Part shown: piece after piece, positions 1 through 64,000 of the stretch
Layout: each line of letters starts with the position of its first letter
Position numbering within the stretch: position 1 is the first letter of the stretch
Assembly (NCBI GenBank): GCA_000002445.1
Contig: CP000071.1
Coordinates: forward strand, 1,408,001-1,472,000
Reading direction: 5' to 3'
Source: Trypanosoma brucei
Lineage: Eukaryota
Length of the DNA stretch: 64,000 bases
Made by a program: the position numbers and the translations under genes
The notes under the pieces: model-generated
The model's database searches: none
The model's input: the letters and a program-made list of their open reading frames with translations, nothing else
Told to the model about the DNA's origin: nothing

Positions 1-3000
1 CCGCAAATGTGGGATCTGACATGAGATGCAACTCGCCCAGCGGGATCCCTTTCAAGGTGCGTCCCAGAAACGGGTAAGCTGCTGCAAGGGACTCCTCTTC
101 GGCCTTGCGTTCTTCAACAATCGCCCTCACTCGCTTGGCCAGTCCAGCCTCAGCCTCTCGAATAACCTCTGCATTTACTTCGTTAGGTCCCTTCGCTTTC
201 TCTTCATCGCGTCTCTTCATGAGTTCACAGAATTCGTCGTCATCCTCCAACGTCAAGTCCCGCGGAACCTCAGCCAGCAGCGAAGGGTCAACAAAGGAGT
301 ACAGTGAAGCATCGCGTGCAGCTGCTCGCTGCTCTGCTGATTGGAGCTTCAGAACGTCTCCTGCAATTTGGCCTGCTCGTCGGCAGAGTTGCTCATATAT
401 TTGCTTCTCGAGGGGTGATTCGGGCTTTCTACCATCGGGAACAAGTTCGTTGTACCGCGCCAGCAACTCCTGGAAGTACGGGTCATCCTCAAGGTACAAC
501 TCAGCCTGCGACACACCCAAAAACGTCTCCGGAAGAAAAGGGTACACAACAGCAGCAACGCTCCCCCTAGCGCCAGGGAGTCCACCAGCAAAACTTTCAC
601 CATCAGAACTAGTCCTTGCACCCTTTGCTGCACTTGTTCCATCTAACGCACCTGCACCTCCCACACTGCCAGACGCGGTCGGGTCACCACCAGCTGCACT
701 CTTCATGCTCAAGCTCATCTCACGTTCAAGCTGGCGCAGCGCGTCGGCGTTCTTGACGGGATCACGCATCAGTTCGTCATACCGAGCGCACTGCTGTTGG
801 AACACCGGGTCATGTAATAGCTTCTCCGACAACTCGAGACCGTCTTGTGAGGCAAGGAATGGACATTTATTAAGCAACGCGCGCCTAACCGACTCATTAA
901 GCGCCAGCTCATCAGCACGAGCACGCAACGCCTCCTCCAGCTCTGTCAGTCGCTCCGCATTTGCCTCAGCGTCCTCAAGCGCGGAGAGGTGCTCATTAAA
1001 CAATTTCTGATACCCATCATCTTTGGAAAGCGGTATGTCACTGAGGAGCACGCACTTACGATCTTCGTACAAAAGGAAGGGATTGCACGCACGCACATAC
1101 TCATTGGCGTCTTCACTCTCCTTCTCAGCCAGTCTTGCAAGACGAGCAAGGTCCTTAACCCGCTGCAACATCTCTTCCTCAGTCGCTACCGCATCTTTGC
1201 CACCGTCGCTGCTACTCTTCTGCTGCAACCAGCGCTGGCCCAACTGAGAAAACATTGCATCATCATTGATTGGAAGCTCACCAAGAGGAATACCCATTAC
1301 TCGTTTCGGAAGGAAGGGATACTGTTTATGGACCGCATCCGTTTTCGTAGCATTCTCCTCGGCCAATTGCGTCACGAGCGCCTTCATTTTCTCCTCCATA
1401 GCAGCAATCGCCTCTGCGTTGCCTGCCGGATCGCGGCGTAGCTCGTCCAGCTCATTCGACAGGTCACGGAACTCCTGTTGCTGAGCAGGTCGCACATCTG
1501 CGAGACACACACCACGCACAGGCTCTTCGGGCAAGAACGGGTAACGCTCACGGAGGTCCTCAGCACGGACTGCGGCACGGAGCCTAGAGGAACGGAGGTC
1601 ACTCACGATTTTGTCAGCAGCGTCACGCAATAATTTCTCCTGCTGAGCCCGGGCCGTCGGATCCATATTAGATGCATCCTGCGTGTAGCGAGATGCTAGC
1701 TCCGCAAATGTGGGATCTGACATGAGATGCAACTCGCCCAGCGGGATCCCTTTCAAGGTGCGTCCCAGAAACGGGTAAGCTGCTGCAAGGGACTCCTCTT
1801 CGGCCTTGCGTTCTTCAACAATCGCCCTCACTCGCTTGGCCAGTCCAGCCTCAGCCTCTCGAATAACCTCTGCATTTACTTCGTTAGGTCCCTTCGCTTT
1901 CTCTTCATCGCGTCTCTTCATGAGTTCACAGAATTCGTCGTCATCCTCCAACGTCAAGTCCCGCGGAACCTCAGCCAGCAGCGAAGGGTCAACAAAGGAG
2001 TACAGTGAAGCATCGCGTGCAGCTGCTCGCTGCTCTGCTGATTGGAGCTTCAGAACGTCTCCTGCAATTTGGCCTGCTCGTCGGCAGAGTTGCTCATATA
2101 TTTGCTTCTCGAGGGGTGATTCGGGCTTTCTACCATCGGGAACAAGTTCGTTGTACCGCGCCAGCAACTCCTGGAAGTACGGGTCATCCTCAAGGTACAA
2201 CTCAGCCTGCGACACACCCAAAAACGTCTCCGGAAGAAAAGGGTACACAACAGCAGCAACGCTCCCCCTAGCGCCAGGGAGTCCACCAGCAAAACTTTCA
2301 CCATCAGAACTAGTCCTTGCACCCTTTGCTGCACTTGTTCCATCTAATGCACCTGCACCTCCCACACTGCCAGACGCGGTCGGGTCACCACCAGCTGCAC
2401 TCTTCATGCTCAAGCTCATCTCACGTTCAAGCTGGCGCAGCGCGTCGGCGTTCTTGACGGGATCACGCATCAGTTCGTCATACCGAGCGCACTGCTGTTG
2501 GAACACCGGGTCATGTAATAGCTTCTCCGACAACTCGAGACCGTCTTGTGAGGCAAGGAATGGACATTTATTAAGCAACGCGCGCCTAACCGACTCATTA
2601 AGCGCCAGCTCATCAGCACGAGCACGCAACGCCTCCTCCAGCTCTGTCAGTCGCTCCGCATTTGCCTCAGCGTCCTCAAGCGCGGAGAGGTGCTCATTAA
2701 ACAATTTCTGATACCCATCATCTTTGGAAAGCGGTATGTCACTGAGGAGCACGCACTTACGATCTTCGTACAAAAGGAAGGGATTGCACGCACGCACATA
2801 CTCATTGGCGTCTTCACTCTCCTTCTCAGCCAGTCTTGCAAGACGAGCAAGGTCCTTAACCCGCTGCAACATCTCTTCCTCAGTCGCTACCGCATCTTTG
2901 CCACCGTCGCTGCTACTCTTCTGCTGCAACCAGCGCTGGCCCAACTGAGAAAACATTGCATCATCATTGATTGGAAGCTCACCAAGAGGAATACCCATTA

Positions 3001-3536
3001 CTCGTTTCGGAAGGAAGGGATACTGTTTATGGACCGCATCCGTTTTCGTAGCATTCTCCTCGGCCAATTGCGTCACGAGCGCCTTCATTTTCTCCTCCAT
3101 AGCAGCAATCGCCTCTGCGTTGCCTGCCGGATCGCGGCGTAGCTCGTCCAGCTCATTCGACAGGTCACGGAACTCCTGTTGCTGAGCAGGTCGCACATCT
3201 GCGAGACACACACCACGCACAGGCTCTTCGGGCAAGAACGGGTAACGCTCACGGAGGCCTTCAGCACGGACTGCGGCACGGAGCCTAGAGGAACGGAGGT
3301 CACTCACGATTTTGTCAGCAGCGTCACGCAATAATTTCTCCTGCTGAGCCCGGGCCGTCGGATCCATATTAGATGCATCCTGCGTGTAGCGAGATGCTAG
3401 CTCCGCAAATGTGGGATCTGACATGAGATGCAACTCGCCCAGCGGGATCCCTTTCAAGGTACGTCCCAGAAACGGGTAAGCTGCTGCAAGGGACTCCTCT
3501 TCGGCCTTGCGTTCTTCAACAATCGCCCTCACTCGC
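1..3536. repeat. Macro tandem repeat inside the giant CDS. The unit is 1701 bp (567 codons, in frame). About 2.08 near-identical copies are visible (1-1701, 1702-3402, partial 3403-3536) and the array probably continues left of the window.
   Basis: Plus-strand ORFs at 26..307 / 1727..2008 and 105..1010 / 1806..2711 are identical, giving an offset of 1701. Only isolated mismatches were seen, for example 631 versus 2341 C/T and 1557 versus 3257. Confidence 0.9.
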
Positions 3537-6500
3537 TTTGTTTTGTTAAGTTCTATTTGCTGCTTCTTTTCGTTGTCTGTTACTGTTCTTTGTTCTTCCT
3601 TCAGTAGCTGCTGTATTTCGTTGTCTTCGTATATGTTTAAGGATGCTATTTTTATACCCTTTACTGTCTTTTGTATATTCTGAAAATTTTTCATAAGTCT
3701 TCCTACCTTTCTTTCTTCTGCTTCGATCTCGCTGCGGAAGGCTTTGTGCAGCTGTGATTTTCTCTTCGCCATTCTTGTTTGAAGGATGCGCTGCAATTTG
3801 ATACCTGCGGGAGTACCTTCTTCCTTAATTCTTTGATATTCGCGATGGAGTTCCTGGTAATATTTATCATTCATTATTTCCTCCTCAATGTAAGTGTTTA
3901 TTTCGTCTTGAGAAAGTCCAGTATCATGAGTATCCTTTATTTCATCATCACTGACATCCGACGGTGTTGATGTCATTATCTCCTGCGTCGTTCTGGCCAG
4001 CTCAGCTTCAAGCCTCTGTAGCTTCTCAGCGTTTTTGTCTATATCGTCCATGAGTTCATCATGATCGCCAACAAGTTTTGCGACAAGTGGGTTGTGGAGC
4101 ATGTTGGGGTCGATGTTTCGCCCAAGCATCGGGTATGTTTTGCGCAGCTCATCTACTTCGCGCACCTTGGCTGCCCGACCCTTGCGTTCATTTTCAAGTA
4201 TGTCGCGCACGCTATTAAGGAGATCGGGATGAACTGCATCAGGCGATCCGTCGCCTGTCATTGCAAGGACTCCTTGGCTTTCTAGGAGACGAATGTCCTC
4301 TAGACTAAGTGGCTTCAGTTCGTGGAACATCTCCATTATCTTTTCAATCTTCTTTATCTCCTCCAGGGCAATTTCATCTGCTCTACATGCAAGTCGGAAT
4401 CGAACACTAGCGACGGAGTCTTCATCCAATTTGAATCGTTGCAGAAGAGATTTGTACTCAGCAAGAAGCTGGTTGAACAGGTTGTCCTCGCTCAAGCGAA
4501 TGTGACGCAAAGGAAAACACTTCCGCGTTGTGTAAATAAGAAAGGGGTTTCCGGAGAGTACAGCATCATCGGCATCGGCGAGCAGAACTTCACTTAAGTG
4601 TGCGCCAGACGCAAGTTGCACAACCCTTGACTGAAGCACAGTTTCTTTTTTCGTTGTGGTCTCCTTCTCAGAAGCGGCAAATACTTCATCATCTTTGATT
4701 GGAAGCTCACCAAGAGGAATACCCATTACTCGTTTCGGAAGGAAGGGATACTGTTTATGGACCGCATCCGTTTTCGTAGCATTCTCCTCGGCCAATTGCG
4801 TCACGAGCGCCTTCATTTTCTCCTCCATAGCAGCAATCGCCTCTGCGTTGCCTGCCGGATCGCGGCGTAGCTCGTCCAGCTCATTCGACAGGTCACGGAA
4901 CTCCTGTTGCTGAGCAGGTCGCACATCTGCGAGACACACACCACGCACAGGCTCTTCGGGCAAGAACGGGTAACGCTCACGGAGGTCTTCACTCTCGATG
5001 GCTTCACGCCATTGGCGCACATTGCTCTCACGAGCGATGGCAAGTGCGTGGTTTAGCATCTCCCTTACAAGCCGCTTTCGCCGAAGATCGTTGGAGGTAC
5101 CAAGTGAGTTGGGGAGCTTTGAATACTGCTCTGCTTTCTGCGCAAACTTTTGGTTTTCTTCCAAATGCATGGTTGACGTATCTATACCTTCCATCCTACT
5201 TGGAATAAAGGGATATTTTTGGTTGTGCTCTTTGATCTGCGTCGTGCGCCTCACGGCAAGCCAAGCCACACGGTCGTTGGCGCGCGCGTTGAGCTTGTCT
5301 ACTTCCGCTACGACGACTGGTTTCATTGCGGTAAGTTTCTCACGAGCTATCACAAGAGCCATGAACTCATTATCCCCTTCCACGTCAAGGGCATCCAGGG
5401 TGAATCCGAGGTGCCGACGGCTTACAAATGGGTATTTGGCCTCTGAACGCTGTCGCCTTCTGAAACGGTTTGCATTTACCTTCCGTACCCAAACATTCAT
5501 CTGGAGTACCCGCTCCTCCATCTGATGTGTAAGCCCCAGTGCCGTTGGTGAATCATCTGCGTTGTTCTTGAACTCGGCATTGCGGCGTTGGGATAAAACC
5601 ACGTAGTAATCATCACGCATGTTCGGCACGGTTTCCACTACAAAATTCTCTGTTGTGAAACTTTCAACGTCGTAGTTCAGCCTCTGCAGTTCATTATCGT
5701 CGTGGCGCCGTGCCGCAAGGTGATGCACCGCCACCGCCAGTTCTGATTGCAACTTGCTATCAGTATTCTTCTTCGCTAACTGATCCATCAGCGTTGCCGC
5801 CGCCGAGTCCTCATGCAACCGTAACATAGAAAGTCGTTGATGATAAGGCCTTTCCTCAAGAAAGGGAAACTGCTGATGTAACTCCTCGTCGTCCACCGCG
5901 AGGCACGTGCGCACGATGGAAGCCCGTTCCCACATGGCTTCAAGCTTCGCAGATATTAGGGCATGGATCCATTCTGCTTCGGCGTCCCCACGGGAAACAC
6001 AAAGGCGATGCACGCGAAGAAGGTCATGCAGGTGTGTATCTCCGGCAAGATCGGTAGCAGAAACGGAGTAGCGCTTTGATGACGAAAGCCAGGGCGACAA
6101 CTCCTTCCGCCACCGAAAGGCGTCGAGCTCGATCTCATCAACACGGCTGGCCAGCTGACCCTGAATTTGCACAAGGCCTGGTCCTAAAGATTGTGACATG
6201 GTGCATTTTCGTATCTGGTCAATTAGTGTTCTAACTTGTTCATCCTCCAACACGTAAATCCATGGTATCGGAAGCATGAGGTTGACGTACCCCCCGTGCG
6301 TATCGCTAAACTCCTGTTCCTGGCGGTCGACAAAAGCCCGTTCAAGAGCTGTATCCTTTGCCTTCTTGGCAACATACTCACATATAGCATACTCCAAGGC
6401 GTTCGTTTGTTTAGAATCATCGCTGCTGCGCAACTTATGCACAAGATCCATAAAAAATCCATCGTCTTCAAGTCTGAGGCTTGCCGTCCGCACCCCATGG

Positions 6501-9307
6501 ACCTCGGCGCGAAGGAAGGGGTACCGTTTTAGTATATCACCCTCTTGGATGGAACGATGTAGCTCCCACATCCGCTCCTTCATTGCCTGTTCCAGTTGCC
6601 TGCTCTCAGTTGTGTCCTTGCTTGCTCGCGCCCGCTGATGGGCAAGTTCAACGAACACCTCATCTTCCAGCAGCCGAACATCAACAAATGGAAAGCTGTC
6701 GACACGAGTTGCAAGGAAAGGATACCTCTGCAAGATCCCACGATATACCACTGGCCTGGAAGAGAGGTGCTGCTCGAGATAACGAAGGTTCTCTAGATAC
6801 GCCAAAAAATCAGGATCGTCTTTCGGTACACCGGCTTTGTCGAACGCAAGACCGGCCCTCTTGAGCGACTCTCCCGCATCACTTAAGCGATTAAGGTCAA
6901 TTTCAATCGCACCTTTGTTATTTTGTACGACAGCATACTCCCTACTCTGAACACCAAATAAGTCTGCCGCCTTATCTCCGGCCTCCCGCAGCAACGTCAT
7001 ACAGTGCTCTACATATTTTTCACGATCCCATGAGCGGTAAATGTGTGCACCATCAGTTAAAAGGGACGGCAAGTCGCGCGATTCAGTTGGTTTCTTCTTG
7101 CTAATTGTAATCGCGGTGAGAAGTACACGTATTGCGTCCTCGTACCAACCTTCAGACTCAAGTTGCAGACTTAAGTCCCACAGATAGTACATAAAATAGT
7201 CTGACGCCCAACCAATGGTACTGAGTTCGACAGAATGGCTCACGAGCTCCTTTGTGTTAACGGAGCAAGAGGGAAGAAGTTGTTTACACTGAAGAAGCCC
7301 CTTGTACGGCTGAAGATGCAGCCATGCACCGTGCTCACTCTTAAGATAGCCCGGAAGCTTTTCGATAGCACTATAGAAGTGCTTCGCAGCCTCCTCGACA
7401 CAGCTTCTGTAAGTGGCCAGCTCGTCAGACTGATACAACGTCGCCACGCGCAGCAGCCAGAAGCCATACTCAATGTGAAGGCGGCCTTGCGTTACAGGGC
7501 CCGTCAATTCTTCGAAACCGCGCATTGTGTCAGGAAACAAGCCCCGGCCCTCCGCAATGTAGTCTTTTTCCATAGTTGCAAAGCACACCTCGCACACGCT
7601 ACGGCGCGAATAGAGGGGTGACAGGCTCACAGGAGCACACAGTTCCATGTGCGCTTTTGCAGTTTCACGTACTAGGGCAAGTGCTTCATCATAATGCCCA
7701 TCCCAGCACGCCACCTTCCATCGGACCGGCAGACAAAAGGCATACCGATAACCATCTTGTGTAACGATTGTCCTGTATTTTTCACTTAGTGCGCGAACAT
7801 ACTGAGGATCTATCAATTTGGGTAATACACTGGCGTTGACGTGGGCGTGCCATCTCATTACTGTGTGATTTTTGGAAGTTTTTTCAATGGAAACTCCAAT
7901 AAGGGCACATATGCGCGCCACAATATCCGCCTTCCTCCCCATACGTATGTCTGTTAGGGACTTGATGAGATCCTCATCGGAATCTATTATGCCATATTTC
8001 TTGGCTACAACCTCCAAAAAGATACTGCGGAAATTATCCAGGTTTGTGAAGGCTGCCCCGATGTGTTTCGAGACGGTGCCGGCCAGTATATCGTCATCGT
8101 ACGCCACGCGTTTTCCTTGAACTTCCAAATAGAACTCCTGTTTCACCGACCGTGCAATCATTTCAATGGATATCAACTCCCTCACTCGTTGTGTCACATC
8201 AGGGGAATACCTCCCCACACCCTCAGTTTTACACACCACTTGCTTCAGGAGGCACATGTTGATGCCGATTGAGTGCAGCACATCGCACAGTTTCCTCAAG
8301 CGCTCGCCGTTTGAGCGAGACTCGCTGTCCACACAAGCGTGCACAATGCGGTCGAGCACTTCAGTGTTGTCAAGCAACGAAACTGTGTCCATATGACCAT
8401 CTGTCACATTGCCACAAAGCCTCAGCATCTCTTGGCGCTTCATGATTGTATCGTCAACAAACAACGGGGTTAGAGTTGAGTTGGAATTGGTTAGGTACAG
8501 GCGGCCATCCAATCCCTCATACACCTCAAGAGTGCCGTCGGGAAATGGGATATTGAGAGCATCCGCCATGTGGAGGATCTCCGCCTCGACCTCGCTGTCA
8601 TCTGTGGATTCAGCCCCATAAAGGCGGGTCGGGTTGGCCGACATAGGGACTAAGGCCTGCGCAAGCACAGGCATTCCGCGGTAGAAAATCATGCAGGAGA
8701 GCGGCACAGTCAACAGGCGGCTACGACTCTGCAGCACACCGCGGAGTGAGGCCACATAGTTCCTTCCCGAACGGCTGTCAGGTAGAACACGGAAGAAAAT
8801 GTTGTCCACGCGATAACACTGCAGAAATTTCGGGAGCTCCCGAGGCCCGTTATCGTCGAGCGTCACGATCTGCTTCGCCTTGCGGGTGGCCTCCTCCACG
8901 AACTCCTTCTCAATCCGGCGAAGCGCCTCCATCCGGCTCACAGCCTGGGAAATGGTGTTGTCCTCCGCTTCCCACGCAAACTGGAACTCTGCATTCCAAT
9001 TCCTAGCATACCGCGTGATGTCAGCACAAGACGCAAGAAATGGCTTCGGTGCCGTCTGCTGCATCGGAAACGCAGCTATTTTTCTGATGGAAAGTCTATG
9101 CCGGGACGCCTCCAGCATTGAAACGTGACGTTGTGCTGTACGCTGGGAACTAGTGCTTGTCAATCGCGAATAAGAGGATCGCACATCCTCGATTGGAACT
9201 CCCTGGTTTTCGGGGGTGGTAGGAAACATTACACCCGGCTTCCGGTCCCGTGCATTCGAATCAACTGATGGATTACGGCGCTGTTCATTTTGATTGCGCC
9301 GTCTCAT
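1..9307 (-). CDS. Giant repeat-rich protein, N-terminal ~3100 codons. The ORF is open to position 2 and continues beyond the left window edge. The N-terminal region is CLU/TIF31-like followed by TPR-like helical sequence. The rest is built from recurring ~100-aa YPFLP...GIPLGEL modules.
   Basis: Hand translation of the minus strand: the ATG is the reverse complement of 9305-9307 and an in-frame TAA sits just upstream. Reading is in frame (codon first bases at positions congruent to 1 mod 3), checked at 9307, around 5000 and at 2-190. No listed minus ORF of 60 aa or more shares this frame, which fits a stop-free ORF running off the edge. The N-terminus reads MRRRNQNEQRRNPSVDS...LEVYEGLDGRLYLTNS (CLU-central-domain-like). 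The YPFL(P)-x5-G[IV]PLGEL motif is repeated many times. Confidence 0.6.
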   Translation of the reverse strand, partial: MRRRNQNEQRRNPSVDSNARDRKPGVMFPTTPENQGVPIEDVRSSYSRLTSTSSQRTAQRHVSMLEASRHRLSIRKIAAFPMQQTAPKPFLASCADITRYARNWNAEFQFAWEAEDNTISQAVSRMEALRRIEKEFVEEATRKAKQIVTLDDNGPRELPKFLQCYRVDNIFFRVLPDSRSGRNYVASLRGVLQSRSRLLTVPLSCMIFYRGMPVLAQALVPMSANPTRLYGAESTDDSEVEAEILHMADALNIPFPDGTLEVYEGLDGRLYLTNSNSTLTPLFVDDTIMKRQEMLRLCGNVTDGHMDTVSLLDNTEVLDRIVHACVDSESRSNGERLRKLCDVLHSIGINMCLLKQVVCKTEGVGRYSPDVTQRVRELISIEMIARSVKQEFYLEVQGKRVAYDDDILAGTVSKHIGAAFTNLDNFRSIFLEVVAKKYGIIDSDEDLIKSLTDIRMGRKADIVARICALIGVSIEKTSKNHTVMRWHAHVNASVLPKLIDPQYVRALSEKYRTIVTQDGYRYAFCLPVRWKVACWDGHYDEALALVRETAKAHMELCAPVSLSPLYSRRSVCEVCFATMEKDYIAEGRGLFPDTMRGFEELTGPVTQGRLHIEYGFWLLRVATLYQSDELATYRSCVEEAAKHFYSAIEKLPGYLKSEHGAWLHLQPYKGLLQCKQLLPSCSVNTKELVSHSVELSTIGWASDYFMYYLWDLSLQLESEGWYEDAIRVLLTAITISKKKPTESRDLPSLLTDGAHIYRSWDREKYVEHCMTLLREAGDKAADLFGVQSREYAVVQNNKGAIEIDLNRLSDAGESLKRAGLAFDKAGVPKDDPDFLAYLENLRYLEQHLSSRPVVYRGILQRYPFLATRVDSFPFVDVRLLEDEVFVELAHQRARASKDTTESRQLEQAMKERMWELHRSIQEGDILKRYPFLRAEVHGVRTASLRLEDDGFFMDLVHKLRSSDDSKQTNALEYAICEYVAKKAKDTALERAFVDRQEQEFSDTHGGYVNLMLPIPWIYVLEDEQVRTLIDQIRKCTMSQSLGPGLVQIQGQLASRVDEIELDAFRWRKELSPWLSSSKRYSVSATDLAGDTHLHDLLRVHRLCVSRGDAEAEWIHALISAKLEAMWERASIVRTCLAVDDEELHQQFPFLEERPYHQRLSMLRLHEDSAAATLMDQLAKKNTDSKLQSELAVAVHHLAARRHDDNELQRLNYDVESFTTENFVVETVPNMRDDYYVVLSQRRNAEFKNNADDSPTALGLTHQMEERVLQMNVWVRKVNANRFRRRQRSEAKYPFVSRRHLGFTLDALDVEGDNEFMALVIAREKLTAMKPVVVAEVDKLNARANDRVAWLAVRRTTQIKEHNQKYPFIPSRMEGIDTSTMHLEENQKFAQKAEQYSKLPNSLGTSNDLRRKRLVREMLNHALAIARESNVRQWREAIESEDLRERYPFLPEEPVRGVCLADVRPAQQQEFRDLSNELDELRRDPAGNAEAIAAMEEKMKALVTQLAEENATKTDAVHKQYPFLPKRVMGIPLGELPIKDDEVFAASEKETTTKKETVLQSRVVQLASGAHLSEVLLADADDAVLSGNPFLIYTTRKCFPLRHIRLSEDNLFNQLLAEYKSLLQRFKLDEDSVASVRFRLACRADEIALEEIKKIEKIMEMFHELKPLSLEDIRLLESQGVLAMTGDGSPDAVHPDLLNSVRDILENERKGRAAKVREVDELRKTYPMLGRNIDPNMLHNPLVAKLVGDHDELMDDIDKNAEKLQRLEAELARTTQEIMTSTPSDVSDDEIKDTHDTGLSQDEINTYIEEEIMNDKYYQELHREYQRIKEEGTPAGIKLQRILQTRMAKRKSQLHKAFRSEIEAEERKVGRLMKNFQNIQKTVKGIKIASLNIYEDNEIQQLLKEEQRTVTDNEKKQQIELNKTKRVRAIVEERKAEEESLAAAYPFLGRTLKGIPLGELHLMSDPTFAELASRYTQDASNMDPTARAQQEKLLRDAADKIVSDLRSSRLRAAVRAEGLRERYPFLPEEPVRGVCLADVRPAQQQEFRDLSNELDELRRDPAGNAEAIAAMEEKMKALVTQLAEENATKTDAVHKQYPFLPKRVMGIPLGELPINDDAMFSQLGQRWLQQKSSSDGGKDAVATEEEMLQRVKDLARLARLAEKESEDANEYVRACNPFLLYEDRKCVLLSDIPLSKDDGYQKLFNEHLSALEDAEANAERLTELEEALRARADELALNESVRRALLNKCPFLASQDGLELSEKLLHDPVFQQQCARYDELMRDPVKNADALRQLEREMSLSMKSAAGGDPTASGSVGGAGALDGTSAAKGARTSSDGESFAGGLPGARGSVAAVVYPFLPETFLGVSQAELYLEDDPYFQELLARYNELVPDGRKPESPLEKQIYEQLCRRAGQIAGDVLKLQSAEQRAAARDASLYSFVDPSLLAEVPRDLTLEDDDEFCELMKRRDEEKAKGPNEVNAEVIREAEAGLAKRVRAIVEERKAEEESLAAAYPFLGRTLKGIPLGELHLMSDPTFAELASRYTQDASNMDPTARAQQEKLLRDAADKIVSDLRSSRLRAAVRAEDLRERYPFLPEEPVRGVCLADVRPAQQQEFRDLSNELDELRRDPAGNAEAIAAMEEKMKALVTQLAEENATKTDAVHKQYPFLPKRVMGIPLGELPINDDAMFSQLGQRWLQQKSSSDGGKDAVATEEEMLQRVKDLARLARLAEKESEDANEYVRACNPFLLYEDRKCVLLSDIPLSKDDGYQKLFNEHLSALEDAEANAERLTELEEALRARADELALNESVRRALLNKCPFLASQDGLELSEKLLHDPVFQQQCARYDELMRDPVKNADALRQLEREMSLSMKSAAGGDPTASGSVGGAGALDGTSAAKGARTSSDGESFAGGLPGARGSVAAVVYPFLPETFLGVSQAELYLEDDPYFQELLARYNELVPDGRKPESPLEKQIYEQLCRRAGQIAGDVLKLQSAEQRAAARDASLYSFVDPSLLAEVPRDLTLEDDDEFCELMKRRDEEKAKGPNEVNAEVIREAEAGLAKRVRAIVEERKAEEESLAAAYPFLGRTLKGIPLGELHLMSDPTFA
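4682..4983. repeat. Dispersed ~300-bp copy, identical to 1261-1562 of the 1701-bp unit, lying within a diverged part of the same giant CDS.
   Basis: Identical ORF-track peptides (MIGSSPRGIPITRFGRKGY... at 1266.. / 2967.. / 4656..). The offset of 3429 is divisible by 3, so the coding frame is kept. Confidence 0.85.
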
Positions 9308-10179
9308 TTCAACGAAACTGACAGCAAAACAGACACAAAAATGAGTACTAAGTTACCTGAACCTCCCGGTACTTTGGTTTTTTTTCTTTCTATTATCTAA
9401 AAACAAAGCCGAAGACCTGCCGGGCAGACGGGTGCGCGAAGAAAAAAAATGCCGCAACAACGAAGGATGTTTGCTTCAAAGGCTTCGCAAAAAAAAAAAA
9501 ACAAAGTTTCTAGTCTGCCTCCGAAGATGATAATGACAGCAAGTTAAATAAACAAAAAGAGGTAAACTTCAACATGTGAAATAATAACCCTCGTGTGGCG
9601 TTTCACCACCGTTGGGATTCGTAACATCGTGGGAGGAGGGTACGCAGAAGTGATCCCCTCATTGTCCCGCAAAGCACCTAACGCAGCGGCAAAAAGGAAG
9701 TGCTTCGCAGCCATCAATACGCCGTAGCACCACTGCTGCAGGGAAAAAATAACATTCTCCCCAACATACAGAGCCATACACATCATAAGTTTCCCCACCG
9801 ATACCCACCACCACCACCACCTCTAACTGAAGCACTTTGGTCAAATTCACAAAACGAACCGTTCCCACCTGCCAGTCCACCTCATTAACACACCGGCCCC
9901 ACTTCGCATTAATGACTAACGCTGATCACCCAACCCCCGGAACAGAGATAAGTGAACAAACCCGCGTGTGGCCGAGTGAGCATCGCGTACACACAAGAAT
10001 GGGCAACTAGTTGCTCCTGACACGGTAAGCAAAAAAAAAACTCTATAGTGAACAAGCGCATGAGCTATTCGTGGTAACATTTCCACACAGCCGGCTATCC
10101 AACCCCTCAACATACATTACCATCACCGTACCGCTATTATTTGTTTTCCTCCGAGCATCGCGCCACAACGTATGAACTG

Positions 10180-11031
10180 CTACAACCGAATTTGCATCAA
10201 GTCGTCATATTCTTCATCTCCATCGCGGGGACGTTTCTTCGTCTCGACCGCCTTCGTTATACTCTTTAGCAACTGCGCTTGCAGATCACCCCGTTGAATA
10301 ATTGACTGTAGTTGCTGATCTTCGCTGACACCCATCTTTACGTACGAAACGGCTCGTTCAAGAGGATTCGGGGCTTCCTGTTTCGCCTGCAGTTTGCGAA
10401 GCTCCTTCCACCCTCCACGCTTCTTTTTCACTTCTTCGCCGCGAACAAATACGTGTGGAACAGGAAGCGCCTGTGTGTCCGTAGAGCTCACCTTTCCTTC
10501 TGTCAGTAGCAGCTCGAAACTGTGCCGTAACTTCTCTAACTCCGCACCACCAAATGCACCATCTGGAGAACTGCCAGAGATATCAGTTTTCAGGGCAAGA
10601 CAGCACTTGCGGGCAAATACAGCGATCCCTTTCCTAGCGGCCTGCAGGTCATCAGCCCTCACGCACTCGTCACCAAAGAACTCCACAAACACGGGCGCCT
10701 CTGCAAGGTAACCGGCACGCAAGTGATGGCCGTTAGCTGAGGCTCCGTCCTCCTCCATGCCAATGTGCCGCAGTGCTGCGTCGGAAAGACGCGCCAACGC
10801 AGCAACACTACCCACCTTACGCATTAATTTATTTACTACAGCGTCGCCCACCAGCATGCACAGATTTGGTACAGATGTAGGACTGTTCTCTGCCATCTGC
10901 TTCTCGTTCGATCTACCTATGAATCCTTCCAACACCCCAACAGTGCTCAACGTTGCCTTCTGCGGGAGCGCCCATTTAAATGGAAAGGAAAGAGTAAGAT
11001 AAACAAAAGTTGGTGCAGGCGAATAGGACAT
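10180..11031 (-). CDS. Hypothetical protein (~284 aa from the ATG at 11031) with a possible degenerate PWWP/Tudor-like segment (GDAVVNKLMRK...FVEFFGDECV) and an acidic/basic C-terminus.
   Basis: The listed ORF 10180..11226 starts in sequence that translates a poly-A/CA tract (FFCVCVFFF), so I moved the start to the first plausible ATG (MSYSPAPTF...). Poly-pyrimidine on the minus strand immediately upstream (11060-11100) fits a splice-acceptor region. Confidence 0.5.
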   Translation of the reverse strand: MSYSPAPTFVYLTLSFPFKWALPQKATLSTVGVLEGFIGRSNEKQMAENSPTSVPNLCMLVGDAVVNKLMRKVGSVAALARLSDAALRHIGMEEDGASANGHHLRAGYLAEAPVFVEFFGDECVRADDLQAARKGIAVFARKCCLALKTDISGSSPDGAFGGAELEKLRHSFELLLTEGKVSSTDTQALPVPHVFVRGEEVKKKRGGWKELRKLQAKQEAPNPLERAVSYVKMGVSEDQQLQSIIQRGDLQAQLLKSITKAVETKKRPRDGDEEYDDLMQIRL

Positions 11032-11243
11032 GGTAAGGTGGAAAGAGTCATAAGAAATGGCCGTATACACCGCAAAAAAAAAAACACACACACAAAAAAA
11101 ATACGTCTCGATGCGCTCTGCGGCCCAACAACAACCAGCGTTAATTAGTGTGGACGGGTACACCGCTTCCTTCCGCGGAAGCTCGACGTGCAGATCCTCC
11201 GAAATGGAAATATGCTGAAGCGACAATAACTAGGTACCCTTCC

Positions 11244-12482
11244 TCACGTCGTAGCGGTGTCGCGGTGCCTTTTTTTTTTTATTCCACGCACCCCACACTC
11301 AGCCTTAAGTTGCTCCACAAGTTCATCACACTCTCCCTGAAGCCGCCGTTCACGCTCCTCCTCGCACCCCAATCGTCCATATGCCGCTGACGACAGTGGA
11401 AGCGCTGAGCGCACGTTTGCCGTCCACTTCACCGTCTGCGTGGGTGGACACTGCCCGACACGGACACAAGCAGATCCCCACGTACTCCAACCATCGCTAG
11501 CGCGGGAAAAAAGTGAATTGCCTTTCTCCTTAGTCTGCAACACCTCTTCCACTCGAATATGCAAACGAGAACACGAAACGGAAACCCCTTGTCTCGGATT
11601 TTGCTGCGATTGAACTAGCTGAGGTTTCTTCAACCGCCTAAAGTTGGAGGAAAGCCAAAAGTTTGCAGCATCGTGTCTCCATGTTGCGATCGCGCCATCG
11701 TCCAAGTTGCGATCCCGTGATTGAAAAATGGCGGTGAGACCGTTCTCGTCTACATGAAGAGCAGCAATGAACAGGTCGCTCGGTGACTCACTCGTGTGCC
11801 CTTCTCCACTGTCTTCCGTCTCAGCGCTGGCAGCAGCTTCCGTATTCCATGCGTAACGCCGCATCCAAAATGGTTCTTCCCGCTGCAACAACGGTTCAAG
11901 GGGGCGATCGTTATCATACAAATCCACACGTGCCAACTGTGTGCCGCCGACGTAACACATAGTTTCATCAGGCGCAAGGGCTAGGCAACGTACAGGGAAA
12001 CCAACGCGTACTTCACAAAGAAGTGTGCAAGACGAAGTATCGAAAATAATGATGTGCCCCCCAACGCTGCATGTCGCCAGCCACGAACCGGTTGAGAAGA
12101 AGGCCATGCACGTTACCGCTAGCGTATGTCCATGCAGGCGGACCGCCCGCCCGTTCGTATTTGTAATCATACTACTGATCGGCTGGACGGCGGGTGTTGC
12201 GTCGTGCCCGGCAGAGGCAACAAGATACGCCGAGGAAGCAGCTAGGCAGTGGACCGGACCGTAGTGTAGAGCGCGGGCGTACACGCAATCACAGGTAATA
12301 TTTTCAGAGTCGGAAGGTGTAGCAGAGCCAATAAAAGCGTCACCGTCTGTATATGCAAAGGCCAACACACTCCCTGCGTCAGTGCCCACCACGACAGTGC
12401 AATTGACTGTCAACAAAGCGGTAACATAGGCACCTTCGTATAGACTAGCACCAAAGGCGTCTCCTACACCTAGCGTTGTCAT
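11244..12482 (-). CDS. WD40-repeat protein (~412 aa).
   Basis: The listed start at 12485 is GTG; the ATG is at 12482. WD-like repeats are present (GHTLAVTCMAF...GHIIIFD, VRCLALAPDETMCYVGG). No specific family recognised. Confidence 0.6.
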   Translation of the reverse strand: MTTLGVGDAFGASLYEGAYVTALLTVNCTVVVGTDAGSVLAFAYTDGDAFIGSATPSDSENITCDCVYARALHYGPVHCLAASSAYLVASAGHDATPAVQPISSMITNTNGRAVRLHGHTLAVTCMAFFSTGSWLATCSVGGHIIIFDTSSCTLLCEVRVGFPVRCLALAPDETMCYVGGTQLARVDLYDNDRPLEPLLQREEPFWMRRYAWNTEAAASAETEDSGEGHTSESPSDLFIAALHVDENGLTAIFQSRDRNLDDGAIATWRHDAANFWLSSNFRRLKKPQLVQSQQNPRQGVSVSCSRLHIRVEEVLQTKEKGNSLFSRASDGWSTWGSACVRVGQCPPTQTVKWTANVRSALPLSSAAYGRLGCEEERERRLQGECDELVEQLKAECGVRGIKKKRHRDTATT

Positions 12483-12938
12483 CACTGCCGACCGGCCACA
12501 CTTTTCTTCCCCGTTCTCAATATTGTGATGAAAATAACGTTGGAAAGGATGTAGCAGAGGAAAAGGTTATACGCTAAAGAAATGTGAGGGACGTAAACGG
12601 AGAATAGTAAGGAATATACCAGGCAGAACAAGGCGACCAACCAACACGTCGCGTTACCTCGTGGGATTACCCTCTCCCCGGATGTTTAGTCGAGCACAAG
12701 CACCGCAGACGCTTTCCCTTTAGCACCGTTCACAACAAGAGAGGGCGTACCCGCTCCTCCGTCGCGCGTGTAAATATGCACAGTCTTAAGTAACGAAGAA
12801 AATGGAGAAAATGCGGACGATACTTTAATACTACTCAGTAAGCTCCACCACAGACGAAGGGAACGGCGTTTCACCCGCCCACCCACACGCACACACCTTG
12901 TTTCCGTTCAATCTTATTATTTAATCCCTTCCTTCTGT

Positions 12939-13772
12939 TCAATGTGCCTGCTCAGATGCCTGATGGCTCTTCATGTGGAGAAGCATATTACTCCCCCCTG
13001 GAAGGAAGGTTACGTTTCGCATTGGTATGAGCTTTGATGCTATGTCCACAGCCGCTTCAATTCTTCGCAGCTCCAACAGTCCCCCTCCCGAGCGTTGAAT
13101 GGCTTCCGAGATCAGGCGGGCAGACTCCGCCTCACCTTCGGCGCGAACAACAGCGGCACGCCTCTTTTGCTCATTCTCTAGCACAACGTAACGGAATCTC
13201 TCTGCCTCCTGCTGTGCAACCTGTTTCTGCTCTACAGCCACCATGAATTCCTTACCGAACTGAATATCCACAAGCGATAAGTCTTCCAGTACAAGGCCGA
13301 ATTGTGATACTTTGCTCTGCATCAGCTGGTATATGCGCGCGGACACGACGTCGCGCTTCTGAATCAGTTCCTCGGCCTTGTACTCGGCCACAACTGCTTT
13401 GAGAATTTCGTTGCTGATAGAAGGAAGAATACGTTCGTCATAATCCATGCCGAACTCACGGTATATCTGTGGCAACCGATCCGTCTGCGGACGGAAGAGT
13501 ACACGAAGACTTATGTTCACCATCTGAAGATCTTTTGTGCCGGTCATGGTCTTCAGCACACGAGGCCGAATGCGAATATTAAATACCTTGATTTCATCGA
13601 GCCCTAAGATACGGCACTGCAAACCCTCGCCATACACGGAGTCCTTCAGACCAGTGATCCTATTGTAGAGAATGGCAGCTTCACCAGGATATACGACAAA
13701 GCAGCAGCTGTAGAATCCAGCAGAGGCAGCTGTAACTCCAAGCATAAACCGCTGGACAAATCTGAAGCTCAT
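12939..13772 (-). CDS. PHB1: Prohibitin 1 (SPFH/band-7 family), 277 aa.
   Basis: Strong similarity to PHB1 across the protein: TGTKDLQMVNISLRVLFRP...DYDERILPSI...FGKEFMVAVEQKQVAQQEAERFRYVV...AEGEAESARLISEA. Start ATG confirmed. Confidence 0.9.
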   Translation of the reverse strand: MSFRFVQRFMLGVTAASAGFYSCCFVVYPGEAAILYNRITGLKDSVYGEGLQCRILGLDEIKVFNIRIRPRVLKTMTGTKDLQMVNISLRVLFRPQTDRLPQIYREFGMDYDERILPSISNEILKAVVAEYKAEELIQKRDVVSARIYQLMQSKVSQFGLVLEDLSLVDIQFGKEFMVAVEQKQVAQQEAERFRYVVLENEQKRRAAVVRAEGEAESARLISEAIQRSGGGLLELRRIEAAVDIASKLIPMRNVTFLPGGSNMLLHMKSHQASEQAH

Positions 13773-14339
13773 AATTCCCTCTTATGTAAGTGCCTCTTTC
13801 TCTTAGCTCTTAACTAACGAATGTACATGGCCAAAAAGGTGAAAAGGCATTCGCGGGAGTGCATGAGGCGGAACCACAGCAAAGTTGCAGCTTAAACATT
13901 AGAGACACTTCTTTACCACATGCACGTACACGAGACAACATTAACATTGTTTCCCTCCTATCCTAAAGCAAAAGTGGATTCCGCAGAAACGTTCACACCA
14001 ACGCGTCAACGTGACCACATAGGCCACATCAAATTTGCTTAGCGACAGGTCACACGACCGCACTCCCCTGTACCTAGCGGGCCATCGCTTACACACTCTG
14101 TTTCCCCTGCTTATTTGCGTTCGACTTATTCTCTCTTGTCCCGACGTCGTTTACGTTATCGCGCACTGGTGTTATTTAAACTTTGTCTCTTCCTTATGCA
14201 TTAGTGAAAGCAGGTGAATTACTCTCCTCCATCTTTAATCGCGCTGCGGCCCCTTCACCCACTCTGACGGCGAGACGCCACCAGAGGTGCTGCCAACAAC
14301 GAACTTCACCCTTCTTACGCTGTTCCCTATCCGCTCACA

Positions 14340-16208
14340 TCAAGTCAAGGTCCCCTTCCCAACTGTAGCCTTCCTGAAAGCATCTTTTACTTCAGCGTCA
14401 ACCTCTCCTCCGGGAGTCCCAAGCCACTCATGCAGTGTTGCGTCGTCCACGAGACCGTTAGCATGCAATGAGGAAATGATGTGCCCGGTAATCTGTGCCC
14501 TCCCAAGTTTCGTCATTGTTACCAACGACTGCACCACAGGCAATGAAAATATGGCATCCTCTTTCTTCTCAGGAGGAGGTATTTTGCCCCAGAACTCCAT
14601 CAAAGTGCTGAGAGACATTTCATCTGGGTCACGCAGCATACCATACGCCGTGCATAGAACTCGCACCGCGTCGTAGTACACATCCGTCTTCACATCGTCG
14701 CCAGAAGTGAACCTCAGCATGTTGGCGAAGCGTTCGCTAAACTTCGGTACATCCTCAAGTATTCCCTCTTCAATGGCTGAGGAAAGAGCGGCGGCAAACC
14801 CGTTAAACACCTGATCATCCTCCAAAAACAGGCCGATAACCATAAGTCTGCTGGCTTCACACTGAGCATCCTTCCTCGTCGTCATACAGGCCTCCCGCAC
14901 CACCTGGGCCGCCACTGCCGTGGGAAGGTCCATGTCAGGTATCGGTCGGGCCCCACAATCACGGAATTCCTCCTGCCAATTGGGCAGGCACCCGGTTCTG
15001 TAGCCACTTAGCCACTCCTGAAAAAGCGAACGTACACGTTCCTCAAAAGCCACAGACTCCGTAACGGTCATCTCGTGATCATCACACGCCACTATCTCCG
15101 ACTTCACAACATCTCGCCAAGCACGCGACTTCAATCCCTCTCGCGCATCTTTTCCCACCGTTGAAGCCGCTGCTCGCTGGCCCAGTGCAGAGTCACACGG
15201 ACCCGCACCCTTCCCTTTCTTCGATCCGCTACTGCTTGCGTTACTCGAGTTCGGCGTCGTTGAGGAACGCACAGCCCTGTCAGAGGCACGAGGTGGTTCT
15301 TTCTGTGTCGCAGCGGACGTTTTCGGCATTACAGTCTCGCGCGACTCCCAGTTACGATCACGCCGTAACTCTATGAGGTCCAACATTTTGAAGCATATGC
15401 GAGGAGGGTAAATCTTCTGGTCTTTTAGGCCCTCCAGAACCTTAAAATAGGCATCCAATTTCGGTCGGAGTTCAGCGATGGAGTCAAGGCTCTTGCCAAC
15501 AATAGTGAAGAGCACCGTGAGAAACTCGAGGTCTTCGCTCGCCGGGTAACCCCCTTTTTCAGGTTGCATAATGATGTTGATAATATCCATCATTGTACTG
15601 TGTGAAAGAACTTTGTGCAGGAAGAGCTCTCCAATGAATCGCATGTTTGCTACCTTGCGTCTCATGAAGGACGACCTTTGCTGCTCCACCTCCTCTTCAG
15701 AGAGTCCCTCCGATGAAGGAACATTCCGGCGGTTTTGAAACTCCGTCTGCGCGATCCCGACAACGGCATTGCGCAACTTTGACAGTCTCTTGCCCTCCTT
15801 CTGTTTCTGTACGACGTTGAGACTTACTTCATATTCCGCAAGCTTGTAGCACAGACCTGCATAGACGTTACTGTTTTCAGGCTCCCCTAGCGCTTTATTA
15901 AAGATAATCGAAACCGTCTTCTTAAGCATCTCATCTGAAGAAAATATGGTATTTGTCTGAAGTTGCGAGACTATCTCGTTGAAATTAGCCGCACTCAGCT
16001 TATTTAATGACCCGTAGACGAGGCGCTCGACCCACTCAGCTGTGGTTTTTGCCGATCCACGCGCGGCCCATGCGTTGGGTCCACGCACCAGTTTCGTCTG
16101 TGTTTGCTTCTTTCTGCGGCAAGCCTCCTCAAGTGAAAAGCCGGGGTACGGTGGCTCCGGGTAGAGCGACCGCAGTTCGAGAATTTGGTCGATGGTGTAG
16201 ACGTGCAT
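14340..16208 (-). CDS. EIF4G3: eIF4G-family translation initiation factor with a MIF4G domain, 622 aa. Size and neighbourhood fit trypanosomatid EIF4G3.
   Basis: MIF4G hallmarks are present (LNKLSAANFNEIVSQL...IFNKALGEPENSNVYAGLCYKL). The N-terminal YTIDQILEL resembles a Y-x4-L-phi eIF4E-binding motif. There is a Ser-rich linker. It sits next to PHB1 and U1-70K, as I recall for T. brucei chromosome 8. Confidence 0.7.
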   Translation of the reverse strand: MHVYTIDQILELRSLYPEPPYPGFSLEEACRRKKQTQTKLVRGPNAWAARGSAKTTAEWVERLVYGSLNKLSAANFNEIVSQLQTNTIFSSDEMLKKTVSIIFNKALGEPENSNVYAGLCYKLAEYEVSLNVVQKQKEGKRLSKLRNAVVGIAQTEFQNRRNVPSSEGLSEEEVEQQRSSFMRRKVANMRFIGELFLHKVLSHSTMMDIINIIMQPEKGGYPASEDLEFLTVLFTIVGKSLDSIAELRPKLDAYFKVLEGLKDQKIYPPRICFKMLDLIELRRDRNWESRETVMPKTSAATQKEPPRASDRAVRSSTTPNSSNASSSGSKKGKGAGPCDSALGQRAAASTVGKDAREGLKSRAWRDVVKSEIVACDDHEMTVTESVAFEERVRSLFQEWLSGYRTGCLPNWQEEFRDCGARPIPDMDLPTAVAAQVVREACMTTRKDAQCEASRLMVIGLFLEDDQVFNGFAAALSSAIEEGILEDVPKFSERFANMLRFTSGDDVKTDVYYDAVRVLCTAYGMLRDPDEMSLSTLMEFWGKIPPPEKKEDAIFSLPVVQSLVTMTKLGRAQITGHIISSLHANGLVDDATLHEWLGTPGGEVDAEVKDAFRKATVGKGTLT

Positions 16209-16809
16209 TGATCACCAGCTTCTCCAACCTTTCCTTCGACGTTATCGGAGATGGTCCTCACTCCCGCTCTGGCGTACTCCCCTCCCCACCCTCTAACACC
16301 CAAAGCCTGCCGGCTCCACAAACGCCGGTGCTGAGGCACCCTCAAACACACCCAACTCTGTTTAATAGAGCCGGTGGCGGGTCTCTCTGTCAATAAGGTG
16401 TAAAGTAGTGAGGGAAAAAATATATACACACGTACTACTCTGGTTCGCTGTAACCTCCTTTTTGACCCGTAAATAGGCTAAAAAGAAACAAAGCATAGGT
16501 TGGGGCGTAGGCGAATAAGCAAAGTTAACTCGAAGGGTGGAAACACACAAAGGTTTAAAATAACCAAGAAATTCTGTAATACAGGAATGTTGTTGTCTCC
16601 GGAGCTTTCTTGTGAGTGCTGCCAAACAGTTAGCGCCGTAGTGGCACATACACACACAGACAAAATAGTTACTGTGACGTGGTATTCAAACCATCGGCAT
16701 ATGGAAGGAACACAAATGCTAACTGGCAAGCACGTGTGTCCAATACCAGTGTATGTGGTAAAGATGAACAAAAGGTTGTAGGAGGGAGGGAAACGGCAGC
16801 ACCGAGGGA

Positions 16810-17646
16810 TCACGTAATACTCATGATATCATCCAGAAGGATGTCCACATCATCACGGTGTCTCAGTTCACCTCCCGATGGCTCCAGCTTAGTTGGAGCC
16901 TCCCTTGATCGATCTTGTTGCCGTTCGGTCTCATTGCGCTGGCGCTTGCCAATTGGCGTGTCTCCAGACGGCAAAACGGGGGAATTGATCGACGTTCCCT
17001 GCAATTTCACAGCTTTTGCAATGCGTTTCGGCAGAAACTCAGGTTCCTGCCGCCCTCGCTCCACGTCGATCACAACACTCCGACCGTGAAGCCGCCTCTT
17101 TCCACTACTTGCAACTGCTCTCTGCACATCCGCCTCCCGTCCAAACTGCACAAAGCCATACCGTCGGCTGTGACCATTACGGTCAAAAATTAGACGAGTG
17201 CTGACCACACGACCAAACTGCTCGCTGAAGATGCGGATGTCCTCCTCCACCGTTTTGGCGTGCAACCCCGACATCACAACTGTGCACCGCGGGTCCGAGC
17301 ATATATTCAAATCTGTATACGGATTGCGGCGATTCATCTCCGACTTCATCTGCTCCAACCAGGCCGAACGCTTAGGGTCAGATTTCTCTGCTGCTGCAAC
17401 GGGCCACGCATTCATTGACGACGACGAAACCACAGGCGGTCGCTCAGCGGCAACAAGCTCCAGTGCCCGCTTGTGAAATATATGGACCGGACTCGAAGCT
17501 ATTGGCTCACGACGTCGGCGGCACTGGGGGACAAACGGTGGGGGTGGCCTGCTCTGAAAAAAAGCCGCCTTCCATCGCATGTGCTCCTCGACCCTCCGCT
17601 GGGCGTTTTTTTTGTGGACCAGGTCTTCCTCACCAGGGGTCTGCAT
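16810..17646 (-). CDS. U1-70K: U1 snRNP 70K-like RRM protein, 278 aa.
   Basis: An RRM carries U1-70K-specific flanks: DPRCTVVMSGL (compare DPFKTLFVARL), RRYGFVQFG, and RSVVIDVERGRQ (compare RRVLVDVERGRT). The C-terminus is RD/RE-rich. Confidence 0.65.
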   Translation of the reverse strand: MQTPGEEDLVHKKNAQRRVEEHMRWKAAFFQSRPPPPFVPQCRRRREPIASSPVHIFHKRALELVAAERPPVVSSSSMNAWPVAAAEKSDPKRSAWLEQMKSEMNRRNPYTDLNICSDPRCTVVMSGLHAKTVEEDIRIFSEQFGRVVSTRLIFDRNGHSRRYGFVQFGREADVQRAVASSGKRRLHGRSVVIDVERGRQEPEFLPKRIAKAVKLQGTSINSPVLPSGDTPIGKRQRNETERQQDRSREAPTKLEPSGGELRHRDDVDILLDDIMSIT

Positions 17647-18399
17647 CTAATAGTTAATGGTGTCAAAAGATAGAAGAGAGCACAGAGGGGTGGTGAAAAC
17701 ATACCAGCAGAGAAATAAGGTTAAGGAATTCAACGTTGAGTGACTATCTTCGAGAGTCAAGCGAAAGTATATGTTACAACATTGCTGACCAAAAGTTAAT
17801 TTCCCGGAAAAAAAAATGATTTACCTGGGCAAGTTGTGTCCCTTTTTCCCCTCCCTTTATCCAATCAAATCCCCTCATTCTGTTTAAGAACAGGAGAAGC
17901 AAATCCCCGCGGGGATGGGGAATCGGACTATCTCGACCGAGGTCACTCGCTAACCACTCTAGTAACATATAATATTTTTTTCGTACCACACCGTTATGCG
18001 TTACTGAGACGGGAGAACATGCGGAGTTTTCTTTCAATCACTACTCGTGTGATGGAGAGCAAACGTAAATGAGCACAATATTTAATAGCAAAATTACTGC
18101 AAACGATTTTTGGACAACGCCAAAGGCAAGAAGAAAGCGTTCAAAAGGAAAAAATCAAAAAACAAGACAAGAGACTAAATTAAGGGTGCAGGTAATTCAA
18201 AAATATCCAGTGGTGAGTCCACCTCGTATACACGCTCACCGTTCTACTAGCGACATTTGGGGAGCTTTTATTTCTATGGACGAAGACGCATCGACCACAG
18301 CGCCCGACGCAACACAGCAGAGCCTATTGTGGAATGTAAAATTAGCAATAAACACTGATATTAAGTGAAGGAGAAGTGCAAATTAAAAGAAGATATTTT

Positions 18400-21300
18400 T
18401 CAATAGGGTCCCAAAGTCGATGCGCTCCTCAATGAGAGGTGACGCGTTGAGGTCCGAGAGGGTGTCGTCGCAGCTGTCGTGGATGTTTGCGGAACACTAT
18501 TTGTCCCCTCGGCAGCGCCAACGTAGCAATTGAGCACCGGAAGAGGGTTCACGACAAGACCCTCGTCGCGGAAATGCAGCCACATCGCGGAAGATCTAAA
18601 TATATCCAAGCGTACAAGAACGCGAAGTTCTCCTGGCGTCAAACGGACCCCTTTACTCCGTTGACGACTTAGTAGTTGCTCTCTCGTCTCCGCATACACG
18701 GCTAAAGGTACATGCCACTCTCTACAAAAGTTCACACCACGGTCCCCAATTCGGAAAGCCATCCCGTCATCACTTATTCCCATTGGTAATTCGAAACGAG
18801 GCCACAGACCTGTGACATGACTAAGGCCAATCACCCATGCCTCGAATTCAGGTGGAGAGTCACACACAAAATCTACTCGTTCTTCTCTCCCGTACGAGTC
18901 CTTTTCGTGCTGTGTGTGAATAACACCCCAACTGGTGTAACACACACCCCCAACAGAGTCTTCTTTGACGCGCCCCAACAGAATACTTGTTATCAAACAA
19001 AGCGGGAAGGAGCCCTCCTTCCCTAGAGAGCCAACAACCGACCAGCACAAGCGGGGTTCTCTAGACTTGACATCTACATAAATAAGTCGACTGTGGCATG
19101 TACCATCACTGTTAAACTTTCTGACTTTACCCCCCATCTTCATGAAAGAAGCAACGTCATCCAAAAACTCGGGGTCATCATACTTTGTCTGGTGGACCCC
19201 CTTCTCCTTTTTGCGGGAACGGGTGTTTGCCCCAATATCAGCATCCACGCGCATCCAGTACGGGAACGGTTGGGCCGCTAACTCCTTTCCCTTAGGTGTC
19301 CACGGTCCCAGCACTGAGCGTAATACTTCACGGTAATTCCTGCCACCCCCTTCGTTAAAATGCGTGGTCGCGCTATCTGTCACAGCACGGGCCATGCTGA
19401 GCCTCCACATCTCCAGCACCTCTTCATTTTGCGACTGGTACCGATCCTGCTCTTCTTCTAGTAGAGTCGAAAGTTGTTTGTTCCTGTACATTAAGTTACA
19501 CATTGTGAGACACGTTGTTGCTAATTCAGCTGCCTCTCCCACATCAGACGAAATTTCAGACAATTCATCTTCTCCCTCCTCGTCGTCCCATTCTCCCCCC
19601 AGTTCCCAATGAGTCGACTCTTCACCAGAGTAATCGTTGTAAGCACCGCCGTTGTGACCTCCATTGAGGTGGGCCTCACTATACTCTAATCCGGTGATCA
19701 CGTTGTCTGTCTTTTCAATGTCCGTCGCAACGAGTTTACAACGCTGATGGAGCTGACGGCGCATGGAGCGAGTATCTCTATAGTCGGTAGCTTCCTTCAC
19801 AAGTCTCCTTTCCCACGCCTGCCACTCGTCTGTAGTCAATGGGCCATCATCCGCTGAGGCCGTCTCTAAGCGCGAGTGAAGCTCCATGTACCCATTTTTC
19901 CACTCCTCAACCATTTCGTCACACAGCTCGCGCCGCAATTCCTCTTGTCGCTCCTCCTCGTTTGCAGTCTCCTTCTCTGACGCGACAGCTTTCAGTGCAT
20001 CACATAGGGTAAACATACCAATATATCGTGCATCAGAGTCCCTGAGGCGTATATTGAAGGCCGTGTCGTACAGAAGATTGTTTCTATCTGCTGCCACATG
20101 CTTTATGACCTCTGGGGGGGAAAAGCTGTGCTTTTCCCGAGCGATGGCCAAATCTGCAGATAACTCCGCAAAGCACCGAACTGACGAGTGGAAACTCCCT
20201 GCTTTTGGCGAATCGAGGTCATTATTTGTGTTGCGGATAGCGGTGGAAGATACCTTGAGCTCTTTCACTTTGTTGGCGAAGTGAAGAGACGAAACCGTCT
20301 CATCGAATGTAAGCACAGTTGGGCTCACCGTTACGATTAGAACGACGTGAGAATTTGGGGCGGCGAAAGTGTCGCGAAGAACGGTTGTGAGCTTTGTGTT
20401 GCGATACGGGATGTGCGCCGCGCCCTCATACAGGGCATGCACAACACTTCCTAATGCAGTCAGTGACGAGTTAATTTTTTTAAGCTCGTCAAAACCAATA
20501 CTATTCACCTTGACGTTTCCCGGCTTCTCACTTCCCGCAAGATCTACCAATGACAACTTACTGTACATTACGGGAGCATTGGCATCGCCAAGTAGGTCGT
20601 TCGAAGCGTCAGCAAACAACGCATGTGTGTGCGATATGGGTCTCGTTCCCGGGGGGCACACCTGAGACGCTTCCTTCAAAGCTAAGCACTGTGGTAGAGT
20701 CAACGGTTTGGTGCTCACAGTTGTTATAGGCTGTTGGTACACCTCGATATTAAAAATTGCATGGGAACGGGACGATTTGTCGTTTCCGAAGGTCATTCGT
20801 TGCATACGTTTGGCCGATGCCTCCTGGTACACCCGCAGTGCATCGTCAAGCTCAAGGATCGGCACGTACTCAAGATTCGAAAAGAGAACGTGGTCCTTTG
20901 TGACAGCCATCTGCACAACCGCGGGGGACTCGCCAGCACTCAACAAATCTCTCACTTCTTCCAGGTAAATTTCAAGAGCGGAAATTCCAACAACAGTATG
21001 CGATGAATTTCTGCGCAAAGATGCGTAGTTCAGTATATCTTGAAGAGAGCGGAGGAGGACACCCGACTCACTTGTAATGAGTTCTCCATTTGCTGCCTCA
21101 GGATTTGTCACTCCAAGAATTGTATATGTCTTCCCACTCCCAGTTTGGCCGTATGTTAACAGCGACGAGTTGGTACCGCTTACCACGTTTTCTACCGCAG
21201 ACAAAGCGAGCGCCTCGTATACCTCCTCCTGCGTCGCATCTTCATCAAACACGCAATCGTACGCAAAGTGAACCGTGCGTCCATTCCCCACTGAGCAACC

Positions 21301-21444
21301 ATCACTTACCCGCAGTGTGGTGTCAGAAAGCACCGCGCAGGCTTTCTTCTGTTGGAACTCTGACACGTGCTGCGGATTCGCTGCTCCCTTCACCAGGGGC
21401 CGCACTCGCACACCAACACTAACCAAAGCGGAACTATTTACCAT
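18400..21444 (-). CDS. Kinesin-like protein with an N-terminal motor domain and a long C-terminal tail (~1014 aa from the ATG at 21444).
   Basis: Motor motifs VRVRPL, GQTGSGKTYT, SSRSHAIF, LVDLAGSEK and HIPYRNTKLT are present. The listed start at 21465 is GTG, so I use the ATG for MVNSSALVSVGVRVRPL. Confidence 0.85.
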   Translation of the reverse strand: MVNSSALVSVGVRVRPLVKGAANPQHVSEFQQKKACAVLSDTTLRVSDGCSVGNGRTVHFAYDCVFDEDATQEEVYEALALSAVENVVSGTNSSLLTYGQTGSGKTYTILGVTNPEAANGELITSESGVLLRSLQDILNYASLRRNSSHTVVGISALEIYLEEVRDLLSAGESPAVVQMAVTKDHVLFSNLEYVPILELDDALRVYQEASAKRMQRMTFGNDKSSRSHAIFNIEVYQQPITTVSTKPLTLPQCLALKEASQVCPPGTRPISHTHALFADASNDLLGDANAPVMYSKLSLVDLAGSEKPGNVKVNSIGFDELKKINSSLTALGSVVHALYEGAAHIPYRNTKLTTVLRDTFAAPNSHVVLIVTVSPTVLTFDETVSSLHFANKVKELKVSSTAIRNTNNDLDSPKAGSFHSSVRCFAELSADLAIAREKHSFSPPEVIKHVAADRNNLLYDTAFNIRLRDSDARYIGMFTLCDALKAVASEKETANEEERQEELRRELCDEMVEEWKNGYMELHSRLETASADDGPLTTDEWQAWERRLVKEATDYRDTRSMRRQLHQRCKLVATDIEKTDNVITGLEYSEAHLNGGHNGGAYNDYSGEESTHWELGGEWDDEEGEDELSEISSDVGEAAELATTCLTMCNLMYRNKQLSTLLEEEQDRYQSQNEEVLEMWRLSMARAVTDSATTHFNEGGGRNYREVLRSVLGPWTPKGKELAAQPFPYWMRVDADIGANTRSRKKEKGVHQTKYDDPEFLDDVASFMKMGGKVRKFNSDGTCHSRLIYVDVKSREPRLCWSVVGSLGKEGSFPLCLITSILLGRVKEDSVGGVCYTSWGVIHTQHEKDSYGREERVDFVCDSPPEFEAWVIGLSHVTGLWPRFELPMGISDDGMAFRIGDRGVNFCREWHVPLAVYAETREQLLSRQRSKGVRLTPGELRVLVRLDIFRSSAMWLHFRDEGLVVNPLPVLNCYVGAAEGTNSVPQTSTTAATTPSRTSTRHLSLRSASTLGPY

Positions 21445-21751
21445 AGCCTCCTTGGTGATTAGCACGCTGCAAGGCAGACGTCAAACCACTGGAAGTACAG
21501 GTGAGACAGGTGGGAGTGAGAAGGACAAAAGTGGTAACCACAAGCATTAGCTGCCACAAAGGTGGTCAGAATGAGAGAAAGTCTTCAGGTGGCGACAAAA
21601 ACAAGAATTAAAAAAAAAGTGGCGTGAGGGGTGTTACTGAGTAAATCTTTTTTTTTAAAGCAAAGTTCGATCCGGTTTCAACGAAACTTATCGGCAACTG
21701 CATGCCCATGTAACACGAGAAACTAAAAGGAAATACCAAAACCGAGCGGCA

Positions 21752-22654
21752 TCATATGTTGAAGATGATACCCTCTTCTATGAGCTGCTCGATGGCGGGT
21801 TTGATCAGCTTCCGGATTGTCTGCTCCGCCTTACAATCTGCACCCTGCACTGAACCAAAATTAGACAACACCCGGAAACTTTTCAGCGGATCACCAAAAA
21901 GCTGCATCTTCACCACGCGTTGCTTCACTAGCACTTTAGTCGATAAAATGTCAAAGAATGGTGGGGAAACATTGCGCACCCTCAAAGAATGCCTCGGATG
22001 ACCCTCCGATGCTCCTTCCATATCCACTGATGAAAGTGAACCATCAATGGAGTCGAGTACACCCGGCAACCGCATTGCCCCCCGGCCGCCACCGCCAAGT
22101 AAAACACCGTACCCCGAGCGGTGACGAGTGGACGGGGTGCCTGCACGACACGGTGGGCGCATACCATTTGTGTTTTTCCTGCTTCTGACAGTCGTCGCGA
22201 GGGGGGCAACTGGTACATCGGCGCATTTTCCCCATTGCACATTTTCTTCAAGTTCCTGAAGAATCTCAATGGCGACCATTCCATCGATGAGAATGTCCCG
22301 TAATGTCATCTCAAACGGGCAAAAAAATGGAAGGGCGAAGTTATTGTCGGCTTCCTCGGCGCCGGACCCCACCATATCGAGGTTCACCTCAAGCCCACTA
22401 AGGCGAATGAAAAAATCACCAGTGTAACGCACCTTCACCATTATTACTGTGCGCTCAGCCGACAGCATTCGTATTCCACTGAGCGTGACTTCAGGAGGGT
22501 TGGACCCCAGATTAAGTTCATCTACGTTCACAGTGCCACGAATTTGCCCATCGCTACCCTCAGCCATGGAGTTCCGGATGGCGCGCTCAACGGCCGCGCG
22601 AATCAACTCCCTTCTCTCTGCGCACAGTGAAGTGGGCCACTCCCACTGCAGCAT
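21752..22654 (-). CDS. Hypothetical protein (~300 aa).
   Basis: A long ORF in the same orientation as the gene cluster. The listed start is GTG; the ATG is at 22654. No domain confidently recognised; beta-rich sequence with a Gly-rich loop (GVLLGGGGRG). Confidence 0.5.
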   Translation of the reverse strand: MLQWEWPTSLCAERRELIRAAVERAIRNSMAEGSDGQIRGTVNVDELNLGSNPPEVTLSGIRMLSAERTVIMVKVRYTGDFFIRLSGLEVNLDMVGSGAEEADNNFALPFFCPFEMTLRDILIDGMVAIEILQELEENVQWGKCADVPVAPLATTVRSRKNTNGMRPPCRAGTPSTRHRSGYGVLLGGGGRGAMRLPGVLDSIDGSLSSVDMEGASEGHPRHSLRVRNVSPPFFDILSTKVLVKQRVVKMQLFGDPLKSFRVLSNFGSVQGADCKAEQTIRKLIKPAIEQLIEEGIIFNI

Positions 22655-22974
22655 CACCTAACCTCTATTTGTTGTCCACCACTACAGAAACAAACAGACC
22701 TAAGTAACTCCGGTGGTCCGCCGGATGGGGTGGGGAATGGGGACCAGCTCACGAAGCTGGCAAAAGCAAGAGAAAAAAGACAACAACTTATTGTGCCAAA
22801 GGGAACAGGGGTGATCTTGTCCCCTGTTCCTATTATCATCCTGTATTCATTTAACCAGCAAGTGAGGAATACTAGTGCCCGGACGAACGTACAGTGAAGT
22901 GCCAAAAGGGGGAAAAAACATTCGCAATTATACGAGTAAAAGCAGTATGATCAATGCCATACCGAAGCCACAAC

Positions 22975-25014
22975 TTATACCAATTGCTCCCCAGGCGAGC
23001 GACCAAATGGTATCACGCTACCACGCATACTCCCAACATCCAGAGCTGCCTTCCCCGGTGGCTTCGTGTGCTGCCCAAAGCGGCGAAGGACGATGTCACG
23101 AGGACTAAGTTTCCACTCTGTACGCAACTGCCTGAGCTCATGAGGGGGAACTTGAATCACAGGGATATCCTCATCATATTGAGGTGCTTCACCCTTTTCG
23201 GAGTCACCTTGTAAGCTCTCGCCGATAACTTTGATAAAATCATTTACAACAGGGGATTCACCAAAAGCATCCCTGCACAAATTCACACAAATCTCGGTGT
23301 CCGCATTCGGTCGAATCTTCAACAAAGTGAAGAAACCCACGAGCTCCTCCGTCATGGAAAGCGAACCATTCGATGAAATGGCGTTTGAGTTTGCCAACAA
23401 AAGCGAATTAATCATCCGCGTCGTCAAAGGCTTGCCAAACCCTACAATTCTCTTCAAGGCACTAAACCCTGAAGCAACCGCGCCAAGGTGGGCACACAAT
23501 TCAAGAAACTGATCGTAGATGGGTGAAATAAGATCCACACTACTACCCACAGCTTCCAACCGCTTGATCAAGGTTTCAGATCTCTCTAGCATGGCCGCGG
23601 TTGGCTTCTCGCAGTTACTGCAAGCCTGGATAAAGAGGAGCACCATCTCCGGTGTCGGATTCATATTCTGATGGACAAAATGTTGGTCAAATATGGCAAG
23701 TGCTAGTTCACCATCGCGCTGAAGTGCGCAGTACATGAATGAAAGAGTGAAGAGGACAAAATCTGGCGTTAAGCCTCGTGGTCGCAGTTGAGATAAGACG
23801 TCCATGACGTAATCTCCAAAACCAGCAACCCCACGGATCGCATAGACCAGCCAATGGAAGCATTCTATGGAAAGGCGGATATCAGATGCATCTGCGAAAC
23901 CCTGTGCTTTCAAAACAAGCGTTGGTTTATTGAAGGCACAACACATGCGCATGTACGCCTCAATTGAAGCGGTTGTTCGGGGCAGCTGATAAAAGTCAAA
24001 AAGGGACCAAACTTCCAAACCCATTTTCTCCACCTCCTCAGGTTCACACAGGTAGGATCTTTCGCCCTCGCTGGTGGCCCTTGACGCTTCATGTTTTGAC
24101 ATTTGTTCCCCCAAAATTGAATACAGTATCATGGCCTTGTTCAGCATGGTACCGCGGGGTCGAAGATTTCGTTTGATAACCTCCTCCAGGGTGTCTATGC
24201 CTTCGCTTACGCGACCCGCTGCAACACAAAGAGTAAGCAATGCATCGAAGAAAAACGTGTTGAGGATGAAGGACTCGGGGGACTCTTTCTCAAGTTCCCT
24301 CGCACGATTTGCGTACACGTTCCATCCCTCTTCCCACTTGCCACAAGCCGCAGCACATAACACCATCTCGCCGTGTGTCTCCACACCCACCTCTACAGGA
24401 GGGATGTTTGTTACAATCATGCGCTCGAACATTTCCACAGCACATTGGAAGCTAGCGTGGCGCCCCCACACTTCCAGCATCTCAATCTGCTGTCTCTGGT
24501 ACCGTATAAGGGCGGCACAACTTTTATCCGGTAGTGGCACTCTTTGGTATAAAAAGTCAGTGAGCAAACGACCCGGCGTTGGTAACAAGCGAGCGTGCCT
24601 GACAAGTTTGTCGACGTCAAGTAAGTGCATATCCCGTTTAAAATATCCGTACCGAGCATACCGAAGGTTTCTTGCTAGCGCTGTCTGGTTATAAATGTGC
24701 TTTATATGAGGCCGATCGGGGTCCACCCACACGCGGTGAGCCTTCTCGAAACCAGGCTCACCACCGTAGAGGCCCATAGCGGCGTTTGTAAGGGCAGGAC
24801 GGTGCAGCTCGCGGTATGCGGGGCTGCGAACATGTTGCTCACGGGCCAACAGGTTCTGCTCTGTATCGTCAAACCAAAGTGGCGCCGTACAATCAACTTT
24901 TTCTCGGGTCACATCCCCTCCCTTTTGTTTTCGTCGATTTTCCGCTGCATACCATTCGGCTGCTTTCACTGCTGCTGCGGCGAGGCGCAGACGGGGGACG
25001 GCGTGCGACAGCAT
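22975..25014 (-). CDS. Helical-repeat (PPR/TPR-like) protein, probably mitochondrial and RNA-binding (~679 aa from the ATG at 25014).
   Basis: Degenerate ~35-aa helical repeats occur throughout. The first 48 listed codons translate Cys/Tyr/Phe-rich UTR-like sequence, so I moved the start to MLSHAVPRLRLAAAAV, which looks like a presequence. Confidence 0.5.
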   Translation of the reverse strand: MLSHAVPRLRLAAAAVKAAEWYAAENRRKQKGGDVTREKVDCTAPLWFDDTEQNLLAREQHVRSPAYRELHRPALTNAAMGLYGGEPGFEKAHRVWVDPDRPHIKHIYNQTALARNLRYARYGYFKRDMHLLDVDKLVRHARLLPTPGRLLTDFLYQRVPLPDKSCAALIRYQRQQIEMLEVWGRHASFQCAVEMFERMIVTNIPPVEVGVETHGEMVLCAAACGKWEEGWNVYANRARELEKESPESFILNTFFFDALLTLCVAAGRVSEGIDTLEEVIKRNLRPRGTMLNKAMILYSILGEQMSKHEASRATSEGERSYLCEPEEVEKMGLEVWSLFDFYQLPRTTASIEAYMRMCCAFNKPTLVLKAQGFADASDIRLSIECFHWLVYAIRGVAGFGDYVMDVLSQLRPRGLTPDFVLFTLSFMYCALQRDGELALAIFDQHFVHQNMNPTPEMVLLFIQACSNCEKPTAAMLERSETLIKRLEAVGSSVDLISPIYDQFLELCAHLGAVASGFSALKRIVGFGKPLTTRMINSLLLANSNAISSNGSLSMTEELVGFFTLLKIRPNADTEICVNLCRDAFGESPVVNDFIKVIGESLQGDSEKGEAPQYDEDIPVIQVPPHELRQLRTEWKLSPRDIVLRRFGQHTKPPGKAALDVGSMRGSVIPFGRSPGEQLV

Positions 25015-25425
25015 CCACCCGGGACGGTTGAAAACTAGTGAAAGTGTAAAGTTGGAAGGGAAAAGGCGATTGAAAACGGACCATATCGGGGTAGAAAAAT
25101 AGCAACAGTACCAATAACAACCAGGAAAAAAGTGCACGAACACAACGGACGCATCCACCCGCCCTCATGCTCACATGGATACCTACCTTCTAATGCACAT
25201 CAGACAGTAAATCTATTTATGTATAAAAATGATAATAGAGCACACCTTCGAACCACGGCCACAGCGGGGTAGAGAAGTATGTGAACATTTTTCTTTATTG
25301 TTTGAGGGTACATACAGTAATCGCACGTCACTGTTTCTACCGCTGATGTTTTTTTTCTTGTACATTTCTGGAGAGAGTGTGCCCACCCCAGGGCAACAGA
25401 CCGCTTTCCCTCTCCCATACAATTT

Positions 25426-28400
25426 TTACTCCTCCTTCTTCGTGGAGAGCGGCACCTGAGCGGACCTGGTCTGAATGTCTTCCTCTAGTTTCTTCGCTAT
25501 TTCATTTAGGCGCGCTAGCTCTGCGCGTTGTGAGGCAATCTCCCGTATAACATCCTCCTCACAGGCAGATACACTGCTCTGCCCTGCCGATCGCCACACA
25601 CCGGCTTTTCCCGCCAGCAGTCTGGCCTCCTTTCGCAAGTCATTGATTTCCTTTATAAGAATGACGTTCTCAGCAGTAATACGATACTTGTCACTACGGT
25701 TATTCTCCGCGTTCTTGTTTACCTTATTCCTCAGTCCGGCAAGATTGCGCTCAAGGTGATCACGTTCACGGTTGTACTCCCTTACTTCATCGGCTGCTGA
25801 CCGCGACGCAAGGGCTTTAAGTGTACCAATTGCCTTCCCCGACGTGTACTTGTCGAAGAGTTGCTTGGCCGACTCCTTCAACTTACGCGGGTTTGTTTCG
25901 TCGTGCAAATCACATAACTCCGTCCACAGACGGGACTGGAACTCACCGAAGCTGCGCATGGAAACAGCCAGCTTCTCAAGCTCACGACTCTGTCCAGCCT
26001 TCTTTTGCCGCAAGTTGCGTATTTGTAGGACAAGGTGATCGTTGCTACGGGTGTATTTGTCCGCTTCTCGTCCCATCTCCGCTAGACGAGATTTCGTTTG
26101 CCGTATTTCTTCATCACGGGGATCAATCTGAGATTTCAGCTCTTTGATTTTGTACTCCAGAACAAACTTAAACTTCTCAAGCTCCTGGTTCTTCTTCTTC
26201 AAATCAAGTACTCGGCGTTCCTTCTCGGCTATGGTTTCTCCACGGTCCCTGAACTCCTGTGTGAGTGCCTCAATGTCGCGTTTGGCGGCTTCAATTTGTG
26301 ACTCCAGTGCCGCTTGCTGCCGCATCCTTTCTCGCACCTCCGCTTTCGTGGCCTCCAGTTCTGCCCGCGCTATGTTCTCGGCCGAGAGCAAAGAGTCGTT
26401 TACACCTTGCAAAGCAAACAGCTCGTGTGATTGTTCCTTGCGCCGCTTTTCATTGCCCTCCTTCCGCTTGATCACCTCTACGTCAGTGGCCTCCTCCATC
26501 ATAGCGCAGAACGTATCAGTGCGCTTTTCATCCTCTTCCTTTTCTGCCAGCAACTGCTGATAACGATCGTCTAGCTCCTTTATGGTACGCTGCTGGATCT
26601 CCCTATCCTCAACTGGTTTTTGTCTCGCCTGCTCGCGTATGCGAACAATATTCTTGTCATGCTCATGCTGCTTCTCACTAATCAGTTGCTGCAAGCGGTC
26701 ACTGCGACGACGTAAAAACAGGATCTTCGCGGCGTAATCCTCCTTGGTACGCAGTAGGGATGCCTTGTCCTTATCCTCCATCTCAGCCATATACTCCGTA
26801 AATCTAATTGCCTGTTCATTTTTCTCTTCTTTTAGAGCTTCAAAACGGGCAACACGCTCTGCTCGTTTCTCTGCGAACTCCCGTTCCAACCTCGACAGTT
26901 GCTCTTCGTGCACACGGTCACGAATTATTTGTTGTTGTCGCATGCGCTCTTTTAATTCAGTTGCCTCAGCGGTGAGCTCGACTACGGTCTTAGTAGATGC
27001 TTCCATATCCTTACGTGCTACAAACAGTTCGCTCGAATATTCCACCTCTTTTTGAGGGCCCCGATACGGCGCGACGACATCCCAAAATATAACGGCGCCG
27101 TCCTCACCTGTACTTATTATTAATCCGTCGTCGAACGATAGGACAAGACGTGAAACAACGCCTGCGTGGGCATGGTGCAGCTCCGACATGATACCATTTA
27201 CATCGTTGTCATTGTCATTTAACGAAAGCCTCTCACCAAGATACGTGTTAAAGACGCGAACCGTGCCATCTTCACATCCAGTAAAAAGTAGCTTCAATCT
27301 GGAGCTGATGGCCATAGAAAATATGGAGGCGTTGTGAAGGTCGTGCACCGCAACTTGTGACAGCTTAGTGCGATCAAATTGGCGTAACTTGCGGTCATTA
27401 CCTGCAGTCCACACAGTTCCCAAGTCCGCCACTGCACAGTTGTATGTCATTTCTTTTAGGGTGTTGTCATTTACCTTATGGAAGTCGCACAAGCTAAATT
27501 CAAAAACAGCACCATCCATACCTACGGTTATTATCCGCGTGTCATCCGGTGGGACGAAGTATATGCTCTTTACTTTGCCACTGTGGCCTCGTAGATGGCC
27601 TATTAACTCACAAGTATGAGTGAAGTACACATAAACCGTCGTGGCATGAGCAGCTGCAAAAAAGTTGCCGCCATTACTAAAGCGGCACTCCATGCAGGAT
27701 CTTATGCCAATGTTCTTAAGGTGCCGAACATCGTTGTAGTACAAATTCATCATATGCAGACCATCTGCGAGTCCTACGAGAAGGTGCGTCCCGGATGGGT
27801 GCAAAGCAACACTGCAGATGTCCGAAGTAAAGCGCTTGCGGAACTCAACAACACCTGTGATAAAATTCCACACAAAAACGCAGCGGTCGCGCCCTGCGGT
27901 GACAGCGAGTGGCCGCTGCACACAAATGTCTACCCCTATCACTGGCGCCGAGTGAAACGGTTGGCCAATGGGCTCAAACACACCATCCTCATTCTTAAAA
28001 AAGTCGGCATTCGGAAGGTTTAGTGAATAAAGCTGCTTCGTGCTAGTAAGAAATGAAACGTACTCCTCTGCGGGTGGAGGGGACAGAGTAAAGGAAAGTA
28101 TCACGGGTATTGCATCACCCGGAGGTCCCATAATGTTCGAGTCATTGTTGAACTTGAACGTTCGAACCTTCCGATACATCTCCTTGTTGTCAACCCGTTC
28201 GTAAATGCTAATAAGACCCAGGTCCCCTCCGCATATAAAGCCTTTGCCACAAGCAACCAACGCAGTAATAGCAATCCCGTCTGATGGGGAAAGCGGAAGT
28301 GCATACTTTACCTCGTTGTTTTCCATAAGAACCAAATCACCATTTTCTGTTGATAATATGAGCCAGTTCTCAGACGGAATCCACACATGGGCAAGGTAAT

Positions 28401-29040
28401 TCGTCACCGACTCCCGAACCCCACCGGGGGTGCGCCGGAGTTGGCTTCCCTGCTGTGAAAAGAATCTTACAATACCACTTCCAGACACACACACAATGGA
28501 AGAATCGTTTGGGCAAATACTACACTGCTTCAGCAGGTCGTGGTCGGCGGTTGCAGCCTCACTATCATCAAGGACAGCACAGGATGCTATCACCTTCCCC
28601 CTCTCGACGCTCCAGTAAACAAGGTTCCATTCAGGTTGCCCACCAAGTGATGCCAAGTTCCGACCGTCGTGAGAAAAAGACAGAGAGACATACTCCGATG
28701 AACCAAGATCCGGAAGTTGCAGTATCTTCTTCCGCTTCAACCTGGGTGTGGTATTGCTGTCACACCCATAAATAACAATACTTGGTTGCTTGGAACTCTC
28801 TGCGACCGCCAAGAAACGCCGATTGTTGGACAACGCCATCGCAGTTACTTTTTTACACCCCGGCGTGCACGACACCATCTGCTGTGTGCCCAACTGTGTG
28901 TCGAGTATAATAAGATTTTTACCTGAAACCCAGACAACGTTGTTGTCATCCAGGTACTGTATCCCACCTTTGACACTTTCACACACACCAAAGACATGCC
29001 GGCACTCTAGCAAACGTGGCGAATTATGGGGAGCGGGCAT
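25426..29040 (-). CDS. WD40 (N-terminal ~650 aa) plus long coiled-coil protein, the architecture of CFAP57/WDR65-type axonemal proteins (~1204 aa).
   Basis: Multiple WD repeats are followed by ~550 aa of heptad-rich E/K/R/Q sequence. The listed start is GTG; the ATG is at 29040 (MPAPHNS...). Confidence 0.6.
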   Translation of the reverse strand: MPAPHNSPRLLECRHVFGVCESVKGGIQYLDDNNVVWVSGKNLIILDTQLGTQQMVSCTPGCKKVTAMALSNNRRFLAVAESSKQPSIVIYGCDSNTTPRLKRKKILQLPDLGSSEYVSLSFSHDGRNLASLGGQPEWNLVYWSVERGKVIASCAVLDDSEAATADHDLLKQCSICPNDSSIVCVSGSGIVRFFSQQGSQLRRTPGGVRESVTNYLAHVWIPSENWLILSTENGDLVLMENNEVKYALPLSPSDGIAITALVACGKGFICGGDLGLISIYERVDNKEMYRKVRTFKFNNDSNIMGPPGDAIPVILSFTLSPPPAEEYVSFLTSTKQLYSLNLPNADFFKNEDGVFEPIGQPFHSAPVIGVDICVQRPLAVTAGRDRCVFVWNFITGVVEFRKRFTSDICSVALHPSGTHLLVGLADGLHMMNLYYNDVRHLKNIGIRSCMECRFSNGGNFFAAAHATTVYVYFTHTCELIGHLRGHSGKVKSIYFVPPDDTRIITVGMDGAVFEFSLCDFHKVNDNTLKEMTYNCAVADLGTVWTAGNDRKLRQFDRTKLSQVAVHDLHNASIFSMAISSRLKLLFTGCEDGTVRVFNTYLGERLSLNDNDNDVNGIMSELHHAHAGVVSRLVLSFDDGLIISTGEDGAVIFWDVVAPYRGPQKEVEYSSELFVARKDMEASTKTVVELTAEATELKERMRQQQIIRDRVHEEQLSRLEREFAEKRAERVARFEALKEEKNEQAIRFTEYMAEMEDKDKASLLRTKEDYAAKILFLRRRSDRLQQLISEKQHEHDKNIVRIREQARQKPVEDREIQQRTIKELDDRYQQLLAEKEEDEKRTDTFCAMMEEATDVEVIKRKEGNEKRRKEQSHELFALQGVNDSLLSAENIARAELEATKAEVRERMRQQAALESQIEAAKRDIEALTQEFRDRGETIAEKERRVLDLKKKNQELEKFKFVLEYKIKELKSQIDPRDEEIRQTKSRLAEMGREADKYTRSNDHLVLQIRNLRQKKAGQSRELEKLAVSMRSFGEFQSRLWTELCDLHDETNPRKLKESAKQLFDKYTSGKAIGTLKALASRSAADEVREYNRERDHLERNLAGLRNKVNKNAENNRSDKYRITAENVILIKEINDLRKEARLLAGKAGVWRSAGQSSVSACEEDVIREIASQRAELARLNEIAKKLEEDIQTRSAQVPLSTKKEE

Positions 29041-29485
29041 TGTTCCCACCTTCGCCTTTCAAGGATTTTAACACCCCGCTTTTAGAAGACTAGAGCAGTG
29101 TTCGGTGTTTCCCGTGTCGCACGTTTCTCCGGTTTGTCTCCGCCTTCTCCTTCCTTTTTCGTTGACAAAAATTAAAAGTAGCAATCGACAAAACAGAAGG
29201 AAGCGAACCAAAGTTCTTACAAAATTGCAATACCTACCACAAGGAGGTTTTTATACCCGGCCAGATCGTTGGGTAATATAAACTGAAGACAAGTTATTGG
29301 AAAGTAATAGCTTCAGAAGCGCTAGCCGATCCCTTTAAAGAAATAAAACCTGTTCCGGAAGATAAAACATTTTGGTATGGTGAATAAAAACGCCATTTTA
29401 CCGTCCACAGGGCCTAGCATCTATGATCCTATACAGGTCACATCTATGACCACACACCATGTCCACACACCATGTCCACTCGCTG

Positions 29486-32400
29486 TCATGGAGTATCGAA
29501 CAACTTGTCAAGACTAACAAAAAGATGGTCTATCCTGCGGTAAAAACTCTCCGCACATGCGAGCAACGGATCCACAGGCTCTACGTCGGGGAACCTCTCG
29601 ACATCCGCCAGTGTATAGAGTTTCCTATCAGTTCCTAAGCAACGTAGTGAAAGAACACGGTGTGCATTCTTCACTGCCGACGGGCAGTTAAGGGCCTGTG
29701 GGACGTCAAACATTGCTCGAAGGTACGTGAATTGCGCCCGAAGAGCACGGACCGAGGCAACATTCCCGCCTGAACAATAAAACTGCCGGATTATCGTGTG
29801 ACACATTTGCGTCATACAATTTGCTAGATACGCAAGGGGGAGGGATCGACCGCAGTTGAAACACACATAAAGCTCAAAGGGTGCGGTGGGAGGTGGCTTT
29901 TCACGACTGGAAAACATGTCGTTTATGTATTTGTGCGGGTCCACTGGGACAACCAACTGGCAATGTGTGCATTGAACCTGTAATGCCGTAGCAGTTGGAA
30001 AACATTCGGAGAGTGCACGGCTCTTGAAAATGGAACAGTGGGAGAAGTCGTTAGCGGTGTCTTCCTCCTTAACGTCGCGTTCCGTTCGCATATGACTTGC
30101 AATACACATTGCTTCACTAAGTTGCTCCGGTACGAAACCTTGGATATGCTCGCACAAACGCATCACTGGAGGATAAAGTTGTGAAGACAGATACCATTCG
30201 ACGTCAACAGAGAGTCCATCAGAGCGTCGCACTTCATCGATGTGGTAGGCCTTATCATCGATATGCTCATCACCTTCACAAATGACGTACGGAATAAGGT
30301 CACCAACGCGAACGCCCTCCTTCCTCTGTTTCATACGAAGAGCGACAACAGCATGGGGATATCCTGTGCCATGATATGACTCCGGCTCCTTTGTCAAGCT
30401 CTTCGAGATAACAAATTCTTCAAGAGGGTAGACGTTTCCAGAACGAACATCTTGCGCAACGCCCTTCATGTACTTGATGACGAAGTCTAGTATGTCTTCG
30501 CCACCTTCAGCATTTAATATCCTCTTTAGAACAGCGTCAGATACATGTTGGGAAAGCGGGCACCAATCCCTTCGCACCATATCCAATCCTTTCACCTCCC
30601 TCTTGTATACCTTCCCCTCCCCCTGCCAGTCCACGACGCTCAACGCAGCATATTTCTTTTTCCTAAGTAGCAACATCGCCCGGAAAACCCCATCTATATC
30701 CAACTCCAGACTCTGATACCTCTGGTTGACTTTGCCTTTAATTTCGAATCCAAGATTACGCACTTTTCCAATGTCATCCTTGATTCCCGTTTGTATCATC
30801 ACTGAATCTGTGTCTCCATATATGACTCTGATTGATGGGGAAATTTGTGGTATCAACTCCACTGTGTTTTGAAGGGCAAGACGTCCCTGTCGAGTGACCA
30901 ACTCAGCGAGGGGTTGTGCATAAAAACGGGAATATTCAAATCCCAGACATCCGTACATGCTATTTGCCGTTAGTTTCAGAGCCAACTGCCTAATTTCTAG
31001 CATAGCGAGATTACCTGGGTCCCTCTCTGACTTCATCATTCGCTTGATCTCCCTCCTGCTGTCCACAAGACCACGAATAACCTTCGGTAGAATGCACTTG
31101 TGTAGGCACGGTGAGGGCAAACCTGCGGCCCTACAAGAGAGGCAAATAAGGCTCTCGGGTGGCGGTACCTCGGCAGATACAGTGTTCTCATCGCGGTCAA
31201 TGGTAGTATAGCAGACATTGAATTCCTGAATCAGCGAAGGATAAAGTGAATTGAAGTCCAGCAGCAGAATGTACTCGGAGTAAAGCCCACTCTTTGGTTC
31301 GAGAACCATACCACCTTGGTACTTTGTTTTCCGTTTGCCTTCATCATCATCATCTTCCCGACCTCTCTTTAAATCACGTTTTTTCTTATCAGGTGTTACA
31401 AACTTCAAGTTGTGAAAAGCGTGTAGAAGAAGATATTCAATCCTCTCCGAACGAGCACCATATAGCGTTCGGCTCCATAAGTTCCCTGCCAGCAGCGTGA
31501 GCCTCTTCGTAAGCGGGATGACGTCAAGGAACGAGGCTACGTTGAAAGAAAGAACAGCACAATTAAGAAGCTGCAAGAGGATAGGGCAAAGAGCCTCGGA
31601 AGACATCATTGAGTCCTTAACCAACACGGTTGATCCCGGTTCGAAGTGGCCCCGGTTGTCCGTAATACCTTTGATTTCCATCTGCGTGCTCAGCGAAAGC
31701 AACTTGTAGTTCGTGCTTTTATAGTACTCTCTCGCAAGAAGGTAGGTATCAACGACAAGACGACCAACACAAGCCTCTTTCTCAATGGCCAGATTGAAAT
31801 TGTTCCCCTGTATTCGCGGAAAACGTCTGACATCAAGTCTACCAATCGTAGACCAGCGAACAATGTTTAGCTCCTGATAGCGATTTAAGAGAGTCTCGAC
31901 GGTATATCCGATAATATTGTGTCCGACGATAATATCGGGATCCAACGCAGCAAGGGTCTCCGCAAACCACGTAAGCAGCGCCCTCTCGTTTATAAAACGG
32001 TGCACTCCAGGCATGCGCTTCGACAAACAGTAAGTCTCTAAATCTAATGGGAGAGGAGCATCCGGTGATAATTGCCGCACGCCAGTGAAGCACTCCGTAA
32101 TGTTAGGTTTTCTCTCTCCATCAATCGAGACGTCGCCATACAATGCAATCGATGCAGCGATCACTTCGTTTTTCACCCCATCGCTGTCAAGCTGGGCGTG
32201 AAGTTGGATACTCGCAACCGTAAACGGTGGTGGTGGCTTTGATGAATTGTAAACTTTTATGTCTTTAGGCGAGGGCACCAAAAACTCTGTTTTACAGTGA
32301 GAAACACGGTCCATCGCGGTAACAAGATGCTCAATTTCGAGGTACGATGGCCCCATTAGTCTCTTCTTTATGAGAAAGAGTTCAAGGAGAGAGCGAGACG

Positions 32401-33508
32401 CGCCGACGACAACTTGGACATGTGTTAACCCTCCCTTGTTTGGAAACGGGGGGTATCTGCCCGGGTAAACGAGTTTCGCCCAGCGATTTTTTTCCCGAGG
32501 AACACCCGGTTCCTCAAAGGCATAATACCGCTCAACAAATTTGATTCGCCGCTCCTCTATGCCACTACCACGGCAAATAGCATTAATTTCCTGGACGACC
32601 TCAGCATCTGTTGAGCCCTCTTTCGGAAGGAGAAAGACGTTCCGATGAACATGTTGTATTCTCACGCAGCATGAGCGAAACTCCTCATCTTCCTCGTTCA
32701 CGCACACCTTACCAAAGAGAAGTATCGTTCCGGGAGCTGTCAATGTGTGGGGTTGTTCTTTTGCGTCAAACCAGTAAAACAACGCCTTGGGGGGACACCC
32801 GTTCAAAAAGTCAGTGCTCGCATGTTGAGACCCAGTACGTACCTCAACTGGTAAATCCGTGACGACGTTCAACTCCTCCACGACAGTCTCCTTAATCACA
32901 TAGTTCGCGCCAGCCTTATTGGTGCGTTTCTCCTTGTTGCGGGGAGTTTTCTTGACAGCTGCTTCATTTTCGTAAGTAAAAACCTCGTCATTAAGATTTG
33001 CCAACGGAAAACTGTCAGCCAACTCTTCAGTTTTATTAGTATCAGCACTTCTTCCGCTTATTAAAGAGGACAAAAGCTCGGTGGCAGTTACGGAAGGTCC
33101 CTCACCATCTTCGCTGTCGACTCCATCATCTTGTAGAAACTTTGTGATATCCACATCCACTTCGTCCTCCTCCTCGGCAGAGATATTGCGATATTGTTTT
33201 AGGAGATTCTCCATATCATATGTACTTAAAGACTTTGTCAGTTTTTGCTGGTGTCTATGTTGATTCTGCGGCTGCGCGCACTTCTGAGTGGCAATTACCT
33301 TCCCAGATTTTCTCGGTTTGCGCCTCTTCGCCTCTGCGAGCACGACGGCACCCTCATCACCAGCAGCACCCTCACTATCATCTGAATCTATCATAGCCTC
33401 TTCCTTCAGCTTGCGCCACTGCTCCTCTTCCGACTCATCAAAGGTAGATTGTCCTTTTTCTCCACATCTTTTCTGCTCTTCGGAACGGCAGCTAACCCAA
33501 TCCTCCAT
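29486..33508 (-). CDS. POLA1: DNA polymerase alpha catalytic subunit (family B), 1340 aa.
   Basis: Motif A DFNSLYPSLI, motif B KLTANSMYGCLG and motif C YGDTDS are present, with the KKKYAAL pol-alpha signature. There is an acidic N-terminus and a C-terminal Cys zinc module (CTHCQ...CFNCGRS). Confidence 0.88.
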   Translation of the reverse strand: MEDWVSCRSEEQKRCGEKGQSTFDESEEEQWRKLKEEAMIDSDDSEGAAGDEGAVVLAEAKRRKPRKSGKVIATQKCAQPQNQHRHQQKLTKSLSTYDMENLLKQYRNISAEEEDEVDVDITKFLQDDGVDSEDGEGPSVTATELLSSLISGRSADTNKTEELADSFPLANLNDEVFTYENEAAVKKTPRNKEKRTNKAGANYVIKETVVEELNVVTDLPVEVRTGSQHASTDFLNGCPPKALFYWFDAKEQPHTLTAPGTILLFGKVCVNEEDEEFRSCCVRIQHVHRNVFLLPKEGSTDAEVVQEINAICRGSGIEERRIKFVERYYAFEEPGVPREKNRWAKLVYPGRYPPFPNKGGLTHVQVVVGASRSLLELFLIKKRLMGPSYLEIEHLVTAMDRVSHCKTEFLVPSPKDIKVYNSSKPPPPFTVASIQLHAQLDSDGVKNEVIAASIALYGDVSIDGERKPNITECFTGVRQLSPDAPLPLDLETYCLSKRMPGVHRFINERALLTWFAETLAALDPDIIVGHNIIGYTVETLLNRYQELNIVRWSTIGRLDVRRFPRIQGNNFNLAIEKEACVGRLVVDTYLLAREYYKSTNYKLLSLSTQMEIKGITDNRGHFEPGSTVLVKDSMMSSEALCPILLQLLNCAVLSFNVASFLDVIPLTKRLTLLAGNLWSRTLYGARSERIEYLLLHAFHNLKFVTPDKKKRDLKRGREDDDDEGKRKTKYQGGMVLEPKSGLYSEYILLLDFNSLYPSLIQEFNVCYTTIDRDENTVSAEVPPPESLICLSCRAAGLPSPCLHKCILPKVIRGLVDSRREIKRMMKSERDPGNLAMLEIRQLALKLTANSMYGCLGFEYSRFYAQPLAELVTRQGRLALQNTVELIPQISPSIRVIYGDTDSVMIQTGIKDDIGKVRNLGFEIKGKVNQRYQSLELDIDGVFRAMLLLRKKKYAALSVVDWQGEGKVYKREVKGLDMVRRDWCPLSQHVSDAVLKRILNAEGGEDILDFVIKYMKGVAQDVRSGNVYPLEEFVISKSLTKEPESYHGTGYPHAVVALRMKQRKEGVRVGDLIPYVICEGDEHIDDKAYHIDEVRRSDGLSVDVEWYLSSQLYPPVMRLCEHIQGFVPEQLSEAMCIASHMRTERDVKEEDTANDFSHCSIFKSRALSECFPTATALQVQCTHCQLVVPVDPHKYINDMFSSREKPPPTAPFELYVCFNCGRSLPLAYLANCMTQMCHTIIRQFYCSGGNVASVRALRAQFTYLRAMFDVPQALNCPSAVKNAHRVLSLRCLGTDRKLYTLADVERFPDVEPVDPLLACAESFYRRIDHLFVSLDKLFDTP

Positions 33509-33901
33509 CTCACTTAAAACACTATGACTTTACAGCGATTACCCAAGAGTGAAAGAACTAAATCATGATGAATACATTAAAGCAAAACGAAACAAAACAA
33601 TGGTTTGCAAAAAAAAAAAGTAATATGCGTTGATCAGCAACCGGCAACGAACTCTAAAATCTCTTTATACGATGTAGAGCACCACTGCGCAAAGTAATCA
33701 CTAACAAAGTAAATCTGACTTTCTTTTTTTTTTTTGATTTGTTCCCCAGTAAGTGGATATTAGTGTAGTCATTCCCTTCAATGTGCAGGTAGTGTGTTCT
33801 CTTAATAGTCACCAGAGATTTACTCCCCCGTTTCGCACCTCGTCACTATATAAGGCTTTAAATTGAACGTCCTACCCCACCAACTTTGTGCAAGCAGACA
33901 A

Positions 33902-35230
33902 TCAACTCATAGCCGTGTAATTGAATTTTTCGCACACAGCAGCTAGTGAACGAACATTTTTAACAGAAATGGCAAGTTGCCGCGCAAAATTTATAAGGGC
34001 AACTCTCTCTCCTCTGTTTAGTTCCACCACATTCTCAGCGGAACCGAAGACAATTTTCAACGCGGTGGCAAGAGCAGCTGTTTCCAACTTCCCCCAAGCG
34101 CGGCACTTTTCACACGTGACGCAATCCATGAGAGTTGTAACATTGTGCACCACGCGCTTCATTTGCCGAACCAGTAGGTGCGCACCCGGAGACTCAAAAA
34201 ATTTTTGCTCGTCGAAAGTTGCTACGCGGAATAGCTTGCTGCTAAAAAGTTCCCCAATATTGCTGTAGAGACGCACATCTCCATCTGTAGCAGCGCCGTT
34301 GAAGCCAGAGTTATACAAACTTGAGTTAGCAAGAAATGCACGTTTGGTCTTCGCCAGAGCGCGAAGGACAAACTGGTAGACAACAAAAAGGTTCCTTATG
34401 AATTCGTCATTCTTAACGATGCGGCGGAACATGCCACAGTTAGGATAGAAAGATATATTGGGATTATTTAGCACACCTAGGCTGCGCAGCGGAGAGTCAC
34501 CCTTCGTATCATTATAAAAGAAAGCAGCCACATGCATGGTTATAGAAGTATGGAGCCCACTTAGAAGCTGCCGAAGTAAAGCCTTCTCTCTGTTTTCTAC
34601 ACCAGCCGTATCATTACTTGGAAGTCCGTCAATATTGCAGTTGTTATATACAGCCTGCCAAACCCGCGCTGCTTTCGGTCCCGAATATCCGGTGTTTGCC
34701 TCTGGGTTTTGGAGAAGATCCACATATGTTGCATCTCTATCTGGGTCGATCGGCTTGATCTCGTCCTCGAAACCTTTTGCTGCATGTTTGTCAGGGGCCG
34801 CACGACGTTCAACCGTGGAAACATCACTCATATCGTATGGGTATTTTAGTGTTTCGGGAATTCCACTGTCATCACAAGTGCAGATCTGGCATCCATTTGA
34901 ATCACATGTACAACTAGCCTCAGCGACCCAGTAACGACATTCCCTGTCCAGATTTACTTTAAAGTACCGAAAGTATGGGTGACTCGTTATGTTGTTAAGA
35001 AGGCCTGTAATACCCTCAGTGTTCTGACTGACCTCATCCATGGTAAGGGAACAAAACCCCTCCTTAAGGGCATTTCCTTTCTTGGTCCTTACATATGAGC
35101 CAGCCCCGGAATTGTTGGCTGAAATGTACATCCCAAAAAAAGAAACACCATCCAATTCAGCACGAAGTAAAATTTGCCAAACAAGTCCTAGAAGAACAGG
35201 AACTACTATCAATAATCGCATCTTCAACAT
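33902..35230 (-). CDS. ERO1: ER oxidoreductin 1 (ERO1), 442 aa with a signal peptide.
   Basis: The N-terminus MLKMRLLIVVPVLLGLV is hydrophobic. The CxxCxxC active site DCVTCEKCRAWGKLETAALATALKIV matches the Ero1 consensus. Confidence 0.85.
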   Translation of the reverse strand: MLKMRLLIVVPVLLGLVWQILLRAELDGVSFFGMYISANNSGAGSYVRTKKGNALKEGFCSLTMDEVSQNTEGITGLLNNITSHPYFRYFKVNLDRECRYWVAEASCTCDSNGCQICTCDDSGIPETLKYPYDMSDVSTVERRAAPDKHAAKGFEDEIKPIDPDRDATYVDLLQNPEANTGYSGPKAARVWQAVYNNCNIDGLPSNDTAGVENREKALLRQLLSGLHTSITMHVAAFFYNDTKGDSPLRSLGVLNNPNISFYPNCGMFRRIVKNDEFIRNLFVVYQFVLRALAKTKRAFLANSSLYNSGFNGAATDGDVRLYSNIGELFSSKLFRVATFDEQKFFESPGAHLLVRQMKRVVHNVTTLMDCVTCEKCRAWGKLETAALATALKIVFGSAENVVELNRGERVALINFARQLAISVKNVRSLAAVCEKFNYTAMS

Positions 35231-36192
35231 CTCCCGATGTGAATAGTACGATTAACCTACACGAACCACAGATAAAGAATTTAAAAAAAGGGTATCTATT
35301 TTTTAAAAAAAAATCGGATGCAGAGAGGTACCGTCATCAATTGCGGTCCCCAACAACTTTAAAAAACAGTAAAAGGTAACGACCTAGGAAACCCCTCTGA
35401 GTGAAGCTACATAATTGAATGGAAGTGCAACTGATGTCCCCCTCTGACATTCTGAAACGGTAGTCACTTTTAGGCCACGCGGCGACATATCCTAAAAGGA
35501 CGGTGATTGACAACAGAAAACTGATATCAAGCAACGTACAGTTTTAATTCACCAAACTGGGCATCATCACTTCCACCCAACAGTAAAGAAAAAAAATTCA
35601 GTGATGCGATGCCGGAACTTCTGCGGAAGGAAATGTTTAAGTAAGTTGCTCAATTTAAAAAAAAAAGTGGAAATTGTACTGGATTTTTAGAAAATGTCCT
35701 TAAGCATGTCACTCCGTTCGCCCAACATACCCCGGCCTTAGTACCAGGGTTGAAGTTGATTAAGTTTGCGGCGCCGTGACTTCTGTAACGATAGCACAGC
35801 ATATCTTCGACTCTGTCAACTGTGGTGCCACCGCTCCTCCACACGATGCGGCCACCACGCCACTGTTTCGAGTCCGGCTAAAAATAAAAAAACGAACACG
35901 GCTTTCCAAGGTGAGCCACCCCTTCCTTAAAGAGTTACCAGACAGTAGAGTTGGGTGGGCAGACATTGCAGTCGCCATAATGGCCAGCGCCTCAATCCGA
36001 CATAAGTACTAGTTTGTGTTTACCAACAGTCGCAGCCACACTCAGCACCACCCACCCATAATGGCAATTAGATGCGCAACACCGGCCTCAGCAGCACCAC
36101 CACTCAGGCATCCCCCTGAGTCGACGAAAGTTAAGCCCACATCTGCAATCGCGCACAACAAAGTCCCACGGACAGCCCGTGACGAAATATAG

Positions 36193-36206
36193 CCCCCCCC
36201 CCCCCC
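36193..36206. repeat. Homopolymer C14 on the plus strand (G14 on the coding strand of the leftward unit). A second C13 tract lies at 36415-36427.
   Basis: Read directly from the sequence. Both tracts sit in the C/A-rich block of the strand-switch region. Confidence 0.9.
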
Positions 36207-39200
36207 GATCGGCACTGCCACAATGTGAGGTAGTGCGACGCCACCAAAAACATTGAAGCGGCCCACCAGACACCCTCGGCCGGCTCGTCTGCTGGACCCC
36301 TTGTCTCCGTTTCCCCGCATTCATTGTTCACAAATGGGGTCCGTCAACACCACCTCCACCACGTCGCGCTTTCACTTGGTGACCGCATCCGTGCTCTCAC
36401 AGTGCCCATCGCCACCCCCCCCCCCCCTTGTCTACTACACGGAAACGGAGGGCCACCCCTCCCGATCAATCGAAAACAGTGAAGAAACATCAACACCAGT
36501 TTGCGCGACAAGGGGGGAAAGTCAGCACCACACCCCCTTTTGAGAAGCTCAGCCACAGGCTAACCCCTCCTCGCTCAAAGCCCTCAAACCATGGGGGCGC
36601 CCTCGCAGCCCGTCCCACCCACATCTCACAGTCACTGTTCTCGGGCAACATCCGGGCCGCCAGGAGCAAAGACAATGATAAAAAAAAATAAACCAGCAAA
36701 CCCTAAGGGCAGCAGCCCCCTTCGATCGAAAGAGCGGAAATACTTCGAATCAAACCAAAGCAATACGCAAGCATTTGTACCGACGCCCTGCCCCCACGTT
36801 CCATCTACCATCAACCGTCGGTACGTCGAACGGTGACAGACAGCTCGGCCTTTTCGCATTCTCTGTTGATTAGCATCTTCAACGGTACAAGCTTACACCT
36901 CCACTAACTATGGGAAAACGGCAACGCTACAACAAGAAATAGATCATCAGCCCGGGGACCCTAGTCATCCTTTGCTTGGACCGAAGCAAAGTTACACCAG
37001 GCCTTTCGAAGAGGCACCAGCGGCCCTTGAAGGCTCCCCGTCCACACACCCCAAAGACACTTCAGGCATTAGCTGGGAAACCGCCCTCTACATCTCAACA
37101 ACTCCCCCCTAGCATGCATGTAGCGTACGTCTCCTCCAACGTGTTGCGGGTGCCTCAACAGCGCATCTTAGAACTTTCGCCCCATTGGAAGAAGGCGGCC
37201 GTCCCGTAAAAGAGCCAGGTACTAGCGCTGAGAGGCGGCCGGAGACGCCGGGGGGCTAATCCTCACCTCGAAATAAGCCATCGTGACGCCAGCTACTTCA
37301 TTAAGGCGGTGGGATCCCATACTTCTCTTTTTTTATTGAGGGGAGCAGAGAAATGGCCATGTTCTACAAGTGCGCAAAACGGTTGACTGTGCCTGGGCCG
37401 AGCTGTCTTACGGTGCGTGGACTCCGTGGGTCACAATAATTCTCCGTTTTCCCATGGGCACATCCGATCGTGCCATAGGCATCTTGAACCGTACAATTGC
37501 AGTGACGAAATATTTTGGCACCCTGCGGTTCCCCACAACCGCCGCCTCGTTATGATGCAGTTCTAACAAAACCATGAAGAAAAGGTTTTTTTTAAAAAAA
37601 GAAAACATTATTATTATTTTTTTTTAGGGGGGTGGGTCCTGCGACGGGAGTGACTAGGCCCTACTGAATAAATTATTATATGCTATCCTCCTTAATTTTT
37701 TAATACAAACGGATAGCGAAGGTAAGTTTTCCTCAACTTCAACATGTAGATTAGCCTCTCTTTTTTTTTTCTGTGAACGTATTATTTGTTGTCCAAAAGT
37801 GCAGGAACAACTTGTTTGTCGTTTTCCTTCCAGACGGTTTTTCTCCATTTTGGAGTAGGGCAGGCGAGGCACTGACCGTTCCCTGTAAAAACACATCCTC
37901 AGGACCTGGTCTGTCAGGGGCCCTCGGCATGTCGACACCGCCTTTCACATCTGCCAGCCAGCCGGCCCACAATGTCTAAAAACTGCTGGCGCTGAGGATG
38001 GCTCGTGTGAGGCTGGATGGCGCGCACCGGCAACCCCCGTCAGATATATCATTGGGGACGTCCTCAAACACCCAAGAGGCCGACTATCCTAACGTGGTGT
38101 GGCAAGTTGGCGCCCCGCTGGAGGGGAAGAGAAGAGCCGAACCTCCATTCGTGATTTCAGGGCGAAGTTGGAAATCCAGAAATGGAAATGTGAGCGATCA
38201 TGCGCAACACTACTGGGACTCCGGGAAGAAAGTGTGTTTTCTGAGTGATGGCGCCTGAAAATACAAACTTTCACTTGCTTTCGGTGTCAATTGAATCTTA
38301 TTTCTCCTTAACAAGGATGCAGAACAGATTCCTCATCCCATTCTCTATGGAGATTAACGAAATGTGAGGTCTCTCAGTCATAAAAAGGTTGCTTCTCTTG
38401 AAAGCGCCTCATGGGGACACGGCGGCCTTTCGCCTTCCTTAATAGACGCTCATGAAGGTTGAGGAAGGCAGAATGAAGGCTTGCGCCCATTATCAATACA
38501 TAGTGTTGCCTTGCTGTAAAATGAAGAGTAACAGCGTATCAATATTCATTCGAAACAAGATATGAGTAATTGACGCTCCAAAAAATTATTATAGTCTTAG
38601 AAAGCATAACCATTACGGTGACGCCTGAAAATGGTGAACAGCTCGGTGTGGCATTTGCCTGCCTTCCCAATAACTCTAATGTAAGCATGTAAAGGTTGTA
38701 GCAATTAAAAGCGAGGATCAAGATTCAGTAGCCGTCGGAGCTGACGTAAAACAGCACTATTTTGCTTGAGACATCCGCATCGCAGAGGAGAACGGTGATG
38801 AAGCTGACGTTGAATTGATAGCTGTAGAAGAGTTTAACAGTTACCAACAATGAAACCCCAATTTGATATACAGCATTCGGAGGCGCACTGCTTTCAATAG
38901 AAGTTACCTGTTTTACGCACAGCAATGTAACATTTTGGAAAGCGATGCGAAACTTTTGCGGTTATTGTAGTTGGATATTGCTCAATGTAGCATTATAAAG
39001 GGATATGAAGAAAATTGTGGATTGTCCAAATTTTCCAAAACATTGTGTGCCAGAACTCGGTAAATAGGTAAAAACACGTGTCGATGGCAGTTGAAAACAT
39101 CAATGATGCCATTACATCTGTAGTGGATTAGACAGCACCAAAAAACAATTCATAGGAAGAAAATGTTGTTCCTCCTTCATTAGAGAAAGGAGGGTGTTGA

Positions 39201-39610
39201 ATATAACAGCTGTGAGGACATGCAGGAAGATGCACTTCAAAACTGCTAATGGATGAGACAAAGAAAAACTTCGTACCTTATTGAAAGAATTATTCACAGC
39301 ACCATTATTATAGATTCCTACCCTAATAATGGAAGAGGAACCCACCGAAAGAAAAGGGGAGCGAAGTCGCAGATCTTAATGAATATGTAAGCGAATCAGT
39401 CTACAAGAAGTCCAACAACTGAATTGAAGAGCACCTGTTGGCCAAAGAGCCTCTTTTTAAAACTGTTTATCGCTGCTAAACTGATAAATGCGGTAAAATA
39501 ATCATTGTCATGGAAAACGGTAGTGGGGAAGAAATTAACTACGAGAGATCAAAGGTGATGTTTACTTCAACTCTGCAGCTTCTTCCGAAGATGAGGCACC
39601 CTTTCTGATC

Positions 39611-39612
<2 letters not shown>

Positions 39613-39652
<40 letters not shown>
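39613..39652 (+). repeat. (TG)20 dinucleotide microsatellite.
   Basis: Read directly from the sequence. It is what produces the spurious ORF MCVCVCVC at 39614..40264. Confidence 0.95.
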
Positions 39653-39653
<1 letters not shown>

Positions 39654-40483
39654 AACATCATTCCACCACTCTCGAACAAAAGAATCAGCTAAAGACGTTG
39701 AACAATCTGGGCTGCTGGAACCAACGGGTGCTGTGTGTGAATTCATCGAGAGAGCACAGCTTAAGGGGCCTAAAAACTGGGTTCGAGAGCGACACAGCTA
39801 CGACGGTCAGGTTTCCGACAGGGGGACGCAGCACTAGCTCTGTTTTAGAGGTACAGAGCGCAATCGAGGCAGTGGAGAAACGCACCCGAAGCGTAGCAGC
39901 GTTTATAGACTATGTTAGGGCATTTGGCCAGGTGCAGCGCAACTGTGGCGTTCGAACGCTAGGGTGTTTCGGAGTGCTTATCACACTCGATATGGTAGAT
40001 AGGCAACTTCTCGCCACACGGAACAAAAATGTCCAGAATGCACAGTGTGCAGGCCGACGGTGCCAGGCGACGCACGGCACGCTGCGGGATTCGTTGTTTT
40101 GCAAGACCCTATTCTCCGGGGCAACAGAATGGGTGAGCGCGAAACCGAATAAGATCCCTGGACTCAGGGATAGTTTGTTTACCGGTATTATGGCCCTCAA
40201 ACCGTTGGGCTCGGAAAAGGCAGAACGGAGAGATACGCAGCAAAGGTGGAAGCTGGGGGTTTGATGACGATTGTTTCAAAGACGCTTTATAGAGTACCGG
40301 TAGAGAAAAAAAGGGTATCACCCGCATGGCGTGCGCACTGGGGACTCACTGCACCTTCGGGGTCCAGGATAAAAGATTAACGATACGAAGGCCTAAAACC
40401 CTTGAACCTCGGTTTTCAGTAAAAACAAAAACACAATTATCGCTTCTTTATCAGTTGCAGTAGCTCTTCCCATGTTATTTTCC

Positions 40484-40527
40484 AATTATTTTTATTATTA
40501 TTTTTATTATTATTATTTTTAATTTTT
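40484..40527. repeat. AT-rich (ATTATTTTT)-type low-complexity tract.
   Basis: Read directly from the sequence. Confidence 0.8.
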
Positions 40528-42519
40528 GCCGATTTGACCCCTCTAAGGGTGCAAAAGGTTACTCCAACCCTCTGGATATACCTACGAGGACAAATCTCTT
40601 CGGCGCTGAAAAGGCCGCCGGCATTTCACTGAGCTCTTTAGGCACTAAGGGTTGGGTTTGGCTCAAAATCTCTGCATAAAATTAAGGGAGGATAGAAAAC
40701 CCTCGTTGGGGCAGGTTGGAACGATGCTTTGCTGGGTCTGAGTCTCTTTTTTTCGCCCCAGCACAATACTGTTCCATTCTTTTGACCCACAGCAGGGACC
40801 ACAACGCCGGTAGCATCCCAGTTTCACGAGAAAAGCACGTGGAGCCAGCTTGCTATCCATCTGGAAAGTGTGTACTTTTTTGAAACACGGCGAACGAACT
40901 GGTGCTGCCTTGGAAAAGGCGCTTCACATGCAGCCGCTTAGGTAAATTTCTATTCCGTTTCTGGGGGAAGCGGTTTATGTGCAATCACAGGCTTCGTAAA
41001 ATAACCTCTTACAGAGTAAATAGGTGAAAGTACATCCTGCTATCTAAAAAACTATTTTTCTTTTTTTTTTTTGATAGCTGATTGTGTATAATTACAAAGA
41101 AACGTAAACGTATTCACATACCTGCGGGTGTGGACCCACCCTTCTCTAGTGGAAAGGATGAAGTGGGTGTGAGGTTTTACGCCTTAAAACAGGTAGAAAA
41201 CAGAAAGTGTTGGCCCACTTCCGATTTCCGATGTTATGTCCTTTTAATTGATAACATCGTCCTCTCACCACCGCAGTCCAAGTGCTTTGAGGAGAACCGT
41301 GAAACCTCCACGTCTTAGCAGAGCTGTTATTCCAATGCGGCCGTGCGGCTCGTTTCACCCCTCACACTTGGAGGCTCGGGGTGTCCAGACCCAGGGGCAG
41401 GTGACTTCTCACGCTAAGGTGCTAGTCGGCTCCCGGTCCCCCTTCGCACCAGGCTGTGTTCGTGTGGTAGGTCTCCAGTCGGTCCAGCTTTCCCTAGAAT
41501 GCTGTTTTGAGTGCATTTCGCAGCCACGTAAAACCACTGCCTTGTTCCGTTCCATTGCTATCCAGTCCGGGGAATTTGTGAAGCCGGTAGCGCTATCGGG
41601 GTGATGCTTCTGGCGGTGACGGTCTACCGCATGCCGGCCCTGTGATTCTCATAAAGCTCACCGCGCATAATAGGTTCCACTGGAAGATTGTTTTGGGGTG
41701 GGGATTGTCACTGCCTCCACGCCTACTTTCCCACTTATCATCCCTGTGGCACTGCCTTCAGTCCATCATCGCCCCCCTGACGGGCTGTTTTTTTTTTTTC
41801 CTTTCCCGATGGAGTGAACGGGGAACCACCTTCGATCTAGAGAATAGCTTTGCTAGAGAACGGTTTTCGCCTTATGGTGCTGAAAGCTGTGGTGGGAGGT
41901 GTGTGTGTGCATGTGTAACTACGTTGCTGACCCTCGCGAGCGGCGCCGCACATACTCTGCTCTGCCCCAATTCGCCGGTCCGGCCTCCGAGGAGTGCCCT
42001 TTGGTGAGGACTGGAGTGACTAGACGTGACCACGGCTGGGGTTGAGTCCCTTCCACGAGGAAATGATGGTTCGTGGCGCTTGGTATCGTTAATTTTTACC
42101 AGGTTGTACGCGTTGAGTGGATCTGCGTAAGCTTTGAGCCGTGGAGCGGTCCGTTGCCCCTCCCATTGGTAAAGCGGCTGTCGTTGACCACGTGATGCCC
42201 CTTTTGGCACTAGGTATATCGTGTGCCGGCGGGTGGTGTTTATGATTTCACTTGCGGTAGTTTGCGGGTCTCACATTGATGGTGTCTTGGGGGCGCGTGA
42301 GAAATCGCGTTGCGGCGTACTGCTGCCTGATCTGGCAACCTTTTTGTGTTTGACGCTGAGGGCAAGCGTGCCTATATTTTTCTAAACATGGGAGAGGTTT
42401 GTTTGCTTCCTTTTTTCCCAACTGTTGCGGCGCATGTTTTATTCGGGCTATGCTTGTGCAATGAATTCTTGTCCGCTTTCCGTCTGGGTTTACCCATCGT
42501 GCTTTAGGTATTTAAAGCG

Positions 42520-42828
42520 ATGACGTTTAAATTCTTTTACAATGTGCCGAGGCAGGTGCACTCTTTTAGAGGCGGGTCGCGCGGACCTCGCCGGGCAGAG
42601 GTGTTCAATCGCCTAACGCGTCAGCAGTTTCGACGGAGGTTGATGAGCGGAACCGCTGCTTCTAATGCCAAGAGCTGGGATGCACTGGACCGAAAGAGAA
42701 TGCAGCGAGACTCCGTTGTTGAGCATCGTCGGCTTAACGTTGCCCGCATGCCAGCGGCGGTGATAAGGCAGAAACTAAAAAGGGGGCCACCCCACAAAGG
42801 CGATGATAAGTATTTACTTCGACCTTAG
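42520..42828 (+). CDS. Candidate small basic protein (102 aa, Arg/Lys-rich), possibly the first gene of the rightward unit.
   Basis: True ATG at 42520. A poly-pyrimidine tract (gcttccttttttccc, about 42400-42420) with downstream AG dinucleotides lies within ~100 nt upstream. No homologue recognised. Confidence 0.3.
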   Translation: MTFKFFYNVPRQVHSFRGGSRGPRRAEVFNRLTRQQFRRRLMSGTAASNAKSWDALDRKRMQRDSVVEHRRLNVARMPAAVIRQKLKRGPPHKGDDKYLLRP

Positions 42829-44351
42829 CCATCGGGCTGCCATTTGTTGACGCGATCAACTCGTTATTCGGCTGACTGGATACATGCGGACGCTGTATGT
42901 TTTGGCTAACTACATTATTCCTTTTCTCTTTCCACGCACTTTGCTTACTATCTGTTCGGGGGGTTTCCTCGTTGGCATCTTACACGGAGGTTGATCTGGA
43001 AAGTAAATTTGTTGGACGTCTCCGGGAGATATGTACAATGCGGCTTTAGTGGAATGTAAGCGTATTTAGTTTTTATCGTGATGGACAAATGCATTTGTTT
43101 GTCTTGAATTATTGGGTGTGGTTGTGAACCATATGATGATTGTTGTTTTTCTCTAATCATTACTCTTGTGATGCAGGGATGTTGTGCATTGTCGGCTAAC
43201 TGCCATTGTTTCCTTTACAAGGGTTATTTCAAATCGTTGGTGTTTATTGCAAAGGTCGTTACGGCCGGGGTGGAGGTTAATGGAGCTTCTCTTTCAGCTT
43301 AATAACCAAAAAAAGAGGAGTATGCGTCACCTTTTTTGCTGCGTCATCAACACATCTTGTAGGAAATGTAGGGAATGACGTTATTATGTAGTTTGACGGA
43401 ATATTGTGAGGTTAACGCCATTTGACCAGGACAACCATTTTTGCTTTCTTGTTCACTTGCCTATTCTTTTCAAAGGGTTGCATGAAGGATGTATATTTAG
43501 ATCTGTTTTTATTTATGTTACGAGACTCCACCCCATTATAGAGTTTACGGGTCTTTCAAAGTAGCAAGATACCGATATAAAGACATTGGCATTGTGACGC
43601 ACAAGAGCGTCGTTGGTCTTAGTTTCGAGCGGGGTCCTTATGTTTTATGATTTGTTGACCGTGTGAGCAACTACTTGTTTCTCACAGTTGTAACGACTTA
43701 ATTGTTATTACTATTTTGTCGGGTGCTTTGTTCGATTGCCCACACATATTTTGAATCTGGTGATCACCAAGAAATGGCAAAACGAATCAAAAATTCCGTA
43801 TTTGGTTGTGTAAACTAATTTGCTGTCGAAGAAAGTATACACCGTAGATGAAACCTTCTCTATCTCTCCCTTAAATACACCGTACCGTACATTTTTTTTT
43901 TCAGATTTAGCTTGTGGACATATTTGGCTGAACATATGTGTGGAGTATGATGCAGCGTTGGAGATCCGATTTCTTCACTGATTTTGTTTGTGAAGGTTTC
44001 CGTCCATTTATTCTTACATGCAACATCGCGGAAGAGTGATTAAGTTTTTTCATTGTATCTTTAACTTTCATTTCTATTTTGGTTAAAAAATGAATAGATG
44101 AGTTGCGGTGGCGATGTGACAGAGGGACGATTGTGTTTTTTTATTTCTTATGTTGCTTTTTTAATTTTTTTGCCGCGATGTCAGTGTACACATATTAAAA
44201 TTCATATTAGTTTTGTTTGAGCACGACTTTATATTTTACTGAGTGGACTACTTGGATGGTTGGTTGTTTCTTCACTGTTGTGGCCAACGACTTTTTATAT
44301 CTTGCACTCACTCTGCACTGGGTTGTGGATTTACATTTTTAGACACAGTTA

Positions 44352-47300
44352 ATGTCTTCGGAGGCGGTAAAAAGACATATATTGGCTGCGATTCATACCC
44401 TGAATATTCCCTTGGACCTAGCACCAAGTTCGACCAAGGTGGATGAGGTTTGTTCTGCAGCGAAACTGCTTCGTAATCGCGTTCTTCGAGAAATCGCACG
44501 TGTTGAAAAGTCAATAGAAATGTTAAAGCAGAGGCAGTACGGTGACGCTGATGAGAGCGAGATGGACGAAGAGGCTATATCTGAAAATGTGGGGAGCTCA
44601 ATAGACACACATAATCTTACCAGGTACGATTTTATGTTTATAAGCGAAATGATGGTTATGGAAAATCTTGTTGTTCCGTTATTACTGGCTCACGGGATGA
44701 ACTTTGCGACTTCGCTTTTGCCACAACTGCTAAAGCTTCTCGCAGTAATGCTTCTACCTATTATACCGTGTTCTCATGAGGTACCACGTCAGCTAGATTA
44801 TGTTCGTCGTCTAATCGAGCGGTGTGGAACAGATGACTTTTTCTGGCTCTTGATTCAGTGTATTGTTCCGGTCACGGAGAAGCGCTCCAAAGGTGAAGCC
44901 CGAAAAGAAGACTCTATTCTTCTTGAAATTGTGCTAAAGATGATTGCTCTGTTTTTTACGGGTCCAAGAGAAAGTGTTGCGCAAGTTATCGGTGCCTTTG
45001 GCCGAAACCATGGGATCGAGCTGTTTCTTGTGGTACTGAATCAGAATTATGCTCGGTATGAACATAGAAATAACAAAGATAGCAATGATGTAGCGGTCGA
45101 TCCCATATCTCCCTCAGCCGGTACGAGTAATACAGAACGCTCTGGCGTGATTGTTCTTGATGGTGACACAGATGAGGAAGATGCGGTGGATTTGTCTGGG
45201 GAAAGCAACTCTGGGGAGGAATCAAGCGATACGGGATCCACTAATTCTGAGAGGTTTGGTCGAGTTTCAAACCACCTTAACGTTGATGATCAATACAGCG
45301 CGCGGATTGTCGAAATACTTGAAAGTGATGACCAGTTATGGAAGTGGAACACCCACATCATTACCGCGATGTCTGCAATACTTCGCTGTGCGCAATCGGC
45401 TGAACTTGCAAAACTAATATTTACCTCGAAATTCCGTCAGGGGTCATCCCAGCAGTTAGCTTCTCTGGCAGAAAATTCCAAGCGGTTTCGGGAATTTACG
45501 TCTGAGTCGAAGAAATGGAGACATGTTGCAAGAAGCAGGAATGGTGCCGTGAGTTCCAATGGTTTGCTTGTGCGTGGTACATCTTCACATCTGCAGGGAG
45601 AGGGAGGTGTGATTGGATACACGTCAACACTTCTAGGTTATCGAACAAAAGATCCTATTGAAAAGGTCCGTGAAATTGACTCAAAAAAAAGAGGCCGTTA
45701 TGTAAAAGGAACGTCTGACGATGCTTCCATCATATGTAACCTTTCTCTACCGACGAAAATTCAGTTGGCAGAACAATGTCTCTCGTTTATATGCTATGGA
45801 TTTGAACCCTTAAGCATTATGGTTTGGGATCGTCTGGCTAAATCGATTGCCTCCTTTAGAGACGCTGTGTGTGAACGGAAAGAGTTCATAGCGGGACGCA
45901 AATCGTCTGGGGAGGATGTTGAACTTCCGTCAGAGTTCGAGAAAAGTGTATACGAGTCGATGCAACAAGTTCTAAATTACCTGGAAATGTGTACCTCATT
46001 ACTACGTTACACCAGGGAAGCTGTTCGTTTGAAAAAAGAGGGAATCGATGATGAGCCTTCTCAGTTTTTTAATCAGCAGTGGAAGTGCATTTCAAGTGTA
46101 ATAACTCTTGAGCACATATTTAGCGGCTTTGAGCTGCTGCGTGTACTTTTAATGTCTCCAGATTTGAGGCGGCGGTTCGGCGTATGGACTGTGGCGAACT
46201 ATCTTGCCGAACTTTTTATGACTCTGAACCACCTGGTGGACGGCGACATAGTGGAGGACCCTCATGTGATTGGCGCCGCGCATGCTTTAGTCTCTTCAGT
46301 ACTTTACAAGGAGGAATATGTCCAGTTGGTGTTCGATACCATATCGAAGACGTCAACCAAGCCCATTTCTCCATACCGTGCCAGTGTGCTAGTATTACTG
46401 CTTTACTCCGTGTTGCGACTTATGGAGAAATGTAGTTTCGGCGGCCGTTTGTTATTTCCACGAAGGAAGAAGAAAGCGAGCAAATTCGTTGTTCATGAGA
46501 CGGAGGACAATGTAGGCATATGTTTTAATGAAGCAGATATGCCAATTGTTGAGTGTGACCCTCATGTTTCGTCCGAAGCAGTTAAAGATCGGCCAATCGC
46601 TAATGGAGAGATAACCGACCCATCAACTATTTCGTCATTGCAAATATCTTCAAATGTTATTTCGATGAATGAAGTGCCTGAGGGCAGCGGCAGAGTTGAG
46701 GAGTTATGCGCCGGAGACCGATCCGTTGCAGGTGAAAGTTGGGTTAACTCGACTCACAATGGCGAAAGGGAAGTGAACATGCGTCAATACTTCAAGCGCC
46801 TTTCCACCGGACAAAATGTTTCTGTATTGCTTTCGTCACTTTGTCACTGGAGAGCGAACGATTCGGATGTAAACGAGGGGTTGGAATTTTTGATTCGCTC
46901 CTTTATGGCCGAAGGTTGTGTTACCACATTGTTTAGTGCATCCTTCCTTATTACCATGAGGGATATTTTGACCAATGGTAGCGAAACACACCGTGGGTTG
47001 TATGAGGCATGTGACGAAGTTATTTATTTGTTTTTTAATCCCCCTTCTGCCAAGTTTTTTGACGAACGGAAGGAAATCGAGTTCGCGTCTTCTTCTGGTA
47101 TTTTACAGGGATCTGAATCATTTCTGGGATTTGAAGTGTCGTTGCGATGTGCCCGATCATTATTCTGCTTTAGTTCGACAGAGTACATGATTTTAGAGGA
47201 AAAGGGGTTTCCTGACTTCAGAGATTCCACTGTTATTCCCTTAGCGAGTGAGGGCACAGTGGTCAACGGCTCAGGGAAAGAAAGTGTCGAACTCGGTGTT

Positions 47301-47438
47301 TTCAGCACAAAGAAACCTCGGGACAAACGAGAGTCGTTGTCAAGACAAAAGGGAGGAAAACGAAGGAAATTCGACGATGAAAACGTGGATGTTTCCATAG
47401 ATGAACAGGCCGATATTGCTGTCGGTCTAGAAGTTTAA
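44352..47438 (+). CDS. Hypothetical conserved-looking protein, 1028 aa, with an acidic Ser-rich linker (DGDTDEEDAVDLSGESNSGEESSDTGS).
   Basis: Long ORF, ATG confirmed at 44352. No domain recognised. Confidence 0.6.
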   Translation: MSSEAVKRHILAAIHTLNIPLDLAPSSTKVDEVCSAAKLLRNRVLREIARVEKSIEMLKQRQYGDADESEMDEEAISENVGSSIDTHNLTRYDFMFISEMMVMENLVVPLLLAHGMNFATSLLPQLLKLLAVMLLPIIPCSHEVPRQLDYVRRLIERCGTDDFFWLLIQCIVPVTEKRSKGEARKEDSILLEIVLKMIALFFTGPRESVAQVIGAFGRNHGIELFLVVLNQNYARYEHRNNKDSNDVAVDPISPSAGTSNTERSGVIVLDGDTDEEDAVDLSGESNSGEESSDTGSTNSERFGRVSNHLNVDDQYSARIVEILESDDQLWKWNTHIITAMSAILRCAQSAELAKLIFTSKFRQGSSQQLASLAENSKRFREFTSESKKWRHVARSRNGAVSSNGLLVRGTSSHLQGEGGVIGYTSTLLGYRTKDPIEKVREIDSKKRGRYVKGTSDDASIICNLSLPTKIQLAEQCLSFICYGFEPLSIMVWDRLAKSIASFRDAVCERKEFIAGRKSSGEDVELPSEFEKSVYESMQQVLNYLEMCTSLLRYTREAVRLKKEGIDDEPSQFFNQQWKCISSVITLEHIFSGFELLRVLLMSPDLRRRFGVWTVANYLAELFMTLNHLVDGDIVEDPHVIGAAHALVSSVLYKEEYVQLVFDTISKTSTKPISPYRASVLVLLLYSVLRLMEKCSFGGRLLFPRRKKKASKFVVHETEDNVGICFNEADMPIVECDPHVSSEAVKDRPIANGEITDPSTISSLQISSNVISMNEVPEGSGRVEELCAGDRSVAGESWVNSTHNGEREVNMRQYFKRLSTGQNVSVLLSSLCHWRANDSDVNEGLEFLIRSFMAEGCVTTLFSASFLITMRDILTNGSETHRGLYEACDEVIYLFFNPPSAKFFDERKEIEFASSSGILQGSESFLGFEVSLRCARSLFCFSSTEYMILEEKGFPDFRDSTVIPLASEGTVVNGSGKESVELGVFSTKKPRDKRESLSRQKGGKRRKFDDENVDVSIDEQADIAVGLEV

Positions 47439-47684
47439 TAGAATTACAATGAACCAGTGGTATAAAACCTAATAAAAATGACGTAGTGTTAGGGTTACGT
47501 ACGGATGTGAATGCTGGTCGTTAGGTTGCAGGATTCCTCATTTCCTTTGCCAAATGGTGCCTCTAACACCTTCTATTCTTTACTTTTGTTATTTCCCTTT
47601 GTAGTTGTAGGAATTTTGACGTTCTTCAATCAACGCGTTTCTTCGACTTTCCTCCCCAAGTGAACACGATTGCTCGTATTGAAA

Positions 47685-48029
47685 ATGCCCGCCAGACCCA
47701 ATGAAGAACAGTATACTCCGGAGATGTTGCAGCTTCGCGTGAAGCAAGGACTCCAAAAGCGCAAGAAGTGCGCTCTTTGTCTGCATGTGTTTCATGTCAA
47801 CGAACTGCCTGGAGCTATCACTCACAAATCTATACTGGAACTTCGGAAAAAATGGGGGTTAGACGTAAGGCGCGGTGACCGCATGCCTCCCCCCTCGCAG
47901 TTGTACAAAAGAGAGGAGTTGTGCGTCTTTTGCATGCAGTTCTTCGGTACGAGTGGTAGCACACAATCTCAGCAACAACTTCTGGCTTCCACACGTGGAG
48001 GAATGCCGGCTCGTTTAACCCTCCGTTAG
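47685..48029 (+). CDS. Candidate small Cys/His-containing protein (~114 aa), zinc-binding-like (CALCLHVFH...CVFC).
   Basis: The listed start at 47670 is TTG; the ATG is at 47685 (MPARPNEEQY...). A strong poly-pyrimidine tract at 47590-47660 (tttcttcgactttcctcccc) is followed by an AG. It fills a 1.6 kb gap between neighbouring genes. Confidence 0.4.
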   Translation: MPARPNEEQYTPEMLQLRVKQGLQKRKKCALCLHVFHVNELPGAITHKSILELRKKWGLDVRRGDRMPPPSQLYKREELCVFCMQFFGTSGSTQSQQQLLASTRGGMPARLTLR

Positions 48030-49054
48030 AGATGAAAGGGATACCCAATCTTTTTGCGTTTCTTCCTTTTTTGTAGCTCAACCAACAGCATATATAGTAT
48101 GTACAAATATTTGCTTGTGGGATGACTTGGATCCCTTCTACACGGGCGTGTATCGTGTCTATGTATCTACCTTCCCCCCTTTTGCTCTACTTAACTTTGA
48201 CATGTCAATGTTACATTCCCTTCTACTCTTTTTGTTCCTGGTGGTGGCCTTGCTGCTCATAGACCCAAAGGACAACTTCAAAATGACTTCAGGCCGGAGG
48301 ATACCACGGAAATTGCCACCTTATGGATCTGATGGTCAGTTGTGGCGGACGAGTTGGTGAGAATGCATTTCGTTTGTGGTGCGACATTGTTTTTATGAAA
48401 GTTGTTCGGAACTTCCTGTAGGCGCGAGTGTGCCTGCATGTGGCGTTGCGAAGCGTAAGATGTGAAGATGCAACCACGTAGCGTGAGCTGCGAGTGGTTT
48501 GACGTTCTGGGTATCAGTTGTTGGTAAGTGGACATGGGGGGGGGCATTCCTTCCCTAGCTCCCCATCAGCGTCCGTCCGGGGACGTTGGGCGTTAGTTTA
48601 TACAAGCCGCAAAGTTGGTGCCTTTGCCATGTTTCCCTCGGTCATGTGGACAGTGTGTGAGTTGGCTGTTAGTTGGCAATAGGGTTGACATCGGTTGATA
48701 TGCAGATGCTACGGAAGGTGCCGAACGTCCTTTGAAACCCTGAGTTTTTGCGTTATACACGAAACTCCCTTGTTGGGCGCTCTTTTCTTTTTTGCTTTCT
48801 TACGACCTTGCTGACTTCGACTGGCGTTTGGCGGGAGAGGATGGGCACCTTCTGTTCGGGCATGTACCGGGTAATATCAGGCTTTTCCGCAGAACAAAAA
48901 AAACTCTGGGGCGATGTTGAAAGATTTTTGTAAGTGTCATGTTAATTGGCTTCACTATACCTTTACTCTTGTTGTGCTGTTTCCCTTCCTTGCCACCAAC
49001 ATTCGCACGAATGGAAAAAATTAAGTGGAAAAATCTGTGCTCAAAGGTTGAGCA

Positions 49055-50620
49055 ATGTTCCAACTGACCTTGCGCCACCATAGCAAACGCACGCCCGGTT
49101 ATGTGTTTTGGCGGCAGAGTACTCTGGTTGAACTTGAACATGCTAGGCGGAATTATCTGTTGTCAGAGCGGCCCCTTCCAATCGCTGACGTTGCGCGTCG
49201 GATGGTGCGTGTGAAGTCACGATATCTGGACACGAAAGACTTCAACGAGAAGAGCCTACTGCGGGGCGAGTACAAGTACTTTTCCGGGAAATCTTGTGAC
49301 ATCCGGCATGCACGACCCGAAGACCTGGTTGCTTATGTTGAATGTGGCTCTTTCTTCGGTTTTTGGGACGCGGCTCAAATGAATCGCATCCTTCAAGAGC
49401 TGTTGCTGAAGCTTGATGAGCTGGGTGCTGCGGAACTCTTTCACCTCTTTACTTCGCTTCCATCACTGCGAAAGCAGACGGGCGAGTTGCATTTCTGCGT
49501 GGCCCGCCGTCTTGTCGATGAAATATCGAATCTCACAGTAGATGAGTGTATCCACGTTTGTGCGGCATGCGATCAGGCAACGCCGCGCGAGCTTGTGCGG
49601 GGCTTGGTCCAAATGATTGGACCGATGGTTTCTAACCGTGCACTTAGCGCAGCGCAGTGTGTTGAGATAATGGACACACTTGGCGCTTGTTGCCTTCCGG
49701 GGGAGAACCGTGAGTTTGATCTGTTTTTTAAGGATACAAAAGAAGTTGTGGTTTTGGGGATGACTACTTTGGGCGTGATGGACATCGCTGTTGCCTGCAC
49801 CTCAATGAGGCTCCTTGGTATTTTGGATGCCATCACAGAGAAGGAGGCAGTTCGTTTGTTTACGTCTCGCTTGAATGAGACATGTGCGAGTTCGATGGCT
49901 ATGATGTTCTCGGCTGTTGGGAGCGATTTTATCTTCTGCCAAGCTGTTGGGGAGAGAGTCGTTTACCTAGCCACAGACTTCACACCAAGCGAAATGCTTA
50001 GCATTTTTGCAGTGTACTTGACCAACATCGTTTCACTCTGCCCGGCGTCTAGTGGAGGAGTCGCCATCGGTGACAGTGCATGTGAGATGCCGCAGGAGGA
50101 GTGGACCGCGGGTCGCGGTGTTGGCGAGCGACATTTTGCTCATCAGCGTCGAAATGACCTCCTCAATGTGATTAGGGAGTTGATGGACCAGACATTGTCG
50201 TTACTCGAGTCGGCTTCAGCCTACGTGTCACCAGTTTCTCAGCTCCAGTTCGTGGCGGTGTTCCACCGTGCTGTTGAAAATCTCTGTGGTGATGTGGAGC
50301 AGCTTTTGAATTTTCTTCCTTCTCTGAACCGTTGCATGCAGCTGCTTTCCGCAAAACTGATTGCATCCCTCACGCAGTACACATATTCTGAACTGATTGT
50401 GCTGCTGCAAATGTGCAATCCACTAGGCAGACTGCTGACAAACGCCGCGGTTGGAGCAGTCGTACATGAACTCCTCCGGCGGGAGGTCGGTGCTTCTGGG
50501 GGCGAAGCCATGTCAATCTACGCAACTCTTCGGCAGCTCACGGGGTTGCGAGCCGAGTATCGTGTCCGAATTGAAAGGGACCTCCTGCCAAGGTTGCTTG
50601 CCCGGTGCTCGCACACTTAA
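49055..50620 (+). CDS. Hypothetical leucine-rich helical-repeat protein (521 aa) with a basic presequence-like N-terminus, possibly mitochondrial.
   Basis: ATG confirmed. Repetitive alpha-helical Leu-rich segments are present. No confident family. Confidence 0.55.
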   Translation: MFQLTLRHHSKRTPGYVFWRQSTLVELEHARRNYLLSERPLPIADVARRMVRVKSRYLDTKDFNEKSLLRGEYKYFSGKSCDIRHARPEDLVAYVECGSFFGFWDAAQMNRILQELLLKLDELGAAELFHLFTSLPSLRKQTGELHFCVARRLVDEISNLTVDECIHVCAACDQATPRELVRGLVQMIGPMVSNRALSAAQCVEIMDTLGACCLPGENREFDLFFKDTKEVVVLGMTTLGVMDIAVACTSMRLLGILDAITEKEAVRLFTSRLNETCASSMAMMFSAVGSDFIFCQAVGERVVYLATDFTPSEMLSIFAVYLTNIVSLCPASSGGVAIGDSACEMPQEEWTAGRGVGERHFAHQRRNDLLNVIRELMDQTLSLLESASAYVSPVSQLQFVAVFHRAVENLCGDVEQLLNFLPSLNRCMQLLSAKLIASLTQYTYSELIVLLQMCNPLGRLLTNAAVGAVVHELLRREVGASGGEAMSIYATLRQLTGLRAEYRVRIERDLLPRLLARCSHT

Positions 50621-51001
50621 TGGAATTCGTGCGTCATGTCGTTGTGCCCTTCGACAGGCGCATACCACTCGTTTACGTCTAATGGCTGCATACTTGCTAG
50701 GCAATGCATGTGCATGCGTGCAAGGAGAACCTCCCTCTCGTTTTGCCGCCTCTGTGCCAATATTACAGTGTCCTTCTCTCCCCCATCTTGCTCATCGTTT
50801 TGCGTATGGTCGCTTGTCGGCGGGTTGCGGTGGCTCAATTTGTCGGTCATGCCACATACTTGTAGGGGAAGGCCGTTACGTGCCGATACATAAGCGATTT
50901 TTTTTTTTTTTGCGTGGTGAAGTGGTGCAACCCCACTGGTTCACGCGTTGTTTACCTCCGATAGGGGCTGTCACCTACGCGTAGGTTAATATATCGTGGG
51001 C

Positions 51002-51919
51002 ATGTTTCAGAGGGCTAGATTTCTCCTTTTACCAATAGATGATGTCTTGCCTGCCGGTAGTCGTTGGTCGCGTGTGACAGCACTGCCAACGTCGCATGCT
51101 CACCCTTCCGGTGCGTCTCGGGCTTCCCGTACAGGGCCGGTCACAGCCAATACCACCTCAGCGCTACCGCCAACGCCTTACATAACCTTCATACCCACCC
51201 TTCACGTGGCATCGGTGAAATTTTATGACGCCGTTCTTGATTACATGAGGGAATCCGTCGAAAAGAACAGTAATGTCGTCGTCCTATTGGAAGGTATCTG
51301 CGATAACAAGGAGGGAAGAATACAGCAGATGGACGAATACATGCAAATTTCACGGAGTGAGGAGTTACGTGCCGCCATGCTTGAGAAGGCTGAGAAAAAC
51401 ACACTGTACAATGACGAAACTATTCGTACAATTTGTGATGAGCTGGCTGTCAACTACGATGTTCTGAGCAGAGAGTTGGAAACAGTTCGTCTGCAGGAAT
51501 GCTACCTCCGCCCGAAAATGGCTGCCCTTATGGGGAAGAATCTTTGCAACGAAGCCGACATCGACATGGAGGAAGTTGAAGCCCTGATGTTGGAAGGGGA
51601 TAACAATGATCATAGTGGAAGCTATGGCGCTTGCGGCAGCGGGTCTGTCGTACCAATCACTAGCATCGGTTCCCATCCCGCGGTGCGCCGAAGTCGTGAG
51701 ATGAAAGTTGCGCGCAAAGCGCGTGCAACCTGTGTTGATTGGTTGAAGCATGGCGTGGCCGGTGAGGTAATTCTTCCCTGGGGAATATACCATGTTGAAG
51801 GCATACAGCGTAACGTGCTGTCGTTGAATGCGCAGGACGAGGGAATTGTATTCGTTGAGAGTGGTAACGATATTCGCCATGTGCCGTTTGGCATTCACAG
51901 AGATCTTTTGGTTTTGTGA
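51002..51919 (+). CDS. TraB-family (TRABD-like) protein (~305 aa).
   Basis: PTLHVAS...NVVVLLEGICDNK matches LVGTAHFS...DVVVVELC, and the C-terminal VILPWGIYHVEGIQRNV matches VVGVVGMGHVPGIEKNW of TraB/TRABD. The listed start at 50996 is GTG; the ATG is at 51002. Confidence 0.6.
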   Translation: MFQRARFLLLPIDDVLPAGSRWSRVTALPTSHAHPSGASRASRTGPVTANTTSALPPTPYITFIPTLHVASVKFYDAVLDYMRESVEKNSNVVVLLEGICDNKEGRIQQMDEYMQISRSEELRAAMLEKAEKNTLYNDETIRTICDELAVNYDVLSRELETVRLQECYLRPKMAALMGKNLCNEADIDMEEVEALMLEGDNNDHSGSYGACGSGSVVPITSIGSHPAVRRSREMKVARKARATCVDWLKHGVAGEVILPWGIYHVEGIQRNVLSLNAQDEGIVFVESGNDIRHVPFGIHRDLLVL

Positions 51920-52550
51920 GTGAAATATCTCTTTAAACCCTGCGTTCCTTCGACTCTCTTGCACCCCGTTTTCTGAAGTTTCAAAAGTTCATGTTTTTCA
52001 GCCTTATTAACGTGTTGCCGCAGGCTACGATGCATTATAGCAGACGGGCACAGTGCCGTATTTGTCGTTCCACATATGAGGTGGGGTGACGCGATCAAGT
52101 TTCCATCTACCTTTCCCAAGGGGAGTTTCTACTTGGCGGGCTGGTGGTCCGCCGGTTGCCTACCATTTTGTTGGTTCTGACATTATTTGGCATTGCTGTT
52201 TTATCTACTTTTTTTTTCACTTGTTGCTTTCCCCATGCTCCTTTCTACCTCTTTATATATGTGTGTCTACGTGTCCTCTGTGAACACGTGTCGCATACTT
52301 CGCTTGCTCATATGGTTGTAAGGGAATACTTATTTGGAGAGTCGCATCCCTCTACACGGACTTCGGGATCTGGTGACTCTGCCCGTCTTCTGGGGTTATT
52401 CAGTTCATTCCTTCGTCCCCGTAGGCACTTTGGACGGAAAAACAAGCCTTTCCCCCTTCTAAGGTTGTATTCCACCCTTCACATCGTCGTGTACATAAGG
52501 CGCGTCTTTGAGGGCTCCGCTCGCGTGCTTGCCCCTTTTCTTAACGGTTG

Positions 52551-54203
52551 ATGGGATCCTGCTGCGGAGCGAACGCGATGCCAGTGGTGGATAATAGTGA
52601 GAACTCTAAACCCCAACGGAAGCGCAATGTTACGTTTTCAACGTTTCCCGCCCTCGATATTGAAGTTCACCGACCCGGGGGGGATGCGGACAGTATGCTC
52701 AGTCTAACCCGCAGAAGCAGTACTTTTCCAATGGATCAGACCATGTACACTGTTAGTGAGTTCAACGCCACCTTAGCAGACACTGTGCGCAGTTTAAATC
52801 TAACTCCCCGGGATGATGTTGGTCGAAGCCTGGTGACGAACGGTCTGGATGAGGTTAGTGAGCGAGACGTTGACAGCTTCGTAGATGACGTTCTTCATAT
52901 AGGTCTGTTAGATTCACTTGTTACGGTTGAGGAGCGCGTCGGCAACGGTTACGGCCTTGGCAGCAGGTGCCTATCTCCCTCTGGGGGACTCGGAGGACCT
53001 GTGTGGCTTTCGAAGGAGCAGTTGCAGTACTTAGAGAGAGCTCCGGACACTTCAGAGCGACTTGCTCGTCTAGCAGAGCTTGAAGAAATGTCGCGCCAAG
53101 AGATTTTTGCGGCGTGGTTGATGAATTCTACCCTCCTGAAGATGGGGGCGGCACGGGTTATACCAACAATCCGGCGTTGCCGAGCGGCGAATGAGAAGGC
53201 GTCTAAGAATAGAGATGTCATCGTTATCCACGCCAAAGACATTAACGTGCGTGCTAACGACGATCCAGGCCTAGAGAGAAACTGGAACTCGCCCCGATTT
53301 GAGGCTCTTGGCCACACTGGCTCCTTTTCGCCTCCTGATGAGTCCGGTGTGGATGAACCGTCACCCGAAGTAACGGAGCATTACCAGATATTGGCGTTGA
53401 CGGGACGCGCCGTCAACGTAAAGAACAAGGTTCGTTCGCACATCGTATCGGATACGTGGGATTTCCTGTCGAGATGCGAAGCCTCCGAGGTTCTTAACAA
53501 GGGCGATGTGTTTTTTAGGTTCGTCTGTAGTCCGATTACGAACTTAAGTGAAGATAGTCTCAAAATTATCGACACCTTGATAAACCTGTCCAGCTTCAGA
53601 GATGAGTTGGGGGAGAACAACGTGCCAAGAGTAGATGTCTATTCTAATGAAGAGCAACGGAAATACGTCTCTATTTTGGTGAAAACGATGAATTTGTTAC
53701 CAGGTGTGTCTATTTCCAGCATAACACCCGAACTTGTTGCAAGCCTTGACTATCAGCGTAGCTGTCAGCCTGGTGAAAATAAGTTTGAACCGAGCGATGA
53801 CCCACACACTTTTAGGCAGGTCAAGACCTTGATTAGGTTTATATATAGTATAACCATTCAAATGAAGGTAAGCGAAATAACAGATTCCAACGTGCTCCTT
53901 AATCTCAAGGAGATTGATGGCATGGTTCCCGCCAAAGCGTTGATGCTGGAGCGAACAAAAAAAAACATAATGTCATCCGACTCCACGGTGAAGGTTCGTT
54001 CTTTTCTGCTGTATTATCCTGTGAATGAGGGCGTGCTCGTTAATAACCAAACCATTGTTATAAACAAGTCTCTCCCTCGTGTCGCTTCGAAGCTTCTCCA
54101 GACGTTTGGTTCCCAAGGCGCCTCGGATGCAGTGAAAACGGCTGTGCAAACACGAAATTACTTCTTTAATCGCTTCGGGGATGGCAGGACGGGGGGAATT
54201 TGA
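52551..54203 (+). CDS. Hypothetical protein (~550 aa) whose N-terminus MGSCCG is a candidate N-myristoylation plus palmitoylation site.
   Basis: The listed start at 52548 is TTG; the first ATG at 52551 gives MGSCCGANAMP. No other domain recognised. Confidence 0.6.
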   Translation: MGSCCGANAMPVVDNSENSKPQRKRNVTFSTFPALDIEVHRPGGDADSMLSLTRRSSTFPMDQTMYTVSEFNATLADTVRSLNLTPRDDVGRSLVTNGLDEVSERDVDSFVDDVLHIGLLDSLVTVEERVGNGYGLGSRCLSPSGGLGGPVWLSKEQLQYLERAPDTSERLARLAELEEMSRQEIFAAWLMNSTLLKMGAARVIPTIRRCRAANEKASKNRDVIVIHAKDINVRANDDPGLERNWNSPRFEALGHTGSFSPPDESGVDEPSPEVTEHYQILALTGRAVNVKNKVRSHIVSDTWDFLSRCEASEVLNKGDVFFRFVCSPITNLSEDSLKIIDTLINLSSFRDELGENNVPRVDVYSNEEQRKYVSILVKTMNLLPGVSISSITPELVASLDYQRSCQPGENKFEPSDDPHTFRQVKTLIRFIYSITIQMKVSEITDSNVLLNLKEIDGMVPAKALMLERTKKNIMSSDSTVKVRSFLLYYPVNEGVLVNNQTIVINKSLPRVASKLLQTFGSQGASDAVKTAVQTRNYFFNRFGDGRTGGI

Positions 54204-54595
54204 TTGTTATATTATTATTATTATTTTTTTTTTTTTTTGGTACCCCCTTCATTCCCTCCAATTTTTTTTGTGTGTGTGCATAGACGTCTGATATTGTGCC
54301 AATGCAACCAGCTGATGGATGTAGCTCGCGGTACATACTTTGCGTGCACCGTGGTGGTGCCGCTACATGTAAGCAGAGGAATGGAGCGATGAGAAAACAA
54401 GCGAGCGAAGAAAAGGTAGAGGGCTATAGGTTATAGGAGTGGGGCAGATAATTCGTTATATTTATTTTTTGTTGTCAATATTGTTGTCTTTCTTTAGCGC
54501 TGTTGTGGATGCGTGGGTGGCTTCGGTCTTGTTGCTGATGGGTCCGAATGTGTTGTGCACGTTCTTACACATCCAATTGTTCTTTCGCTACGTAT

Positions 54596-54598
<3 letters not shown>

Positions 54599-54640
<42 letters not shown>
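54599..54640. repeat. (CA)21 microsatellite in intergenic sequence.
   Basis: Read directly from the sequence. Confidence 0.95.
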
Positions 54641-54643
<3 letters not shown>

Positions 54644-55203
54644 ACATGTATGTATGCATGCATTCCTCCTTGCAGTACCTGAAGTCAGAGAATGTAACGA
54701 GTATACTGAATGAGGACCGTAAGGAAGGGGGTTAGGGGAGAAAGAATGGAGAAGCTTGAAGTTTGTACTCGCGTTGCGTGTTCATGCCGACGGGATGTGA
54801 ATGAGCACAATGCCGAGAGTTATTCGGATGCTACCGGCTATCATGAATCGGGGCCGTCGGTGGAGAATTAATTTCATGATGCTCACACGCTCGACTACGT
54901 GGTGGTAAGTGGTGGATGTGGAAGGAGTGCCCTTTGTGGTGTTTGGAGAACTTCACACCCTTCCCCTTCCTTCCTTCCGTTTATCTCACTATTACTTATC
55001 CATTGTTTGTGGTTTCATAGTTTCGCCTTTCAAAATATATTAAAGAATAGCAGGCTGACGGCTTGTGCTTCATATCCCTTTGGGATGCTCTTCGCTCTCC
55101 CCCCCTGTCGTCACTTGTCTTGACCCTCTCTTTCTACCACCCAAAAGCCCTGCGATTGCTTTTTGTACCGGTCTCCGACTCAGTCTGCTGAGACTACAGT
55201 TGC

Positions 55204-55258
55204 TGTCCGTTCTCAGGTGTCCTTTCATTCCCCTTTTGCACGTCTTTTTTTTTTTTTT
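55204..55258 (+). promoter_or_regulatory. Poly-pyrimidine tract (including T14), a likely trans-splicing/polyadenylation signal upstream of the kinesin gene.
   Basis: Sequence tcctttcattccccttttgcacgtcttttttttttttt, followed by AG dinucleotides, lies ~270 nt upstream of the ATG at 55533. Confidence 0.5.
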
Positions 55259-55532
55259 AGCTAGCCGTCAAGTGGCGCAGTTTATTTACCGAGCAGTGCC
55301 CATTCTTCGTTGGCGTGCTGTGCAGGTCCACGCCCCACATCGTTCGAAGGCAAGGGGAGTGGAGTAGCGAAGAAGGAGCGGAAGAACACGAAAGAAAGGG
55401 CTTCACACACCTCATTGGAAATTTACTTCGGGGTGCTGTTTTCCCCGTCTTTACCTACCGACCACAAGTTTCCCTGCCAAATCTGGCCGCTGTGAGTGGA
55501 GAGAGCGATAAATTTTTGCTTTCTGAGGGATC

Positions 55533-58500
55533 ATGGAGTACAAGCGATGCAACTCAAGCCGCACGACGGCGAGCATCAGTCGATCTCCTCAGCTACGCAC
55601 ATCTGCCACGTCAACACCAGTGCGCAGCGCGACACCAATGCGTACCCCTACATCGGCACGGAGTGGTGCTTCGAGCGCGCGCCGTACCTTGACGGGTACA
55701 GGTACAGGGAGCGGAGCATTGAGAAGCGTAGGCTTGGATGGCGCCTCCCCGAGGGCGAAAGGACCTGGTTTACCACGACCCATTGCCTATAAACGTAGCG
55801 GGACAGCTACCAGCGGCGGTCAAGTGGACAGCGGCAACGATATGAGCATGGTTAGCAGCAGGAGTGCAATCGGCGACAGCCCCAAAGGAAAGCGCGGGGC
55901 GCACAAGCCCGCAGTGGCAAAAACCGGCGGAAACGGACGTGTCAACGTCTATGCTCGAGTGCGTGCCTTCTCTCCAGCTGAAACAGCGGATAATCAGCAT
56001 TCGGCGGTGCATCTGAGTGACAACAAGGTGGAGGTTGTTGTGTCCCCCAAGAGCGTTTACACTTTCATGCTTGACGGGTGCTTTTCGAGCACTGGTTCCC
56101 CGTCGGATGAGGGCTTCGCATCACAGAGCAGTGTTTTCGATGCCATTGGCCGGCCACTGGCTGAGAACGCTCTAGCAGGTTACAACGCCGCAATTATGGT
56201 TTACGGACAAACTGGAAGCGGCAAGACGTACACGATGTTCGGCCCTCCAAAATCGTTGGGGACGGAGGAGCAGGGCCTTGTGCCACGAGTGTGTAATATG
56301 ATCTTTGAGCGGGCTGATGCTTGCTTGCAGAAGGGCATCACATGCCGTGTGTGCGTGTCTATGCTTGAAGTGTATCTGGAAGACGTGTTTGATCTGTTCA
56401 GCAACCGCAAACAAGTGACAGTGCGGAAGGACTATTTGGACAATTCCTTTCATGTTGTTGGGGCTAAGTCCATCCCTGTGAGGCAGTATAAGGATGTTGA
56501 AGAACTGTTGCAAAGGGCGGAGGCACTTCGAACATTTGCTGCGACCGCCATTCACGCTCGCTCCTCTCGTGCGCACGCACTGTTTCAACTAGAGTTGTAC
56601 ACTACCTTCGAGTCGACAGACATCGCGCCTCGTACGGCTAAGATTCTTCTGGCCGACCTTGCTGGGTGCGAGCGTATTAAACTTGCCCAAACAGAGACAG
56701 GCATTCCCTTTGAGGAGGCTCGGAACATCAATCTTTCGCTACTTTCATTGGGTTCGTGCATTGAGGCTGTTACCATGCGTAAGGGATCAAGTCAAAACAT
56801 TCCTGAGTTCCGTAATAGTACTCTCACTAAGTTGTTGAAGGAATACTTGGGTGGAAACAGCGTGTCTTCTATCGTTGTAACCGTTGGACCCAGCGTGCGC
56901 GATGCTCGTCTCAGCGTGCAATCGCTTCGATTCGCTGACCGTGCCATGAAGGTCGTGACTCATGCTAAGATAAACACAGTGAAACCCATTACCGAGCTTG
57001 ATGATGCAGATGGTTCCGAAGACAAGGTGCGTGAGGCTTATAACAAAAAGAAAGAGGCATTACAGGTCGAGTTTCAGGTGCAGAGCGAGTTGCAGAAGCT
57101 GCAGAATAAGATCACAATTTTGGAGTGTCAGCTAATGAACTCTGTGGATGACGAAGTTGTCGCTCGACTCCAGGAGGAAATATCTACCTATCAGAAGTCG
57201 CTTGCTGATGCTGACTTAGAGCTGCAGCAGCAGCGTCGTGTATTGTATGACAGTGAGGTGATGCTAGAGGAGCAACTAAAGGAACTGAACACGAGGATGC
57301 AAGAAATGATAGAGGAAAACGAAGAGGCAACAGAAAACCTCTTGGCCGAATGTCGAAAAAAACACACGGAGCGGCTTGAGGTAGAACAAAAGCGGCACGA
57401 AGAGGAGGTGGATGTCCTTTTAAAGAGTCACGAATTCGAATTGGAGAGAATCAACCAGCTTCTTCAAGATTCTGACACGAAATGTGCCGAACTCACGACC
57501 ACCTTGTTCAAAACTAAAGAGGATCTTCGCAAAACAGACGGTCTGGTAGATGAAATGCAGATGGCACTTGAAGAGCTTGGGGACGCATCAAAGGCAACCG
57601 AGACTGAGCTTTACGGCTATGTCGAGCAGCTTCGCAGTGAAAACAGTCGATTAAGCACCGCAATAGACACTCTCCGCCAACAGTTGAAAGAATCTGAAGC
57701 ATCCGTTGAAGATCGTGACAATCGTCTAAAGGAACATGAGGAATCATTGGATACCCTCCGCCAACAGTTGAAAGAATCTGAAGCATCCGTTGAAGATCGT
57801 GACAATCGTCTAAAGGAACATGAGGAATCATTGAATACCCTCCGCCAACAGTTGAAAGAATCTGAAGCATCCGTTGAAGATCGTGACAATCGTCTAAAGG
57901 AACATGAGACATCATTGGATACCCTCCGCCAACAGTTGAAAGAATCTGAAGCATCCGTTGAAGATCGTGACAATCGTCTAAAGGAACATGAGGAATCATT
58001 GAATACCCTCCGCCAACAGTTGAAAGAATCTGAAGCATCCGTTGAAGATCGTGACAATCGTCTAAAGGAACATGAGACATCATTGGATACCCTCCGCCAA
58101 CAGTTGAAAGAATCTGAAGCATCCGTTGAAGATCGTGACAATCGTCTAAAGGAACATGAGACATCATTGAATACCCTCCGCCAACAGTTGAAAGAATCTG
58201 AAGCATCCGTTGAAGATCGTGACAATCGTCTAAAGGAACATGAGGAATCATTGAATACCCTCCGCCAACAGTTGAAAGAATCTGAAGCATCCGTTGAAAA
58301 TCGTGACAATCGTCTAAAGGAACATGAGGAATCATTGAATACCCTCCGCCAACAGTTGAAAGAATCTGAAGCATCCGTTGAAGATCGTGACAATCGTCTA
58401 AAGGAACATGAGGAATCATTGAATACCCTCCGCCAACAGTTGAAAGAATCTGAAGCATCCGTTGAAGATCGTGACAATCGTCTAAAGGAACATGAGGAAT

Positions 58501-59903
58501 CATTGAATACCCTCCGCCAACAGTTGAAAGAATCTGAAGCATCCGTTGAAGATCGTGACAATCGTCTAAAGGAACATGAGGAATCATTGAATACCCTCCG
58601 CCAACAGTTGAAAGAATCTGAAGCATCCGTTGAAGATCGTGACAATCGTCTAAAGGAACATGAGACATCATTGAATACCCTCCGCCAACAGTTGAAAGAA
58701 TCTGAAGCATCCGTTGAAGATCGTGACAATCGTCTAAAGGAACATGAGACATCATTGGATACCCTCCGCCAACAGTTGAAAGAATCTGAAGCATCCGTTG
58801 AAGATCGTGACAATCGTCTAAAGGAACATGAGGAATCATTGGATACCCTCCGCCAACAGTTGAAAGAATCTGAAGCATCCGTTGAAGATCGTGACAATCG
58901 TCTAAAGGAACATGAGGAATCATTGAATACCCTCCGCCAACAGTTGAAAGAATCTGAAGCATCCGTTGAAGATCGTGACAATCGTCTAAAGGAACATGAG
59001 GAATCATTGGATACCCTCCGCCAACAGTTGAAAGAATCTGAAGCATCCGTTGAAGATCGTGACAATCGTCTAAAGGAACATGAGACATCATTGGATACCC
59101 TCCGCCAACAGTTGAAAGAATCTGAAGCATCCGTTGAAGATCGTGACAATCGTCTAAAGGAACATGAGGAATCATTGAATACCCTCCGCCAACAGTTGAA
59201 AGAATCTGAAGCATCCGTTGAAGATCGTGACAATCGTCTAAAGGAACATGAGACATCATTGGATACCCTCCGCCAACAGTTGAAAGAATCTGAGACAACA
59301 GTGGTGGTTTTGACCGCTGACTTGAAGCAACTGGAGGAGGAAATGTTTATTGACCAAGCGGACCTGAAAGAAAGAATCGCTTTTCTCGAGGTTGAGTTGA
59401 AAAGGTGCGAAGAAAAGGGGGCTTATTATAGTGCACTGGTTGATGAAATGCAAGCGGAGTTGCATTGCGCCAATGAACGGGTTGCTGCAATGTCTGACCA
59501 AGTTCAAAATATGGAAGTGCGAGTTTTTGATGTGTGTGGATATATGTTTGAGGCTTTTAGCGTGAAATGCCAAGATACTGTTTCTGCTTTTGCTTCCTTT
59601 ACCAAAGGTGTCACGGAGGACCTTACCAAAGGTACCACTGAGCGACTTAGGCTTTTGGCTGAGGTGGTTGAATTACGGTCGTCCACAGTCGCAAGGAAGG
59701 CGGCAACCCAAAGACGTGCGTCTGCGGTTTCGTCTTTAGTACAGTCTGCGCAGGAAATTCTCTCAAAAATCGCGGACGAGGTTGAGGACGCCGATAATTT
59801 TTCCGATCGATCAGCTGTGGTGGCTTCATTTGTAAATTCTCCAAAGGAATCCTGGGGTGCGGACTTATCTCCTCGCTTTACTGAGGAGTCTCTGACCTGC
59901 TAG
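55533..59903 (+). CDS. Kinesin-like protein, 1456 aa. It has an N-terminal S/T/R-rich extension, a motor domain, a coiled-coil stalk containing ~20 tandem 28-aa repeats, and a C-terminal tail.
   Basis: Motor motifs GQTGSGKTYTMFG, SSRAHALFQL and LADLAGCER are present. The repeat is TLRQQLKESEASVEDRDNRLKEHEESL[D/N]. ATG confirmed. Confidence 0.88.
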   Translation: MEYKRCNSSRTTASISRSPQLRTSATSTPVRSATPMRTPTSARSGASSARRTLTGTGTGSGALRSVGLDGASPRAKGPGLPRPIAYKRSGTATSGGQVDSGNDMSMVSSRSAIGDSPKGKRGAHKPAVAKTGGNGRVNVYARVRAFSPAETADNQHSAVHLSDNKVEVVVSPKSVYTFMLDGCFSSTGSPSDEGFASQSSVFDAIGRPLAENALAGYNAAIMVYGQTGSGKTYTMFGPPKSLGTEEQGLVPRVCNMIFERADACLQKGITCRVCVSMLEVYLEDVFDLFSNRKQVTVRKDYLDNSFHVVGAKSIPVRQYKDVEELLQRAEALRTFAATAIHARSSRAHALFQLELYTTFESTDIAPRTAKILLADLAGCERIKLAQTETGIPFEEARNINLSLLSLGSCIEAVTMRKGSSQNIPEFRNSTLTKLLKEYLGGNSVSSIVVTVGPSVRDARLSVQSLRFADRAMKVVTHAKINTVKPITELDDADGSEDKVREAYNKKKEALQVEFQVQSELQKLQNKITILECQLMNSVDDEVVARLQEEISTYQKSLADADLELQQQRRVLYDSEVMLEEQLKELNTRMQEMIEENEEATENLLAECRKKHTERLEVEQKRHEEEVDVLLKSHEFELERINQLLQDSDTKCAELTTTLFKTKEDLRKTDGLVDEMQMALEELGDASKATETELYGYVEQLRSENSRLSTAIDTLRQQLKESEASVEDRDNRLKEHEESLDTLRQQLKESEASVEDRDNRLKEHEESLNTLRQQLKESEASVEDRDNRLKEHETSLDTLRQQLKESEASVEDRDNRLKEHEESLNTLRQQLKESEASVEDRDNRLKEHETSLDTLRQQLKESEASVEDRDNRLKEHETSLNTLRQQLKESEASVEDRDNRLKEHEESLNTLRQQLKESEASVENRDNRLKEHEESLNTLRQQLKESEASVEDRDNRLKEHEESLNTLRQQLKESEASVEDRDNRLKEHEESLNTLRQQLKESEASVEDRDNRLKEHEESLNTLRQQLKESEASVEDRDNRLKEHETSLNTLRQQLKESEASVEDRDNRLKEHETSLDTLRQQLKESEASVEDRDNRLKEHEESLDTLRQQLKESEASVEDRDNRLKEHEESLNTLRQQLKESEASVEDRDNRLKEHEESLDTLRQQLKESEASVEDRDNRLKEHETSLDTLRQQLKESEASVEDRDNRLKEHEESLNTLRQQLKESEASVEDRDNRLKEHETSLDTLRQQLKESETTVVVLTADLKQLEEEMFIDQADLKERIAFLEVELKRCEEKGAYYSALVDEMQAELHCANERVAAMSDQVQNMEVRVFDVCGYMFEAFSVKCQDTVSAFASFTKGVTEDLTKGTTERLRLLAEVVELRSSTVARKAATQRRASAVSSLVQSAQEILSKIADEVEDADNFSDRSAVVASFVNSPKESWGADLSPRFTEESLTC
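57664..59290 (+). repeat. 84-bp (28-codon) near-perfect tandem array of about 19-20 copies inside the kinesin CDS.
   Basis: Read directly from the sequence. Copies differ mainly at D/N (gat/aat) and E/T (gag gaa / gag aca) positions, with one ENRDN variant. The array also generates the spurious antisense ORFs 57514..59298 and 57617..59233. Confidence 0.95.
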
Positions 59904-62366
59904 TTGGGAAACATACCAGCCTTCAAGTCAGGGTGGTCACTGAGTGAGTTGCTTACTTGGGAGGGAGTAATGCTGTCGTTGGATCGCTGAATGAGCCTTA
60001 TATGCAATATACCCAAGGAGGATCCTTTGCTACTTCGTTTCTGTACTGTACCTCCGCAATATTTACACACGTTTTGTCTTACCTTCGTTTTTACTTTTTA
60101 CGTGCTTTAACGAGGTTTCGGTATGGTGCAGTACGCAGTGGATTTTTTTTTGGGGGTAGTATGAAGCAGGGGAGTCAGTTGTCCCGCCGCATGGTGCTCG
60201 GTGCGAACTCCAATCGACTATTTAGTGTATGTACCTTCATGTGGTGGGTGCGGTTACAATGGTGAGGCCAAACTGCGTTAGGCAAAGGGTTCAAAAAATG
60301 GAAGGGGTGCGGCGTTTGGGAGATTGTTTTCACCATCTCCAGCGCTTAGGCCACCCCGCCACCTTTTTTGTGTAACTTTTTCTGCCGAAGACGCATCGTG
60401 GGGGAAACTCTACCGCCTCAGTGGTATCGACTACTGCGCTCCGGAGGAGGTCCTTGTGATGAACGCTTTTTGGGGGCTCAGCTCCGTCCCTCCCTATTTT
60501 CCATTTTCAGGTGTACCCATTGAGCTTTATTTTAATGCAAGTGCATGTTGAGGGAGTGTTCTTTTTTTTTTTTGTAACTCTTGTTTATTTGTAAGCTCCA
60601 CGAAGATGGATGATCGTACGATAGTGTTAACGGTGCGGTAGCATGTAGGGGAAGGATGGTGGAAAACAAAGAGGTAAAAACAAGCACCACAAATCAATGA
60701 AGTGAAAGCCATTGATAGTGAAAAGTGGCTGACACGACCCGGGTTCTTCGAATTTAACATTTATTTTTTTTTTATTTGTCTCATTCTTGTTTCCTTTGTA
60801 GATCACCTTAGCTCTCACAGAGGGTACTATTTTATCGGTATTTATTTGTAACTGGTTAGCAGTGCGTGCAGCAGACATCCTTAAGCGTAAGTACGCCTCC
60901 CTTGTATTCTTGTATCATTAATGCTGTCATTATCGTCGTATACATATTTATTACTGTTGTAATTCACGCGCACGCAGTGATAGTGCTGCGTCTTCCTTTC
61001 CCAATGTGCCACCTCAGACTGTCACCTTCGTGCACCGTTTACTGCTAGACGGCTTGACAGTGGAAGAATATGTATTGCCTTCCAGAGCCTAATATGCGAG
61101 GAAGAGCACTAAGTGCGTGTAAGAGAAAGTATCGTAAGGCATTGGGTGCGCTGCACATGCGTGTGTGAAGCCAGTAGTGATAAGAGATTTAACCCCAGGA
61201 GGGGTTACCAGCGTGAGTGTGTGGATGACAGCGTTTCCCTTGACGCGTCTTGCATTCGCTGCGTTGGTCTGTTGTTTTCTGGTTTCGGAGTATATCCAAC
61301 AAGGTCTTTGGATATCTGTCCTGTACTATTTCTCTTTCTTTGATTTTATCTGTTTATTTTTCTTTCGGTCGTATAATTCCCCCTCTTCCATGTACATCGG
61401 TTTACCGGGCTGTGTCCTTTTTATTTCGTCTCTCGGGGTGGCCCACTCGGGGGTCTCGGATTACATTAATGGTAGTTAAATGGGGTAGTTGTCCGTGTCT
61501 TACGTTTGCTTTACTCCGCCAAGTATATATATGTTTCCACGTTTGAATTCTCTCCACTTCTATTAATTTTCTCCGCATCTCTCTTCCTTGATTTTTCTTT
61601 CACTGCTGCGAGAGCATTGAAGCTCATGAGTCGCACGTTAGAATCGTAGTTGAACATAAGGCTTGCTGTTAAGGCAGCATATACGATTTTGTGGGGACCC
61701 GGGCGCTAAGATGGGATACGGGACCTCATCGGTAACACCATGGTTGAGGAAGTGCTGGGTGCCATGCGGTTGTTACCGCCGCGGGAGCCAGAGAGAGATA
61801 GAGAGGGGATTCTGGGGTGTCGGAAGGGTAGTTGTCTGCGTAGCTAACGAAGGTTTTCCCCCCTCGACCATTCTATTGTGAGTTGTTTCGCCGTGACCTC
61901 CGTTAATGGTCTACTACTCCCTGTCACAACACCATGCCTTGTCTAATCACTAACTGTGAAAAGGTGAATATCATGCAACACGTACCTGGCAGGGGGTGAG
62001 GAGACCGAGAGCTACTGTCCCACAGGTGTCACTTCATGTGGGACTAATCGAAGTTCTTTTTTTCTTTTCTGTCGAGATCACAATATTTATTTAGTTCTAT
62101 CGCTGTATTACGTCTACTGATTGCTGCGACTACTATTTCCCCTTGTTTTTGGATGTTAATTTTCACGCACATGTACATGTGTACATTACGAGTTCCACAC
62201 CGCGCATCTGAGGCGGCGTGTTATGCTGCGGCATACGACGTCCATATTTGCCCCTACGTGTCGAACCGTCGTTTGCCGGACTTACAACCACCCGGTAGCG
62301 AGTAGGAGAAAGACCGGCAACAGACAAAAGAAGGGCGTTTGCGACAATGTTCGTGACATAATCGGC

Positions 62367-64000
62367 ATGACCATCCCCGAGGCGCGGCTGCGTCGCGACC
62401 GTATTTCAGCAGCTTCCTTCGACCGTTGCATTGAGGAAAATGCTCGAAATATCATTGGCCTTGGCTCTAAAGAATCTCCTGGACTCGAGACCCGCTTCGG
62501 TGCTCGGTATGATCGTAGGGATGTGCGTTTTGTTGGTCGGGCCGATGACGTCCGGCGATTCACCGAGGAGGCGGCGAGGTCAAGCGCCGCCGGACATTGG
62601 CCAATGGGAGTGACATTCGTGCGGGGTGAGTTCGGTGCTGCATCCGGGGGCGATGGCCATCGGTTGAGCGCTGAACCAACGAGCCATGATTTGGGCCGCG
62701 CACCAATGGATGTGGCTAGCGAGGGAACTAATCCAATGCTGCGGCGTGTGTTGAGGCGGTGCAAAGAAGGGGTTTCCTCGTCACTGGCTGGAGTTCTTGC
62801 CGCTGCTGGCCCTGAGAAAGCACCGGCTGAAGGAACCACCTCTGAGATGAACCCTAGGAAGAACGTGGCACCGTCGACGGCTTCTACACGCCCACAAACG
62901 GCATCAGTAGTGAGTCCTGCGAGGCGGCGTGTCGAGAAGCGCTTACGGCGGCGATCAGCCGTGTTGTTGAGAGGCGGAGAATCGTTACACCCATGTTCCC
63001 TGCAGGGCGGATGCGGCTCACAGGGTGGCTCTTCGAACTGCGCGTTTGTTACACATCCATCTACCGCTTGCGTTCAGTGGTTGCGGCTGGGCCGTTGCGA
63101 GGAAGCGCGTCTATGTAGCTGCCCGTGGTGGCACCCTGCGGAGATGGAGGTACTGAAACCGGAGTTTCTTCACAGTTACTTCTTCGGCATTGCCGAAGGA
63201 GATGAGAGGGGGCTACGACCCTTGAGGGAAAGCTGTGCTGCGGTGGGGAGGCTCCTACAGATGTTTCTGGACATTATCGTTTCCACGATATTCGAAGCAT
63301 TGAGGATGGAGACGACAAATAACGAGGAGGTGGTGACGGTTGGGCGCGTTGAGGACCTTCTATCTCGTGCTGGTAAAGGGAAGGGTGGAAACTCCGCCTG
63401 CATTTGTAACCTAAAGGATGGTTTGCTCTCTGTGGAGCGGGAACTGTGCGTAAGTGCACTAATGGGTGATGATGAGGGGGTAACCTGCACGGAAAGTGCT
63501 GACGGCGAGACATCGGGGCCTCATTTCGATGGCGAGTCGACTTCTTTGCTCCGCAACATGGAACACTACCATAAGCTGCACGCCGATGCGGACAAAGAAG
63601 TGCGAAACCTCCTTGTTATATTTCGCGCGTACTTTACGATGTGTGATGAACGTGGGGGAAACAGTGGCCGCGTCATCGTGAGCGCTTCTCTTACTCAATG
63701 GCTGCTCAGGCACGCTGCGAGTTGTTGCAGTCAGGGAGAATGTTACTCGGCTGGACTGACCCCAATCAAGCTGTTTGAGGAGGCTTCAGTTGTATTATTG
63801 AAGGATAGACTTCATAGGTGTGGCATTGACATATGCGGCAGGAGTTGCAAGCAATCGAGCATCACACCTTCCGACCGTTCATCGCCGTTATTGTTGCTGC
63901 AACATGTCTCTTTATTGTCGAATATTGTAACGTTTGGTGCGAACGCAGATCAGGCGATGCTGACCGAGCCGGGGCAACAATCACTTTTGTATAGTGTCTT
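62367..64000 (+). CDS. Hypothetical protein, N-terminal ~544 codons. The ORF is open to the right window edge. It is Cys-rich in places (CSCPWWHP, CICNLKDG).
   Basis: Hand translation from the ATG at 62367 (MTIPEARLRRDRISAASF...) shows no stop before 64000. It is absent from the ORF track because it runs off the edge. It lies in the same orientation as the rightward unit. Confidence 0.45.
   Translation, partial: MTIPEARLRRDRISAASFDRCIEENARNIIGLGSKESPGLETRFGARYDRRDVRFVGRADDVRRFTEEAARSSAAGHWPMGVTFVRGEFGAASGGDGHRLSAEPTSHDLGRAPMDVASEGTNPMLRRVLRRCKEGVSSSLAGVLAAAGPEKAPAEGTTSEMNPRKNVAPSTASTRPQTASVVSPARRRVEKRLRRRSAVLLRGGESLHPCSLQGGCGSQGGSSNCAFVTHPSTACVQWLRLGRCEEARLCSCPWWHPAEMEVLKPEFLHSYFFGIAEGDERGLRPLRESCAAVGRLLQMFLDIIVSTIFEALRMETTNNEEVVTVGRVEDLLSRAGKGKGGNSACICNLKDGLLSVERELCVSALMGDDEGVTCTESADGETSGPHFDGESTSLLRNMEHYHKLHADADKEVRNLLVIFRAYFTMCDERGGNSGRVIVSASLTQWLLRHAASCCSQGECYSAGLTPIKLFEEASVVLLKDRLHRCGIDICGRSCKQSSITPSDRSSPLLLLQHVSLLSNIVTFGANADQAMLTEPGQQSLLYSV

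What the first reader, a model, noticed from the sequence alone, without database searches (positions are those of the whole stretch)
1..9307. Giant (>3100 codon, incomplete) gene built from a recurring ~100-aa YPFLP/GIPLGEL module, missed entirely by the ORF track
The minus strand is open from the ATG at 9307 to the left window edge, so the protein is larger than 340 kDa and incomplete. Nearly the whole length is tiled by degenerate copies of one module, [YNFC]PFL(P)-x5-G[IV]xL-x-[ED]L-x3-[DN][DP]-x-F-x2-L-x3-Y-x-EL-x2-DP-x-N. Examples are RYPFLPEEPVRGVCLADV, QYPFLPKRVMGIPLGELPIND, KYPFIPSRMEGIDTSTMHLEEN, RYPFLRAEVHGVRTASLRLEDDGFF and KYPFVSRRHLGFTLDALDVEGDNEF. The N-terminal ~600 aa instead resemble a CLU/TIF31 central domain (LEVYEGLDGRLYLTNS) plus TPR-like helices. 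A CLU-like head fused to a huge cytoskeleton-antigen-like repeat body is not an architecture I can match to a described family. It could correspond to one of the classic repetitive trypanosome cytoskeletal antigens.
Basis: partly seen in the sequence, partly recalled or inferred. Interest (0 to 1): 0.7.

Follow-up and report, generated by a model that had tools for sequence, protein, structure and literature searches.

The report
Trypanosome flagellum-attachment protein FLAM3, truncated

Summary
The minus strand from ATG 9307 to base 1 is open for 3102 codons (351 kDa) and is cut by the window edge. The YPFLP module is real: 22 motif hits against 0.08 expected, and it matches Pfam DUF7623 (PF24610).

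It has an N-terminal CLU domain (Pfam E 1e-13). It also has near-identical 1701-nt (567-aa) tandem repeats, exactly as published for T. brucei FLAM3 (Tb927.8.4780, about 4150 aa, 468 kDa). The neighbours (Nop, WD40, prohibitin/Band_7, MIF4G, RRM, kinesin) follow the published T. brucei chromosome 8 locus-tag order. FLAM3-type genes sit at the same place in T. cruzi, T. theileri and Leishmania.

Refinements:
- The head is about 860 aa, not 600: CLU, a borderline CLU-central match, and a predicted TPR-like solenoid.
- The modules recur every 73-107 aa, seven per 567-aa super-repeat.
- The same module, at a 68-aa period, builds calpain-type proteins with the architecture published for ClpGM6/H49.
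- The ORF track missed the gene only because it omits ORFs that run off the window.

One side observation: the roughly 700-aa CLU-only paralogue found just upstream of FLAM3 in other trypanosomatids is absent here.

The parts
1..9307 (-). 5' three quarters (3102 of about 4150 codons) of the FLAM3 gene. The start codon is at 9307-9305 and the 3' end lies beyond the left window edge.
   Evidence: No stop in 3102 codons. An in-frame stop lies 16 codons upstream of the ATG. The published ORF is about 12.45 kb (PMC4541047).
9002..9307 (-). N-terminal aa 1-102, predicted disordered and poorly conserved.
   Evidence: pLDDT 25-41 over aa 1-123. The paralogues and orthologues align only from about aa 88 onward.
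8579..9001 (-). CLU (clustered mitochondria) domain, aa 103-243.
   Evidence: Pfam PF13236, E 1.1e-13, 51.9 bits against a cut-off of 24. Found in 13 of 13 head homologues.
8132..8293 (-). Borderline CLU-central (eIF3_p135) match, aa 339-392, inside a helical region at aa 305-480.
   Evidence: Pfam PF12807, 22.1-22.4 bits against a cut-off of 22. Found in 7 of 13 homologues at E<=0.01. pLDDT 80-90.
6761..7807 (-). TPR-like alpha-solenoid, about aa 501-849. This is the end of the non-repeat head.
   Evidence: The AlphaFold model has pLDDT 80-92 and is all-helical here. The Foldseek PDB top hits are TPR domains such as LGN/Pins, with TMt 0.65-0.68. Pfam TPR families hit in a few homologues.
4352..6730 (-). 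Region of diverged single DUF7623 modules, aa 860-1652. There are 9 clear copies, with weak stretches at aa 990-1144 and 1209-1289.
   Evidence: Pfam DUF7623. My own HMM map and motif positions.
4679..4978 (-). Internal 300-nt copy (the module starting at aa 1444 and the start of the next), 99% identical to the corresponding part of the 1701-nt unit (2951-3250 and 1250-1549).
   Evidence: the repeat finder family D1. Offset-1728 identity profile.
3539..4351 (-). Charged, E/K-rich stretch, aa 1653-1923. It holds only degenerate modules (YPML, NFQNI).
   Evidence: 37% charged residues over aa 1653-1941. Weak HMM hits at aa 1735, 1808 and 1878.
1..3538 (-). Tandem array of the 1701-nt (567-aa, seven-module) super-repeat. 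At least 2.08 copies are visible and the array is cut by the window edge.
   Evidence: 4 mismatches in 1837 nt at offset 1701. Families D1 and D2. Units 1 and 2 differ at 1 of 567 aa. Module starts are at aa 1942, 2020, 2094, 2173, 2246, 2353 and about 2436.

Best explanation
This is the T. brucei-group gene FLAM3 (flagellar member 3, Tb927.8.4780), truncated at its 3' end by the window edge.

Shown in the literature. [quoted passage not shown] The kinesin KIN-E carries it into the flagellum by binding it through an importin-alpha-like domain. FLAM3 and the calpain-like repeat protein ClpGM6 depend on each other for stability, and FLAM3 colocalises and interacts with FAZ27. The amount of FLAM3 sets FAZ length. 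Its depletion shortens the FAZ. Procyclic cells then become epimastigote-like, and bloodstream forms suffer flagellum detachment and cytokinesis failure.

Inferred from the anatomy seen here. The roughly 860-aa head is a CLU-type unit: a CLU domain, a CLU-central helical region and a TPR-like solenoid. It probably serves as a protein-docking platform. The body is a long string of more than 27 DUF7623 modules. Each is predicted as a short YPFL-G-x-L turn followed by a helix of about 14 aa and a helix of about 30 aa. The body probably acts as an extended multivalent scaffold. Because ClpGM6 is built from the same module, the shared modules may mediate co-assembly of the two proteins along the flagellar FAZ domain.
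For: Architecture. The CLU domain and the 1701-nt/567-aa near-identical tandem repeats match the published description: 'CLU domain at the N-terminus' and '~1.7 kb (567 amino acids) repeats ... similar to the 68 aa repeats in ClpGM6', about 2.7 copies, ORF about 12.45 kb (PMC4541047), 468 kDa (PMC4827413).

Synteny. The window's gene order is FLAM3, Nop, WD40, Band_7, MIF4G, RRM, kinesin. This fits the published locus tags Tb927.8.4780 FLAM3.4810 PHB1.4820 EIF4G3 and .4840 kinesin. The same neighbourhood precedes a CLU+DUF7623 giant gene in T. theileri, T. cruzi and Leishmania. The T. theileri gene is 71% identical over the head.

Module. It is Pfam DUF7623. The family has only 108 representatives among 1.84 billion proteins. 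These fall into calpain+DUF7623 proteins with a 68-aa period and CLU-head+DUF7623 proteins with a 73-81-aa period.

Function and partners come from the literature: PMC4541047, PMC5993322, PMC10551704 and PMC11555346.

Folds. Head model and TPR matches. Unit model with a repeated turn-helix-helix pattern, pLDDT 70-87 within modules.
Against: No T. brucei reference sequence could be reached with these tools. Residue-level identity to Tb927.8.4780 was therefore not tested. The best database hit to the head was only 52% identical. The identification rests on the exact repeat length, the domain architecture and synteny.

The subspecies or strain cannot be told (T. b. brucei, gambiense, evansi and so on). 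The 3' quarter of the gene, including the stop codon, is not in the window.

The roles proposed for the head and the modules are inference. No domain-dissection experiment on FLAM3 turned up in the papers read. The inter-module geometry of the model is unreliable (pTM 0.30).
Confidence: 0.93

Rival explanations
1. It is the GM6/ClpGM6 (or H49-type) repetitive calpain-like FAZ antigen, one of the 'classic cytoskeletal antigens'.
For: The repeated module belongs to the same Pfam family (DUF7623) that fills calpain-like giant proteins. The literature says FLAM3 was first picked up in homology searches with the ClpGM6 repeat.
Against: No Peptidase_C2 or Calpain_III match appears anywhere in the 3102 aa, and the head is CLU-type. 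Module spacing is 73-107 aa with a 567-aa super-repeat. The calpain-type proteins instead show a tight 68-aa period (PMC3808341, PMC3214072). ClpGM6 is Tb927.11.1090, on another chromosome.
Confidence: 0.02
2. It is the trypanosome orthologue of canonical CLU/CLUH/TIF31, the cytosolic mitochondria-clustering protein, with a lineage-specific repeat expansion.
For: It has a CLU domain, a CLU-central match and a TPR-like solenoid in the same order as canonical CLU proteins.
Against: No Clu_N match was found, and the head makes up only about 28% of the visible protein. The syntenic orthologues in other trypanosomatids are all CLU+DUF7623 giants. The published protein with exactly this architecture is flagellar, not mitochondrial. 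The head belongs to a kinetoplastid paralogue cluster that includes roughly 700-aa CLU-only genes next door in other species.
Confidence: 0.02
3. The gene is real, but the near-identical 1701-nt copies are partly an assembly artefact (collapsed or mis-expanded repeats). The copy number, and hence the protein size, would then be wrong in this sequence.
For: The copies differ at only 4 of 1837 nt. Such arrays are commonly mis-assembled. Orthologue gene models are visibly broken in other assemblies: T. theileri is split into 2045 aa plus a separate DUF7623 ORF, and many hits are 'partial'.
Against: The frame is intact across both junctions. The four mismatches show that the copies are distinct. 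The visible 2.08+ copies fit the published figure of about 2.7 copies. This rival concerns copy number only, not what the gene is.
Confidence: 0.15

Closest known systems
FLAM3 (flagellar member 3, Tb927.8.4780) of Trypanosoma brucei (Rotureau et al. 2014; Sunter et al. 2015, PMC4541047)
   Same: N-terminal CLU domain. A 567-aa (1.7-kb) tandem repeat. Repeats related to the ClpGM6 repeat. A giant size consistent with about 4150 aa and 468 kDa. A chromosome 8 neighbourhood that follows the locus-tag order.
   Different: Nothing detected. The window holds only about 75% of the gene, and identity to the reference sequence could not be computed here.
ClpGM6 / GM6 antigen (Tb927.11.1090) and T. cruzi H49 calpain-like FAZ proteins
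   Same: Built from the same DUF7623 module, according to the literature and to the calpain-type relatives examined here. [quoted passage not shown] ClpGM6 is a functional partner of FLAM3.
   Different: They have calpain (Peptidase_C2 and Calpain_III) domains instead of a CLU head. Their repeat has a tight 68-aa period with many near-identical copies (about 60 in T. b. brucei). Here the modules are diverged, spaced 73-107 aa and organised in a 567-aa super-repeat.
Canonical CLU / CLUH / TIF31 (clustered mitochondria) proteins
   Same: The order of elements is CLU domain, CLU-central helical region, then TPR-like solenoid.
   Different: No Clu_N was detected. The head is fused to more than 2200 aa of DUF7623 modules. 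The location and function are flagellar cytoskeletal rather than cytosolic and mitochondria-related.
Roughly 700-aa CLU-only paralogues of trypanosomatids (for example T. theileri TM35_000101060 and T. cruzi BCY84_16029)
   Same: They align with aa 88-781 of the head at 34-46% identity. In other species they lie directly upstream of FLAM3.
   Different: They carry no DUF7623 modules. No copy is present in this window.

Membership tests
FLAM3 (Tb927.8.4780 orthogroup) | N-terminal CLU domain | tested here: met
   Pfam PF13236 at aa 103-243, E 1.1e-13, 51.9 bits against a cut-off of 24.
FLAM3 (Tb927.8.4780 orthogroup) | Two to three tandem copies of a 567-aa (about 1.7-kb) repeat towards the C-terminus | tested here: met
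   The period is 1701 nt. Window 1-1837 against 1702-3538 shows 4 mismatches. At least 2.08 copies are visible before the window edge. The published figure is about 2.7 x 567 aa.
FLAM3 (Tb927.8.4780 orthogroup) | Repeats related to the 68-aa ClpGM6 repeat | tested here: met
   A profile of the window's modules retrieves calpain+DUF7623 proteins with a 68-aa period. No ClpGM6 sequence itself was available.
FLAM3 (Tb927.8.4780 orthogroup) | Genomic position on T. brucei chromosome 8 next to Tb927.8.4790-4840 | tested here: met
   Pfam on the neighbours gives Nop, WD40, Band_7, MIF4G, RRM and kinesin. The literature gives .4810 = PHB1.4820 = EIF4G3 and .4840 = kinesin.
FLAM3 (Tb927.8.4780 orthogroup) | Syntenic CLU+DUF7623 orthologues in other trypanosomatids | tested here: met
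   T. theileri L001 (71% identity over the head), T. cruzi L003 (5565 aa) and Leishmania L004 (2710 aa). All lie downstream of Nop, though not directly: one or two CLU-related paralogues sit between Nop and FLAM3 in those species.
FLAM3 (Tb927.8.4780 orthogroup) | Near-identity to the reference protein; full length about 4150 aa | not testable with these tools
   No T. brucei sequence was returned by any database (best hit 52% identical). The 3' end lies outside the window.
FLAM3 (Tb927.8.4780 orthogroup) | Localisation to the flagellar FAZ domain and flagella connector; FAZ-shortening RNAi phenotype | not testable with these tools
   Experimental. Reported in PMC4541047, PMC5993322 and PMC10551704.
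Pfam DUF7623 (PF24610) | Score above the gathering threshold of the curated profile | tested here: met
   36.2, 150.5 and 375.2 bits against a cut-off of 27, with 23 stretches.
ClpGM6 / H49 calpain-like repeat proteins | Calpain (Peptidase_C2 and/or domain III) domains flanking the repeats | tested here: not met
   No calpain family appears among the Pfam hits of the 3102 aa at E<=1. The missing C-terminal quarter was not seen.
ClpGM6 / H49 calpain-like repeat proteins | Tight 68-aa tandem period | tested here: not met
   Spacing is 67-107 aa with a median of 78. The calpain-type relatives show 68.
Canonical CLU/CLUH/TIF31 | Clu_N, CLU, CLU-central and TPR elements in a soluble protein of about 1300 aa without other repeats | tested here: inconclusive
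   CLU is met, CLU-central is borderline, and TPR is met at fold level only. Clu_N was not found. A DUF7623 body of more than 2200 aa is present. The gene reads as a paralogue, not the orthologue.

The most novel reading that the evidence does not exclude
The gene itself is known. The least ordinary reading left open concerns its surroundings. In T. cruzi, T. theileri, Leishmania and one unnamed trypanosomatid, a roughly 700-aa CLU-only copy of the FLAM3 head lies between Nop and FLAM3. In three of the four there is also a 1.7-1.9-kaa CLU-related gene. In this window FLAM3 follows Nop after 872 nt, and neither paralogue is present anywhere in the 64 kb. If the T. brucei lineage has lost these genes altogether rather than moved them, FLAM3 would be its only member of this CLU-head cluster. 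That could bear on how FAZ length and morphology are regulated differently in African trypanosomes.
Probability: 0.3. Interest if true: 0.3.

Novelty: already known. Interest (0 to 1): 0.1.

Why it matters
It matters little as a discovery. FLAM3 has been studied since 2014 as a determinant of flagellum attachment zone length and of the trypomastigote/epimastigote shape switch.

The check is useful in three ways:
- It shows that a giant gene was invisible to the ORF track purely because it runs off the window.
- It adds modest detail not found in the papers read: a CLU-plus-TPR-like head of about 860 aa, seven modules per 567-aa unit, and a predicted turn-helix-helix module.

Tried and rejected
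- Word-indexed homologue searches were weak. With the head, the best hit was 52% identical, and no FLAM3 orthologue was returned for T. theileri, T. cruzi or Leishmania, although they exist on contigs fetched later. The 567-aa unit gave 5 unnamed partial hits. The module alignment gave nothing.
- A PDB sequence search with the head profile gave no hit.
- The afdb50 fold library was not available.
- I looked for printed GM6/H49 repeat sequences, for FLAM3 primers or peptides, and for literal peptide strings. This would have allowed a residue-level check against T. brucei. None was found in PMC3808341, PMC3214072, the supplements of PMC11555346 and PMC10551704, or a full-text search.
- Tandem Repeats Finder cannot see the 1701-nt period because its longest period is 500. 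It reported only a trivial 23-nt repeat.
- Rejected readings: a calpain-type GM6 antigen (no calpain domain); the canonical CLU orthologue (synteny and DUF7623 body); low-complexity over-reading (shuffle test and independent Pfam profile); and the plus-strand ORFs 105-1010, 989-1441, 1806-2711 and 2690-3142 as genes. Those four are antisense shadows that recur with the 1701-nt unit.
Full report
**1. The observation**

Translating window 1-9307 on the minus strand gives 3102 codons without a stop (recounted). The ATG at 9307 is the first one after an in-frame stop 16 codons upstream. The 3' end runs off the left edge of the window. The visible polypeptide weighs 351 kDa, and a stop-free run of this length has a chance probability of about 1e-65.

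The ORF track did not list the gene because the ORF listing omits ORFs that run off either end of the source. In this region it lists only antisense shadow ORFs that recur with the repeat unit.

**2. The module is real**

The core motif [YNFC]PF[LIV] occurs 22 times, all at aa 862 or later. Composition-preserving shuffles give 0.08. With near-identical copies counted once, the figures are 15 against 0.06.

Independently, the curated Pfam profile DUF7623 (PF24610, 64 positions) matches 2, 7 and 14 stretches in the three thirds of the protein. The scores are 36, 150 and 375 bits against a cut-off of 27.

An HMM built from the window's own copies maps clear modules from aa 860 to the window edge. 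Only weak ones fall in aa 990-1144, 1209-1289 and 1653-1941. Spacing is 67-107 aa with a median of 78, not about 100.

**3. The higher-order repeat**

Window 1-1837 equals 1702-3538 except at four positions, which is a 1701-nt (567-aa) tandem unit. The two complete protein units differ at one residue.

Each unit holds seven modules, starting at aa 1942, 2020, 2094, 2173, 2246, 2353 and about 2436. A further 300-nt piece at 4679-4978 is 99% identical to the matching part of the unit.

**4. The head**

- Pfam finds CLU at aa 103-243 (E 1.1e-13, 51.9 bits against a cut-off of 24).
- It finds a borderline CLU-central/eIF3_p135 match at aa 339-392 (22.1 bits against 22).
- Across 13 head homologues, CLU is found in all, eIF3_p135 in seven and TPR families in a few.

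An AlphaFold model of aa 1-870, built on a 13-sequence alignment, has mean pLDDT 66.6 and pTM 0.51. It is confident (pLDDT 80-92) over the helical regions at aa 310-480 and 520-850, and disordered over aa 1-123.

Its best PDB fold matches are TPR domains: LGN/Pins with TM 0.65-0.68 on the target over about 350 columns, plus APC/C subunits and OGT.

**5. What it is**

The literature describes exactly this architecture. [quoted passage not shown] It has about 2.7 copies (PMC4541047), an ORF of about 12.45 kb and a mass of 468 kDa (PMC4827413). The window therefore holds about 75% of the gene.

The neighbours agree. Going upstream on the minus strand, Pfam gives Nop (10180-10896), WD40 (11244-12485), Band_7 (12939-13772), MIF4G (14340-16208), RRM (16810-17646) and kinesin (18400-21465). 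Published locus tags are Tb927.8.4810 = prohibitin 1.4820 = EIF4G3 and .4840 = a kinesin.

A giant CLU+DUF7623 gene follows the same neighbours in three other species:
- T. theileri, with a head 71% identical over 863 aa
- T. cruzi, 5565 aa
- Leishmania, 2710 aa

I could not compute identity to the T. brucei reference, because no T. brucei protein was returned by any database. That is the one membership feature left untested.

**6. The module family**

A full HMMER scan of 1.84 billion representative proteins with the module profile finds only 108 proteins at E<=1e-3. Those examined fall into two architectures.
- Calpain (Peptidase_C2, Calpain_III) plus DUF7623 arrays with a 68-aa period: P0026, P0030, P0046 and P0062. 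This corresponds to ClpGM6/GM6 and T. cruzi H49 as described in PMC3808341 and PMC3214072.
- A CLU-type head plus DUF7623 with a 73-81-aa period: P0001, P0027, P0040, P0067 and P0085. This is the FLAM3 type.

A 2026 survey also notes that DUF7623 is largely trypanosomatid-specific and associated with calpains (PMC13309793).

**7. How it works**

Shown in the literature:
- It is a cargo of kinesin KIN-E, which binds it through an importin-alpha-like domain (PMC5993322; PMC10551704).
- FLAM3 and ClpGM6 depend on each other for stability and localisation. FLAM3 also colocalises and interacts with FAZ27.
- Knock-down shortens the FAZ. Procyclic forms become epimastigote-like, and bloodstream forms show detachment and cytokinesis failure.

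Inferred here. The CLU/TPR-like head probably acts as a docking platform. The module string probably acts as an extended multivalent scaffold.

A model of one 567-aa unit has pLDDT 69.6 and pTM 0.30. It predicts each module as a short turn at the YPFL-G-x-L motif followed by helices of about 14 and 30 residues. Confidence is fair within modules (70-87), and there is no reliable inter-module packing. Because ClpGM6 is built from the same module, co-assembly through the modules is plausible but untested.

**8. Rivals**

- A calpain-type GM6 antigen is excluded by the absence of any calpain domain and by the different periodicity.
- The canonical CLU orthologue is excluded by synteny, the DUF7623 body and the published flagellar location.
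- Assembly error could affect the copy number of the 1701-nt unit, but not the identity of the gene.

**9. Side observation**

In the other species, CLU-related genes lie between Nop and FLAM3. T. cruzi has only a 706-aa CLU-only gene there. T. theileri has a 1714-aa gene and a 704-aa gene, and Leishmania has a 1780-aa gene and a 690-aa gene. The Logan contig, which does not reach Nop, carries a partial >1560-aa gene and a 706-aa gene upstream of FLAM3.

The roughly 700-aa protein is a repeat-less paralogue of the FLAM3 head, 34-46% identical. In the window Nop ends at 10180 and FLAM3 starts at 9307. tblastn with both T. theileri paralogues finds only the FLAM3 head in the 64 kb. Whether they are lost or moved in T. 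brucei cannot be decided from one window.

**10. Verdict**

The object is an already known gene, so novelty is 'already known' and interest is low.

Noticed in passing
window 9308-10179 (Nop-FLAM3 intergenic region); compare L001 4515-12115, L003 10001-12121, L004 2384-12073 and L002 1-8348: Other trypanosomatids carry a roughly 700-aa CLU-only paralogue of the FLAM3 head directly upstream of FLAM3. In three of four loci there is also a 1.7-1.9-kaa CLU-related gene. In this window Nop is followed by FLAM3 after 872 nt, and neither paralogue is found anywhere in the 64 kb.
   Followed up: partly
L001 4515-9659 (T. theileri, 1714 aa): This upstream gene matches the FLAM3 head at about 24% identity in two separate places (aa 44-534 and 912-1109). 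It looks like an internally duplicated CLU-type protein. Pfam hits to it are only faint (eIF3_p135, TPR_12).
   Followed up: no
window about 35230-39614: All large ORFs to the left are on the minus strand and all to the right are on the plus strand. GC skew changes sign here. This looks like a divergent strand-switch region between two polycistronic transcription units, as is typical of trypanosomatids.
   Followed up: no
window 105-1010, 989-1441, 1806-2711, 2690-3142 (+ strand): Long antisense ORFs of 301 and 150 aa recur at the 1701-nt spacing inside the FLAM3 repeat. They are the only ORFs the ORF track lists there, and they are shadows of the repeat rather than genes.
   Followed up: partly
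window 4679-4978 against 2951-3250 and 1250-1549: A 300-nt piece of the otherwise diverged upstream module region is 99% identical to the matching part of the 1701-nt unit. This suggests recent gene conversion or partial duplication between the array and its flank.
   Followed up: no
window 55533-59903 (+), with 57514-59298 and 57617-59233 (-): A 1456-aa plus-strand ORF carries antisense ORFs of 594 and 538 aa. This hints at another compositionally biased or repetitive gene.
   Followed up: no
database behaviour: The word-indexed protein search returned the 44%-identical CLU-only paralogues. It did not return the 71%-identical T. theileri FLAM3 or the T. cruzi and Leishmania FLAM3 proteins, which are called genes on the same contigs. 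No T. brucei protein was returned at all. The lack of a close hit there is therefore not evidence of novelty.
   Followed up: partly

What the first reader, a model, noticed from the sequence alone, without database searches (positions are those of the whole stretch)
35231..44351. Roughly 9 kb divergent strand-switch region with mirrored, strand-specific GT-rich elements flanking an AT-rich core
On the leftward unit's side, 36000-37250 is strongly C/A-rich on the plus strand, which makes it G/T-rich on that unit's coding strand. It includes G14 and G13 homopolymers (plus-strand C tracts at 36193-36206 and 36415-36427). On the rightward unit's side there is a (TG)20 tract on the plus strand at 39613-39652. 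An AT-rich, low-complexity core sits between them at about 38250-39600. GT-rich coding-strand elements have been implicated as RNA pol II promoter determinants at trypanosome transcription start regions. This locus shows the two-sided, strand-consistent arrangement clearly.
Basis: partly seen in the sequence, partly recalled or inferred. Interest (0 to 1): 0.6.

Follow-up and report, generated by a model that had tools for sequence, protein, structure and literature searches.

The report
Ordinary trypanosome divergent transcription start region
This is a typical, already catalogued region of Trypanosoma brucei chromosome 8 where two gene arrays start in opposite directions, and its "AT-rich core" is the decayed remains of a mobile element rather than a designed spacer.

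Summary
The window is T. brucei TREU927 chromosome 8 (window position = Tb927_08_v4 coordinate minus 1,408,000). The finding is the divergent strand-switch region between ERO1 (Tb927.8.4890, leftward) and Tb927.8.4900 (rightward). Kolev et al. 2010 already list both units as "Divergent" Pol II units.

The reported tracts sit exactly where stated: G14 and G13 on the leftward coding strand, and (TG)20 on the plus strand. The C/A-rich block is the most strand-skewed stretch of the whole 64 kb. G10 and GTGTGTGTGG are the two top coding-strand 10-mers of Wedel et al. 2017, so the reading as a GT-rich Pol II start region fits known biology.

Three corrections:
- The gap is not 9 kb. Three published spliced transcripts lie at 41.8-44.2 kb, and one holds a 102-aa ORF conserved from Leishmania to T. 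brucei.
- The "AT-rich low-complexity core" has normal complexity. It is a decayed ingi-type retrotransposon: an N-terminal relic at 38.3-38.8 kb, a reverse-transcriptase (RT) relic at 39.8-40.4 kb, and probably a second 5' fragment at 40.5-40.7 kb.
- (TG)n lies inside that relic and varies from 5 to 20 repeats between Trypanozoon genomes.

Exact initiation sites could not be checked. The finding is ordinary and of low novelty.

The parts
33902..35230 (-). ERO1 (Tb927.8.4890), the first gene of the leftward polycistronic unit.
   Evidence: Pfam ERO1, E 6.6e-84. Exact match to XP_847319 of T. brucei TREU927. Kolev 2010 Table S14 lists it as the first gene of a 'Divergent' unit.
35869..37250 (-). 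GT-rich, G-run-rich block on the leftward coding strand (C/A-rich on the plus strand). Candidate dispersed Pol II promoter, or 5' end of the leftward start region.
   Evidence: Strongest keto skew of the window. 25 Wedel 10-mer hits on the minus strand in 35-37 kb. Highest density of G>=4 runs in the window, and 2 of the 3 canonical G4 motifs. No coding or retroelement homology was found.
36193..36206 (-). G14 tract on the leftward coding strand.
   Evidence: Its length is 14, 11, 11 and 10 in four Trypanozoon genomes.
36415..36427 (-). G13 tract on the leftward coding strand.
   Evidence: Its length is 13, at least 10, 17 and 13 in four Trypanozoon genomes.
38295..38799 (+). Relic of the N-terminal part (2A-like peptide, start of the endonuclease domain) of an ingi-type non-LTR retrotransposon. 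It has stops and frameshifts and makes up most of the 'AT-rich core'.
   Evidence: Three HSPs lie on one diagonal (38203-38209), collinear with the RT relic. Only 1 of 300 shuffled queries scores as well. The alignment shows DAEQIPHP against DVERNPGP.
39613..39652 (+). (TG)20 microsatellite lying inside the retroelement relic. Its 3' edge forms GTGTGTGTGG.
   Evidence: Repeat number is 20, 16, 5 and 5 in four Trypanozoon genomes.
39824..40360 (+). Reverse-transcriptase relic of the same element. Its catalytic FADD motif is replaced by FTGI.
   Evidence: tblastn with the T. vivax ingi-like ORF gives E 6e-8 in the window, and P0055 gives E 4.5e-9. The family HMM gives i-E 1.5e-9. The alignment is shown.
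40521..40712 (-). Probable 5' fragment of a second ingi-type element in the opposite orientation (2A-like DFEPNP, then AQ*NAGGL).
   Evidence: tblastn E 0.002 and 0.005 against the switch region. This is weaker evidence.
41813..42383 (+). Tb8.NT.78, the first spliced and polyadenylated transcript of the rightward unit.
   Evidence: Kolev 2010 Table S7: 1449813-1450383 (+). A T12 polypyrimidine tract and an AG lie at the site.
42508..43363 (+). Tb8.NT.79 transcript, carrying the conserved 102-aa ORF (42520-42828).
   Evidence: Kolev 2010 Table S7, with an AG directly before 42508. The ORF is conserved from start to stop in T. cruzi, T. theileri, T. vivax and L. donovani.
43476..44225 (+). Tb8.NT.80 transcript. 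No conserved ORF was found in it.
   Evidence: Kolev 2010 Table S7, with an AG directly before 43476.
44352..47438 (+). Tb927.8.4900 (Timeless-N-like, 1028 aa), the first annotated gene of the rightward unit.
   Evidence: Exact match to XP_847320. Syntenic orthologues are present in all the species examined where the upstream sequence reaches far enough.

Best explanation
The region is the divergent RNA polymerase II transcription start region of T. brucei chromosome 8 between ERO1 and the unit that begins with Tb8.NT.78, the 102-aa gene and Tb927.8.4900. Two oppositely oriented, dispersed promoters fire outward.

Leftward promoter. It is most likely the 1.3-kb GT-rich block with its G-runs on the leftward coding strand, 0.6-2 kb upstream of the ERO1 ATG. 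By the published model, such sequence excludes nucleosomes, favours H2A.Z deposition and gives directional initiation.

Rightward promoter. It must lie between about 38 and 41.8 kb. This sequence is largely the wreck of one, probably two, ingi-type retrotransposons, and it has only a weak GT signature.

Shown here: the gene divergence, the composition, the tracts, the match to the published 10-mers, the retroelement relics, the conserved small gene and the position of the first processed transcripts.

Inferred: that the GT-rich block is itself the promoter, and where initiation actually occurs.
For: - Organism and genes.
- The locus is listed as 'Divergent' for both units. 5'-triphosphate tags were reported 'at every divergent transcription unit'.
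- Published model: two oppositely oriented directional promoters within 5-10 kb divergent switch regions. GT-rich coding-strand 10-mers concentrate at the 5' end of start regions, and synthetic GT-rich DNA drives directional transcription and H2A.Z deposition.
- At this locus, G10 occurs 9 times, only on the leftward coding strand. Wedel 10-mers peak at 35-37 kb on the minus strand. The extremes of keto skew flank the switch. G-run density is mirrored, with the minus-strand maximum at 36-37 kb and raised plus-strand values at 40-42 kb.
- G tracts of at least 10 nt are kept at both sites in four Trypanozoon genomes.
- GT-richness just upstream of ERO1 is also seen in T. vivax, T. theileri, T. 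cruzi and T. congolense.
- The first processed plus-strand RNA starts at 41813.
Against: - No initiation, H2A.Z or Pol II occupancy data for this locus could be read. Promoter positions are therefore inferred.
- The right side carries few of the strand-biased 10-mers.
- (TG)n shrinks to 5 repeats in T. b. gambiense without any known consequence.
- A (CA)21 tract lies in the 'wrong' sense inside the same unit.
- The orthologous switch regions of other trypanosomes lack G-runs and TG tracts.
- Staneva et al. 2022 found no shared motif under Pol II/CRD1 peaks.
Confidence: 0.8

Rival explanations
1. The G-runs, the (TG)n tract and the GT skew are by-products of strand-asymmetric mutation, replication slippage and decay of inserted DNA. 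They are not causal promoter elements at this locus, and initiation is set by chromatin or other sequence.
For: - Tract lengths vary freely between close relatives: (TG) 20/16/5/5, and G tracts 14/11/11/10 and 13/>=10/17/13.
- The tracts are absent from the orthologous regions of four other trypanosomes.
- (CA)21 lies antisense within the same unit.
- (TG)n lies inside a dead retroelement.
- All 1.8-kb fragments of two tested start regions had activity, and no motif was found under Pol II peaks.
Against: - Synthetic GT-rich DNA alone gives orientation-dependent transcription and H2A.Z deposition.
- G10 is about 8-fold enriched on the coding strand at the 5' ends of start regions genome-wide.
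- G tracts of at least 10 nt persist at both sites in all four Trypanozoon genomes.
Confidence: 0.3
2. The rightward unit is driven by retroelement-derived sequence. The plus-oriented ingi-type relic would contribute an internal Pol II promoter of the L1Tc Pr77 type, or later-evolved elements such as (TG)n.
For: - The plus-strand relic points into the rightward unit. It occupies 38.3-40.4 kb, upstream of the first splice site at 41813.
- L1Tc Pr77 is a Pol II-dependent internal promoter and its sequence is kept in DIREs.
- The same orthologous region holds ingi-type sequence in T. vivax and T. congolense.
Against: - No 79-bp signature was found at the predicted 5' end near 38.07 kb. The best weak match is 0.8 kb away, with E 4.2.
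- The ingi/RIME 5' ends gave no reporter activity in T. brucei, as cited.
- The insertions in the three species differ in position and orientation. They are therefore independent events, not a conserved functional part.
Confidence: 0.1
3. The region is a centromere, or some other structural chromosome domain, rather than a simple start region.
For: T. brucei centromeres lie in switch regions that contain DIRE or ingi elements.
Against: Centromeric regions also carry kilobase arrays of AT-rich tandem repeats, one per chromosome. No such array is present here.
Confidence: 0.02

Closest known systems
Divergent Pol II transcription start regions (dTSRs) of T. brucei with GT-rich dispersed promoters (Siegel 2009; Kolev 2010, PMC2936537; Wedel 2017, PMC5579346)
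   Same: - Two units diverge across a 5-10 kb gap.
- G-runs and GT-rich 10-mers lie on the coding strand near the inner edge of the leftward unit.
- The locus itself is listed as 'Divergent' in Kolev 2010 Table S14.
   Different: - The right-hand side has only a weak GT 10-mer signature.
- Chromatin marks and initiation sites were not examined here.
DIRE (degenerate ingi/L1Tc-related elements), which are enriched in trypanosomatid strand-switch regions (Bringaud 2007, PMC2323293)
   Same: - Recognisable but stop-ridden and frameshifted similarity to the ingi-type ORF (2A-like peptide, start of the endonuclease, RT motifs).
- Location in a strand-switch region, the compartment with the highest retroposon density.
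   Different: - No 79-bp 5' signature, A-rich tail or target-site duplication could be found.
- Only about 2 kb of an element of roughly 5.4 kb is detectable.
- The relic is too decayed to be found by database-wide protein searches.
L1Tc Pr77 internal Pol II promoter (Heras 2007, PMC1874656)
   Same: A retroelement head that points into a transcription unit.
   Different: The Pr77-like sequence is not detectable here, and the equivalent ingi/RIME sequence was reported inactive in T. brucei.
Leishmania major chromosome 1 strand-switch region with C/G tracts
   Same: - A homopolymer G tract on the coding strand inside a divergent switch region.
- The L. donovani orthologue of this very region has a 9-nt run with the same strand logic.
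   Different: The Leishmania region is compact (1.7 kb in this orthologue) and free of ingi-type sequence.

Membership tests
T. brucei divergent Pol II transcription start region | Two polycistronic units transcribed away from each other | tested here: met
   - Minus-strand genes run up to 35230 and plus-strand genes start from 42520/44352.
- The cumulative GC skew has its minimum at 37-38 kb.
- Kolev 2010 Table S14 lists both units as 'Divergent'.
T. brucei divergent Pol II transcription start region | Enrichment of H2A.Z/H2B.V, H4K10ac and BDF3, and Pol II occupancy | not testable with these tools
   No per-locus ChIP table is held. The literature states that all divergent units carry these marks.
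T. brucei divergent Pol II transcription start region | 5'-triphosphate (primary) transcripts that start in the region | not testable with these tools
   Kolev 2010 reports enrichment 'at every divergent transcription unit' and lists this one. No coordinates are given.
T. brucei divergent Pol II transcription start region | Strand-biased GT-rich 10-mers and G-runs on the coding strand at the 5' end: leftward unit | tested here: met
   25 matches to the Dataset EV1 10-mers on the minus strand at 35-37 kb, the maximum of the window. G10 occurs 9 times, only there.
T. brucei divergent Pol II transcription start region | Strand-biased GT-rich 10-mers and G-runs on the coding strand at the 5' end: rightward unit | tested here: inconclusive
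   - Only 7 plus-strand matches lie between 37.3 and 41.8 kb, and 3 of them are at or near the (TG)20.
- G>=4 run density is moderately raised at 40-42 kb.
- The strong G+T skew begins only at 42 kb, inside processed transcripts.
DIRE (degenerate ingi/L1Tc-related element) | Similarity to the ingi/L1Tc ORF, interrupted by stops and frameshifts | tested here: met
   - RT relic with E 6e-8 to 4.5e-9, and family HMM 1.5e-9.
- Collinear N-terminal HSPs in three frames, with 1 of 300 shuffles as good.
- Stops lie within the alignments.
DIRE (degenerate ingi/L1Tc-related element) | Conserved 5' signature of about 79 bp (Pr77) | tested here: not met
   The T. vivax signature, defined, gives no significant match. 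The best is 37279-37323 with E 4.2, and there is nothing at the predicted 38.07 kb. Only one species' signature was available as a probe.
DIRE (degenerate ingi/L1Tc-related element) | A-rich 3' tail and target-site duplication | tested here: inconclusive
   The 3' end of the relic cannot be located. Nothing is detectable beyond 40360.
T. brucei centromeric strand-switch domain | Kilobase array of AT-rich tandem repeats next to DIRE/ingi | tested here: not met
   Tandem Repeats Finder and the repeat search find only (TG)20 and a 37-nt (ATT)n.
Sequence-specific Pol II core promoters (Cordon-Obras 2022) | Defined promoter motif and initiator | not testable with these tools
   The paper is not held. 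Others could not find its motif under Pol II peaks.

The most novel reading that the evidence does not exclude
This strand-switch region is ancient, and it is shared with Leishmania. It is 0.5-1.7 kb long in T. cruzi, T. theileri and L. donovani. In salivarian trypanosomes it has been independently invaded by ingi-clade retrotransposons: intact and polymorphic copies in T. vivax, and decayed copies in T. congolense and T. brucei. In T. brucei the zone where rightward initiation must occur now consists largely of retroelement wreckage. The rightward Pol II promoter may therefore have been displaced onto, or rebuilt from, transposon-derived DNA, including the (TG)n tract.
Probability: 0.12. Interest if true: 0.45.

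Novelty: already known. Interest (0 to 1): 0.18.

Why it matters
The result mainly serves as a calibration. A reader working from sequence alone can recognise a trypanosome Pol II start region from strand-specific G-runs and GT skew. The same reader mistook transposon wreckage for a structured "core" and overlooked a small conserved gene.

Two results are modestly useful:
- The 102-aa ORF is labelled "hypothetical, unlikely" in T. b. gambiense, yet it is conserved across trypanosomatids and is the true first coding gene of the rightward unit.
- Natural alleles with 5 to 20 TG repeats and 10 to 17 G residues give a ready-made test of whether tract length matters for initiation.

Tried and rejected
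- No tRNA genes and no Rfam families anywhere in the window. A Pol III-gene boundary or an snRNA/snoRNA explanation is rejected.
- Pfam scan of the 216-aa, 118-aa, 121-aa, 86-aa and 102-aa ORFs found nothing.
- The 203-aa ORF found nothing in the word-indexed search of 5.8 billion proteins. It also found nothing by phmmer against 1.84 billion representatives. The RT relic is detectable only by targeted comparison.
- A Pr77/79-bp signature search with the T. vivax element head gave no significant hit.
- A search for a continuation of the minus-strand ingi fragment to the left of 38.1 kb, or for retroelement homology in the C/A-rich block, gave only noise-level, non-collinear HSPs.
- blastn and tblastx of the region against the T. 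congolense, T. vivax, T. cruzi and T. theileri orthologous regions showed one conserved feature, the 102-aa ORF. The remaining hits were low-complexity (ATT)n matches or short tblastx HSPs with E above 1e-4.
- The T. theileri/T. cruzi gene of about 220 aa that lies between the 102-aa gene and the Timeless-like gene has no detectable T. brucei counterpart.
- Per-locus ChIP or TSS tables were sought in the supplements of Staneva 2022 and Kraus 2020, and DIRE coordinates in Bringaud 2007. None were found. Siegel 2009 and Cordon-Obras 2022 are not held.
- The start regions tested by Wedel 2017 are on chromosome 10, not this locus.

Full report
**Identity of the window.** The flanking ORFs are ERO1 (33902-35230, minus strand) and a 1028-aa protein (44352-47438, plus strand). 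They match exactly XP_847319/AAZ13253 and XP_847320/AAZ13254 of Trypanosoma brucei brucei TREU927, on a 2.48-Mb contig. Poly(A)-site coordinates for Tb927.8.4910 and Tb927.8.4930 in Kolev et al. 2010 fix the offset: window position = Tb927_08_v4 coordinate minus 1,408,000. The offset is validated because the published 5' ends of Tb8.NT.79 and Tb8.NT.80 fall immediately after an AG preceded by a polypyrimidine tract. ERO1 is Tb927.8.4890 and the 1028-aa gene is Tb927.8.4900.

**Check of the observation.**
- The tracts are exactly as reported: C14 at 36193-36206, C13 at 36415-36427 and (TG)20 at 39613-39652.
- G10 occurs nine times in the 64 kb, always on the minus strand at these two sites. Dinucleotide-preserving shuffles expect 0.05.
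- The block 36000-37250 is 61.9% C+A on the plus strand. This is 3.7 sd above the mean of 1250-nt windows in the leftward unit. The single most C/A-rich window of the whole 64 kb starts at 35869.
- The core at 38250-39600 is AT-rich (GC 0.403, 3rd percentile) but not low-complexity. Its compressibility and 4-mer entropy lie within one sd of the window mean, and Tandem Repeats Finder reports nothing of note there.
- The most G+T-rich window of the whole sequence starts at 42034. The compositional mirror of the left block is therefore 42.0-44.5 kb rather than the (TG)20.
- A (CA)21 tract at 54599-54640 lies inside the rightward unit in the opposite sense. Dinucleotide tracts are thus not consistently strand-oriented here.

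**The gap is shorter than 9 kb.** Kolev et al. 2010 (PMC2936537, Table S7) list three spliced-leader-bearing, polyadenylated "novel transcripts" on the plus strand of this gap:

| Transcript | Window coordinates |
|---|---|
| Tb8.NT.78 | 41813-42383 |
| Tb8.NT.79 | 42508-43363 |
| Tb8.NT.80 | 43476-44225 |

- Tb8.NT.79 carries a 102-aa ORF (42520-42828).
- This ORF is conserved from start to stop, without gaps and at 101-102 aa, at the syntenic position in T. cruzi, T. theileri and T. vivax.
- It is also recognisable in L. donovani.
- It is annotated "hypothetical protein, unlikely" in T. b. gambiense and "conserved" in T. equiperdum. The TREU927 protein accessions of its two neighbours (AAZ13253, AAZ13254) are consecutive, so the original record appears to give it no protein.
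- The switch region proper is therefore 35231-42519 (7.3 kb). The stretch without known processed RNA ends at 41812.
- Rightward initiation must lie upstream of 41.8 kb.

**What the "AT-rich core" is.** The longest ORF in the gap (39614-40264) begins with the TG tract and looked to me like a decayed reverse transcriptase (RT). Database-wide searches found nothing, and Pfam found nothing. A targeted test became possible when the orthologous T. vivax locus turned out to hold two intact 1752-aa ingi-like ORFs (endonuclease, RVT_1, zinc finger) directly upstream of ERO1.
- RT relic. tblastn of the T. vivax ORF against the whole window gives one hit, residues 570-695 to 39824-40198 (+), with 29% identity and E 6e-8. 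A second family member gives E 4.5e-9 against the 7.3-kb switch-region sequence and extends the match to 40360. An HMM of 14 family members gives i-E 1.5e-9.
- RT motifs. The alignment shows FIDYxRAF and a decayed PQGSVL. The catalytic FADD is replaced by FTGI.
- N-terminal relic. Weak HSPs to residues 30-65, 55-77 and 173-197 lie at 38295-38799 in three different frames. They share one diagonal, collinear with the RT relic. Only 1 of 300 shuffled queries scores as well on that diagonal. The first of these HSPs covers the 2A-like peptide (DAEQIPHP against DVERNPGP).
- Possible second element. A second match to the same N-terminal segment lies on the minus strand at 40712-40521. It reads DFEPNP followed by AQ*NAGGL, against DVERNPGP...AQWNSGGL, with E 0.002. 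This suggests the head of a second element facing the first.
- Conclusion. The "core", the (TG)20 and the 216-aa ORF are all parts of a DIRE-like relic.
- Missing hallmarks. I could not find the 79-bp 5' signature at the predicted start near 38.07 kb. I also could not find a tail or a target-site duplication.
- This is expected biology: strand-switch regions have the highest retroposon density in T. brucei (PMC2323293).

**How the left block compares with published promoter determinants.**
- Wedel et al. 2017 (PMC5579346) showed that initiation occurs at the 5' end of H2A.Z domains. They also showed that 10-mers biased to the coding strand concentrate there, and that synthetic GT-rich DNA drives orientation-dependent transcription and H2A.Z deposition.
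- Their Dataset EV1 ranks G10 first (132 coding versus 17 non-coding) and GTGTGTGTGG second (18 versus 1).
- I counted all 157 listed 10-mers across the window. The minus strand has 25 hits in 35-37 kb, against at most 7 per kb anywhere else.
- The plus strand has only 7 hits between 37.3 and 41.8 kb. These include GTGTGTGTGG and TGTGTGTGGA at the 3' edge of the TG tract.
- The density of G>=4 runs is highest in the window at 36-37 kb on the minus strand, and moderately raised at 40-42 kb on the plus strand. Two of the window's three canonical G-quadruplex motifs lie in the left block.
- Kolev 2010 Table S14 lists Tb927.8.4890->4770 (-) and Tb927.8.4900->5330 (+) as "Divergent" units. The text states that 5'-triphosphate tags were enriched at every divergent unit.
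- The current model is two oppositely oriented directional promoters within 5-10 kb divergent switch regions (PMC11796357).
- The locus is thus a standard, already catalogued example. Its leftward signature is textbook and its rightward signature is weak.

**Comparative evidence.** The ERO1 <-> 102-aa gene/Timeless-like divergence is ancestral to trypanosomatids.

| Species | Distance from the ERO1 ATG to the 102-aa gene |
|---|---|
| T. cruzi | 0.48 kb |
| T. theileri | 0.81 kb |
| L. donovani | 1.7 kb |
| T. vivax | 6.3 kb |
| T. brucei | 7.3 kb |
| T. congolense | more than 10 kb |

- The three expanded regions all contain ingi-clade sequence, but at different positions and in different orientations.
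- T. vivax has intact tandem copies. They are present on one contig and absent from a sister contig that is otherwise 99.9% identical.
- T. congolense has a frameshifted relic in the same orientation as ERO1.
- T. brucei has the relics described above.
- None of the non-Trypanozoon regions has a G/C run of 8 nt or more, or a TG tract of 6 repeats or more. GT-richness on the ERO1 coding strand just upstream of ERO1 is nevertheless seen in all of them.
- Within Trypanozoon the tracts persist but vary in length:

| Tract | TREU927 | T. equiperdum OVI | T. b. gambiense | GCA_003543875.1 |
|---|---|---|---|---|
| (TG)n repeats | 20 | 16 | 5 | 5 |
| G tract, site 1 | 14 | 11 | 11 | 10 |
| G tract, site 2 | 13 | at least 10 | 17 | 13 |

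- The G tracts therefore look maintained at 10 nt or more. The TG tract behaves as an ordinary microsatellite, although even the 5-repeat allele keeps the GTGTGTGTGG word.

**Interpretation.**
- Best explanation (confidence about 0.8): this is a divergent Pol II start region with two outward-firing dispersed promoters. The left promoter corresponds to the GT-rich block with its G-runs. The right one lies somewhere in 38-41.8 kb, within or beside retroelement wreckage.
- The causal role of the individual tracts is inferred from published reporter work on other sequences. It was not shown for this locus.
- Main rival (about 0.3): the tracts are mutational by-products with no causal role here.
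- The idea that the retroelement supplies the rightward promoter is possible but weak (about 0.1). No Pr77-like head is detectable, and ingi/RIME heads were reported inactive in T. brucei.
- A centromeric role is excluded by the lack of AT-rich repeat arrays.

**Verdict.** It adds nothing new to that knowledge, and three details needed correcting: the gap size, the nature of the core, and the status of the (TG)20. Interest is low (0.18), and the novelty rating is "already known".

Noticed in passing
window 42520-42828 (+): A 102-aa basic ORF, transcribed as Tb8.NT.79. It is conserved from start to stop in T. cruzi, T. theileri and T. vivax and is recognisable in L. donovani. T. b. gambiense labels it 'hypothetical protein, unlikely'. 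It has no Pfam domain.
   Followed up: partly
L004 1-9403, compared with L003 (T. vivax GCA_021307395.1): Two intact tandem 1752-aa ingi-like ORFs begin about 600 nt upstream of the ERO1 ATG, flanked by a repeated CAATGTGATAT. A sister contig is 99.9% identical from that point on but lacks them. This looks like an insertion polymorphism or a haplotype difference.
   Followed up: partly
L002 6502-8647 (+) (T. congolense): A frameshifted ingi-type relic (residues 737-1461 of the T. vivax ORF) lies 1.3 kb upstream of ERO1, in the same orientation as ERO1. Neither the 102-aa gene nor the Timeless-like gene occurs within 10 kb upstream.
   Followed up: partly
window 39613-39652, 36193-36206 and 36415-36427, compared with L001, L008 and L009: Tract lengths differ between four Trypanozoon genomes: (TG) 20/16/5/5, G tract site 1 14/11/11/10, and site 2 13/>=10/17/13. 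T. b. gambiense and GCA_003543875.1 each have a third G-run (G11 and G10) about 1.87 kb upstream of ERO1. TREU927 has only G6 at about the same distance (near 37104), but that correspondence was not established by alignment.
   Followed up: yes
window 43476-44225 (+), compared with L007 7920-8582 and L006 about 8400-8870: T. theileri has a 220-aa gene, with a T. cruzi homologue, between the 102-aa gene and the Timeless-like gene. No T. brucei homologue is detectable there. That position holds the transcript Tb8.NT.80, which has no conserved ORF.
   Followed up: partly
window 47685-48026 (+): A 114-aa ORF, apparently Tb927.8.4910, is 84-86% identical to its T. cruzi and T. theileri orthologues. 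That is unusually high for this neighbourhood.
   Followed up: no
window 57501-59480: About 21 head-to-tail copies of an 84-nt (28-aa) unit, 95-99% identical, lie inside the 1456-aa ORF 55533-59903.
   Followed up: no
window 1-5000: A 1701-nt tandem repeat with about three copies, the first two 100% identical, presumably a tandem gene array.
   Followed up: no
window 54599-54640: A (CA)21 tract on the plus strand inside the rightward unit. It is the reverse complement of the (TG)20 that lies 15 kb upstream.
   Followed up: no
L010 9114-9122 (L. donovani): The compact 1.7-kb orthologous switch region has a 9-nt C run. This is G9 on the coding strand of the 102-aa/Timeless-like unit, about 0.8 kb upstream of that gene.
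   Followed up: no

What the first reader, a model, noticed from the sequence alone, without database searches (positions are those of the whole stretch)
55533..59903. Kinesin with ~20 near-perfect 28-aa tandem repeats in its stalk
An 84-bp unit is repeated about 19-20 times (57664-59290). It encodes TLRQQLKESEASVEDRDNRLKEHEESL[D/N]. Nucleotide identity is extremely high, with only two alternating variable sites (D/N and EE/ET) plus one EN variant. The 28-aa unit is a multiple of the heptad, so it should extend a coiled coil. Such highly immunogenic repeat-bearing motors are diagnostic-antigen candidates, and copy number may vary between strains. The motor also has an unusual ~140-aa S/T/R-rich N-terminal extension.
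Basis: seen in the sequence. Interest (0 to 1): 0.55.

Follow-up and report, generated by a model that had tools for sequence, protein, structure and literature searches.

The report
KLIF kinesin with repeat stalk
This is the already-characterised Trypanosoma brucei cytokinesis kinesin KLIF (Tb927.8.4950); its 19 near-identical 28-residue stalk repeats are real and change quickly between strains, but published work indicates they are not needed for its function in culture, and nobody has tested them as an antigen.

Summary
ORF 55533-59903 (+) encodes a 1456-aa kinesin. It has 19 full copies and one partial copy of an 84-bp / 28-aa unit (57669-59294, 98% identical).

The gene is not new. The protein matches T. 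brucei TREU927 XP_847325.1 exactly. Published KLIF (Tb927.8.4950) residues A145, G230, K231, H341, A347 and C379 all match, and published RNAi primers map to it.

The literature already covers the main features:
- The basic N-terminal extension is a second microtubule-binding site.
- A KLIF lacking those C-terminal domains still rescued RNAi in procyclic cells.

The repeat has a clean heptad pattern (L/V/L/L at one core position) and is strongly acidic. AlphaFold2 predicts one continuous helix, so a coiled-coil rod of about 80 nm is plausible. Dimerisation of the repeats themselves is untested.

What I add:
- Copy number and variant content differ between Trypanozoon assemblies (19, 16, 17 and at least 25 units).
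- Orthologues carry their own arrays at the same stalk position, with periods of 14, 28, 46/53, 49, 53 and 60 aa. All are 0 or 4 mod 7.

The diagnostic-antigen idea is untested. KLIF is not the K39 orthologue.

The parts
55533..59903 (+). Complete KLIF gene (Tb927.8.4950), 1456 aa plus stop codon.
   Evidence: ORF. Exact match to XP_847325.1 / Q57UV7 of T. brucei TREU927. Published KLIF residues A145, H341, A347, C379 and G230, K231 all match. Published KLIF RNAi primers map to ORF nt 1144-1691.
55533..55919 (+). Basic, S/T/G/R/P-rich disordered N-terminal extension (aa 1-129). It is the published second microtubule-binding site.
   Evidence: Composition, net charge +16 and pI 11.8. The bioRxiv preprint 10.1101/2021.11.04.467292 reports that it binds microtubules and is required for bundling. 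The motifs ME[FY]KRxNSSR and GLPRP are conserved in orthologues.
55956..56954 (+). Kinesin motor domain (aa 142-474), with P-loop GQTGSGKT, switch I SSRAH and switch II DLAGCE.
   Evidence: Pfam PF00225 matched end to end, E = 5e-77. The closest solved motors are kinesin-3 (KIF13B, KIF14, KIF1A), E about 1e-53.
56955..57668 (+). Non-repetitive first half of the stalk (aa 475-712).
   Evidence: AlphaFold2 predicts helix at aa 602-678, a break at 679-685, then helix continuing into the repeats. The published construct aa 1-672 is a parallel dimer.
57669..59264 (+). 19 full tandem 84-bp / 28-aa units, TLRQQLKESEASVEDRDNRLKEHE[E/T]SL[D/N].
   Evidence: Net charge is about -4 per unit and -57 for the array. 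The array is about 80 nm long if helical.
59265..59294 (+). Partial 20th unit (TLRQQLKESE). This 3' junction of the array is shared with T. congolense (LRLQLKETE).
59295..59804 (+). C-terminal conserved helical segment (aa 1255-1424), the 'tail' of the literature.
   Evidence: Aligns with orthologue tails. AlphaFold2 with a 10-sequence alignment predicts one continuous helix over aa 1246-1424, with pLDDT mostly above 90.
59805..59900 (+). Low-confidence, probably disordered C-terminal 32 residues.
   Evidence: pLDDT below 50 for model residues 180-212.

Best explanation
The ORF is KLIF (kinesin localised to the ingressing furrow, Tb927.8.4950) of Trypanosoma brucei TREU927.

**Published function.** KLIF is a slow, non-processive, dimeric N-terminal motor. 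Together with its basic disordered N-terminal extension it crosslinks and bundles microtubule plus ends, and it is needed to complete cytokinesis in procyclic cells.

**What the repeats are (inferred).** The 19 x 28-aa array makes up the distal half of the stalk. It most likely forms an acidic alpha-helical rod about 80 nm long, probably a parallel two-stranded coiled coil in register with the proximal stalk. The rod would act as a length-variable spacer between the motor heads and the C-terminal conserved helix.

**How the array evolves.** It is maintained and remodelled by unequal recombination or gene conversion (concerted evolution). As a result, copy number and variant content change quickly between strains, and only the helical heptad phase is constrained, not the sequence.

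**Shown versus inferred.** Shown here or in the literature: the gene's identity, the motor and N-terminal functions, and the dispensability of the C-terminal 'tropomyosin' domains for rescue in cultured procyclic cells. Inferred: coiled-coil pairing of the repeats, the spacer role, and the recombination mechanism.
For: **Identity.**
- Exact protein match.
- Six published residues match.
- Published primers map to the ORF.

**Helical, heptad character.**
- One core position reads L/V/L/L in every unit, with a spectral peak at 3.5 residues.
- AlphaFold2 predicts a continuous helix over aa 686-935.
- Matches are to coiled-coil Pfam families and, among solved structures, only to tropomyosin, over 143 residues with equal spans in query and target.

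**Concerted evolution.**
- Units are 98-100% identical at the DNA level, with only one synonymous difference.
- TREU927 carries N28 in 11 of 19 units. The gambiense and equiperdum arrays carry none, but have a K25 variant (gambiense only) and a synonymous AAG variant that TREU927 lacks.
- Copy numbers are 19, 16, 17 and at least 25.

**Phase constraint.** Orthologues carry different arrays at the same stalk position, with periods of 28, 60, 53, 46/53, 14 and 49 aa. All are 0 or 4 mod 7, that is, whole heptads or heptads plus one stutter.

**Dispensability.** KLIF lacking the C-terminal TPM domains restored growth of KLIF-3'UTR RNAi cells, whereas the G230A/K231A mutant did not (PMC9117871).
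Against: - The second core position reads L, S, R, H. With a net charge of -4 per unit, this would weaken a parallel homodimeric coiled coil.
- A single-chain AlphaFold2 model cannot tell a coiled coil from a single stable helix.
- No dedicated coiled-coil predictor and no dimer model was available.
- The published rescue used ectopic overexpression, and the exact truncation boundary is not stated in the text I could read. Dispensability of the repeats specifically is therefore likely but not proven.
- All copy numbers come from assemblies. DAL972 has a gap inside an array, and the equiperdum assembly has a frameshift.
- The mod-7 pattern rests on only about four independent repeat families and was noticed after the fact.
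Confidence: 0.7

Rival explanations
1. The repeat array forms a single stable alpha-helix (an SAH-type rod) rather than a paired coiled coil. It would act as a monomeric, semi-rigid extension on each heavy chain.
For: Half the residues are charged and only 18% are core hydrophobics. The nominal d position is mostly polar (S, R, H). AlphaFold2 predicts a long isolated helix.
Against: Classical SAH domains are close to charge-balanced E/K/R tracts with dense i to i+4 salt bridges. This unit is net -4, has only about 3 opposite-charge i/i+4 pairs per 28 residues, and places L/V/L/L strictly every 7 residues. The proximal stalk (aa 1-672 construct) is already a parallel dimer, which favours continued pairing.
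Confidence: 0.15
2. The array is kept because it is an immunodominant B-cell repeat antigen or decoy, which would also make it a useful serodiagnostic antigen.
For: From general knowledge, intracellular tandem-repeat proteins of trypanosomatids (K39, GM6, MARP, CRA/FRA) are often strong B-cell antigens. The papers retrieved are consistent with that. The repeat is hydrophilic and highly charged. Variant and copy-number turnover is fast.
Against: No report of seroreactivity was found for Tb927.8.4950 or its peptide. KLIF is confined to the FAZ tip and furrow, unlike antigens that are abundant. It is not the K39 orthologue. Equivalent arrays occur in insect-only trypanosomatids (Angomonas, Novymonas) that meet no antibody response, so immune selection cannot be the general cause.
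Confidence: 0.1
3. The near-perfect array, or its copy number, is an assembly artefact of the reference genome.
For: A 1.6-kb array of 98%-identical 84-bp units is hard to assemble. DAL972 has a 100-N gap inside one array and an apparent partial duplication of the gene. Other assemblies break the gene into fragments.
Against: The array is found independently in three Trypanozoon assemblies, in frame and with the same boundaries. The literature describes repeats in the Lister 427 gene. Interspersed variant units give the TREU927 array a unique internal order. Its existence is therefore not in doubt; only the exact number could be wrong.
Confidence: 0.05

Closest known systems
KLIF (kinesin localised to the ingressing furrow), Tb927.8.4950, T. 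brucei
   Same: It is this gene. The protein is identical to the TREU927 entry. Published residue numbers and RNAi primers match. The published architecture also matches: a 126-aa basic disordered N-terminus, a motor, a stalk of about 800 aa whose second half is repeats, and a tail.
   Different: Nothing differs at the sequence level. My single-chain AlphaFold2 model shows the so-called 'small globular tail' as one continuous helix. The papers I could read do not describe unit structure, copy-number variation or the orthologue arrays.
Leishmania K39 kinesin antigen (LinJ.14.1180; rK39, rKDDR)
   Same: It is a trypanosomatid kinesin whose stalk carries a long array of near-identical, charged, helical repeats.
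   Different: It is a different gene. K39 is on chromosome 14 with 39-aa repeats. The Leishmania orthologues of KLIF are LmjF.16.1460/1470, with 14-aa TEETLQETSAKLAD repeats. Seroreactivity is established for K39 and untested for KLIF.
Kinesin-3 motors with disordered N-terminal extensions (KIF14, KIF13B, KIF1A)
   Same: These are the closest solved motor domains, E about 1e-53. The KLIF authors themselves compare KIF14, which also has a disordered microtubule-binding N-terminus and a role in cytokinesis.
   Different: KLIF is treated as an orphan kinesin. No FHA domain or other kinesin-3 accessory domain was found by Pfam. The switch I, switch II and RxRP substitutions are unusual.
Tropomyosin, a parallel two-stranded coiled coil
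   Same: It is an acidic, uninterrupted heptad-based helix. It gives the only solved-structure matches for the repeats (E about 5e-6, 143 residues with equal spans in query and target) and a Pfam PF00261 match. This is the source of the literature's 'tropomyosin-like domains'.
   Different: The resemblance reflects composition and heptad pattern, not homology. There is no actin-binding periodicity and no evidence of shared ancestry.

Membership tests
Kinesin superfamily | A complete motor domain matching the family profile. | tested here: met
   PF00225 positions 1-327 of 327, E = 5e-77, 259 bits against a cut-off of 29.3. PDB kinesin motors match at E about 1e-53.
Kinesin superfamily | Nucleotide-binding P-loop GxxxxGK[ST], and switch I and switch II motifs. 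| tested here: met
   GQTGSGKT with G230 and K231. Switch I is HARSSRAH and switch II is DLAGCE, with the published deviations H341, A347 and C379.
KLIF (Tb927.8.4950) | Sequence identity with the T. brucei gene studied under that name. | tested here: met
   Exact match to XP_847325.1. Residues A145, H341, A347, C379, G230 and K231 match. RNAi primers from PMC6495339 map to ORF nt 1144-1691.
KLIF (Tb927.8.4950) | [quoted passage not shown] | not testable with these tools
   Taken from the literature only.
Leishmania K39-type kinesin antigen | Orthology with LinJ.14.1180. | tested here: not met
   The best Leishmania relatives are named LmjF.16.1460/1470, whereas K39 is LinJ.14.1180. I did not align against the K39 sequence itself.
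Leishmania K39-type kinesin antigen | A 39-aa repeat unit. | tested here: not met
   The unit here is 28 aa. The Leishmania orthologues of this gene have 14-aa units.
Leishmania K39-type kinesin antigen | Recognition by sera of infected hosts. | not testable with these tools
   No report was found in the held literature. The key tandem-repeat antigen papers by Goto and colleagues are not held.
Two-stranded parallel coiled coil | Heptad periodicity of apolar residues. | tested here: met
   L6, V13, L20 and L27 occupy one heptad position in every unit. Spectral power is 3.8 at period 3.5, against 0.27 or less at the other periods tested.
Two-stranded parallel coiled coil | Both a and d core positions mostly apolar. 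| tested here: inconclusive
   The second core position reads L2, S9, R16, H23, so only 5 of 8 core residues per unit are apolar.
Two-stranded parallel coiled coil | Dimerisation of the segment. | not testable with these tools
   Only single-chain AlphaFold2 was available, giving a continuous helix. The published dimer evidence concerns aa 1-672, which lacks the repeats.

The most novel reading that the evidence does not exclude
The distal KLIF stalk may be a fast-evolving, length-tunable acidic rod found across trypanosomatids. On this reading each lineage has amplified its own unit from the same ancestral stalk segment. Selection would preserve only helical phase (period 7n or 7n+4) and negative charge, not sequence. 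Array length would then set a physical parameter of microtubule crosslinking. Alternatively, the acidic rod (net -57) might fold back on the basic N-terminal microtubule-binding extension (net +16) to regulate it. A practical by-product would be a variable-copy strain marker and a possible Trypanozoon-specific repeat antigen.
Probability: 0.2. Interest if true: 0.4.

Novelty: already known. Interest (0 to 1): 0.2.

Why it matters
Little changes for the field. KLIF, its N-terminal extension and the presence of stalk repeats are all published.

Three modest points are useful:
- The annotated 'tropomyosin domains' of KLIF are simply this 28-aa array.
- The array differs in copy number and variant content between T. 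b. brucei, T. b. gambiense and T. b. equiperdum assemblies. Reference gene models at this locus are therefore unreliable, and the array could serve as a typing marker.
- Orthologues across trypanosomatids carry different arrays at the same position, with heptad-compatible periods. This argues for a structural constraint on phase rather than on sequence. It also argues against host immunity as the general cause, because insect-only species have arrays too.

Serodiagnostic use remains an untested idea.

Tried and rejected
- **Reverse-strand ORFs.** The ORFs of 594 and 538 aa across the array were rejected as periodic, stop-free artefacts. The plus-strand frame is continuous with a kinesin motor and matches a database protein.
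- **Second homologue search.** A search with the last repeats plus the tail returned nothing, because the candidate list was swamped by low-complexity words. It gave no information on other strains.
- **Exact-protein contig look-up.** The TREU927 protein is not on record. I used the gambiense and equiperdum proteins instead.
- **Antigen literature.** Searches for the gene ID, the repeat peptides, LinJ16.1750 and African-trypanosome tandem-repeat antigens found no test of this protein. The relevant papers by Goto and colleagues are not held. I recall that a chromosome-16 Leishmania kinesin was among their tandem-repeat antigens, but I could not verify this and do not use it as evidence.
- **Tail alignment.** Aligning the tail against full-length orthologues misaligned. 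I redid it with trimmed tails.
- **Fold search of the tail.** Not run, because the model is a single helix and structural matches would be meaningless.
- **tRNA scan.** The scan of the whole window found none.
- **K39 orthology.** Rejected on gene identifiers and repeat length.


Full report
**1. The observation**

Tandem Repeats Finder reports a single array at 57672-59293 with period 84 bp, 19.3 copies, 98% matches, no indels and a score of 3083. A seed-extension search gives the same 84-bp spacing throughout. The array lies inside one long ORF, 55533-59903 on the plus strand, encoding 1456 aa.

In frame, there are 19 complete 28-residue units at 57669-59264. A 20th unit keeps only its first ten residues, TLRQQLKESE, before diverging.

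Only five nucleotide positions vary among the 19 units:
- nt 3 is a synonymous change found only in the first unit.
- nt 43 gives D15N in one unit.
- nt 73-74 change GA to AC, giving E25T in seven units.
- nt 82 gives D28 in eight units and N28 in eleven.

The one exception is that the variants are not regularly alternating. The two long reverse-strand ORFs over the array are what any stop-free periodic sequence produces, and I disregard them.

**2. Identity of the gene**

Pfam matches the kinesin motor profile end to end at aa 142-474 (E = 5e-77). The whole protein is an exact match to 'kinesin, putative' XP_847325.1 / Q57UV7 of Trypanosoma brucei brucei TREU927, on a 2.48-Mb contig.

The literature identifies Tb927.8.4950 as KLIF, the 'kinesin localised to the ingressing furrow'. 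Three independent checks tie the window ORF to that gene:
- The residues singled out in the biophysical study (A145 in the RxRP motif, H341 and A347 in switch I, C379 in switch II) are all present at those numbers.
- G230 and K231, mutated in the JBC 2022 study, are the P-loop residues here.
- The RNAi primers published for nt 1143-1690 of KLIF map to ORF nt 1144-1691.

The neighbouring genes fit a trypanosome polycistronic arrangement. They include a family-B DNA polymerase, ERO1 and a WD40/EML-like protein on the minus strand, and then a strand switch.

**3. What is already known about KLIF**

From the preprint 10.1101/2021.11.04.467292:
- KLIF is a slow, non-processive, double-headed parallel dimer that crosslinks and bundles microtubules.
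[quoted passage not shown] - A small tail follows the stalk.

From the Li laboratory papers:
- The C-terminal part is described as two 'tropomyosin-like' domains. My Pfam scan shows that these are matches of the repeat array to PF00261.
- Ectopic KLIF lacking these C-terminal domains restored growth of KLIF-3'UTR RNAi procyclic cells. The P-loop mutant did not.
- In bloodstream forms, KLIF knock-down causes only a moderate growth defect and no cytokinesis defect.

**4. Structure of the repeat**

In every unit, L6, V13, L20 and L27 occupy the same heptad position. The partner core position reads L2, S9, R16, H23. Spectral power of hydrophobicity is 3.8 at period 3.5, against 0.27 or less at the other periods tested (3.0, 3.6, 3.67 and 4.0).

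Half the residues are charged, and the net charge is -4 per unit. The array totals about -57, whereas the N-terminal extension is +16 with a pI of 11.8.

Single-sequence AlphaFold2 of aa 601-936 gives helix at 602-678, a short break at 679-685, and an unbroken helix from 686 to 935 through eight units. Mean pLDDT is 82.

Against solved structures, the repeats match only tropomyosin (E about 5e-6). The match spans 143 residues in both the query and tropomyosin.

Taken together, this supports a helical rod about 80 nm long (542 residues x 0.1485 nm) that is compatible with a coiled coil. It does not prove pairing. The half-polar core and strong negative charge leave room for a single-helix alternative.

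**5. Variation within Trypanozoon**

I retrieved DNA of the locus from two other assemblies.

T. b. equiperdum (CM010679.1) has 16.3 units. A 1-bp frameshift in unit 12 splits the gene model.

T. b. gambiense DAL972 (FN554971.1) shows the following:
- A KLIF start followed by 25 units, running into a 100-N gap.
- The sequence then restarts inside the motor domain and continues through a second array of 17 units plus the partial unit, to the normal 3' end.
- This could be two alleles laid in tandem, a real partial duplication, or a misassembly.

Variant content also differs sharply between the arrays:
- N28 is in 11 of 19 TREU927 units and in none of the gambiense or equiperdum units.
- A K25 variant (gambiense) and a synonymous AAG codon (gambiense and equiperdum) are absent from TREU927.

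In the BLAST comparison, the aligned locus, including its unique flanks, is about 98% identical. This is the signature of rapid array turnover by unequal exchange or conversion.

**6. Orthologues**

A search with the non-repeat N-terminal 712 aa finds clear full-length relatives in many species. These include T. congolense (69% identity over 99% of the query), T. theileri, T. cruzi, T. rangeli, T. conorhini, T. vivax, Leishmania, Leptomonas, Novymonas, Lotmaria and Angomonas. More distant relatives occur in other kinetoplastids.

The orthologues share the N-terminal motif ME[FY]KRxNSSR, the motor and the C-terminal helix. Many of them carry their own tandem array immediately upstream of that C-terminal helix, with different units:

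| Species | Repeat period (aa) |
|---|---|
| T. congolense | 60 |
| T. vivax | 53 |
| T. cruzi, T. conorhini | 46, with a 7-aa GQIEQLE insertion variant giving 53 |
| Leishmania, Novymonas | 14 |
| Angomonas | 49, and 56/77/133 |

No array was detected in Lotmaria, Leptomonas pyrrhocoris or the bodonid-grade relatives.

Every period is 0 or 4 mod 7, meaning whole heptads or heptads plus one stutter. With roughly four independent unit families, the chance expectation is about (2/7)^4, or 0.007. This is a post-hoc estimate.

The T. brucei unit resembles the second part of the T. congolense unit (LRQQLKESE..RDNRLKE against LRLQLNEME.RDVRIRE). Only 6 of 500 shuffles score as well. Both arrays end at the same junction, LR.QLKE[ST]E. 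This suggests descent from one ancestral stalk segment that was later remodelled.

Arrays also occur in Angomonas and Novymonas, which, from general knowledge, are insect-only trypanosomatids. That argues against antibody pressure as the general cause.

**7. The antigen idea**

I found no paper in the held library that tests Tb927.8.4950 or its peptide serologically. The key tandem-repeat antigen screens are not held.

The K39 antigen is LinJ.14.1180, with 39-aa repeats. The Leishmania orthologues of KLIF are named LmjF.16.1460/1470 and carry 14-aa repeats. The analogy is therefore one of architecture, not orthology.

KLIF's restricted localisation at the FAZ tip and furrow makes a dominant antibody response less obvious than for abundant cytoskeletal repeat proteins. 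The idea is reasonable but untested.

**8. Verdict**

The gene is the known kinesin KLIF, and the features flagged are already in the literature. The coiled-coil reading is plausible and partly supported. The antigen reading is unsupported. The comparative pattern (lineage-specific, phase-preserving, rapidly turning-over arrays) is a modest addition. I rate novelty as 'already known' and interest as low.

Noticed in passing
L001 (T. b. gambiense DAL972, FN554971.1) 1622-9399: The KLIF locus is assembled as a full 5' copy with 25 repeat units running into a 100-N gap (5900-5999). A second, 5'-truncated copy follows, restarting inside the motor domain, with 17 units. This could be two alleles placed in tandem, a real partial duplication, or a misassembly. 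The deposited gene models (1426 aa and a 1132-aa 'fragment') are unreliable.
   Followed up: partly
L002 (T. b. equiperdum, CM010679.1) 8001-11650: KLIF is split into 524-aa and 519-aa gene models. A 1-bp frameshift sits inside repeat unit 12 and is probably a long-read consensus error. The array has 16.3 units.
   Followed up: partly
window 59265-59900 (KLIF aa 1245-1456): The literature calls the C-terminus a 'small globular tail'. AlphaFold2 with a 10-sequence alignment predicts one uninterrupted helix over aa 1246-1424 (pLDDT mostly above 90), followed by about 32 disordered residues. This suggests the coiled coil simply continues, although a dimeric helical bundle cannot be excluded.
   Followed up: partly
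window 55533-55919 and orthologue N-termini: The disordered N-terminal extension is poorly conserved overall. It does keep short motifs from Trypanosoma to Leishmania: ME[FY]KR[CTS]NSSR at the very N-terminus and, in Trypanosoma, GLPRPxx[FY][KR]R. These are candidate docking or phosphorylation sites.
   Followed up: no
window 54599-54641: A perfect (CA)21.5 dinucleotide microsatellite lies in the intergenic region about 0.9 kb upstream of the KLIF start codon.
   Followed up: no
window 1-3538: There is a tandem DNA duplication with a 1701-bp period at 99.8% identity (1-1837 against 1702-3538), plus a further 305-bp copy at 4687-4991. This is probably a tandem gene array at the edge of the window. 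The identical 301-aa plus-strand ORFs listed there may be antisense to the real genes.
   Followed up: partly
window about 35230-44352: All large ORFs up to 35230 are on the minus strand and all from 44352 onward are on the plus strand. The GC-skew sign flips near 38 kb. Together these indicate a divergent strand-switch region of about 9 kb with no ORF of 250 aa or more. No tRNA genes were found anywhere in the window.
   Followed up: partly
P0012-P0024 (Leishmania donovani/infantum orthologues): The number of 14-aa TEETLQETSAKLAD units differs widely between L. donovani-complex assemblies. Proteins range from 793 to 971 aa, with about 2 to 7 copies. One model (P0015) reads through the array in a wrong frame. 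The Leishmania orthologue is therefore as assembly-sensitive as the T. brucei gene.
   Followed up: no
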